Part shown: piece by piece, positions 1 through 64,000 of the stretch
Layout: each line of letters opens with the position of its first letter
Numbering within the stretch: the first letter of the stretch is position 1
Assembly: GCF_020745735.1 (NCBI RefSeq)
Contig: NC_083409.1
Location: 10,638,978-10,702,977 of the forward strand
Direction of reading: 5' to 3'
Source of the DNA: Hemiscyllium ocellatum
Lineage: Eukaryota
Length of the DNA stretch: 64,000 nt
The notes under the pieces: generated by a model
Seen by the model: only the letters and a program-made list of their open reading frames with translations
Told to the model about the DNA's origin: nothing
Database searches by the model: none
Translations under genes and position numbers: made by a program

Positions 1-808
1 ATAGCTCCGGCTCGACTGGCAAAATTTAAGGCAGGAGCATCTCCAATGTGTCCTAAATGCAAAATAGAGGTGGGTACTCTTGTACATTGTCTGTGGACTT
101 GTCAGAAAATCCGCAGATACTGGACTAAAGTGGCAAATACCCTGACAGAAATTTTAGGAACGGAAATTAGGGTGGACCCTGTATCTCTCCTTTTGGGCTT
201 TTCGAACCTCTCATCTCTGGATATGCATGGGAAGAGACTATTTTCTATTCTCTCTTTCTGTGCAAGGAAAAATATTTTGGTGAACTGGGTGGCTGAGGGC
301 CCCCCTGGACTTTCAAACTGGCACAGATTAATTATGGAATATATCCCCCTTGACTTCCTCACAAATATGGTGCACCGAAAGACTGAATTATTTTATAAAA
401 TATGGCAGCCCTTTTTGAATTATATAAATGCAGATATTTCGGCTATCCTAACAAGGGCTTTTATTTGTGAAGATTTCAGACCGGGCTGCTCCGGGGCCCC
501 TTGGGAGAGGAATCCTGCGCGAATACGGGTTTTATTATATTTGATGTTTATACATTCCGAGCATGTAAGAGACTTAGGTATACACTCTGGTTAGTTATAG
601 GTTAGATTAGTAGAAAGTTGAGTTTTTTTTTCTTTTTTCGTTTCTTTTTTTTCTTTTTTTGTTTTCTTTCTTTCTTTTTTCTTTGTTAAATTATGACTAT
701 TGTATATATGATTTAATTGTACATCAATGTTTGTATTTGAGAGTTTTGTTTATTTTTGTAAATTTGCAAAAATGTTAAATTTCAATAAAAATATCTACAA
801 AAAAAAAA
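1..808 (+). mobile_element. 3' end of an L1-clade LINE (ORF2 C-terminal Cys-rich domain, T-rich 3' UTR, polyA tail)
   Basis: The frame is open from base 1 (IAPARLAKF...SPMCPKC...GTLVHCLWTC...FYKIWQPFLNY), the typical L1 ORF2 CCHC tail. AATAAA lies at 784-789 and an A10 tail at 799-808. Homology to cluster B resumes right after the tail. Confidence 0.85.
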
Positions 809-814
809 GAAAGA

Positions 815-1105
815 ATTCAGACCAAGAGACCACAGATTGAAAGCAATTGGGAAAAGTAACAAAAGTGAGATGGGGAACAACATTTTTAGCCAGTGAGTGG
901 TTAAGGTGTGGAATGCACTGCCTGAGAGTGTGGTGGAGGCAGCTTCAATTAAAACATTCTGAAGGGAATGAGAATGTTAGTTGAAAAGGAACAAAGTGCA
1001 GGGTGAGAGGGAGAAGGCAGGAGAATGACATTCAGTGAATTGCTCATTCAGAGGGGATGGGTGGAATGGCCTCCTTCTGCACTGTAACAATTCTGTGATT
1101 GTGTG
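815..1105 (+). mobile_element. CR1 LINE 3' relic, shared in inverted form with 35280-35575
   Basis: Contains gtggaatgcactgcctgagagtgtggtggaggcag (WNALPESVVEA motif) and a ctgtgatt-type tail. The reverse complement aligns with 35280-35575. Confidence 0.75.
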
Positions 1106-1440
1106 ATTGAGCAGAGTAAAAGCTGGGGGAGGTGGGAGCTCGGTGTCTCACTGTGCTGCTGCTGCTGCTGTTGAGGTCAGTGAAATCAGAGACTGGGACA
1201 GGGAGCCAGAGCTCACATCAAAATCTGCCCATGTCCGTCACACTGAGACTGGCAGGAGGCTAGTCACTGATTTCACTCCATGCTGCAGGAATGGGACCAC
1301 AGGCTGAAAATGGACAGAGCTCCTCCACACAGTGAGTAAAACTGACTGACTTCTGTCTTGCTGCTTAAGCGGGGCAATGGAACTAAAGAGATACAGCTGG
1401 ACACCCTGTTCGACACAGTGCTCCTCAATCAACCATTTCA
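1085..1440 (-). promoter_or_regulatory. Conserved J-C intron block of cluster A (candidate intronic enhancer)
   Basis: About 96% identical by eye to 34910-35280 (rc). RUNX ACCACA at 1296-1301 and E-box CAGCTG at 1394-1399 are both kept in the other copy. Confidence 0.4.
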
Positions 1441-1546
1441 TTCACTGCAGCTCCCCACTAACACCTTCAACAATTCAGCATTTGTGATTTAGAAAGTGTA
1501 TTTCAGTATTGACAGGGTTAATAACGGACAATTGGGGTTTACTTGC

Positions 1547-1581
1547 TCTGTCTGAGTTTAGTTCCTTAACCGAACGTGTAA
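1547..1581 (-). pseudogene. IGKJ: Ig kappa-type J segment, pseudogene (YTFG*GTKLRQ)
   Basis: The minus strand reads T TAC ACG TTC GGT TAA GGA ACT AAA CTC AGA CAG A|GCAAGT. The FGxG motif carries an in-frame TAA (1566-1568) and the donor is GC instead of GT. Confidence 0.93.
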
Positions 1582-1620
1582 CACAGTGAGAGCTCCCAGT
1601 GCAGAGGCTGTACAAAAACC
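1582..1620 (+). other. 23-bp-spacer RSS of J-A (perfect consensus)
   Basis: CACAGTG 1582-1588, 23-nt spacer, ACAAAAACC 1612-1620. Confidence 0.97.
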
Positions 1621-2064
1621 TCTGCTCTCTGCTTCCCCCTGTCACTCTCAACCTCTCCCTGTCTCTCTCTGTCTCTGTCTATTCTTGGTCAATCTCATTC
1701 ACTCCCTACCCCTCTCTGTCTCTTCCTCATTCATGTGTCTTTCTCTCTCTGTCTCCCTGGGTTGTCTCCAGCTACTCTCAGGGGTTTATGAAATTTAGTT
1801 TTCATTGTTAAATCTTGCAGCTGTTCTTCACATGCGGTCATGGAGTGTAAGAGGGAAACTTGAGGCCTTCAGTGAGCGGTGGACACCACAGGGACTGGAG
1901 TGTGTCATGGACAGCGACAACCCCAGCATGGGGTAATTTGTTCAATTTACTTTATATATAACTGTGGACGTGTCAGTGCAGGAGGTGGGACTGTCTGTCC
2001 ATTATTATACATTTCATATAACTGTTGGATGTGTCAGTACAGGAGCTGGTATTGTGTGTGTTGA

Positions 2065-2092
2065 GGTTTTTGTATGGCTCTGTATCACTGTA
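2065..2092 (-). other. 12-bp-spacer RSS of V-A with non-canonical heptamer TACAGTG
   Basis: The + strand reads GGTTTTTGT 2065-2073, 12 nt, CACTGTA 2086-2092. The first base of the CAC is changed. Confidence 0.93.
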
Positions 2093-2388
2093 AAGGCTGC
2101 TACTATACTGCTGACAGTAATAGTCAGCAACATCCTCATTCTGAACGTTGCTGATTGTCAGGGTGAAACTGGTCCCTGATCCACTGCCGGTGAATCGATC
2201 GGAGACTCCTGTGAATCGAGTTGTTGCAGCATAGATCAGGAGAGAGGGTTTCTGACCTTCTCGCTGCTGGTACCAAGCAAGGTAGCTGCTAATGCTTTGA
2301 CTGGCCTTACAGGTGATGGTTGCGGTCTGGCCCAGTCCCACTGACAGCACCGGGGGAGACTGGGTCATGGTGATGTCCCCACTGATAC
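2093..2388 (-). CDS. IGKV: Ig kappa-type V exon, cluster A (open frame, defective RSS)
   Basis: Translates as (G)[98 protein letters not shown]. Both Cys, the W and the YYC motif are intact. Acceptor AG at 2390-2389. Confidence 0.95.
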
Positions 2389-2574
2389 CTGAGGGGTCAG
2401 AGAGAAACACAGTGAAGTCAGAACTGTCACAGAAAGAGCCTGTCAAATGAGAGATTGTTGGAGACACTGAGCATTCCTCTGGTTTCAGCATTTTCCCTTC
2501 AATCACAAGTCAGTGGAATTGGAGTGAAATGGAGAGCAGCGAAAGATTCAAGGTGGAAGGAGAGAGATTTGTAC

Positions 2575-2623
2575 CTGCGACACAGAATGCCAGGGGCCAG
2601 ATCAGCTGGATGTGTGAAATCAT
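2575..2623 (-). CDS. IGKV: Leader exon of V-A (MISHIQLIWPLAFCVA-G)
   Basis: ATG at 2623-2621, 49-nt phase-1 exon, GT donor at 2574-2573, 186-bp intron to the V exon. Confidence 0.93.
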
Positions 2624-2683
2624 GGTGTGTGCTCCTGTCCCTGTGCCTGGTTCCTGATAAACTCTCCCTTCACTGGGCTCTGC

Positions 2684-2780
2684 TTTATAAAGCTGCAGCC
2701 TGTGAGAGTCTGACTGGGTGTTCCTCAGTATGTAAATGGCATCAGGCAGAGAGAGCCACGTCAGCCCCTCACACTTCCTC
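2684..2780 (-). promoter_or_regulatory. V-A promoter: TATA box, variant octamer ATTTACAT, CRE-like TGACGT, Ets/PU.1 GAGGAAGTG
   Basis: On the + strand: TTTATA 2684-2689, ATGTAAAT 2730-2737, ACGTCA 2758-2763, CACTTCCTC 2772-2780. Confidence 0.75.
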
Positions 2781-2799
2781 TTCTCTCTCTCTCCCTCTC

Positions 2800-3720
2800 T
2801 CAGAGAATCATTGATATGGACAGCACTGAATGAGGCCATTTGGCCCATTGTGTCTGTGCTGTTAAACAAAGATCTGATTATCCTCCAGCTCTTGGCCCAT
2901 TACCCTGGAGGTTACAGCAACACAAGGGAATATCTAAACACTGCTCCAATGTCACGAGAGTTTGTGACTCAACCAGCCTTTCAGGCAGTGAATTCCAGAC
3001 TCCCACCACCTTCTGGGTGAGAACATTTCTTCTCAACTCTCTTCTCACTCTCTAACTCTCCAACTCGCCTGGCCATGGACTCACTCGAATTCAGAAGGAT
3101 GAGAGGGAATCTGATTGAAATGTATAAAATTCTAACAGGGCTGGGCAGGGAGGAGGTTTCCCCTGGTTGGGAAGTCTGGAATCAGGGGACCCAGTCTCAG
3201 GGGGATACAGGGTAGACCATTTTCGACTGAGATGAGGAAACATTTCTTCACTCAAAGGGTAGGACAACTGTGGAACCCAAGGAACTGAATAAATTCAAGA
3301 AAAAGAGAGCGATAATTGTTTTGCATTTTAGCAGCATGAAGAGAATGGGGAGAAAGCAGGAATATGGTTTTGAGATGGAGGATCAGCCATGATCATACTG
3401 AATGACAGAGGAGACTCAAAGGGCCAAAAGGCCTACTCCAGTTCCGAGTTTCTATGTGTCCATGTCTGTGTTACCTGGGACACAGGTTATTGAGTCCTTT
3501 ACTGATATATAAAGTGCCTTCTTACCCACGGTATCACTGCCCCAAATAATCTTATCCCCCTCTATCATGTCCCCTCTCAGCCTTCACTGCTCCAAGGAAA
3601 CAATCCCAACCTTTCCAAGATTTCCCCACAGCTGACCCTCCATCCCAGGCAGCATCTTGGTAAATCTCTGCACCCTCTCAAGTACAATCACATCCTTCCC
3701 AGAATGTGGTGACCAGAACC
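2800..3720. mobile_element. Nested CR1 3' fragments upstream of V-A, largely shared (inverted) with 32550-33540
   Basis: CR1 tail motifs (FFTQRVV/LWNSLP-type DNA). 2800-3480 aligns with the rc of 32740-33540. Confidence 0.65.
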
Positions 3721-3727
3721 TATCCAC

Positions 3728-4135
3728 CTCTCTCTCTCTCTCTGTCTCACATCTGCCACTTCTTTCTCTCTATCCCTCTCTCTCCTACTATTAATCTCTT
3801 TCATGTTCTCGCTGTCTCTCACTCTGTCTCATAGCCACTCTCCCCAATTCACTTATGCTTTCTCACTCCATCTCATAATCTTTATTTTTCCATCTCTCAC
3901 TGTCTCCATAACTCCTTCCCTCTCTCGGTTCAATTTAGATCCTCTGTTATCTCTCCTCTCCATACCTCCCTCTGTCTCTCTCCCTCTCTCTCTGTATTCC
4001 CAAATCTACAATCGTACTCCCTCCCTCTCTGTCATTCTGTTTTTAATCATACTCATGTCTCTCACTTTCTCTCTCTCTCTGGCACACACACACACACACA
4101 CTCACCCGTTGTCTCTGACTCACTTCTCTCTCTTT
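3728..4135 (+). repeat. (TC)n/(CA)n low-complexity tract; counterpart (GA)n/(TG)n at 31795-32520
   Basis: Runs of tctc and caca are directly visible. Confidence 0.9.
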
Positions 4136-4627
4136 CTCACAGTGTCCCAGGTTGTGGCAGTTGAATTCAGGATGAATCTCCCTCTCTCTGCCCCACTCAT
4201 GGATGGTAGCCCTTGACCCCAGAAGCATGTTTTCTCCTGGAGTAAGGCCCCATTTTCCGCATTGACCTGGATTTGGCCTCTCTCAGAAAGATGGCTAGAT
4301 TCTTGTCAAATGAAGGGCAGTTCTGTGCTGTTGGCCTGTTCTCACTGGGGACTGGTTTGGACACAAAGCTCATTCCATGAAGGCCCAGCAGAGAGAGGAG
4401 ATCCTCAGGCCATCAGTGTGAGCTGGAGGGACAGCACAAGATCTGACCCCCTGATCCAGCATGTCCATTCACAACATTTTCCAATCCCTTCCCCTCTCCT
4501 ACCCCTCTCCTTCCCTTTCCATGATCAGTCTCTGAGTCAGGGTGTTTTACTGGGATACGGGTTGAACCATTATACAGTTACAACAGAAAGGAACTGAACC
4601 CCACACTCACCTTGGTGTCCATGATGC

Positions 4628-4868
4628 ACTGGACTCTCCTACAGAGTCCAGTAAACATGACCTCCTTCCTGCAGGAGCCTCCACTAGAGACCAGTAAACA
4701 TTGGTCTCCTTCTGACTGGACTCTCCAAAGGAGACCAGTAAACATGTACCTCTTTCGGACTGGATCGTCTAGTAAAGACCAGTAAACATGGACCTCCTTC
4801 CTGCTGGAACCTCCAAGACAGACCAGTAAATATGGGCCTCCTAATCACTGGAACTTCCAATGGAGATG
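4628..4868 (+). repeat. ~44-bp tandem repeat (about 5.5 units); resumes at 6105-6250
   Basis: The core gaccagtaaacatggacctccttcc.actggaacctcc recurs every ~44 nt, for example ctggactctccaaaggagaccagtaaacatgtacctctttcgga. Confidence 0.85.
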
Positions 4869-4869
4869 A

Positions 4870-6095
4870 GTAGATGGTTGAGTTTTTGAAGAAGGAAGCA
4901 GGAAGATAGGTAAAGATAGAGTAGTACACTCTGTCTACATGGAGTTAATACAAGGTTCCCTATGGTAGACTGCTCAGTAAGATTATATCACATAGGATCC
5001 AGGGACAGCTCACCAATTGGATATGAAATTGGCCTGATGATAGGAGGCTGAGGCTGGTGAGAGAGGGTTGTTCTTCAGACTGGAGGCCAGTGACCAACTG
5101 TCTGTCGCAAGAATCGATCATGGATCCACTGTTGTTCATCATTTATGTGAACAATTTGGATGAGAAAATAGCAGGAATGGTCAGTAAGTTTGTGGCTGAT
5201 GTTAAAATTGTTGGCATAGTGGACAGGGAAGAAGGTTATCCAAGAGTGCAATGTCATCTTCATCAACTGGGCCAGTGGGTCAACAAATCCAGATGGAAAT
5301 TTTGATAAATGGAAGGAGTTGCATTTTGGGAAGACAAATCAGGGCAGAAATTACACAATTAATGGTAGAGCCATGGGGAGTGTTGTTGAACAGAGAGTCT
5401 GAGGGGTACAGGTACATAGTTCCTTGGAAGTGGTGTCACAGGTAGACAGGATGGTGAAGAAGGGACTTGGCACGCCATCTTCACTGGTCAAAGCAGGGAG
5501 TACAGGAGCTGGGACATCATGTTACAGCTGTACAAGGCATTGGGAAGGCCACATTTGGACACAGTACATTTCTGCTTACCCTGCTATAGGAAGGAAGTTA
5601 TGACAGTGGTTTGAATAAAAGAAAGATTAACAGGGATGTTATCAAGATTGGAGGATTTGAATTACAAGATGAGGATGAATAGGCCAAGATGTTTTTCCAG
5701 GGAATGCAGGAGATTGAGGGGTGACCTTATAGAGGTTGTGGAATTAGGAGGGTCATAGATAAGGTGAATAGTCAAAGTCTTTTCCCCAGGGTAGGAGAGT
5801 CCAGTACTAGAAGGAGTAGGTTTAAGTTGAGAGGGGAAAGAATTAGTAGGAAACTGAGGGGCAACATTTTCACACAGAGGTTAGTGTGTATGTGTAATGA
5901 GCTGACAGAAGCATTCGTAGAGGTGAGTATAATTACTACATTTCAAGGACATTTTTACAGGAACATGGATAGGAAAGATTAGAGAGAATTGGGCCAAACA
6001 CATGCAAATGGGACTAGTTCAGTTTTGGATACTTGGTCGGCATGGATGAGTTGAGCTGAACGGCCTGATCCCATGCTGTAAACCTCTATGACTCT
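4870..6095 (+). mobile_element. 5'-truncated CR1 LINE (RT C-terminal half and 3' tail)
   Basis: ORF 5057-5305 contains WRPVTN...PLLFIIYVNNLDE...SKFVADVKI (CR1 RT motifs). The tail ctctatgactct lies at about 6085-6095. Confidence 0.85.
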
Positions 6096-6104
6096 TTGGT
6101 GATA

Positions 6105-6250
6105 TATACATGGGACACTTTCCCATAGAACCAGTAAACATGGACCTCTTTCCACTGGAACCTCCAATAGACACCAATAAACAGGGACCTCCTTCCCATT
6201 GGATGCTCCAGAAGAGACTAGTAAACATGGTCCTCCTTCCCTCAGGACTG
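6105..6250 (+). repeat. Second half of the 44-bp tandem repeat (about 3 units)
   Basis: accagtaaacatggacctctttccactggaacctccaatagacacc... has the same core as 4628-4868. Confidence 0.8.
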
Positions 6251-7599
6251 GCCAGCACCTGAGCTACAACTCCGACATCCTCTCCATCATGCAGGTCTCT
6301 TATTTCAATCTCAACAACATTGTCTCTGCGTTACCTCGGCCCCTTGACCACAGAAACCCTAATTCCTGCTCGTCCTGCCCCCTAAATCTATGATTCCAAT
6401 GTCCTGTCCCAGCTTCCTAAAGCCATATTCCATAAACTCCAACTTGTCTGATATGGAGTGGGCCCTTCCCTGTCTTATCCATCTGTCATTCCAGAATGAC
6501 CCCTGACCTCACTGCTAGCCAATTGCCTCCATGGCCTCCCCCGTCCCTCCATCTGTGTCCTGCTGCAGACTCACATTCCCTCCCTCCCCCTTTCAACTTC
6601 TGTCTCTGGTCTCCTGCCCATTGCTACTTGCTCCAACCCACCATTGACAGCAGAGCATTCAGACCCCTACAGCATGCTCTCTGACCTCCTGCCCTTGATC
6701 CCTCCCCCTCTCAATGGTTGTGCTATTGAGTATACTGTTCAATCCCATCACTTTGGTTCACTGTTCCCTTGCCATTGATTTGCTGAATTCTTCCTCATCA
6801 GTAAATCTAGTCTGGTCTGTTCCTTGAGTTGGTTCAAGAGAGTTTCCCTTGAGAAAACACTCTTCTGTAAACTGGGTTGTCTGTTTCTCCCAGTCTTTGT
6901 GTAAAGGTGAGTCTAAGTGTGTGTAAGCTCTAAAACAGCACAGACAGAGGTCACTGGGCTGATTGTGACTGTTAGTCAAATGAGTCCAATGAGTCCCATT
7001 TCCCCAGCCCTTCCTGGATAACCCTGCAATTATTTCCTTTTCAGCTATTTCTCCAAATGCCCTTTTGAAAGTTGCTGTTGAATCCACTTCCACTCACCTT
7101 GCAGACAGTCATTATGAACTCGCTGGATAAAAAATGTTCCTATCTTCTCTCTTGTGCTTTCGAATCTTTCTGAAATGTGTGCCCTCTGGTTACTGACCCT
7201 CCTGCCTGGAGAAACAATTTGTCCTGTATTTACTGCATCCAAAGTCTCTAATTGTGAATCCCTCATTGAGTGAGACCTATTTCCAGCACAGGGGGAGAAC
7301 ATTCAGCCTGACAGGGAAATGCTGTCATTTCATGGAGCAATCCAGTCAGCCCCACCCCCTCCCCTACTCGACCCCCAGAGCCTTGCAGGTTTATTTCCAT
7401 CAAGAGCCCATCCAATCTGCCATTGCAATCACTGAGTGTCTTCACCTGTCTCACCTGAATGGGCACTAATTTCCAAGACTTTGCCAATTTCTGCTAAAAT
7501 CAAAGTTCTTTCTGACATTCCATATCTCTTGCCCAACAGAATGTAAGATAATCTCAAAGGGAAGACAGGATTTTGTCTCCACACGGACTGTGCGGCGGT

Positions 7600-8060
7600 C
7601 ACTCTTACTGATACTGTCATGGACAGATACACCAACAGCAGGCAGGTTGGTGAGGGTGATAGTGAGTATGTTTTTCCCTCTTGTTGATTCCCTCACCACC
7701 TGCCCCAGGTCCAGTCTAGCATCTGAATCAGGTGGAACTTGACCAGCTTGCTCAGTAGTGATGCTTCTGAGCAGCTCTTGATGGTGGGCTTTGAAGTCCC
7801 TTACTCAGGGTATATCCTGCATCATTCCCTCCCTCAGTGCTCCCACCAAGTGTTGTTCAACATGGAGGAGGACTGACTGCTCAGTTGAGGTTGGAGCGGA
7901 GGGCGGTGCTATGTGGTAATCAGCAGGAGGTTTCCTTCCCCATGTTTGACCTGCTGTCATGAGGCTTCATGGGTTCCATAGTTAATGGTGAGGACTCCCA
8001 GGGCAACTCCCTTCTGACTGTACACACCACTGTGTTGCCTCCCCTGCTTGGTCTATCCTG
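7600..8060 (-). mobile_element. LINE APE-endonuclease fragment
   Basis: The minus strand reads GDFKAHHQELLRSITTEQAG (GDFN motif region). The same family occurs at 29650-30950. Confidence 0.6.
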
Positions 8061-8232
8061 CCAGTTATAAACTCAATGAGGGAACAATTCTGTGCAGGTT
8101 TCACAGCTTGGAGACAGAGCAGCTGCTGGATTCTGTTTCTGATCTCCGAGTGCAGGCGTGTGTGTTTGTGAGAGAGTGACTGACACCTTTTCCAAAACTG
8201 TGCTGTTTCTGCAAAAATAAATCCTAGAACCA

Positions 8233-8470
8233 GCCTCCTGTGCTGTCAGATTCCAGGGAGTGAAGATGGTTCACAGTTTTCTCCCGTCTCAGTAACAAAC
8301 ACCCAGCTGCTCCGAGCTCCTTCTTTCACTTCCTCTTTTTTGTGAAGTTTCAACCTTGCGATCTGACAGTCTTTGCAGTTATTTTTTACACTGGGGCTTT
8401 CTGCTGTGGTCAGAATCTCTAATAATAAGTGTCAGATCAGTGACAATCACAGCAGCTAAGAGCAGTCAGG
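8233..8470 (-). promoter_or_regulatory. Candidate B-cell enhancer upstream of V-A (PU.1/IRF composite, E-box, RUNX)
   Basis: TTTCACTTCC 8324-8333 (rc of aaaaaGAGGAAGTGAAA), CAGCTG 8304-8309, TGTGGT 8405-8410. All are conserved at 28310-28558. Confidence 0.55.
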
Positions 8471-8935
8471 ACTGAGGAGCCAAGCTCATTGTGAAACATA
8501 TTGGGAAGATCAAAGCCATCCTCTTCAGATCCTGGTATAAACTCCATCCCTCTCCCTGAGCACTATCTGCTGCTCAACCAGACTCTTTACAAACTGGGTC
8601 TCATGTTTGAGAATCATCTAAGCCCCATATCTTTCATATCACAAAGATCAGCCACTGAAAATCTCAGCCATGTTTATGGGGCTCCAAACATGACCATTCC
8701 AATGGCTGATGCACATCACAGCCACTGCCCTTCGTATCCTTCAGCTCATCCAAAATTCTGCAGCCCGTATCCAAACTTGCACCAAGTCCCGTTCCCACAA
8801 CCCCCTGAACCCCGTGCCTATATTGGCTCCTGGTCAAGCAACACCTCGATTTTCAAATTCTCATCCTTGTTCTCAAATCCCTCTCTGCCCTCCACTCTCC
8901 CTATCTCTGTAACTTCCTCCAAGCTGCCTCACTCC
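8470..8935 (+). mobile_element. L2-clade LINE RT C-terminal relic, shared (inverted) with 27860-28310
   Basis: Contains IGKIKAILF and LQLIQNSAARIQT (the L2 LQLIQNAAAR motif). Confidence 0.75.
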
Positions 8936-9139
8936 GTGTAGTCAGCAATCTTGGATAATTGGCTCTCTATTCCTTCATCCAAGTCATTGAGAAATATTGT
9001 GAAATACTGAGGCCCCTGCACAAATCCCTGGGGACACCACTATTCACATCTTGTTCATTAGAGAGCACGCACATTATCCCTCTTCTCTGTCTCCTACCTC
9101 CAAACTAATTCCTCACCAAAGACAAATACTTTTCTGTCA

Positions 9140-11335
9140 CTGTCTTGATGATAGGAAGCAGAGGTAATATTGGAAGGATGCTTGTCAGACTGGAGGCCTG
9201 TGTTGAGTGGAGTGCCTCAGGGCTCAGTGCTGGCCCCATTACTGTTTGTTATCAATATTAATGGTTTGGATGAGAACCTGTAAGGCATGATTAGTAAGTT
9301 TGATGTGCAGGTCAGGTGAATTGGACATGTTAAATTGGCCATAGTCTTAGGTACATTAGTCAGAGGGAAATGTCTCTAAATGGGTTACTCTTCAGAGGGT
9401 CAGTGTGGATTGGTTGGGCCGAAGACCTGTTTCCACACTGGAGGGAATCTAATCTCTAATCCTGTACAGGATGTCAGTGAGGTCGCACTTGGAATATTGT
9501 ATTCAGTTTGGTCACCTTGTTATAGGAAGGATATTACTAAACCAGAAAGAGCACAGAAGAAATTGGCAAGGATGTTGCCTGGACTCAACAATCTGAGTTA
9601 TAGGGGGAAGTTAGCCAAGTTAGGACTTTTTTCTGAGAGCGTAGGAGACTGGTGGGGGAACATTTAGAAGTGTATAAGATCATGAGAGACATGGAGAGGG
9701 TTGGGGAAACGAGGATGAGAGGGCATCAGTTTAGTGTTAGAGAGGAATGAATAAAAGGGAACCTGAGGGGCAACATTTTTACACAGAGGGTGGCACGCAT
9801 GTGGAATGAGATGCCAGCTGAAGTGATTGAGGTGGATACATTAACAATATTTAAAAGACATTTGGACAAATACATAGATAGGAAAACATTTGAAGGATAT
9901 GGGCCAAGTGCAGGGAAATGGGGTTAGTGTGGATGGACATTTTGGTCAGCACGGTCCAGTTTGGGCCAAAGGGCCTGTCTCTGTGCTGTAGGACTCGATG
10001 GCTCTAAGACTCTATAATTCCATATGTTTCCATGTTTATGAACAGTCTCTCAAACATAGAAACAAAGGAACTAGGAGCAAGAGGAGGCCATTCAGCCCTT
10101 CAAGTTGGCTCTGCCATTCAATATGACCATGGCTAATCATCCAACTTAGTCCCCTGCTCCCATTTTTTCTCCATAAAATTTAACCCCTTTAGTTCTAAGA
10201 ATACACTTATCCTCTCTTGAAAATATTGAATGTTTTGGGCTCAACTGCTTTCTGTGACAGACTATCCCACTAGCTTCCCAGTCTCTGGCAAAAGAAATGT
10301 CTCCTCAGCTCAGTCTGAAATAACCTTTCCCTTTTCTTTAAACCATAATTCGTAGTTCTGGATTCCCCAATCATCAGGAACATCCTCCCTGTGTTGTTCT
10401 AGTCTTGTCCTGTTCGGATTTTCAAGGTTACAATATGATTCCTTTCAATCTTCTAAGTGCCAATGAATATAATCCTAACTGATCCAGTTTCTCATCAGAT
10501 CTAAGTGCTGTCCTCCCAGGAACCAGTCTGGTAAACCTTCACTGCTCTCCCTCCACAGCCAAAACATCCTTCCTCAATTAAGGAGCCTGAAACTACCCAC
10601 GACAGAATCATGAAATCACACAGTACAGAGGAGGCCCTTCAGCCCATTAACTGTGTACCAGCCAAACTACACTAAACCTACACCAGTCCCACTTTCCAAC
10701 ATGAGGCCCACAGCTTGAATGTTATGACATTTCAACTGCTCACCCAAGTACATTTTAAACTTTGTGAGGTTTCCCACCTCAACTCCCCTCTCAGGCTGTG
10801 CATTCCAGATGCACACCAACCTCTGGATGAAAAACATTTTCCTTAAAACATCTTGAAGCCTCCTAGCTTTCACATTGAATGTGAGTCAACTTGTTATTGA
10901 CCCTCCCAAAAAGGAGAACAGCTGCTTTCTCTCCTCCCTGCCAATTCCCCTCATAACCTTATACACCTCGATCAGGTCCCCCCTCCACCTTCTCTGCTCT
11001 ATAGAAAACAACCCGAGCTGATCCAATTTCTCTTCATCACTGAGAGGTTCCATCCCACACAACATCCTGATGATTCCCCTCTGCACCCCATCCAGTGCAA
11101 TCACCTCCTTCCTACAGTGTGGTGACCTGAACTGCACACAGTACTCCAGCTGTGGCCTAACCAATGTTCTGCTTAACTGCACCATCTCCTCCTGCTTTTA
11201 TAACCAACACCTGAAATGACAAAGGCAAGTGTCCCTTATGCCTTCATAACTGTTCCGTTAACCTGTCTTGCCATATTCAGGGATCAGTGGAGAAGCACCC
11301 CAAGATCACTCTGTTCCTTTGAGCTTCCTCAGTTC
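9140..11335. mobile_element. Cluster of CR1 3' fragments with a partial HE1-type SINE (about 9300-9470)
   Basis: ORFs 9380, 10667 and 10886 carry RPQLEYCVQF / RRWRGDLIEVYK motifs. The SINE segment is gatgtgcaggtcaggtgaattgg. Confidence 0.75.
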
Positions 11336-11339
11336 AAAG

Positions 11340-14300
11340 AACAAAGAGCAACGAAAATTACAGCACAAGAACTGGCCCTTCGGCCCTCCTAGCCTGCACT
11401 GGTCCATATCCTCCATCTAAACCTGTCATCAATTTTCCAAGGTTCTGTCTCCCTTTGCTCCCTGCCCATCCATGTATCTATCTAGATATATCTTAAATGA
11501 TGCTATTGTGCCTGCCTCTACCACCTCCACTGGCAACGTGTTCCAGGACCAATCACTCTCTGTGTGAAGAACTTTCCATACATATCTCCCTTAAATGTTT
11601 CCACTCTCACCTTGAACTCATGACCCCCGAGTAATTGAGTCCCTCATTCTGGGAAAAAGCTTCTTGCTATCCACCCTTTCTACACCTCTCATGATTTTGT
11701 AGACCCCAATCTGGTCCCCCCTCAACATTTGATTTTCTAATGAGAATAATCCTAATCTACTAAGCCTCTCTCCATAGCTAGTGCCCTCCATACCAGGCAA
11801 TCCTGGTGAACCTCCTCTACACCCTCTCCAAAGCATCCACATCTTTCTGGTAATGGGGCAACCAGAACTGTACACAGTATTCCAAATGTGGCCAAGCCAA
11901 AGGCTGATATAATTCTAATATGACCTTCCAACTCTTGTACTGAATACCACGTCTGGTGAAGGAAGATGTGCCATATGCCTTCTTGACCACTCTGTCGACC
12001 TGTGTTGTCACCTCCAGGGTACAATGGACCTGAACACCCAGGTCGCTCTGGGCATCAATTTTCCCAGGGTGTTCCATTCACTGTACAGTTTACTCCAGAT
12101 TTGGATCTTCCAAAATTCATCAGACTGCATTTGCCTGGCTTGAACTCCATCCATCCATTTCTCTGCCCAACTCTCCAATCTGTCTACATTCTCTGACAGT
12201 CCCCTTCACTATCTGCTACTCCACCAATATTAGTGTCATATGCAAACTTGCTAATCAGATCACCTATAGCTTCCTCCAGATCATTTATGTCTTTCCAAAA
12301 CAAGAGCGGTACCAGCACGGATTGCTGTTCTCCATTTTGAGAAAGTACTCCCACCACTACTGTCTGTCTTCTGTTGCCCAACCTGTTCTCTACCCATCTA
12401 GTGAGTACACTCTGGACCCCATGCGAATTAAATTTCTTTATCAGGCTACCATGGGGAACTTTATCAAACACCTTACTGAAGTCCATGTGTATGACATCCA
12501 CAGCCCATCCCTCCTCAATCAACTTCATCAGTTCTTCAATAAAATCTATAAAGTTGGTAAGACATGACATTCCCTGCACAACTTCATACTGCCTATTACT
12601 GATAAGTCAATTTTCTTCCAAAAGTAAATAGATCTTATCTCACAGTATGTTCTCCAGCAGCTTCCCTACCACTACATCAGGCTCACTGGTTGATAGTTAC
12701 CTGGATTATCCTGGCTACCCTTCTTAAACATTAACAATTCTCCAGTCCTCTGGGACCCTCATCCATGTTCAGGGTTGCTACAAAGATATCGATTAAGGCC
12801 CCAACTATTTCCTCTCTTGCTTCCCTCAGTAAGCTGGGATCGATCCCATCCCGACCTGGGGACTTGTGCACCTTGATGCCTTTTAAAATACCCAACACTT
12901 CCTCCCTCCTTAAATCGACTTGACCTCGAGTAATCAAACACCCATCCCCAACTTCAACATCTGTCATTTCCCTCTCCTTGGTGAATACCGACGTAAAGCA
13001 CTCATTAAGAATCTCATCCATTTTCTGACTCCACACATATCTTTCCTCCTTTGTCCTTGAGTGGGCCAACCCTTTCTCGAGTCATCCTCTTGCTCCTTAT
13101 GTATGAATAAAAGGATTTGGGATTTTCCTTAATGATATTTTGTGACCCCTTTAGCCCTTTTAATTCCTCACTTCAGATTGGTCCTACTTTCACGATATTC
13201 TTCCAAAGCTTTGTCTGTTTTCAGCCACCTAGACCTTATGTATGCATCCTTTTTCCTCTTAGCTAGTCTCACAATTTCATCTGACATCCAGCGTTCCCTA
13301 ATCATGCCATTTCAATCCCTTATTTTCACAGGGACATGTCTGTCCTGACTCTAGTCAACCTCTCTTTAAAAGCCTCCCACATATCAAATGTGGATTTCCC
13401 TTTAAACAGCTGCTCCCAATCCACATTCCCCAGCTCCTACCAAATTTTGGGATAGTTGGCCTTCCTCCACTTTAGCCCTCTTCCTTTAGGACCACTCTCA
13501 TCTTTGTCCATGAGCATTCTAAAACGTATGGAATTGTGATCACTCTTCCAAAGTAATCCCCGACTGAAATTTCAACCACCTGGCCGGGCTCATTCCCCAA
13601 CACCAGCCCAGTCTGGCCCCTTCCTAAGTTAGACTATTTCCACATTACTCTGTGAAATCCTCCTGGATGCTCCTTACAAATTCTGCTCCATTTTAACTTC
13701 TAACATGAAGTGAATCCCAGTCAATGTTGGGAAAATTAAAATCTTCCATCACCACCACCTTGTTACTCCTACATCTTTCCATAATCTGTTTACATATTTG
13801 TACCTCTACCTCACGTTCACTGTTAGGAGGCTTGTAGGATAGCACCAACATTGTTACTGCACCCTTCCTGTTTCTGAGCTCTGCCCATATTGCCCCACTG
13901 CTCGAGTCCTCCATAGTACCCTCCTTCACCACACCTGTGATATCCACTCTGACCAGTAATGCAACTCCTCCATCCCTTTTACCTCCCTCTCGAACCCATC
14001 TGATACATCTGTATCCTGAGATATTTAGTTAACAATCTTGCCATTCCCTCAACCACGTCTCAGTAATAGCAATAACATCATACTCCCAGATACTAGTCCA
14101 AGCCCTAAATTCATCTGCCTTACCTACTACACTTCTCACATTAAAACAAATGCATCTCAGACCATCTGTCCCTTTGCGTTCATCATCTGCTCCCTACCTA
14201 TTCTTAACCTTAGTCACGCTGACTTCAATATCTAGTTCCTGACAGGCTTTAGTTACTCCCTCCTTATTGCCCACTAACCTCCTCATTTGGTTCCCATCCC

Positions 14301-14800
14301 TCTGCTACACTATTTTGAACCCTCCCCAAGAGCGTGATCAAACACATCCCTCAGGACACTGGTTCCAGTCCTGCCCAGGTGTAGACCACTCGATTTGTAA
14401 TTGTCCTACCTCCCCAGGAACCAGTCCCAATGTCCCAAAAATCTGAACCCCTCCCTCCTGCACCATCTCTCAAGCCACACATTCATCCTGCCTATATTTT
14501 CATTTCGACTCTGACTAGCACATGGCACTGGGAGCAATCCTGAGATTACTACCTCTGAGATCCTACATTTTAATATGGTTCCTCACTCCATAAATTCTGC
14601 TTGTAGGACCCCATCCCATTTATTACCGATATCATCAGTCCCTTCATGCACCATCACAGCTAGCTGTTCACCCACCCCTTCAGAATGTCCTGCAGCCGAT
14701 CTGAGACATCCCTGAGCTGTACAACTGGGAGGCAACATGCTATTCGTGAGTCTTGTTTTTGACCACAGAACCGCCGATCTATTCCCCTTACAAAGTCCAA
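11340..14800 (-). mobile_element. Long decayed CR1 LINE (ORF1 esterase end, endonuclease, RT, 3' tail)
   Basis: Motifs MVHEGTDDIG (SGNH-like), AIWAELRNRKG...EDFNFPNIDW (EN), CLTNFIDF...MDFSKVFDKVPH (RT) and WPHLEYCVQFW, with many stops and frameshifts. Confidence 0.9.
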
Positions 14801-15584
14801 ACAAACCATATCCATGGGCCCCCCCTTATCAAATCCACTCACTACATCCTCAAACAATTCCAGTCGATTTTTTAAGCATGATTTCCCTTTCGACAATTCA
14901 TGCCGACTCTGTCCAGTTCTGCCACTGTTTTCAAAGTGCTAAGCTATAAAATATTTTATAATGAACTTAAGCATTTTTGCCACTGCTGACTTCTGGCTAA
15001 TTGGTCTAAAATTTCTTATTTTCCCTCTCTCTCTCTCTCTTTCAATAGGCGTGTTAAATTAACTCCCTCCATTTTGTAGGACCTATTCCACAGTCGACAA
15101 ACAGATAACCATCAATGTTCCTCATATTTTACAACCACTTCCTGAAGCACTCCTGAAAATAGATTATTTGGCCCTGCTGATATAAGACATTCTAATTTTC
15201 CCAGAACCATTTTTCTCCAACAACTGACTTCCTTCAGCTCCTTCCTCTGATAAAACTCCAAGTTCACCAACATGTCTGAGATTTATTTGAGAATTCATTT
15301 GTGCAGAAAGATCCAGAATATGTTTATCTGTCATCTCTTTGTTCCAACTATAACATTATAACACTTGTGTGGAACTACCTTGAATGTCATCTGGACGTCC
15401 ATATAAAAAACACATTACCTTATCTCACACATTAGTGACCTCGTTAAAACATGTAACCAGGTTAGTTAAAGATGTCTGACCCTTTTTAATCCATGCTGAC
15501 TTACTCTGATCTGTTCACATTTGTCGGACATTCTGTCTCTAAACAGATTTAATTACTTCCCAACAATAGACATTCAACGGAGAT

Positions 15585-16124
15585 AAAAACAATGTCTGCA
15601 GATGCAGCAAACCAGATTCTGGATTAATGATGCTGGAAGAGCACAGCAGTTCAGGCGGCATCCGAGGAGCAGCGAAATCGACGTTTCGGGCTAAAGCCCT
15701 TCATCAGGAATAAAGGCAGTGAGCCTGAAGTGTGGAGAGATAAGCTAGAGGAGGGTGGGAGTGGGGAGAAAGTAGCATAGAGTACAAGCAAATGTGGCTG
15801 TGGGAGCGAGTTTGTTTCATGACATGGTTGAAGAGCTTCTCTCTACAAGAATCTCAGGGAGTCCCTCTCCCACTGCAACTCCCAGGTCATTTCCTCTGCC
15901 CTGAAGCTCTTCAAACATTTCAAGAAACAAACTCGCTCCCACAGCCACATTTGCTTGCACTCTATGCTACTTTCTCCCCACCCCCACCCTCCTCTAGCTT
16001 ATCTCTCCACGCTTCAGGCTCACTGCCTTTATTCCTGATGAAGGGCTTATGCCCGAAACATCGATTTCGCTGCTCCTCGGATGCTGGCTGAATGGCTGTG
16101 CTCTTCCAGCACCACTCATCCAGA
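15585..16124. mobile_element. Penelope-derived fold-back insert with two hammerhead-like cores and a 13-bp TSD
   Basis: Inverted arms at about 15616-15840 and 15903-16126. Cores at 15684-15707 (-) and 16035-16058 (+). TSD attcaacggagat 15572-15584 / attcaatggagat 16125-16137. Confidence 0.8.
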
Positions 16125-16204
16125 ATTCAATGGAGATGTTCATTGTGAGTGAGGTTAGTAAACAGCTAGTACTGACACAAGGGGCTGAACAGCCTCCTTC
16201 TAGA

Positions 16205-19200
16205 GTCATAGAGTCATAGAGATGCACAGCATGGAAACAGACCCTAAGGTCCAACTTGTCCATGCCAACCAGACATCCCAACCCAATCTAGTCCCACCTG
16301 CCAACACCTGGCCCAGATCCCTCCAAACCCTTCCTATTGATATACCCATTCAGATGCCTTTTAAATGTTGTAATTGTACCAGCCTCTACCACTTCCTCTG
16401 GCAGCCCCATTCTGCACTTGCACCACTCTGTGCGTGAAAAAGTTGCTTCTCAAGTCTCTTTTATATCTTTCCCCTCTTACTCTAAACCCATGCCCTCTAT
16501 TACTGGACTCCACCAGCTCAGGGAAAAGACTTGGTCTCTTTGCCCAATCCATGTCCCTCATGATTTTGTAAACCTCTGTAAGGTCACCCCTCAGCAGGGA
16601 CCTCTGTAAGGTCACACCTCACTCAAGGGAAAACATCCCTAGTCTATTTAACTTCTCCGTATACCTTAAATCCTCCAACCCTAGTAATATCCTTGTAAAT
16701 CTTTTCTGAACCCTTTCTAGTTTCACAACATCTTTCTGATAGGAAGGAGATCAGAATTGAATACAATACTCCAAAAGTGGTTTAGGTGACCTCCCAACAC
16801 CCATACTCAATTCTGTAATCAATAAAGTAAAGCATACCAAATGTCTTCTTCATTATCCTACCTACCTACGACTCTACATTCAAAGAGCTATGAACCTGCA
16901 CTCCAAGGTCTCTTTGTTCAGCAACACTCCCGAGAACCTGACCATTAAGTGTATAAGTCCTGCTAAGATTTGCTTTCCTAACTGCAGCACCTTGCATTTA
17001 TCTGAATTAAACTCCACCTGCCATTCCTCAGCCCATTGGCCCATCGGATCAAGATCCTGGTGTAATGTGAGGTAACTTTCTTCGCTGTCCACTACACCTC
17101 CAATTTTGGTGTCATTTGCAAACTTACTAACTCTACCTCCTATGTTCACATCCAAATCATTTATGTAAATGACAACAAGTAGTTGCCCAGCACCAATCCT
17201 TATGACACTCCACTGGTCAGTGACGTCCCGTCTGAAAAACAACCCTCCACCATCACCCACTGTCTTCTACCTTTGAGCCAGTTCTGTATCCAAATGGCTA
17301 GTTCTAACTGTATTCCATGAGATCTAACCTTGCTTACCAATCTTCCATGGGGAACCTTGTTGAATGTCTTACTGAAGTCCGTACAGATCCAGTGTAACGT
17401 TCTGCCCTCATCAATTCTTTCTGTTACTTCTTCAAAAAACTCAATCAAGTTTGTGAGACATGATTTCCCATACACAGAACCATGCTGACTATCCCTAATC
17501 AGTCTTTGCCTTTCCAAATTTATGGACAATCTGTCCCTCAGGATTCCTTCCAATAACTTCCTCACAATTGACGTCTGGCTGACTGGTCTACAGTTCCCTG
17601 GCTTTTCCTTACCACCTTTCTTAAGTAGTGGCACCAATTAGTGAACCTCCAGTCTTCTGGCACATCATTTGTGACTATTGAGGATACAAATATCACAGTA
17701 AGAGGCCCAGCAATCACTTCCCTAGCTTCCGACAGAGTCCTAGGGTATACCTAATTAGGTCTTGGGGATTTATCCACATTTATGCATTTCAAAGACATCT
17801 GGCACCTCCTCATCTGTAATATGAACATTTTTCAAGATATCACCATCTATTTCCCTGCATTCTATATCTTCAATATCCTTCTCCACAGTTAGTGAAGCAA
17901 AATACTCATTTGGTATCTGCCCCATCTCCTGCGGCTCCACACAAAGGTCGCGTTGCTGATCTTTGAGGTGCCCTATTCTCTCCTTAGTTACCCTCTTGTC
18001 CTTAATGTATTCATAAAACCCCTCTGTATTCTCCTTAACCCTATTTGCCAAAGCTATCTCATGTTGTTGCCCTCCTGATTTCCATCTTAAGTATACTCCT
18101 ACTGCCTTTGTATCCATCTAAGGATTCACTCAATCTATCCTGTTTATATCTGACATATGCTTCATCCTTTTTCTCAACCAAACCCTCAACTTCTCTCATC
18201 ATCCAATATTCCCTACACCTACCAGCCTTTCCTTTCACCGTAACTAGAATATACTATCTCTGGGCTCAATTTATCTCATTTCTGAAGGCTTCCTATTTTC
18301 CAGCTGTCCCATGACCTGCGAGCAACTGCCCCCAATCAGCTTTTCAGAGTTCTTGCCTAATACTGGCAAAATTAGCCTTCCTCCAATTTAGAACTCCAAC
18401 TTCTGGATCTGGTCTATCCTTTTCCTTCACTATTTTAAAATGAATAGAATTATGGTCGCTGACCAAAAGTGCTCCTCCACTGACACCTCAGTCACCTGCC
18501 CTGCCTTATTTCCAAGGTTGAGCTTTGCACCTTCTCTCGTCGGTACATCCACATTCTGAATCAGAAAATTGTATTGTACGCACTTAACAAATTCCTCTAC
18601 ATCTAAACCCTTCACACTATAGCAGTCACAGTCTATGTTTGGAAAGTTAAAATCCCCTCCTATAACCACCCCATTATTCTTACTGATAACTGAAATCTCC
18701 TTACAAATTTGTTTGTCAATTTCCCGCTGACTACTGGAGGGGAGCTATATTATAATCCCAACAAGGTGATCATCCCCTTCTTTTTTCTCAGTTCCATCCG
18801 AATAACTTCCCTGGATGTATTTCTGGGAATATCCTCCCTAAGTACAGCTGTAATGCTATCCCTTATCAAAAATGCCACTCTCCCTCCTCTTGTGCCTCCC
18901 TTTCTGTCCTTCCTGTAGCATTTGTATCCTAGAACATTAAACGGTCAGTCCTGTCCATCCCTGAGCCATATTTCTGTAATTGCTATGATATCCCAGTCCC
19001 ATGTTCCTAACCACGCCCCATGTTCATCTTCCTTCCCTGTAGGCCTCTTGCAGTGAAATAAATGCAGTTTAATTTGTCAGTCTTACCTTGTTCTCTGCTT
19101 TGTCCCCGCCTGCCCTGACTGTTTGACTTGCCTTTGTTCTCAACTTTACCAATCTGAGGATGAAATCTTTCCTCACTATCTCCCTGGGACCCACCCGCCC

Positions 19201-19920
19201 ACCTTACTAGTTTAAATCCTCCTGAGCAGCTCTAGCAAATCTCCCTGCCAGTATATTAGTTCCCTTCCAATTTAGGTGCAATCTGTCCTTCTTGTACAGG
19301 TTACTTCTACCTCAAAACAGCTTCCAAAGATCCAAAAATGTGAATCCTTCTCCCATACACCAGCTCCTCAGCCATGCATTCATCTGCTGTATCCTCCTGT
19401 TGCTGCCCTCACTAGCTCATAGCACCAGGAGTAATTCAGATATTACTACTCTTGAGGACCTCCTTTTTAAATTCCTGCCTAGCTCTCTGCAATCTCCCTT
19501 CAGAATCTCAACCTTTTCCCTTACTATGTCATTGGTTGCAAAGTGTACAATGACCTCCTGCTGGTCTCTCTACACTTAAGAACATTCTGCACCCTCCCTG
19601 AGACATCTTTGATCCTGGCACCAGGGAAGCAACACACCATTCTGATTTTTTACTGCTGGCCACTGAAATGTCTGTCTGTACCTCGGGCTAGAGAGTCCCC
19701 TAACACAGTCGATTGTTTGGAACCCGACGTACCTCCCATTACATTAGAGCCAGTGTCAATACCAGAAACTTGGCTGCTCATGCTAAGTACCCCTGAGTTT
19801 CCATCACCCCCTACATTTTCCAAAACAGCATACTTGTTTGAAATGGGAATAACCACAGAAGACTCCTGGACTACTTGCCTACCTCTCTTGCCTTTCCTGG
19901 AGTTATGGTAAGAGCCCATG
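16205..19920 (-). mobile_element. Near full-length decayed CR1 LINE
   Basis: ORF1 linker SVVIPISNKYAVLE, EN GGDFNFPNID, RT VPLLKKGGKEKPGNCRPVS...CLTNLIEFF...TDFSKTFNKVPH and YINDLD...SKFANDTK, plus the 3' tail gagtcatagagtcatagag at about 16203-16220. Confidence 0.9.
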
Positions 19921-20134
19921 GGATCCAAGGCATTTTGGCAAATTGGATCCAAATATGAGGCAAAGAGTGATGGGAGAGGTTTGTCTTTGTGATTGGAAGC
20001 CTGTGACCAGTGGTGTAAGACAGGGACTGGGGCTGGGACCCTTGCTGTTTGTAATGTACATTAACAAATTGACTGTGATTGTAAAATTAGAAAGTTTTCA
20101 GAGGCCACATAAATTGGTTGTGTTATTGATATTG

Positions 20135-20965
20135 ATTTGATTTTTATTTAAGTTTATTGTCACGTGTTCTCGATTGCAAAAGTATTGGAGTACAGTGAAA
20201 AGTATGTAACGTCACCTCACAAGGCGCCATCTTAGGTACAAGGACCTCAGTACAGAATCGTAAGAACAAGGTAGAAAGAAAGAATAAAGTTCAAGGTTAC
20301 ACGTTGCAGATCTTTTTTAGTTTTAAGTAGAAAATGAAGAAATAAAGCTGAAAGTTCAAACATTACAGCATTTCTTAAGAACTTAGCTACCATGAGATTA
20401 TTCTTTAAGTCATCATCTCGAGACCGGAAGTCCACGCTGAGGCCTTCCCGGGTGGAGAGACCACCATATACAGAAAGGACCACTATGTGGGCTGAGAGAG
20501 AACCACGCTGGGCCACTCAGAGATCGCTACACTAGGCCGAGTGACCATCACGCTGGGCTGAGAGGCCACCACATCAAACAGAGGCCATCATGTTGGACTG
20601 CCTCGTTGGGCTGGAAGGTATCCCTGAAGAAGGGCTCATGCCGGAAACGCCGACTCTCCTGCTCCTTGGATGCTGCCTGACCTGCTGCGCTTTTCCAGCA
20701 ACACATTTTCAGCTCTGGAAGGTCTCCTTGCCAGGCCAGGACACTGCCACATCAAGCCAAGAGGCCACATTATTAGGTCTGCACTGGGTCAGAGGACTGG
20801 TGACTGAGGCTGGGAGTCCGAGTCCGGGAGAAGAAATTAGGGAGAAGGACAAAAGAAAAACACAAAAGAAAATGAAAAGAGAAGTGGGATAGAAAGAAGA
20901 AAAGGAAACAGACGGAGCAGATGAACTCGTTCTGAAGTGTCCTACTCTGCTGCCATCTTGGATTA
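20135..20965 (-). mobile_element. Internally deleted LINE-derived composite element
   Basis: The right end reads aagatggcagcagagtagg on the minus strand (LINE 5'-end-like). The left end reads actgtac...gtgacaataaac...aaatcaaatc (LINE tail-like). Internal ~21-bp degenerate repeats lie at 20480-20610. Confidence 0.45.
20620..20714 (+). mobile_element. Short Penelope pLTR fragment with hammerhead-like core
   Basis: CTGAAGA-A-GGGC-TCAT-GCCG-GAAA. TSD ctggaaggt at 20611-20619 and 20715-20723. Confidence 0.7.
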
Positions 20966-22870
20966 CCGGGTCTCAGGCTACAGTCTGATATTGGTCAGCT
21001 GGTAAATTGGGCAGAGCAATGGCAGATGTAATTTAATCCTGATACCTCTGAGGTGATCCAACTTGGGAGGTCTAATAAGGGAAGGATATACACAATGAAA
21101 GGCATGTACCTTGAGTATCCTTATGCATGAATCACAGAGGGTTGGTCTACAGATAAAACAAGAAATTAGGAAGGCAAATGGAATTTTGTCCTTCATTGCT
21201 AAAGGGATTGAGTTCAAAAAGCGGGAAGATTATGTTGCAGCTGTACAGGGTGCTGGTGAGACCACACCTGGAGTACTGCATGCAGTAATGGTCTCCTTAC
21301 TTGAAAAAGGCAATACTGGCACTGGAGGGATGCAGAGAAAGTTCACCAGGCTGATTCTGGGGTGGAGGGGTTTCGCTTATGAAGGGAGACTGTGTAGACT
21401 GGGATATATTCATTGGAACTTAGAAGAATGAGGGGAATCTTATAGAAACAAATAAAATTATAAAGAGAATACATAAGACAGAAGTAGAGAGGATGTCCTC
21501 ACTGGCAGGTGGAACTAAAACAAGAGGGTTTAACCTCAAAATTAGGGGGAGCAGATTTAGGACTGAATTGAGAAGGAACCTCTTACCCAGAGTGTCATAA
21601 ATCTATGAAATTCCTTGCTCAATGAAGAAATTGATGCTACTTCAGTAAATGTTTTAAAGCTAAGTAGATTTTTTGAACAATAAAGGAATTAAGAGATACA
21701 GTGAGAGTAAATGCCAAGTCTTGAACTTCAGAAAAAAGACTACAGGCATGGACAATTTTCTAAACGGTGAGAACATACATAAAGCCAAAGTACAAAGTGA
21801 TCTGGGAATGCTAGTCCCGGATTCTCTAAAGGTTAACTTGCAGGTTGAATCCGTGGTTAAGAATGCAAATGTAATATTGTCATTTATCTCAAGAGCTGAA
21901 AAATGTGTTGCTGAAAATGCGCAGCAGGAATGAAAAAGGGCTTATGCCTGAAACGTCAATTCTCCTGCTCCTTGGATGCTGCCTGACCTGTTGCACTTTT
22001 CCAGCAACACATTTTTCAGCTCTGATCTCCAGCATCTGCAGTCCTCACTTTCTCCAGTTTATCTCAAGAGGGTTGGAATGTAAAATGAGATGTGCTACTG
22101 AGACTTTATAAAGCTCTGGTTAGGCCCCATTTAGTCCACTTTTGTGCCCCACACTTCAGGAAGGACATATTGACACTGGACCGTGTCCAGTGGAGATTCA
22201 CATGGGTGAGCCCTGGAATGGTAATCCTAATATATGATGAATGGCTGAGGATCTTGGGATTGTATTCATTCGACTTTAGAAGGGGAGATCTAATAGAAAC
22301 TTACAAGATGATGCATGGTTTTGAAAGGGTGGATGCTGGGAAATTGTTTCCATTAGGTGGGAGTACTAGGACCCGAGGGCACAGCCTTAGAGTTAGAGGG
22401 GGTCAGTTTAAAACATAACTGAGGAGACATTTCTTCAGCTAGAGAGTGATGGGCCTTTGGAATTCATTGCCACAGAGCGCAGTGGCGGCTGAAATATTAA
22501 ATGTCTTCAAGGCAGAGATTGATAAATTCTTAATCTTGGACAGAATTAAGGGCTACAGGGAGAGTGCGGGTAACTGTCCTTCAATGCCCATCACCCATGA
22601 TTGAATGACGGAGTGGACTCGATGGGCCAAATGGCCTTACTTCCACTCCTTTGTCTTATGGTCTAATGTGGAGCTGAGTCCATGAAAAGATCAGCCATGA
22701 TCTTATTGAATGGCAGAGCAGGGTTGAAGGGACAGATGGCCTACTCCTGCTCCTAGTTCTTATGTTCTTATGTTCCTTGGGAGTACTGAGGAACAAAAGG
22801 ACCTTGGTGTACAACTCCATCAATCCCGGAAGTTATCAGCATAGCTAGACAGGGTGGTGAAGAAGGCATA
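20965..22870 (+). mobile_element. Stacked CR1 3' fragments
   Basis: Motifs KANGILSFIAKGIEFK, LYKALVRPHL and RRGDLIETYK in ORFs 21111 and 22092. Confidence 0.8.
21896..22057 (+). mobile_element. Penelope pLTR insert with short inverted head and 13-bp TSD
   Basis: TSD tttatctcaagag at 21883-21895 and 22058-22070. The head ctgaaaaatgtgttgctg is the rc of cagcaacacatttttcag later in the insert. Confidence 0.75.
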
Positions 22871-22929
22871 TGGGATGCCCTACTCCCAGCTGAGAAGGTT
22901 GTATAGAGAGGGTTTGTTGTATGTCATTC

Positions 22930-23100
22930 TTGTATAAAATTGATTTGTTAAAAGGATGTTGACAAGAACTCACTGATAACTAGAACTAAGCGAGTTTCTG
23001 TATTTATCACACCTAATGGATTATACCCAATGGCAAGTTTTGCTCTGTGGACTTAACAACTCTCCAGTCACATTTGAATGATTATTGTGAAAGTGAACAA
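22930..23100 (+). mobile_element. Gypsy/Ty3 LTR-retrotransposon RT relic
   Basis: With frameshift correction it reads KIDLLKGC..Q...FITPNGLY-QWQVL.CGLNNSPVTFE, matching the Gypsy pattern KIDLLKGYWQ...[23 protein letters not shown]. Confidence 0.6.
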
Positions 23101-23659
23101 GGTCACACTCCCCGACATTACACTCCATCTGCCCAATATTTCTTCAAAGCCCAGCTGTATCTAATATTCAGCAGGATGGATCTTCACTGAGAAACAGCCA
23201 TTTGTAACTAGAATAATGATATCTCTGAGAATCGCATTTATAATTATTTTATTGAAGCTTTCATTAGGTCTGTGTTGATTGACACAATGCTCTGGTTTGG
23301 GCTTTGCTGTCTGTACAAACCATCTGTAATGTCTTTGCTGCAATGGTTCACATTTACATCATCAAACTCACACTCCAAATATCCCGTCATTATTCTCCAT
23401 GGGATTCACTGGCATTGGCTCAGATCGAACTCCCAGCAGCTGCAATGGAGGGAGGGATACGGCTTAGAGAGCAAGAGATGGAGCACAGGGACAGAGAGAG
23501 ACACAGAGAGAGAGAGAGAGAGAGAGATGGAGCACTAAGAGAGAGGGGGATAGAGCTTGGACAGAGAAAGAGGAATGGAACTCAGAGTGAGATCTATGCA
23601 GCTGAGTTAGAGAGGGGTGGGGAGAGAGAATGAGTGAGAGAGATGGAGTCAAGGAGTTC

Positions 23660-26600
23660 TATGTCAAAGATAAATTATACTCTGTTAAAGATTGCACTGG
23701 ATGAATGCTGACTCTCTGACTCTATGAACACTACCCACAAAGCTGTCTAACTTTGTGTCATTAGCAAACTAGAGTATCTGACTTTCTATGCCATTATCCA
23801 ATGCATTAATAAATAATGTAAATAATTGAGGTGTGCGCACACATTCCTATTGGACACCACTGGTCACATCCTGCCAATTTCAGCACTTATCCATGATCCC
23901 TATTTTCTGTCACCTGTCAACCAATTTCGGTATGGCAGTATTTTAGCCTCAATTCTGTGGATTTCTAACTGAGTTGAACAGTTTCTTACATGGGATTTTA
24001 TCAAATGCCTTCTGGAAGTGCCTATAAACAACATCCATTGACATTACTGTGTCCAGTAATTTTGTTTCCTCTTCAAAAATGTTCAATGAGTTTTTTTCAC
24101 CATGACCAACTTGTCATGAATCCATGCTGATTCTCCCTGATTAACTGACCATTTTCAAGGTCTTCAGTTACCCCCATCCTTGATTATAGACAGCAACAAT
24201 TTCCACACCACAAACGTTGGCTTCGTGACCTGTAATTCCCTGGTTTTTCTCTAACATTCTTGTTAAATGTGAAATGAAATTTGCAATTTTCCAATTCAGA
24301 AGTACGACTCCTGAATCCAGGTAACTCTGAAAGATTATAGTCAGGGTATCTGCAATGTGGTCTATGACTACTTTATCACTCTCAGGTCCTGAGGATTTGT
24401 CACTCTTTAGTTCCATTATTTTCCTTATTACACATGTTCTATTGACATTAACTTTATTTAGGTGACACAATGGTTAGCACTGCTGCCTCACAGCACCAGA
24501 GTCCCTGGTTCAATTCCAGCCTCGGGCAACTGCCTGTGTGGAGTTTGCACATTGTCTGCATGGGTTTCCTCCTACTATCCAAAGATGTGCAGGTCAGGTG
24601 AATTGGCCACACTAAATTGCCCATAGCGTTAGGTGCATTAGTCAGAGGGAAAATGGGTCTGGGTGGGTTACTCTTCGGAGGGTCGGTGTGGACTGGTTGG
24701 GCCAAAAGGCATGTTTGCACACTGCAGGGAATCTAATCAGTCCCTGACACAGATCCTCTGTTAATTCCTTTGGGACTTCAGGCAAGTCCTCTTCCTTTTC
24801 TGCTGCAAATCTTGAGGTAAAGTATTTATTTAACATGGCTGTCATTTCCCCATTGTCACTTTCAGTCTTTAATGGCCAACATTGCTCCTGACCTCCCAGC
24901 TTCCCTTTTATGGAACTGTAACATTTCTCCTTATTGATTTTGTTCTCCCTTACATGTTTCCTTTCAGAATCCCTTTTGGTAGCTCTTAGAAGCTGATATG
25001 AGGCCCTTTTGTATCCTTCCCATTCAGCGGAATCTGTCCTTTTTTTGGCTTTTCTGTAAGCCTTTTTTAAACATTTTATTCTTTCCCTTATCTCTTTAAT
25101 TGACCATTGTTGTTTGTTCGCTTTTCCCTCTCAGGTATAAACTGGCTTTGTTTTGTGCTGAATGTTCCTTTAAGTATTCCCCACTGTTCTTCAGTTGTTT
25201 TACCCATGAGCTGATTTTCCCAGTTTACTGTGGACTGTCTCTGTCGCATCTCGTTAAAGTCGGCCCTTACCTTAATCTCAAATTCTAGCAGCTGATTCAT
25301 GCTTTTTACTTTCAAATGCGACACTGAACTAGATCATGTTATGATCACTATTTGATAAATATTCATGCACAAATAGTTACGAACTAAATCTGGCTCATTA
25401 TTCATTACTAATTCCAATATTGCTTGTCCCCTTGTTGTATCCAGGACCTATTGCTGTTGGAAACTATTCTGGACACACAGCAGCAATTCACTACCTTTCT
25501 GACAGAGGGCTTGTCTGTCTCCCAATCTCAGTTAAAGTTAAACTTCCCCATTAATAATACACTGGCTTTGCTACACACTTGTCTAATTCCTCCATTTATA
25601 TAATCCAGCACCTCAGAGCTGCTGTCAGGGGGGTCTGTATCCAACATCTATTACAGTTTTCGATCCTTTCCTGCTCCTCAGTCCCACTGAATGTTTTCTC
25701 CTCATTATGACCTCCCTCACCATTGAAGCCATTTTTTCCCTCATCAATGAAGCTGCTCCACCTCTTCTGCCATTTCCCATATCCATCCTGTGAACCTTCT
25801 AACCCGATAGATATCGTTCCCAATCTGAATGATTCTGCAACTATGGCTCAGTAATTGATCCGATACCACAATCTTAAATTTGAATTTGTGCCTGCAGATT
25901 ATTGTATTTATTCCTTACGCTCCGTGCATTCGTATATAGAACTCGTATTTGGTCCATTCACTGGAATCTGTTCCTCAGCACTGATGCTGTATTCACCTCT
26001 TTCTTATTTCTCTCCATCTGTCTAATCAATATCCTTCTGATAGCTTTCCTGATATTGTCCAAATAGGGCCTTTTGCCGATTTTTGTTGATGTTGTTGGTC
26101 CCAACACAGACAACAACAACTGGATCCTCAACCGCCCCCACCCCTCCACACCCCCAGGTCTGTTATACTTAAAAGCCGGCTCGAGATGCCCTTACCTTGA
26201 AACCAGGCAGGAAACACACCAAGTGGGGCTCTCAATCCTGCTCACAAAGGATGCTATCAGTTCCCCTCATTATCAAGACCCCTCTTTTCTTTATGCTCCC
26301 CCAATCTGAGTGGTCTCCTGGACCATGGTGCAGTGGTTTCCTTCATTCATTCATAGGAAATGGACATCTCTGGCCAAGCCAGCAATGACTGCCCTTAGGA
26401 GTCATCGAATTATAGAATCCATACAGTGTGAAACAGGCCATTCAGACCAATGAGTCCACACCAACATTCTGAAGAGCATCCCACCCAGACTTGTCTCCCT
26501 ACCTTATCCCTGTAAATCTGCATCTCCCATGGCTAATGCACCTAACCTACACATCCCTACATTTTCCCCAGTTTAGACATTATAATTTCTGCCCTATCTT

Positions 26601-27050
26601 TATCTTTTTATATAATGACTTTGAAACTTACAGAGTTATGGTCACTATCACTAAAATCCTCAAACTACATTTGCCCATTCTCCCGACAATCCTTTTCCTC
26701 ATTGACACAGGGAGCAAGTACCTCATTCCTGTTGGACAAGGAGCTGAGGCACCTGTAAGGCTAAATCCAGGCTGCATCGGCCTGTTCACTTTTGGTCACA
26801 CCCTCCTGTCCCTGACCACTGGCCATAATTTGAAGTATTTAACCTACAAGGTGTGACTGTCTCCCCAAACACAGTGTCCAGGTAACTCTCCCCCTCCCTG
26901 ATGTGTCGCAGTGTTTGAAGCTCAGATTCCAGCTCATCAACTCTGAGCTGGAGTGTCTTGAGCAACCAACACTTGCTGTAGATGTGGTCACTCTGAGCTA
27001 CAATGGGCTCCACCAGCTTCCCCATCGTACAATTACTACACATCGCCCGG
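23660..27050 (-). mobile_element. Old fragmented CR1 (RT, EN and ORF1 N-terminus) interrupted by SINEs
   Basis: ORF 26786-27043 reads CSNC...SDH.YSKC.LLKTLQLRVDELESELQTLRHIREGESYLD (CR1 ORF1 Zn-finger/leucine zipper). RT and EN remnants lie at 23900-25800. Confidence 0.7.
24465..24740 (+). mobile_element. HE1-type (V-SINE) SINE
   Basis: tRNA-like head tggttagcactgctgcctcacagc...ggttcaattcc, V-domain gtgtggagtttgcac, tail aatctaatc. Confidence 0.85.
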
Positions 27051-27469
27051 CCCTGTATGTGGGAATTATTTGAGGAGATTTTAATTTATATTTTAAAATT
27101 TGCTGCTGGTCTTTAGTTTTTAATCTGTAAAATATTTCCGTCAAGGAGACAGAGAAGATGCCAGCACAGGAGGAGGCTGTTCAGCTCCTCGTGTCAGTGC
27201 TAGCTGTTTACGAGCCTCAATTACAATGAACATCTCCATTGAATGTCTGTTGTCAGGAAGTGATTGAGTCTGTTTTTAAAGGCAGAATAACGGACAAATA
27301 TGAACTGGTCCGAGAGAGACAGCCTGGATTGACAAAGGTTCAGACATCTTTAAATAACCGGATTACACTTTGTTAGGAGCTCATTAGTTTGGGATATAAG
27401 GGAATGTCGATGGCTATTGTCTATCGGGACTTCCAAAAAACATTTAAGTATGTTCCACAAAAGAAGCAT

Positions 27470-27620
27470 TGGTTCAGATCTTACACTCCACAACCATCTG
27501 ATGAAGGAGCAGTGCTCCAAACGCTAATACTTCCAAACAAACCTGTTGCATTAGAACCTGGTGTTGTGTGATTTTTAACATTTACATAACAGTCCAACAC
27601 CGGCATCTCCTAATCATGGA
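27470..27620 (+). mobile_element. Penelope pLTR fragment, second subfamily
   Basis: CTGATGA-A-GGAG-CAGTG-CTCC at 27498-27518, followed by aaacctgttg...cctggtgttgtgtgattttt. Confidence 0.65.
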
Positions 27621-28309
27621 ATTGATTGGAATTTGAGAAATGCATTTACCTTGGGTCAGGAATGGGTCTGTCTAGGAGACAGAGAGGAAGGATAATGTGC
27701 GTGTGTTCCAATGAGACAGATGTGAGTAGTGTTATTCCCAGGGATCTGTGCTGGGACCTCAGCTTTTCACGATATTTCTCAATGATTTGGATGAAGAAAC
27801 AGAGAGCCATATATCCAAGATTATTGATCACACTGAGTGAGGCAGCTTGGAGGAGGTCACAGAGATAGGGAGGGTGGAAGAACAGGGAGCAGATTGAGAA
27901 CAAGGATGAGAATTTAAAAATCGAGGTGTTGCTGGACCAGGAGCTTATGTCAGTCAGTGAGGATTGTGGTGGTCATGGTGGGGTGGGGAGGTTTGGGCAG
28001 GGGTATGGGGTGGACTTGGTGTGAGTTTGAAAACAGACAGCAGAGTTTGGGATGAGCTGATGTTTACGGAAGTCAGTGGCTGTGATGTGGGCCTGGATAT
28101 CATTGGAATGGTCACAAAAACATGGTTGAGATTTTCAGTGGCTGATAATTGTGATGTGGAGGATTTGGGCCTCAAATCAGCCCCAAAGATGAGGCCAAAG
28201 TTGTAAAGAGTCTGGTTGAGCAGCAGACAGTGCTCAGGGAGAGGGATGGAGCTTGTACCAGGAGCTGAAGAGGATGGCTTTGATCTTCCCAATGTGTTTC
28301 CCAGTGAGC

Positions 28310-28558
28310 CTGGCTCCTCAGTCCTGACTGCTCTTAGCTGCTGTGATTGTCACTGATTGGACACTTATTATTAGAGTTTCTGACCACAGCAGAAAGCCCC
28401 AGTGTAAAAAATAAATGCAAAGACTGTCAGAGCACAAGGTTGAAACTTCATCAAGAGAGGAAGTGAAAGAAAGAGCTCGGAGCAGCTGGGTGTTTGTTAC
28501 TGAGATGGGAGAAAACTGTAAACTGTCTGCACTCCCTGGAATCTGACAGCACAGGAGG
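28310..28558 (+). promoter_or_regulatory. Candidate B-cell enhancer upstream of V-B
   Basis: ACCACA 28383-28388, GGAAGTGAAA 28459-28468, CAGCTG 28483-28488. Inverted homologue of 8233-8470. Confidence 0.55.
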
Positions 28559-29123
28559 AGGCCATTCAGCCCATCATGCCTTTGAATGACCCAGTGAATC
28601 CCACTGCTCCCCTCTCTCTCCCCATAACCCAGCAAATCTTTCCTTTACAGCTCAATCTCCAATTCTCTCTTATAGACCTCATGTCCACAGAGTGAGACTG
28701 CCCTGAACCTGGGCTTCAAATTGGCATCTCATTCATTCATTGGGAGACAAACTGCCTGGGCTGGGAAATGGAGTTCAGGATCCTGAACATTCCCTCTCCC
28801 CTCCTGAGGGACACTTCATTTGGTTTTGCATATTCACTTGTGGGAAGTGGGCTTCACCGGCTGGGCCAACATTTTTTACCCTGTCCCTAGTTTCCCTGGA
28901 GAAGGCGGTGGGAACCTGACTTTTTGACTATAGTCCACAAGACGTAAGTTGACCCACAATGCTGTTGGGGAGAGAATGCCAGCATTTTAACCCAGCAAGG
29001 CTGAGGGATCAGCGACATATTTCCAAGTCCGGATGCTAAGCTTTTTTGAGGGGAACTTGCAGCTCACAGTGTTCCCATGTATCTGCTGCTCTTGTTCTAA
29101 ATGGAAGTGAACGTGGGTTTGGA

Positions 29124-29321
29124 GGGAAACCAAAAGAACTGCAGATGCTGTAAATCTGAGACAAAAATAGAAAGTGCTGGAAAAGCTCAGCAGGTCTGGC
29201 AGCATCTGTGAAGAGAAATCAGAGTTAATATTTCATGCTCAACCCGAAATGTTAATTCTGATTTCTCTCCAAGATGCTGCCAGACCTGCTAAGCTTTTCC
29301 TGCAATTTCTATTTTTGTCCA
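29124..29321. mobile_element. Penelope-derived fold-back insert
   Basis: Arms at about 29161-29234 and 29247-29318. TSD tgggtttgga at 29114-29123 and 29322-29331. Confidence 0.7.
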
Positions 29322-29649
29322 TGGGTTTGGAAGGTGCTATCTGAAGATCGGTGATGAATTTCTGCAGTGCATCTTATCGATAATACACACTGCTGCTATG
29401 GAGCGTCAGTGACGGTGAGTTTGGATGCTTTGAGAATGCGATGCCAATCAAGGAGTTTGCTTTGCTCTGGATGGTATCAAGCTTTTTGAGTGGATAAGAA
29501 AGACATAGGATACAATCGACATAGATAGGAAAGGTTTCAAGGGATATGTGTGAAATGCAGGCAAATAAGATGAGTTCACTTCAGAAAACCTGGTCAGCAT
29601 GTAGAAGTTTGGCTTAAGGGTTTGTTCCTGTGCTGTATGACTCTGTGAA

Positions 29650-30950
29650 TGTTGTTGGAGCTGCACCTGTCCAGGCAAGTGGGGAGTATTTGCTCACACT
29701 CCTGACTTGGTTGACAGGCTTTGGGGGATCAGGAGTTGAATTACTGGATGCAGTATTCCTAGCCTCTAACTTGCTCTTGTAACCACTGTGTTTCTTTGGT
29801 GAATCCAGTTGTGTTTCTGGTCAATGGCACCTCAAGAATGTTGATCGTGGGGATTCAGTGATGGTAATAGCATTGATTGTCAAGGGGCGATGTTAAGTTT
29901 GTCTCTTATTGGTGATGGTGATTGGCTGGCATTTGCATGGCACCAATGGGAAATGTCACTTCTCAGACAAAACCTGGATATTGTCCAGATATTGTTGCAT
30001 TTGCACGTGGACTGCTTCAGTATCTGAGGAGTTGAGAAGAGTGCTGAGCATTATGCAATCTTTGGCAATCATCCCCATTTACGAGTTTGCCTTGAGTTGC
30101 AATATCTGTTTGGAGTCTGTCCTATTTAGTACGGTGATAGTACCACACAACACAATGGAGGGGATTCTCAATGTGAAGGTCAGACTTTGTTTCCACAAGG
30201 ACTGTGTGATGGTCACTCTTACCAACACTGTCAAGGACAGATGCATCTACAGCCACAAGATTGGTGAGGATGGGGTCAAGCATCTTTTTCCATCTTTTGG
30301 TTCCAGCTGCAGAGCCAGTCCCTCAGCTACACCCATGAGGAACCAACCAGCTCGATCAGTAATGCTGCTGCCGAGCCACTCTCAGTGGTGGACATTGAAA
30401 CCCCCCACCCAGAGTACACTCTCTGCTGTCATCACCCTCAGTGCTTCCTCCAAATGTTGTTCAACACCCAGGAGAGACTGATTCATCAGCCGAGGGAGCA
30501 AGATATCTTGTAATCACCAGGAGGTTTCCTCGCCCATGTTTAACCTGGTGTCATGAGGTCCAGAGCCAGCTTTGAGATTTCCCAGGGTAACTCCCTTCTG
30601 GCTGTAGACCACTGTGTCATCAGCTCTGCTGGGTCTGCCTTTCTGGTGGGACAGGACACATGCAGGGACAGTGATGGTAGTGTCTGGGACATTGTCTGTA
30701 TGGTTCTGTGAGTATGACAGTGTCAGGCTGTTGCTTGACTAGTCTGTGAGACAGCTTTCCTGAATTTGGCACTAACTCCCAAATGTCAGTAAGGAGGACA
30801 GAGCAGGGTAGACAGGACTGTTTCTGTCATTGTCTTTTCGGTGTCTAGATCGATGCCTGTGGTCCGTCCGGTCTCATTTCTTTGTTGAAACATTGTCACA
30901 ATTGATAAAACTGAGAGCCTTGCTCGGCCATTTCAGAGGGCACTAGAGAG
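29650..30950 (-). mobile_element. LINE endonuclease-region relic
   Basis: The minus strand reads GGFNVHH*EWLGSSITDRAG near 30350-30410. Confidence 0.6.
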
Positions 30951-33574
30951 TCAACCACATTGCTAGAGGACAGTGCCGTGTACCCCGGCAGTACATTCCC
31001 ACCTCCCCCACTTCCCCATTCTGTATATGGAAGGCGGAAGCCTGCCAGCAGGATATTCAACCACAGGAGCTATCACAGCCCGTGTGCAATTCTGTCCCCA
31101 CATTAAATCCACACAAATCTTGAATTCACATAACTCCTTCAATGTCCAAACATTCCAAGAATGTTCACAAAGTTGCAGTAAGAGGGATGGGGGAGAGGGT
31201 GGAGGAACATAAGAACTAGGAGCAGGAGCAGGCAATTCAGCCCCTTGAGCCCACTCCACCATTTAATACAATCATGGCTGATCCCATCTCAGACTCAACT
31301 CCACTTTCCTGCCCACTCTCCATCATCCTTTAACCCATTACCCATTAAATATCTGTCCATCTCCTCCTTGGTGTGAGACAGGGAAGGGACCACTCCATTT
31401 CAGAAAAGACTGACCATGGAAGGGGAAGGAGAGGGGAAGGGATTGGAACATGTTGTGAATGGACAGGATGGGTCAGTGGGTCAGAGCTTGTCCTGTGCCT
31501 CCAACTCACGCTGATGGCCTGAGGATCTCCTCTCTCTGCTGGGCCTTCATGGAATGAGCTTTGTGTCCAAATCAGTCCCCAGTGAGAATAGGCCAACAGC
31601 ACAGAACTGCACAGAACTGCCCTTCATTTGACCAGAATCTGTCCATCTTCCTGACAGAGGCCAAACCCTGGTCAACGTGGAAATGGGGCCTTACTCCAGG
31701 AGAAGACAGGGGTCAAGGGTTAACATCCATTAGTGGAGCAGAGCAGAGGGAGATTTATCCTGCATTCAACTGTCACCACCCAGGACACTGTCAGAAAGAG
31801 AGAGCAGTGAGGCAGAGAGAGAGATGGAGGGAAAAATAGTGAGTGTGGGCGTGTGTGTGTGTGTGTGTGTGTGAGTGAGAGAGAGAGAAAGAAAGAAAGA
31901 AAGTGAGAGAGAGAGATAGAGGGACGAGCATCTGATACGGTGTAAGATATGTGAGGGGACCGAGAGAGTTCAAGGGAGGTAGAAATGGTGAGGCTGAGGG
32001 ATAGAGAGTGAAACAAGATGTGAGACAGTGTGACTGAGAGGGATGGAGAGAGAGAAAGAGACAAGGAGAGAGAGAGAGAGAGTGAGAGACAGGATGGGTG
32101 TGAGACTAAGCATGAAGAGAGTTGAGAGGGAGGGTAGGGTTGAGTGTGAGAGAGAGAGATGAGTATGGGTAGATTTATAATGACAGAGAGAGAGAGGGAG
32201 AGAGACTGTAAATTGGGAGGTCGAGAGGGAAGGAGAGAGAAAGAGGGAGGAATAGAGAGTGACAGATAACAATTGGAGGCTTTTAATTGAAGTGAGAGAG
32301 GGAGCGAGTAACAGAGACAGTGAGAGATGGAGAAACAGATGATAAGATGGAGTGAGAAAGCATCAGTGAGTTGGAGAGAGTGGCTATGAGACAGAGTGTG
32401 TGTGTGTGTGTGAGAGAGAGGGAGAGAGAGAGAGAGAGAGAACATGAAAGAGATTAACAGTGGGAGAGAGAGGTAGAGGTAGAGAGAAAGAAATGGCAGA
32501 TGTGAGTCAGAGAGAGAGAGGGACAGGTCCTGGTCACCACACTCTGGGAAGAATGTGATTGTACCTGAGAGGGTACAGGGGAGATTTCCCAGGATGCTGC
32601 CTGAATGTGAGCTTTGAGCAGTGAAGGCTTAACAGGGACCTGATAGAGAGGGATAAGATTATTCAGAACAGTGACAGGGTAGGTAGGATGGCACTTTTTA
32701 CATGAGTAAAAGACTTAAAAACCTGGTACAGAGATTGAAGGTAACACAGACATGGACACGTAGAAACTTGGAGCAGCAGTAGGCCATTCGGCCCTTTGAG
32801 TCTGCTCTGTCATTCAGTATGATCATGGCTGTATCAATTTTTGAATGTCATAATTTCTTCGAGGGTCAGTGTGGGCTTGTCGGGCCAAATGGCCTGTTTC
32901 CACACTGTAGGCATTCTATGATCTATGGCTGATCCTCTCTCTCAAAGCCATATTCCTGCCTTCTCCCCATTCTCTTCAAGTTGTTAAAATGCAAAACAAT
33001 TATCTCTCTTGTTTTCTTGAATATATTCAGTTCCTTGTCCTCCACAGCCTTCAGTGGTAGCGAATTCCACAGGTTGACCACCCTCTGAGTGAAGAAATGT
33101 TTCCTCATCTCAGTCCTAAATGGTCTACCCTGTATCCCCCTGAGCCTGTGTCCCCTGGTTCCAGACTCCCCAACCAGGGGAAACCTCCTCCCTGCCCAGC
33201 CCTGTTACAATTTTATATGTTTCAATCAGATCCCCTCTCATCGTTCTGAACACGAGTGAGTCCATGGCCAGGCGAGTTGGAGAGTTGGAGAGTGAGAGGA
33301 GAGTTGAGAAGAAATGTTTTCACCCAGAGGGTGGTGGGAGTCTGGAACTCACTGCCTGAAAGGCTGGTTGAGTCACAAACTCTCGTGACATTGGAGCAGT
33401 GTTTAGATATTCCCTTGTGTTGCTGTAACCTCCAGGGTAACGGGCCAAGAGCTGGAGGATGGGATTAGTGTCATCAGACCGCTGTTTACCAGCACAGACA
33501 CAATGGGCCAAATGGCCTCATTCAATGTTGTTCACATCAATGACTCTGAGACAGAGAGAGAGAGAGAGAGAGAA

Positions 33575-33671
33575 GAGGAAGTGTGAGGGGCTGACGTGGC
33601 TCTCTCTGCCTGATGCCATTTACATACTGAGGAACACCCAGTCAGACTCTCACAGGCTGCAGCTTTATAAA
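33575..33671 (+). promoter_or_regulatory. V-B promoter
   Basis: GAGGAAGTG 33575-33583, TGACGT 33592-33597, ATTTACAT 33618-33625, TATAAA 33666-33671, then ATG at 33732. Confidence 0.75.
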
Positions 33672-33731
33672 GCAGAGCCCAGTGAAGGGAGAGTTTATCA
33701 GGAACCAGGCACAGGGACAGGAGCACACACC

Positions 33732-33780
33732 ATGATTTCACACATCCAGCTGATCTGGCCCCTGGCATTCTGTGTCGCAG
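33732..33780 (+). CDS. IGKV: Leader exon of V-B (MISHIQLIWPLAFCVA-G)
   Basis: ATG at 33732, 49 nt, GT donor at 33781, 186-bp intron ending in AG at 33965-33966. Confidence 0.95.
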
Positions 33781-33966
33781 GTACAAATCTCTCTCCTTCC
33801 ACCTTGAATCTTTCGCTGCTCTCCATTTCACTCCAATTCCACTGACTTGTGATTGAAGGGAAAATGCTGAAACCAGAGGAATGCTCAGTGTCTCCAACAA
33901 TCTCTCATTTGACAGGCTCTTTCTGTGACAGTTCTGACTTCACTGTGTTTCTCTCTGACCCCTCAG

Positions 33967-34265
33967 GTATCAGTGGGGACATCACCATGACCCAGTCTCC
34001 CCCGGTGCTGTCAGTGGGACTGGGCCAGACCGCAACCATCACCTGTAAGGCCAGTCAAAGCATTAGCAGCTACCTTGCTTGGTACCAGCAGCGAGAAGGT
34101 CAGAAACCCTCTCTCCTGATCTATGATGCAACAACTCGATTCACAGGAGTCTCCGATCGATTCACCGGCAGTGGATCAGGGACCAGTTTCACCCTGACAA
34201 TCAGCAACGTTCAGAATGAGGATGTCGCTGACTATTACTGTCAGCAGCATAGCAGCTACCCTCAA
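33967..34265 (+). CDS. IGKV: Ig kappa-type (NS4-like) V exon, cluster B, apparently functional
   Basis: Translates as [12 protein letters not shown]...[19 protein letters not shown]...[12 protein letters not shown]...[12 protein letters not shown]. The short CDR1 and the V-12/J-23 RSS layout are kappa-type. Confidence 0.96.
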
Positions 34266-34293
34266 CACAGTGACACAGAGCTGTACAAAAACC
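34266..34293 (+). other. 12-RSS of V-B (perfect)
   Basis: CACAGTG 34266-34272, 12 nt, ACAAAAACC 34285-34293. Confidence 0.97.
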
Positions 34294-34729
34294 TCAACAC
34301 GCACAACACCACCTCCTGGACTGACACATCGCACAGTTACATAAAATGTATAATAATGAACACACAGTCTCACCGCCTGAAGTGATATATCCAGTTAGAT
34401 CTGAATGAAACTGATCAAATTACCCCAAACTGGGATTTCCACTGTCCACGGCACACTCCAGTCCCTGTGGTGTCTCAACGCTCACTGAAGGCCTCAAGTT
34501 TCCCTCTTACACTACATGGCCACATGTGAAGAGCTGCCTCAAGATTTAACATCGAAAAATAAATTTCACAAACCTCCCGAGCCCAGCTGGAAACAACCCA
34601 GAGAGACAGAGAGAGAAAGACACATGAATGAGGGAGAGACAGAGAGGGGCAGGGAGAGGGTGAGAGTGAGTGAGAGACACACAGAGACAGAGAGAGGTTG
34701 ACAGTGATAAGAGGGAAGCAGAGAGCTGA

Positions 34730-34768
34730 GGTTTTTGTACAGCCTCTGCACTGGGAGCTCTCACTGTG
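34730..34768 (-). other. 23-RSS of J-B (perfect)
   Basis: GGTTTTTGT 34730-34738, 23 nt, CACTGTG 34762-34768. Confidence 0.97.
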
Positions 34769-34803
34769 GCTTACGTTCGGTAAAGGAACCAAGCTCAGAC
34801 TGA
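34769..34803 (+). CDS. IGKJ: Ig kappa-type J segment, cluster B (LTFGKGTKLRL)
   Basis: G CTT ACG TTC GGT AAA GGA ACC AAG CTC AGA CTG A|GTAAGT. The FGxG motif and donor are intact. Confidence 0.96.
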
Positions 34804-34909
34804 GTAAGTAAACCTCAATCCTCTGTTATTAACCCTTTCAATACTGAAACACACTTTCTAAAATACAGTTGCTGATTTGTTGAAGGTGTTAGTGGGAAGC
34901 TGCAGTGAA

Positions 34910-35177
34910 TGAAATGGTTGATTGAGGAGCACTGTGTCTAACAGGGTGTCCAGCTGTATTTCTTTACTTTCATGCCCTCTTTAAAAAAAGCAAGATATAA
35001 GTCAGTAAGTTTTACTCACCGTGTGGAGGAGCTCTGTCCATTTGCAGCCTGTGGTCCCATTCCTGCAGCATGGAGTGAAATCAGTGAGTAGCCTCCTGCC
35101 AGTCTCAGTGTGACGGACACGGGCAGAGTTTGATGTGAGCTCTGGCTCCCTGTCCCAGTCTCTGATCTCACTGACCT

Positions 35178-35215
<38 letters not shown>

Positions 35216-35280
35216 CAGTGAGACACCGAGCTCCCACCTCCCCCAGCTTTAACTCTGCTCAATCACACAATCACAGAATT
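34910..35280 (+). promoter_or_regulatory. Conserved J-C intron block of cluster B, containing (CAG)12
   Basis: CAGCTG 34951-34956, TGTGGT 35050-35055, (CAG)12 35178-35213, CACAGTG 35214-35220. Homologous to 1085-1440. Confidence 0.4.
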
Positions 35281-35666
35281 GTTACAGTGCACAAGGAGGC
35301 CATTCCGTCCATCCTGTCTGGACTAGCTCTCCGAATGAGCAATTCACTGAGTGTCATTCTCCTGCCTTCTCCCTGTCACCCTGCACATTGTTCCTTTTCA
35401 GATAACAGTCTCATTCCCTTCGGAATGTTTCAATTGAAGCTGCCTCCACCACACTCTCAGGCAGTGCATTCCACACCTTAACCACCCACTGGCTGAAAAT
35501 GTTTTCCCTCATCTCACTTTTCTTACTTTTCCAATTACTTTCAATCTGTGGCCTCTCGGTCTCAATCCTTTCACAAGTGGAATCATTTTCTCCCTATTTA
35601 CTCTGTTCCAGGCCCCTCCTGATTTTGAATTTCTGGAACAATTCTCCTCGCTGCCTTCTCCAAAGA

Positions 35667-48080: not shown

Positions 48081-48954
48081 ATTCAGATGGCAGCTGAAAA
48101 AGGTGAATACTGAGAGTGTATTCTCAGTAAGGGAGGGATTTCAGAGGCAGTGGGCACTGTGCTCCCTCATGCAGAAATGTCGATTTTCCTGCTCCTCAGA
48201 TGCTGCCTGACCTGCTGTGCTTTTCCAGCACTACTCTAATCTAGACTGTGCTCCCTAATGTGATGTCCAATTACAAGGGGACTTTCTGAATCCAGGGTCA
48301 ATGGTGGCTGCCTGCCCAGCCAATGCTGGCTCCCCATAGTCATATTTCAGTGGTTAATTAACCCAAAACAAGGTGCAGCAATATTACCTTCCAGGGAGGG
48401 GAGCTGTCTGAGGGAGGGAGGTTGAATTCTTGCAGCCCCAAGAGAGGTTGCGGTGGATTAATGACAGGTATGACCACCATGAAGGTGCCACTTTCTCTCC
48501 CCCTGCTACAGCTGTAATGACCCTCAGGTTAAAAGTGTGACTGCTCTGGGATGATGACCACATTCCTGGGTGATGGAGGGAAGGCCAACCTCTCCCAAAG
48601 GCAGCACAGGCTGGATCGAAGGTGAAACAAGAGTAAGCATGGGGAGATTGAGGGTGACAGAAGGAGGGGGTTGGTTGGCAGGTTGTTATTCAGAGTCAGG
48701 TCCCAGAGTATCAGTCCTTCTGACATTCCCCTTTTTATCTGTCAGCCAGGGCTCCCTGATTGGACAAAGTTAACCGTCCCTGTCAGGGAACTCATATTTC
48801 ATCAAAAAGAATAAAACATTTATTGAACAAGGAGCTCAAGAGCTAAATGACATTCAACAAAATGAATGGTTTGAAAGATTTCATTATGGACACTGCAAAT
48901 AAGATTTGGTGAAGAACTTTTTCACTCAACAGGTGGTGGGAATCCGGAATGGAC

Positions 48955-49260
48955 TGTCATAAAATCCCTACAGTGAGGAAACAGGCCACTTGGCCCAACA
49001 TGTCAACACTGACCCTTGGAAGAGTAACCTACCCAAGACCCAATCCCCTGTCTTATTACTCTGCTTTTCCCCTGACTAATGAGCCTAACCTACACATCCC
49101 TGACCACTGTGGGCAACTTAGCATGGCCAATTCACCTAACCTGCACGTCTTTAGACTGTGGGAGGAAACCAGAGCACCCAGAAGAAACCTACGCAGGCAC
49201 TTGGAGAATGTGCAAACTCCACACAGACAGTTGCCTGAGGCTGGAATTGAACCTGGGTCA
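48955..49260 (-). mobile_element. HE1-type SINE, 5'-truncated
   Basis: rc of the V-domain (gtgcaaactccacac; ggccaattcacct). Confidence 0.8.
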
Positions 49261-49261
49261 A

Positions 49262-51820
49262 AACACCCAATCCAGCCTTGACTTCGCTCCAGCATCTGCC
49301 TCCACTTCTGGCCCCTCCCACTCTGCAACCAGGACTGAGACTACATTTCCCAGAGTCCCCCTGAGTCCAACTGCCTACCTGCAGCCAGCCAGCACACTCG
49401 CTCTCCCTCCTCACCCATCCACCCCCACAGTGCACCCTATCCCTCCACTTCTCCCTCTTCACCACATCCCCACCTTCCCACTCCTACACCTCACTCCACA
49501 ACCCACCTCCACCCCAATCTCCTTTCTCTCCCACACCCATTCTCTCCCATTCCCATTACCCTTTCCCCCTCCCCTCCTTCAGCCATCTCGGAGCCCCCTG
49601 AAAACCTCATCCCCCACCCCGAGCCTTGCCCCTTATTTACCACCCCCCCACGACCTCGAACTCTCTGAGGCCAAAAGGTCCATCCTGAGAAAAGGGCTCA
49701 CATTTGTTCCCAACTTCAAAAAACCCCGCACCCACCAGGACGTGGAGCTCTTCTTCCGCCGCCTCTACCTCCGTGTCTTCTTCTTTAACAAAAACTCCCA
49801 AACTCCCTCTGAGGACCCCTCTCCCACCTCCAACCTTCCTCCTCCACTTGGTCACCCCCCCACCCCCCCCCCCCACCAGCTGTGTACACACCCTAGAGCT
49901 CTTTATTGCTGACCACTGATGTGACATCATCTGCCTCAATTTCTCCACCACCCTCACCCTCTCCAATCACCCCTCCTCCAAACGTGCAGCACTCCACTCT
50001 CTCCGTACCAACCCCTGGTTCACCATCAAACCCACTGACAAAGGCGGTAGTCTGGGGAACGGACCTCTATGTCGCAGAGGCCGAACCCCAACTCTCTGAC
50101 ACCACGTTCTACCTCCCCCTTGCCCATGACCCCACTGTGACCCATCAGGCCAAAATCACTCACACTGTCAGTGCCCCCATTGCCTCCAGTGATCTCCCCT
50201 CCACTGTCTCCAATCTCATAGTCCCCCAGCCCTGCACTGCCCAGTTCTACCTGCTCCCCAAGATCCACAAACCCAACTACACCGGCCGACCCCTCATCTC
50301 AACATGCTCCTGCCCCACCAAACTCCTCTCATCCTCACCCTCAACAATTTTCCTTTAACTCCTCCCAGTTCCTCTAATCCAGGGGTGGCTATGAGTACCT
50401 GGATGGGCCCCAGCTCCCCCTGCCCCTTTATTGGCTATGCTGAACAGTCCCTCTTCAGTGCCTACACAGGCACTGTGCCCCAGCTCTGCTACCATTACAT
50501 CGATGACTGCATTGGTGCAGTGACCTGCACCCAGGCTGAACTGGAGCAGTTCATCGTCTTCGCCCACAACTTCCACCATACTCTCAAATTCACTTGGTCC
50601 ACCTCGGACACCTCCCTCCCCTTCATTGACCTCTCCATTCCCATCCCCAGCGACAGTGTTCAGATAGACATTTACTGCAAACTCACAGACTCCCATTATT
50701 ACCCAGACTATGCATTCTCACACCCAGTGTCCTGCAAGAACTCTATCCCATTCTTCCAATTCCTCCACCTCTGCTCTATCTGCTCGGATGAGGAAACATT
50801 CCACTCCGAAGTATTCCAGATGTCCACCTATTTCGAACAACATGCTTTTGCTCCCTCTGTCATCCATCGCACCACCTCCATTTCCCATTCCACTGCTCTA
50901 AACCCACCCCCTCCAAACAGAATAAAGACAGAGTGCCCATTGTCCTCACCTATCACCCAAACCAATCTCTGTATACAACACATCATCCTATTCCGCCAAC
51001 CCCAACAAGACCCCACCACCAAGAATCTCTTCCTCACGCTACCCCTGTCTGCCTTCCACAAGGACTGTTCTCTTTGACAATTCTTGGTTTGCACCACTCT
51101 CTCCACCATCTCTCCTGAACCCCCGGTACCTTCCCCTGCAAACGGAAATGATGCAAAGCCTGCTGGTACACCAACCCCAGCACCTCCATCCAGGGCCCCA
51201 AACAGTCCTTCCAGGTGAGACAGAGGTTCACCTGCCTCTCCTCCAACCGAGTTTACTGCATCAGGTGACGGCGATGTGGTCTTCTCTACATCTGGAAGAC
51301 CAAACATAAACTTAGGCAGCGGTTGGTCGTGCATCTCAGCTGGGCCTGTAGGGGCCGACCAGACCTCCCAGTCACCACCCATTTTAATTCCCCTTCCCAC
51401 TCCCTTTCCAACATGACCATCCTTGGCCTCCTCCATTGCCACAATGAACCAAACTGCAAATTGGAGGAACAATACCTCATCTTCTGCCTGAGCAGCCTAC
51501 AGCCCAGAGGATTCAACACTGAGTTCTCCAATTTCAAATATCTTCCCTTGTCATCCCCTGACTCCCTCCCCAGCCCCTCCCATCTCTTCCAGTCCTCTCT
51601 GCCACCAAACAGATTCATTCCTTCCATTGACGAATCAGGTCGTGTCCTCTGCCTGTCTTCATCTATCCCCGTTCTCCACTCTGCCCCTGCCACCCCCCTT
51701 TATCTGCAGCTCCGCCTACACCCACCACCATTCCTGAAGAAGAGTTACACCCAAAACATTAACTTCTTCACCGCCTGATGCTGCCTGACTTGCTGTGTTC
51801 CTCCAGCCTCCTGCCTGTCA
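49262..51820 (+). mobile_element. Decayed Penelope-like element (RT, GIY-YIG endonuclease, pLTR)
   Basis: Motifs LELSEAKRSILRKGLTFVP, FYLLPKIHKP...GRPLIS, GVAMSTWMGP...YHYIDDC, DIYCKLTDSH, FTCLSSNRVYCI...GLLYIWKT. Degenerate core CTGAAGA-A-GAGT..ACCC at 51734. Confidence 0.88.
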
Positions 51821-52146
51821 TTGAATGGAACCAGCAGGAAAGGGCTGGACAATCAAGGGTCAGGGCCATCAACAAATGGGAATGGGACACACTACAGATA
51901 GATGCATTGAGACAGTCAATTACAAAGAGAAGACCAAACTGGAAATGAAACACTCATACACAGTGGACAGAATTTAATATCAGAAAGTGAGACCATGCAC
52001 TTTGTTCAGAATAATCGAAAGGCCGACTAGTATTTAAATAGTGAGAGATTCCAACAAAGTGCAATACAGAGTGATCTGAGTAGTATTGTGCATGAAACAC
52101 AGAAAGTAAGTACAGCAAGGAATTGAGAAGGCGAATGGAATTTTAG

Positions 52147-52448
52147 ATTACTTACAGTGTGGAAACAGGCCCTTCGGCCCAACAAGTCCACACCAACCTG
52201 CCAAAGTGCAACCCATCCATACCTCTACATTTACCCCTTACCTAACACTACAGGCAATTTAACATGGCCAATTCACCTGACCCGCACATCTTTGGACTGT
52301 GGGAGGAAACCGGAGCACCCCACAGGAAACCCACGCAGACACGGGGAGAACATGCAAACTCCACACAGTCAGTCGTCTGAGTCGGGAATTGAACCGGGTC
52401 TCAGGCGCTGTGAGACAGCAGTGCTAACCACTGTCCACCGTGCCGCCC
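52147..52448 (-). mobile_element. HE1-type SINE, full length
   Basis: rc of gggcggcacggtggacagtggttagcactgc...ggttcaattcc...ctgtaagtaatc. Confidence 0.9.
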
Positions 52449-55400
52449 ACACGGCCACCCACAACCTTTGTTGTCTGGGGTTGGAATTTAAAAGTAGAGA
52501 AATCTTCTTAAATCTTTAAAGGGTATTAGTGAGCCTGCATTTGAAGTATTGTGTGCAATTTTTGTCCCTGTATTTAAGAAATGATGGACTCCTGCTTCTA
52601 TTTCTCATGTCCTTGTGTGCTTCAGTGTCCTTCCCTCACAGCACAACTGGTTTGTCCCCTGCCTGCAGTAGCAGCCTCCAGTCTCTGGGTGGTGCTGCCA
52701 TATGATCTGCCTTGCCCAGGCTGTCACAATTCCCACATCACAGCAATGCCAGGACTTCGGAAGTATTGAATTGGCTTTAAAACATTTTCCAACATCCAAG
52801 CTCAAAAACGGCAAAATACGAATATAATTCTCTCTCGTTTTATGTTTTGTCTCCAAGCCTTCCCACCTGTCATCCAACAACATCGCACACTTGTGTAAAA
52901 TCTGGAATGGATCATGAATCTCTGGGAGAACTTACTTTGTGACAACACTGGGTCTAATGACCACATCCTCAGTGTGCTTTGAGGATGAAGGTCAATAGCA
53001 GTCTCACTGGGACTTGGTCTGAATTGTCTCCAGTCAGTCAGTGCTTTTGTCTGGTCCAAACAGCATTGACTAACCTTAGACCCCTGTGATCTGATTGAGA
53101 TGAAGGGTGAGCTGTGCTGGACTTTCACTCATGGCTCACACACATGGTGAAGTAGGGGTTACCCATTTCAGAAGAGTAAATGGAACGAACGAACCGGGTG
53201 GATGTGACATCCCTACCTGTCCCCAAGAGAGTGGAGACAGGAACAGTAATATTCTCACACAGAAAGGATGGTAAAAATTTTAACCCACAGAGAGAGAGGG
53301 GACAGGAAAAGCAATGCTCCCTAAAGACATGGGACAGTATCTGTCTGTTCCCCACTTTCTTGTTGTGTTGTGACCATGGGAAATTGATTTGGTTTATATT
53401 TTCTCCATTGTATTTAGGTTTGATGAGGTGATTCATTAACAAGGATTCCAATTGCATATTTCCTGTAGCAGCAGATCCATTGAAGATCACATTTTCATTT
53501 GGAATTTGCCCAAGTTTCTGTGCAGGCTGATGCAGCATGGTCTACCAGTGCTGCTCCTATTGGGCTAAACCATCACACACGAGGGAATCTGACGGACACT
53601 TTCTCTTTGTGCTGACAAAGGGAGAGTTTGGTTTTACTGCGATGGTGGCCAGAGAAATTAGTCAGTGGATGTAGTTTCAACTGAGCAGAATGTTCTGATG
53701 TTCATGATGGGATTAACCACGACAGTTCCCACTTACCTTTACACTGACAGTGGGGCAGGAAGTCACCACACAGTGGTCTCCTGGCTCACACTGAGAAACC
53801 AAGTTGATGGTCTAACTGCAGAGAGCAAGACAATGGCTTTGACTAACCGAACAACCAGAGGCTTCAGCCAACATCTGGGTCACCGGCAAATGGCGTGTTG
53901 TATAAACTCTCAGTATCTCAGGGAACATTCATTGACAAACATAACTACAAAATGGAACAGGATATTGTTTATGAAAATTGGCATTGCAAAAATAAAATCC
54001 AAACACATTATAGATAATCTCATTTCAAAGACTACAGCATTTTCTTTGAAAACTGGACGATAGTGAGATGAGAAATCAAACACCCATCCACTCCGTCACA
54101 CAGAGTTGAAGACGCACTGTCCTCATCATAACAGGTTTGCAAGCATCTGAATAACACATAAGTGGAGAGAAACATTGCAAACTGTATTATCATGAGAGAG
54201 GATCCATTAAAACCTAGAACCATGATGTTAAATGCTCCCTGCTATAAACAACACTGATGCATTCACATCATTGGAATGTTAAATTATTTAAATCTCAAGA
54301 GGCATTGATGATTTTTTTTCCAAGTCCATAGCAAGGAAGCAGCAGCTGACATATGAACTCTAACAAAATGATAACAGGCACTGAATACAGAGCTGACTCC
54401 AGAGAGAGAAGAAAAATCAACAGCAGAAATCTGTCCAGTGCTGGGAGAATTTTAGACAAGACACCTTGTTGCCAGCAGCTTGAAAACTCCAGTACGGTCA
54501 GAAAGAGAAAAAGGACAATGTGCAGATTGTTGAACAGGCCCTACACCTGGGCCTGAGGCAGGAGCCCAAGCTCCAACACACTGGCCTCACGTCACACCAA
54601 CCTTCACACAGTGCGGGGTCATGAACTCCGGCCATCAATCCCTCTGGGACAGGGACGGAGTGAGGGAACAGGGACATTGTAGAAGAGTCAATAAGGAGTA
54701 AAGCAAGATGGAGAGGGTGTTTTGGAAAGGGGTTAGAGGAGGAAATATACTTTGTGCCACTCAGTACAGACATCATCTACGTGTATCACAGAATGAACAA
54801 AACAGCACACTGTGAAGACAAACGAAAGTCACATCAAAGTACTTTTCTTATCACATGGGACATTTTCATTGTGGTGTGATAAGTACCCTGCTTCTAAAGC
54901 TGCACTGCCTCTCTATGGGTCTCTATAGATTCAGCCTCTTTGCTCTAAGCAGAGTCCCAGTTAATTTTTTACTGATCAGGGACAATGAAGCACTACCCTC
55001 TAGTGGCGAGAGAGCGCTTGCACTGATGCTGAGGATTATGGGTAAAGTCCCCTTCCATTGGCGCCCACCCACACCAGCAGCCACTTCAGCTGCTTTATTG
55101 AAAACCACAAGCTTTCAAGGTGCTGTTCTTTCAACGGTGGAACTGGACACACGATCAAATGAGTGAGTGGCAGAGGAAGGAGATTCATCCTCTTGAGCCT
55201 GCTCCCCATGGCTGACCTGATTATTCTACATTCTTGCCTTACTCTGATAGATTCTTGAAAGCAATGGCTATCTACCTCTTCATTACAAGCATTCAGAGGT
55301 TTCATTTCTATGTTTGATGAAGAGTTCCGAAGATCCATGACCTTATGCAAGAAAAAGAACCTGCTTATCTCGTCTTCTATGAGGGAATTTGTTTTAATTT

Positions 55401-55984
55401 GATATTCTCGCTGAAAAGGAAACATGCTTTTCACATCCACGCTGTATTCTATGTTCATGTTGATATGGCATCTGCTTTAATCAGCTGCTCTCTTATGAGA
55501 ACAGCAGCCTATCCTGCCACCTTCAGTGACTGATGCACAAAAATATCCAGATCCAAGTACCCCTACACCCATCCATACTTGTACCCTTTAGTTTGTTTTG
55601 TCTCCCCTGTTTTCTTTCCAAAATGAATCAGTGACATCTCTTTCCATTAAATTGTTTCTACAGCTATCTGCTCATTCCATTAACTTATCTACATCCTTTT
55701 TGAAGTTAGAACTATCTTCTTCATCAGCTGTAATACATCCAAGTTTCATACCATCAGCAAATTTTGAAGTTATGCCTTGTGCACTCAGGTTAACATAGAT
55801 TTAAATATTTTAAATATTTTTTTAAAATGAACTATTTTATAAACTATTGTAAATTAAACCACAAATTTATTGCCCATCCCTAGTTACTCGGACTGAGTTC
55901 TGAGCCAGATTATGGGGCCATTAAGAATGAATCACGTCACTGTGGGACTGGAGTCACAGACGGGATGATGACTGGGTTCCCTTG

Positions 55985-57540
55985 TCCAAACTACATTCAT
56001 GAACACGACATTGAGTTTCATGGGTTTTATTGTTCTGATCGCAGCGCCTTCCTTCCCAGATATTATATGGCTCACCACCGCCCTCTCCAGGACAATTAGG
56101 AAAGGGCAAAAAATAGCAGCCACTTTTGTGCCCACCCATCCTCGGAGAAATCAATATAAATGAGATACTCTTCAAATGATCAAACTGGTGAAGCTTGAAT
56201 TCATCTCTTTGAAAGACTGGACCCTCGGCCAGAAACAGAGCCATGACATGGGTGACCCTGGTTTGTCCGACTGAAAGGTGGAGTGTCCTTCGGATTGACA
56301 CTGAGATCAGACACAAAATGAATTATACTGAAAGACTGAACAAACTGCTATCAAACGGGTCACCAAACTGGAAAGAGCAGCAATTTATCTGGGAGACCTC
56401 AACAGTATCAATGGGTGTAAGAGCATTCGGCAGGCAAGTGTCAGATATTGTTGAACACACCAGAAACACAGTCACACAGAAAGGGAAGCAATTGGGATAG
56501 AGCAGGGAAACGGGAATAACTGAATTTCTCCACTGAGAGCTGGAAGAGGTTTTCTTGGTTGTAACTCCTCTGAGAACAAAAAAGGTTGAAGGGTGGTCTA
56601 TATTTTAAACAATACTGCAGCACGCAAGAAAGGATTCAAGTGACAGATCTCTTTAACTTAGAAAAAATATCAGAAATAAAGGTCAATGTGATTTTGGATT
56701 GAATATTGATAGTGAGGAGATGGGGGGAGAGTGACCATGGGTTAGGTCATGGCTAGAATGGTGCACGGTTAGGGGCTGCTTTGAGGGGCAATAGATAATG
56801 GGACATGGATAGGGGATCTTGGGTCACAAGAGAAGTGCAGGTTGGCAAATGGAAAATGCCATGGAAAATGCAGGATTACAGGAATAGGGTGGGGAAGGTG
56901 TGCGTCTGGGTGTGATGGNNNNNNNNNNNNNNNNNNNNNNNNNNNNNNNNNNNNNNNNNNNNNNNNNNNNNNNNNNNNNNNNNNNNNNNNNNNNNNNNNN
57001 NNNNNNNNNNNNNNNNNNNNNNNNNNNNNNNNNNNNNNNNNNNNNNNNNNNNNNNNNNNNNNNNNNNNNNNNNNNNNNNNNNNNNNNNNNNNNNNNNNNN
57101 NNNNNNNNNNNNNNNNNNAGTCACAGACCAGGCACCCTCGCCAAAAGAACATTTGTGAACATCACATTGAATTTCATGTCTTTTTTTGTACAAATTCCAG
57201 CGCCTTCCTTTCCAGATATTACATGGCTCACCACCGCCCTCTCCAGGACAATTAGGGGAAGGCAACCAATAACCAACACGTCAACGCCCGCCCCATCCCG
57301 GGAGAAATCAGGAGAAATGATGTAAAATTAAAATGATCAAACTGGTGAGGCTTGAATTCATCTCTTTGAAAGACTGGACTCTCGGTCAGAAACAGAGCCA
57401 TGACATGGGTGAACCTGGTTTGTCAGACTGAAAGGTGGAGAGTCCTTTGGATTGACGCTGGGATCAGCAAAAAAATGAATTGCACTCAAAGATTGAACAA
57501 ACAGCTATCAAAGTGGGTCACCAAACTGCAGAGTACAGCA
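55985..57540 (+). repeat. ~400-bp direct duplication (55985-56385 and 57145-57540) flanking the gap
   Basis: Shared core aaatgatcaaactggtga.gcttgaattcatctctttgaaagactggac.ctcgg.cagaaacagagccatgacatggg. Confidence 0.9.
56919..57118. other. Assembly gap (200 N)
   Basis: Run of n. Confidence 1.
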
Positions 57541-57561
57541 CTTGCAGCGATGCGTCCCCAC

Positions 57562-57870
57562 CACGGTGGCACAGTGGTTAGCACTGCTGTCTCACAGCGC
57601 CTGAGACCCGGGTTCAATTCCCACCTCAGGCGACTGACTGTGTGGAGTTTGCACGTTCTCCCCGTGTCTGCGTGGGTTTCCTCCGGGTGCTCCGGTTTCC
57701 TCCCACAGTCCAAAGATGTGCGGGTCAGGTGAATTGGCCGTGCTAAATTGCCCGTAGTGTTAGGTAAGGGGCAAATGTAGGGGTATGGGTGGGTTGCGCT
57801 TCGGCGGGTCGGTGTGGACTTGTTGGGCCGAAGGGCCTGTTTCCACACTGTAAGTAATCTAATCTAATCT
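57562..57870 (+). mobile_element. Young full-length HE1-type SINE
   Basis: CpG-rich, with intact head, V-domain and (taatc)n tail. Confidence 0.92.
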
Positions 57871-58719
57871 CTCTCCTTGCTGTTGCCCTTCCCTAACTGT
57901 CCTGGAGAGGGCGGTGGTGAGCCATGAGTTTCTCGAAGAGAATCTGACAGAGGGACAAGGTCATGTCCTCGGCCTGAGCACAACTGCCTGACCTGCTGTG
58001 CTTTTCCAGCACCACACTTTTTGACTCTGAGTAAACTATCCTTCAGGAGAATGAGCTGTGGCACATGGGAAAACCTGGGAGTATTGGAAAGGCATCAGCA
58101 GCCTGGTCAGCCTGCAGAGGGGCAGAAACAGATTTGATGAATGAGATGATATCCTTTCAGAGCTACACAGTTTACATTGTTACTGACGGTGACTCCATGG
58201 GCAATGCTCCTGCTTCAGAGTCAAATGGTCATTGCATTGAAAGCCACCTCAGAAATGAGAACACAGAATCCAGGCTGAGACTGCAGTGAACTCTGACACA
58301 ATGTTATGTATGGGATGTTCATTTAAAGCCCCACCAGCACCATCCAGACCCCAATCCCTCCACCTCAGGGGGCTCAACAAGATCCCATTCTGAAGAGATT
58401 CCCTCAGGTATCCTGCTCAATATTCAACTAATGCCACCAAAAGGATTTGTCTCATCATTCGTTTGCTGATTTTGGGACCTCAGCATTTTGTCTTGTGAAG
58501 GTGATTGCACTGTGCAGGCAGCTTTAAATATCCTGGGATGATTAAAAATAAACACTGCACCAACAAGTGTTCTCTCTTCCTGTCACATAACAGGGGAGTA
58601 AATCAGTAACTGAAAATCCACACTGAAGGCAAACACTGAAGCTTCAGCTGAAAGGCTTTTTGCACCACGTTAACCTGCGCCCTGGGCATTTCCTTCCAGT
58701 GTCCGAGATCGTTACCAGG

Positions 58720-60230
58720 CTGGGATGGAGGCTTACAGGAGGCTGGAAGAACACAGCAAGTCAGGCAGAATCTGGAGGTGGAGCAGTCAACATTTCGGGT
58801 ATAACCCTTCTTCAGAACTGCAGGTGGGGGTAGGGGGGGCTGCAAATCAAGGTGGGATCGGTTGTTTGCGTGGGTGGAGGGGAATGGTGGAGTGGAAGGT
58901 ATTGATGGATGAACACAGGTAGAGGGTTGGAAGTGCTTAGTCGATGGGAGGAATGAATCCATATGGTGGCTGGAAGGGAGGGTCCGTAAGTGGAATAGAA
59001 TGGAGGAGGGGGACTGGAAAGGGAGTCGAAAGTTGGGAAAGGCAGGCTTTTTGAAACTGGAGAACTCAATGTTGATTCCTCTGGGTTGTAAGCAACCCCG
59101 GGCAAAAGATAATTATTTGTTCCTCCAATTTGCAGTCTGATTGCTTATGGTAATGGAGGAGGCAGAGGATAGTCATGTCAGAGAGGGAATAGGAAGGGGA
59201 ATTGAAATAGGCAGTGACTGGGAGGCCAGGTCAGCCTTTGTGAGCATGGCTGAGATGCTCATCAAAACATGTCCTTAGTTTACGTTTGGTCTCACCGATG
59301 CAGAGAAGACCACAACGGGTGCACCGGATACAATAAACTAGGTTGGAGGAGAGGCAGGTGAACCTCTGTCTGACCTGGAAGGACTGGGGCCCTGGATGGA
59401 AATGACAGGGTTTGGTGTGTGGGCAGGTTTTGCATCTTTTACAGTTGCAGGGGAAGGTACCAGGGTTTTGTTGGGGGAGGAGGGGTAGGTGTGAAGTGTG
59501 GTGAAAACCAAGGATTGGCAAAGGGAACAGTCCTTGTGGAAGGCAGAGAGGGGTGGGGAGGGGAAGATGTTCTTGATAGTGGGGTCGAGCTGGAGTTGTC
59601 AGAATTGTTTGAGGATGATACGTTGGATGCGGAGATTGATTGGACGTAAGGTGAAGACAAGGGGGACCCTGTCTCTATTGCATTTTGGAGGGGAGTGTTT
59701 AGATTTGGGGAGCAGAGAATGGAGGAGGTGCGGTGGAGGGCTTTCTGGATGGCAGAGGTGGGAAAAGTACATTGTTCAAAATAAGTGGACATCTGGGACA
59801 CTTGGGAGGGGAGCATCTCCTCGTTCGAGCAGATATTACGGAGATGGAAGAATTGGGAAAACGGGGTGGTGTTCTTGCAGGATACTGGTTGGGAGGAGGT
59901 GTTGACCAGGTAGTTGTGTGAGTCTGTGGATTTACAGTAAATGTCTGTTCCTAGACTGTCACCGGAGATGGAAATGGGGCGGTCAAGAAAGGAGAGGGAT
60001 TTGTCCAAGATAGACTACGTGAATTTAAGGGCAGGTTGGAAGTTCTTAGCAAAGTTGATGAACAGCTCCAGTTCAGCCTGAGTGCAGGATGCAGCACTGA
60101 TGCAGTCACTGATGTAATGGCGGAAGATTTGGGGAACGGTGCCTGTGCATGTACTGGTGAGGTGTTGTTTGTTGTAGCCGACAACAAGCAGACATAGCTG
60201 GGACCCATGGCCACCCACTGGATTTGGAGG
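58720..60230 (-). mobile_element. 5'-truncated Penelope-like element (RT C-terminus, GIY-YIG, pLTR)
   Basis: Motifs FRHYISDCI, TDIYCKSTDSHNYL, FTCLSSNLVYCIRCTRCGLLCIGETKRKLRTCFDEH. Core CTGAAGA-A-GGGT-TAT-ACCC-GAAA at 58793-58815 (-). Confidence 0.88.
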
Positions 60231-60679
60231 AAATGGGAAGAGTTGAAGGAAGCTGACAGATCACATGGAAATGTTTGGAAAAGGTTCACAAGGACACAGT
60301 CCAGGCTTCCTGCAAATATCAGCCTTCCTTCTATTGTAGTGCTTCTTCACAGGAGCTTCTCTATGGCGGTTTCAAGTACACATCATCCGTGGAAATATCA
60401 CAGACTTTCTGAAATGGAATGAACTGAAAGAAGAGAAGGAAATGGGAAGAATTAACCAGACAAGGGTGAGCATCAAGAGAGATGGGAGTGTGTGGAAGAC
60501 TCTGTGCCATTAAAAAATCCCAAAGGAGTTTCACAAGAAAAGCTCAAATCTTTACAAGGATATAACAGGGAGATGACTTACTGACATCAAACAGGTTGGG
60601 TGTTAGGGACCCTGTGCCTCTGGTGCCTAACTCTATATGAGACATTACAGTCAAGGATGGTTGATGTGTAAATAAAGGG

Positions 60680-62200
60680 TGACTTGATGATGTGGAGTTA
60701 TTTCATGATCAATGACCGCGGGCATAGATTTAAGGGAAATGGCAGAAGATTAAGAGGGAATGTGAGGAAACACGCTTTCATGCAGAAGGTGGTGGTAATT
60801 TGTAACTTGCTTTCTGTAAGGGTAGTTGAGGCAGAAGCTCTCCCATAACATTGATGTACTTTGATGTGCAGCTGTGATGCCAAGGTTTACAGGGCTGCGG
60901 GCCAACTGCTGGAACATGGAATTAGAATAGTGAGGTGGTTGTTTTGGCTGGCTTTGGCTCATTGGGCCGAAGGGCCTTGTTCTTGTAGACCTGTTGTAGA
61001 TGTCTGACTCTGCCAGGACTCCAGCAATGTGGCTGACCCTTACCTGCCATTTGAAAGGCCGAGCAAGCCACTCAGTTTCAGGGCAGTTAGGGATGGGGAA
61101 CAAATGCTGGTCTTGTCAGTGACACCCACATCCCAGGAAAGAATAGACGGCCTCAGTGGTAACACCGTCACCTGAACCTGCAGGTTTCAAGCCCCACTCC
61201 AGACACTGGAGCACTATCCTGAGGCTGGCAAAGGTAAAGACGCCATCTGCTGGATGATCGGTTAAACCACTGCCCTCTCAGGTCGATGTGAATAAAAGGG
61301 CTTTGTGACCATCTCAGGAAAACTCTCCCCAGTGTGCTGACCAATGCTTCTCTTATAACCAATGGTATTAAAACAGATACAAGAGTAAAATACAGCAAAT
61401 CTCAAATAAAACAAGATGCTGGAGAAAGGGAACAGGTGCAGCCACATTAGAGAGAGGAGGTAATAATGTTTTGGATTCAGTGATGTTTTATCAAAAAGAA
61501 GCCACAGTTTTTGATGATTTTATTTCATTTTAACCTGTTTTATGTTATTTTATTTTATTTAAATCTTGTTTATCAAATTTCAGCCGGCTTGATTGGCACC
61601 ACATCGACATATATCCATTGCCTCCACACTGACCCTCAGTAACAGCTGTGAGCACTATCTACAAGATACATTGCAGAGGTTCAGCAAAGATCCTGAGAGA
61701 GCACCTTCCAAACCCATGACCACGTCCATCAAGAAGGACATGGTAGCAGATACACAGGAACACCACTCTTTGCAAGTTCCCCTCATTGAAATATATCGCT
61801 GTTCCTACATTGTTATTGGGTCAGGCTCATGGAATTCCCTTCCTCCGCACATTGTGGGTCTACCTACAGCACACAGACTGTAACAGTTCGAGAAAGCAGC
61901 TCAGCGCCACTGTGTACATGACAATGAGAGATGGACAGTAACAAGGCTGGTGCAAAGTAAGAGCAGGTGTGATTAGGGATCTGAAAGTGAGAATGTGATG
62001 TTTCAGTTCTTCCTGGACATCTCAAGGTTTGTATGAACTTTTGGTCTCCTAATTGCAGAAAGAATATAAATCCATTGGAAGTGTTTCAGAGGAGTTTTAT
62101 CCGACTGATCCCTGGTATGAGGGGGCTGTGTGGTGAGGAAGGATCGGAAAGGCTGGCCTTGATCTCACTGGAGTTTCAAAGAGTGGGGGGTTTTCCTGTC
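60680..62200 (+). mobile_element. Mixed CR1 3' fragments, SINE relics and a LINE 3' relic
   Basis: CR1 tail at 60700-61000, gggatggggaacaaatgctgg tail at 61090-61140, and LYFGVPDWSPNCRK-like remnants near 62030. Confidence 0.55.
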
Positions 62201-64000
62201 CCACTGTATTCTCCAAACCCTTATCTGACCCCCTCTTGGGTCATACCCTCCTGCCCCTTACTAACATGGAATTGGACTGCCCAGTCCTGAGGCTTACACC
62301 TTCCATCTGGAACAAAGTCTCCAGGTAGCTCTGACCCTCCCTGATGTATCAGGATTCTTACAACTCAGCTTCCAATCCAAACCCCCTGAGTGGGAGTTGC
62401 TGTAGATTTATACAGTCACTACAGATGTATTTACCCTGAATCATTTCAGTTTAATGAACAAATGCTGATCCCACTTACAAATGAAAGAAATCAATTCTTT
62501 CATGAAACTAGTAATTGTCCTCAGTCTCTGGATCAATGTTTCAGTACTTTTCATTTCTAGGATTTCCCTATTTGAGGTTTCCTAAGCATACTATTTATAT
62601 GGTTCCTTACACAAAGCTCTTCCCAGCTGATCTGGTCAACAGACTCCTGTCCCCTTGTTTATTATTTTGCTATTTTCAAACCAAGTGCATGTGCAGGCTC
62701 CCATCAGCTGAAGTGACAGTTCCAAACCAGTTTGGAAAAGCAAAGGTAGACCTCCTTCCCCCAGTTCACCGAACTCCCACATTGACCAAACCTCCCAGCA
62801 TCCCCCTCTGTGCCAGCTGCACTGAGTGCCAACTGCAGGATATAGGCTGCCCTGTATTTATACTGGTGCTAATTGATATCACTTTGTTCTGTCGTGCTAT
62901 TAGAGTCATAGAGACAGCACAGAGACAGAACCTTCGGTTCAACTTGTCCACGCTGACCAGATATCCCAACGCAATCTAGTTCCACTTGCCAATGCTCAGG
63001 ATCTGGGTTAAGTTAGATCATTTCTCAGTCTGAAGCTTCCTTCTTTCAGCCTGAGAAATACGTTACTTTTATAACCAACAAATGTGACTTTAATGCTGGA
63101 ATCTGTTTTGAAGATTAATGGGCTCAATGGTTTGATTCAATGTGGTAAGATAAGAAATATCTGTGTCACTTGCTGTAATTCAGTCTTCTCTAACCAATCT
63201 CTTCAGGGGCCAGGATGAGTGTGAGGAGATTGGGTTTTGATGGAACTACCCACAGACTCAAGTCAAAAGAAGCAAAGCAAGAAAGACAGGTGGATCGAAT
63301 ACAAGAGAGCACATTATGAGGGAAAACCAAAGGAGAGAGTGACAACATTGAATTGCTTCTTGTGTCATCCTCTGCGCCCTTACGTTTCACAGTGTCAGCT
63401 CCACATCCTTCCATTGACTTTGTCATTGAGAGCCAACGGTTCCTTTCCCACAGCCCTTTTTAAAATGCCCTGCCCAGGGAATCACTCAGACAGAGAATAT
63501 TTCACCTTTTCTGGGAAGGTTGGAGAAATATTGGATGTCGATGAGCTGCTTTCTCAGACTTCAGGGTCTGACAGAAGGATGTGTGTAGGCTGTGGATTCT
63601 GGAGACAGATCACTGAGATGTTCCTCACTCCCATCAACACCTGACTTTATCCTGAAATCAGTTTCTATTCTTCATTATAAAGTACCCCCACCAGTTTCAG
63701 ACTAGACATTTCACACCCAGCCCCCATTTCCTCACATTGGAATCAAGAACCAAACTTGCCCCATCTCAGGATTGCCCTCTGAATGTGGTGTCAGTATGCT
63801 AATGCTGTGTTTGATGAAAGAGCCACAGTGGAATCTGGGACTGAATCCAAGGGGTTTCTGATCCACCAGCAGCCTCCTTGCTGTGTGAGATTCTGTTTGG
63901 ATAAGATTTCAGCCCCATGGTTCCCACTGATACGAGAACCATGGAGTGAGATTGCTGGAGCCACGTGTGGACTGAGGAACACAACAGTCAGGACAATGAG

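Follow-up and report, generated by a model that had tools for sequence, protein, structure and literature searches.

Each of the two kappa-like light-chain clusters in the window, by which we mean the whole 64-kb stretch of shark DNA that was analyzed, is preceded by a copy of a compact block that combines an Ets/IRF composite (EICE-type) site with motifs like the others of known bird and mammal light-chain enhancers. Tentatively, we favor the reading that this block is a functional, cluster-autonomous enhancer, possibly derived from an L2 LINE. The features of its sequence that argue for such a candidate are exact EICE and MEF2 sites within 100 bp of each other, accompanied by a CASSTG E-box, a kB-like site matching at 9 of 10 positions, a RUNX site and, in copy 2, a CCAAT box, as well as the better preservation of the block relative to the adjoining L2 tail and the persistence of its core across organisms. 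Against special constraint stand the ordinary identity of the block among the duplicated arms, a conversion-like mosaic of differences, its retention in a cluster that looks dead, and the post hoc choice of the motifs. The per-cluster 5' enhancer proposed in the initial annotation is accordingly supported in part and neither refuted nor shown: motif set and preservation over the L2 tail speak for it, the points on special constraint against it.

The two clusters are arranged head to head and form the arms of a large inverted duplication (809-9096 versus 35572-27673), to which additional collinear pieces belong (15412-16201 versus 27407-27168); a third V gene was not found in the 64-kb window. 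The components of the clusters, the two copies of the upstream block, and the LINE relic adjoining each of them are as follows.

1542..1588, minus strand: J segment of cluster 1, with an in-frame stop (FG*GT, codon TAA)
2081..2623, minus strand: leader, intron and V-kappa-like exon of cluster 1, leader ATG at 2623(-)
8234..8600, minus strand, the strand of its V gene: copy 1 of the conserved block, at a distance of 5.6 kb 5' of V1
8588..9096, plus strand: decayed L2-type LINE, ORF2 C-terminal region and 3' end, copy 1, with frameshifts, stops and an internal deletion
27673..28205, minus strand: L2 relic, copy 2
28192..28558, plus strand: copy 2 of the conserved block, at a distance of 5.2 kb 5' of V2
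33732..34256, plus strand: leader, intron and V exon of cluster 2, leader ATG at 33732(+)
34762..34808, plus strand: J segment of cluster 2, with heptamer and open reading FGKGTKLRLSK
46195..46545, plus strand: constant exon of cluster 2, within an open frame, ending in SECV

Cluster 2 looks intact, and the recombination signal sequence (RSS) of its V gene is perfect (CACAGTG-12-ACAAAAACC). Cluster 1 looks dead; with a damaged V RSS heptamer (TACAGTG instead of CACAGTG; 2040-2085, minus strand) in addition to the stop in its J segment, it is probably a pseudo-cluster. Downstream of the cluster 2 constant exon, GC-rich DNA holds an inverted repeat pair (50428-51488 versus 59101-60184) of 74-79% identity, with an assembly gap (56919-57118) between its arms. 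Strong negative GC skew (-0.3 to -0.38) extends over ~10 kb in each of two regions, 10000-20000 and 36000-46000, the latter being the J-C intron of cluster 2, and direct repeats link 16198-17649 with 36082-37770.

The duplicated upstream element had been annotated as a ~240-bp stretch at 8233-8470 and 28310-28558. Both copies are confirmed, as mutual reverse complements, and so is their claimed position 5.2-5.8 kb 5' of the ATG: measured from the leader ATGs at 2623(-) and 33732(+), the distances are 5611-5847 bp for copy 1 and 5174-5422 bp for copy 2. As to extent, the start of the element is indeed sharp (8234/28558), but its end is not where it had been placed, since homology between the copies reaches 9096/27673, a length of 863 bp. 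Within this homology the well-kept unit spans ~367 bp (8234-8600), of which the earlier 8233-8470 is the left two thirds in copy 1; the unit is 92-93% identical between the copies and the remaining homology 75-89%. By segment, identity is 93.6% in 8234-8470 and 90.8% in 8471-8600, drops to 75% past ~8600, and amounts to 76.6% over 8601-8800 and 81.8% over 8801-9096.

On its other side the block borders on DNA that the clusters do not share. The surroundings had been described as differing between the clusters, which holds; they are, however, not diverged homologous DNA, as 4510-8233 and 28559-31417 are unalignable and rich in transposon pieces. This gap between the block and the proximal upstream region (4510/31418) measures 3.7 kb in cluster 1 but 2.9 kb in cluster 2 and is crowded with tandem repeats and LINE pieces. 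In copy 2 the block is adjoined by a shark repeat of very high abundance, recognizable by AGGAGCA..GAGGAGGCCATTCAGCCC (28542-28700, plus strand) and is found again at 10060-10300 (plus strand). Copy 1 has only the first 15-20 bases of this repeat (GACAGCACAGGAGG), so the left edge of the block may be a transposon junction that was followed by a deletion in copy 1.

The initial annotation had named the adjacent L2 relic as the yardstick for conservation. Between the copies the block is clearly the better kept of the two contiguous sequences (92.6% versus ~80%), and the enhancer idea is not refuted on this point. The same difference counts against the main rival explanation, which sees in the block no more than a neutral passenger. 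On that view, an ancestral kappa cluster had old non-coding DNA 5' of it, possibly the 5' portion of the L2 relic, which was copied along in the duplications; gene conversion across hundreds of clusters would have kept the copies similar, and the motifs would be fortuitous. We regard this explanation as a serious possibility, and much of the comparison between the arms is in its favor. Scored in steps of 100 bp, their alignable non-coding DNA shows 74-99% identity, with 99-100% in the promoter-leader-V tract, 94-98% in 900-1299, 92-99% in 2900-3299 and 97% in 4300-4399. At 92-93%, the block falls within the range of this other duplicated non-coding DNA and is no identity outlier in the window. 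The 99-100% identity of the V tract indicates that homogenization is active in these arms, and the probable pseudo-cluster retains the block with its EICE, E-box and MEF2 sites intact.

Two side observations concern the same arms. Although cluster 1 looks dead, its promoter-leader-V tract and the one of the intact-looking cluster 2 agree at 99-100%. A patch of the J-C intron 250-650 bp downstream of J (900-1299 versus 35100-35500), at 94-98%, is better kept than the upstream block, and could be either a second regulatory candidate or a conversion tract.

All three motifs claimed for the block, GAGGAAGTGAAA, CAGCTG and TGTGGT, are present in both copies, and the list can be extended.

8304..8309 in copy 1 and 28483-28488 in copy 2: E-box CAGCTG, of the E2A-preferred CASSTG class
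8324..8335 (minus strand) in copy 1 and 28457-28468 (plus strand) in copy 2: Ets/IRF composite site GAGGAAGTGAAA
8393..8410 (plus strand) in copy 1 and 28383-28400 in copy 2: kB-like and RUNX pair
8393-8402 (plus strand) in copy 1: kB-like site GGGGCTTTCT, 9 of 10 consensus positions
8405-8410 (plus strand) in copy 1 and 28383(-) in copy 2: RUNX core TGTGGT
8419..8428 (plus strand) in copy 1 and 28365-28374 in copy 2: perfect MEF2 consensus YTAWWWWTAR (CTAATAATAA)
28354..28360 (minus strand) in copy 2: CCAAT box CCAATCA

The EICE-type pattern GGAANNGAAA occurs at only six sites in 64 kb and its exact form GGAAGTGAAA at only two, both in the block copies. In both copies, 14 nt separate CAGCTG from the end of the EICE, and the kB-like site departs from the NF-kB consensus GGGRNWYYCC solely in missing its final C. 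The MEF2 consensus is likewise restricted to four sites in the whole window, two of them in the block copies. With only six EICE-like and four MEF2 sites available, the presence of both within 100 bp is uncommon, and the rarity in the window of a stretch this short with exact matches to both argues against a neutral passenger with fortuitous motifs. The wider set as well as the original triple was picked post hoc from the sequence, and the combination of EICE, CAGCTG and TGTGGT within 240 bp arises in 7% of shuffled 64-kb windows; the survival of all three motifs in both copies at 6.4% divergence has a probability of ~0.2. The remaining four GGAANNGAAA sites of the window are at 45863(-), 51941(+), 59198(+) and 157(+), the first of these ~330 bp 5' of the open frame containing the constant exon of cluster 2.

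The motif content of the block can be compared with that of enhancers of known function. E-box, NF-kB, MEF2 and PU.1-IRF4 sites are conserved in the Ig-lambda enhancers of chicken, mouse and human, where mutation has shown that they are needed for activity, and E-box, NF-kB and PU.1-IRF4 sites are conserved in the Ig-kappa 3' enhancer, IgkE3' (PMC3972084). Like the candidate described here, the Ig-lambda enhancers (cIgLambdaE, hIgLambdaE, mouse E-lambda 2-4 and 3-1) are compact modules of ~150-200 bp that contain a PU.1-IRF composite site, MEF2, an NF-kB-type site (in the block a kB-like one) and one or more E-boxes, with an E-box downstream of the composite (PMC3972084). That the full motif set of the block mirrors these tested enhancers is a further argument against chance assembly in neutral DNA (PMC3972084). 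The likeness is judged by motif content, and it has exceptions: the kB-like and MEF2 sites stand in reversed order in the block, the kB-like site is imperfect (9/10), and the RUNX and CCAAT sites are extra. The known Ig-lambda enhancers also lie 3' of C and serve one locus each, whereas the shark block lies 5' of V and is present once per mini-cluster. Its location 5.2-5.8 kb 5' of the leader ATG thus differs from the usual positions of a light-chain enhancer, 3' of C or in the J-C intron. The 10-mer GGAAGTGAAA is identical to what we take to be the core of the mouse lambda-B site. The Ig-kappa 3' enhancer core of mouse and human, with its PU.1/Pip site next to an E2A site, and the block both have an EICE followed at a short distance by an E-box, an arrangement at which IRF4 and E47 cooperate; that enhancer, in contrast, lies 3' of C-kappa rather than 5' of V, and no CRE was seen in the block.

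The ~240-bp stretch had also been said to resemble no recognizable repeat. No significant L2 match was obtained for 8234-8587; from ~8588 on, past that stretch, the homology is a decayed L2 LINE. Metagenome contigs provided 80 related L2-type loci, five of them with long ORFs extending from the RT domain to the C-terminal region, and a profile built from 67 L2-type ORF segments was aligned to the DNA allowing for frameshifts, with shuffles as the control. The profile aligns to copy 1 from 8498 to 8931 (85 bits). Its score is 74 bits over 8700-8960, which none of 300 shuffles reached, and 17 bits over 8588-8700, which 2 of 300 reached; over 8470-8587 it is not significant relative to shuffles, nor is it over 8234-8497. 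For the earlier 8233-8470, the real score was reached by 194 of 200 shuffles with copy 1 alone and by 15 of 200 with copy 2 alone. A profile search of the 107-codon frame that includes IGKIKAILF in copy 2 was not significant either (59 of 500 shuffles reached the score). Judged by sequence likeness, identity as an L2 relic is shown for 8588-9096 only, and the proposal that 8234-8587 is a demonstrable 5' part of the ORF2 relic was dropped, as its profile match is not significant.

Within 8588-9096 the relic carries the RNLG..D..LS, LQxIQNSAAR, HITP..LHWLPVxQRIDFKIL and PYL motifs in the order of the L2-clade ORF2 3' region; it differs from a complete ORF2 in being 5'-truncated, in its stops and frameshifts, in a deletion of ~20 codons, and in having no RT domain and no coding capacity. 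A 49-aa in-frame piece (8809-8955) matches P0001 and P0003, proteins with the LHWLPVxQRIDFK..PYL motif, in a protein search that returned only three matches, no full-length LINE among them. In a local tblastn search, the piece also matches L001, the Logan contig encoding P0003, with an E value of 1.8e-11. L001 is itself a relic: its positions 1-1900 are an internally deleted L2-type element in which the pre-RT region is joined straight to the W..LN..KTE region, without an RT domain, and it was rejected as unusable as a reference upstream of KTE. The L2 3' tail (8894-9095) recurs at 23711-23915 with 68% identity. Searches with other resources added little: Pfam returned nothing relevant for frame pieces from either copy (seven for copy 1, three for copy 2), the best ESM Atlas score for the 79-aa open frame was an uninformative 0.76, and Rfam found no RNA family anywhere in the window. 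Beyond the relic, 9130-10014 consists of nested CR1-like LINE pieces, comprising an RT fragment (9164-9274), a 3' region and a tail; with a summed contig depth of up to 790,000, these are the most abundant repeats in 7234-10233.

Whether the block itself once belonged to the L2 element bears on both the enhancer and the neutral reading. In copy 2, the frame reading IGKIKAILF is preceded by 79 open codons and is broken only by a TGA near a conserved L2 Trp position. This stop-free continuation of an L2-like frame is in favor of a neutral passenger of L2 origin, with the reservation that 4.9% of random 79-codon frames in the window are also open. Shark L2 proteins, which presumably read IGKTEAIVFGPRHKL...SIPLPGNSLRLNQTVRNLGVIFD, would put the start of the relic at or before 8497. 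LINE and SINE fragments have been recruited as tissue-specific enhancers in mammals. The block resembles such exapted elements in adjoining a 5'-truncated L2 ORF2 relic with which it is possibly continuous, the frame of copy 2 continuing the L2-like frame, and differs from them in that the significant L2 match stops short of its motif-bearing part.

A second alternative is that the block is a piece of a dispersed transposon, derived from L2 ORF2 or from another repeat, with many copies unrelated to kappa genes. To gauge copy number, contigs of four runs were compared with 7234-10233 at 80% likeness, and the single-copy depth was taken as ~7-17, the contig depth of individual diverged LINE copies. 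Over 8234-8633, summed depth is 1.2-3 thousand in run X1 (~190-330 copy equivalents at the deepest bins), 12-25 thousand in run X9 (>1,000 copy equivalents) and 5-15 thousand in run X17 (>1,000 copy equivalents at the deepest bins). These depths, the 10-35 distinct contigs that cover single variant positions of the block, the presence of its core even in very small runs of organism B, and its contiguity with the L2 relic are what a dispersed transposon would lead one to expect.

Depth was nonetheless rejected as proof of a transposon, as one block per cluster can yield such values. Shark antibody genes are organized in hundreds of small, independent clusters; if the kappa clusters are that numerous, one block in each would explain the contig depth, and the copy count is equally compatible with a single block for each kappa cluster and with a dispersed transposon. 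Against the latter, the number of copies estimated for organism A would be plausible as a number of clusters, and 8234-8587 has no significant protein-level match to the L2 profile, Pfam or the ESM Atlas. Within the 64-kb window the block is confined to its two upstream copies, while other LINE families recur there many times. Moreover, an active family should carry the L2 3' tail in all its copies, yet the depth of this tail does not exceed that of the block, an argument against a related L2 family of high abundance. We therefore consider a dispersed transposon piece improbable. The check for a high-copy repeat that the initial annotation had called for has a divided outcome: the block is multi-copy and occurs in several shark species (organism A at ~190-330 copy equivalents, B and C at more), and the enhancer idea is not refuted by this. 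A different low-copy sequence came to light in the same comparison: 7234-7467 is found only in the upstream region of cluster 1, and a contig of organism B matches it at 97% identity with a depth of 149 (~12 copies), which marks it as a low-copy, well-kept sequence and not a high-copy LINE.

The contigs also show how the two copies relate to the rest of the family. Copy 1 and copy 2 differ at 28 positions in 8234-8600. In 8434-8637, at least 15 letters of copy 1 depart from nearly all contigs, which match copy 2; none of the strongly supported departures listed for copy 1 falls in 8234-8433, so the 13-14 differences of this part most likely represent private changes of copy 2 or minority variants. 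Copy 1 consequently agrees with the family majority in its left half and departs from it on the right, whereas in copy 2 the pattern is inverted, with the switch near 8434. The CCAAT box falls at this boundary: it is gone from copy 1 through changes at 8434 and 8435, where nearly all contigs of other copies have C and A, like copy 2, and CCAATCA is thus in the majority. The left-right mosaic looks like the outcome of gene conversion rather than of site-specific constraint, and so lends support to a neutral passenger. Nor is there significant avoidance of the motif cores, as 2 of the 28 differences fall in the 51 motif bases, with the CCAAT box counted, versus 3.9 expected. Also on the side of neutrality, the L2 3' part is represented in organisms B and C by collapsed multi-copy contigs (depth 52-289, 82-93% alike to copy 1), which implies that the neighbor of the block is homogeneous among copies too.

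A broader comparison used sampled 31-mers of copy 1, counted by organism. For the core (8287-8433), the share found is 0.67 in organism A, 0.58 in B, 0.50 in D, 0.25 in E, 0.67 in F and G, and 0.58 in H, I and J; for the whole homology (8234-9096), it is 0.61 in A, 0.25 in B, 0.23 in C, 0.09 in D and 0.05 in E, a contrast that is partly due to private changes of copy 1 outside the core. Core words thus persist in D and E, the organisms that hold least of the whole stretch, which is more readily expected of a retained element than of a neutral passenger. Organisms A-J may, however, be close relatives in a slowly evolving lineage, in which case the shared 31-mers may be neutral. No dataset listed as containing the stretch is recorded as RNA.

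Returning to the enhancer reading, the block would be a fixed part of the repeated shark kappa-cluster unit, acting as that cluster's own upstream B-cell enhancer. In the mechanism we propose, a Spi/PU.1-family factor and IRF4/8 would jointly occupy GGAAGTGAAA, an E protein would bind CAGCTG 14 nt downstream, and the distal half, at 50-110 bp, would be occupied by MEF2, a Rel/NF-kB-like factor, RUNX and NF-Y. Once assembled, the complex would loop to the V promoter, 5.2-5.8 kb off, where it would open the cluster for V-J joining and drive transcription. Like the Ig enhancers of tetrapods, the block may in addition direct somatic hypermutation to its cluster, and it may have been recruited from the directly adjoining 5'-truncated L2 LINE relic.

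Shark Ig clusters have been thought to need their own promoter-enhancer complex, in an account that names no mapped enhancer (PMC2435157), and the literature searched yielded no mapped Ig enhancer in cartilaginous fish. On the motif and placement evidence, it is conceivable, and we put it forward with reserve, that the block is the first antibody-gene enhancer to be mapped in this group, one that sits upstream of each cluster, follows the E-box/MEF2/kB/PU.1-IRF grammar of the tetrapod Ig-lambda and Ig-kappa 3' enhancers, and was maybe recruited from L2.

The candidate addresses the question of how each shark cluster is switched on in a single B cell, and its compact, motif-defined form makes cluster activation testable by reporter or chromatin assay. 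Should the block prove inactive, it would caution that, where a gene family is large, concerted evolution can produce the semblance of a conserved regulatory element. Should it prove active, it would become a tool for studying cluster choice and hypermutation targeting, and the PU.1-IRF, E2A and MEF2 logic of light-chain enhancers would date to the base of the jawed vertebrates. If it is indeed the first such enhancer in cartilaginous fish, this enhancer logic, and perhaps hypermutation targeting with it, would predate the split between sharks and bony vertebrates.
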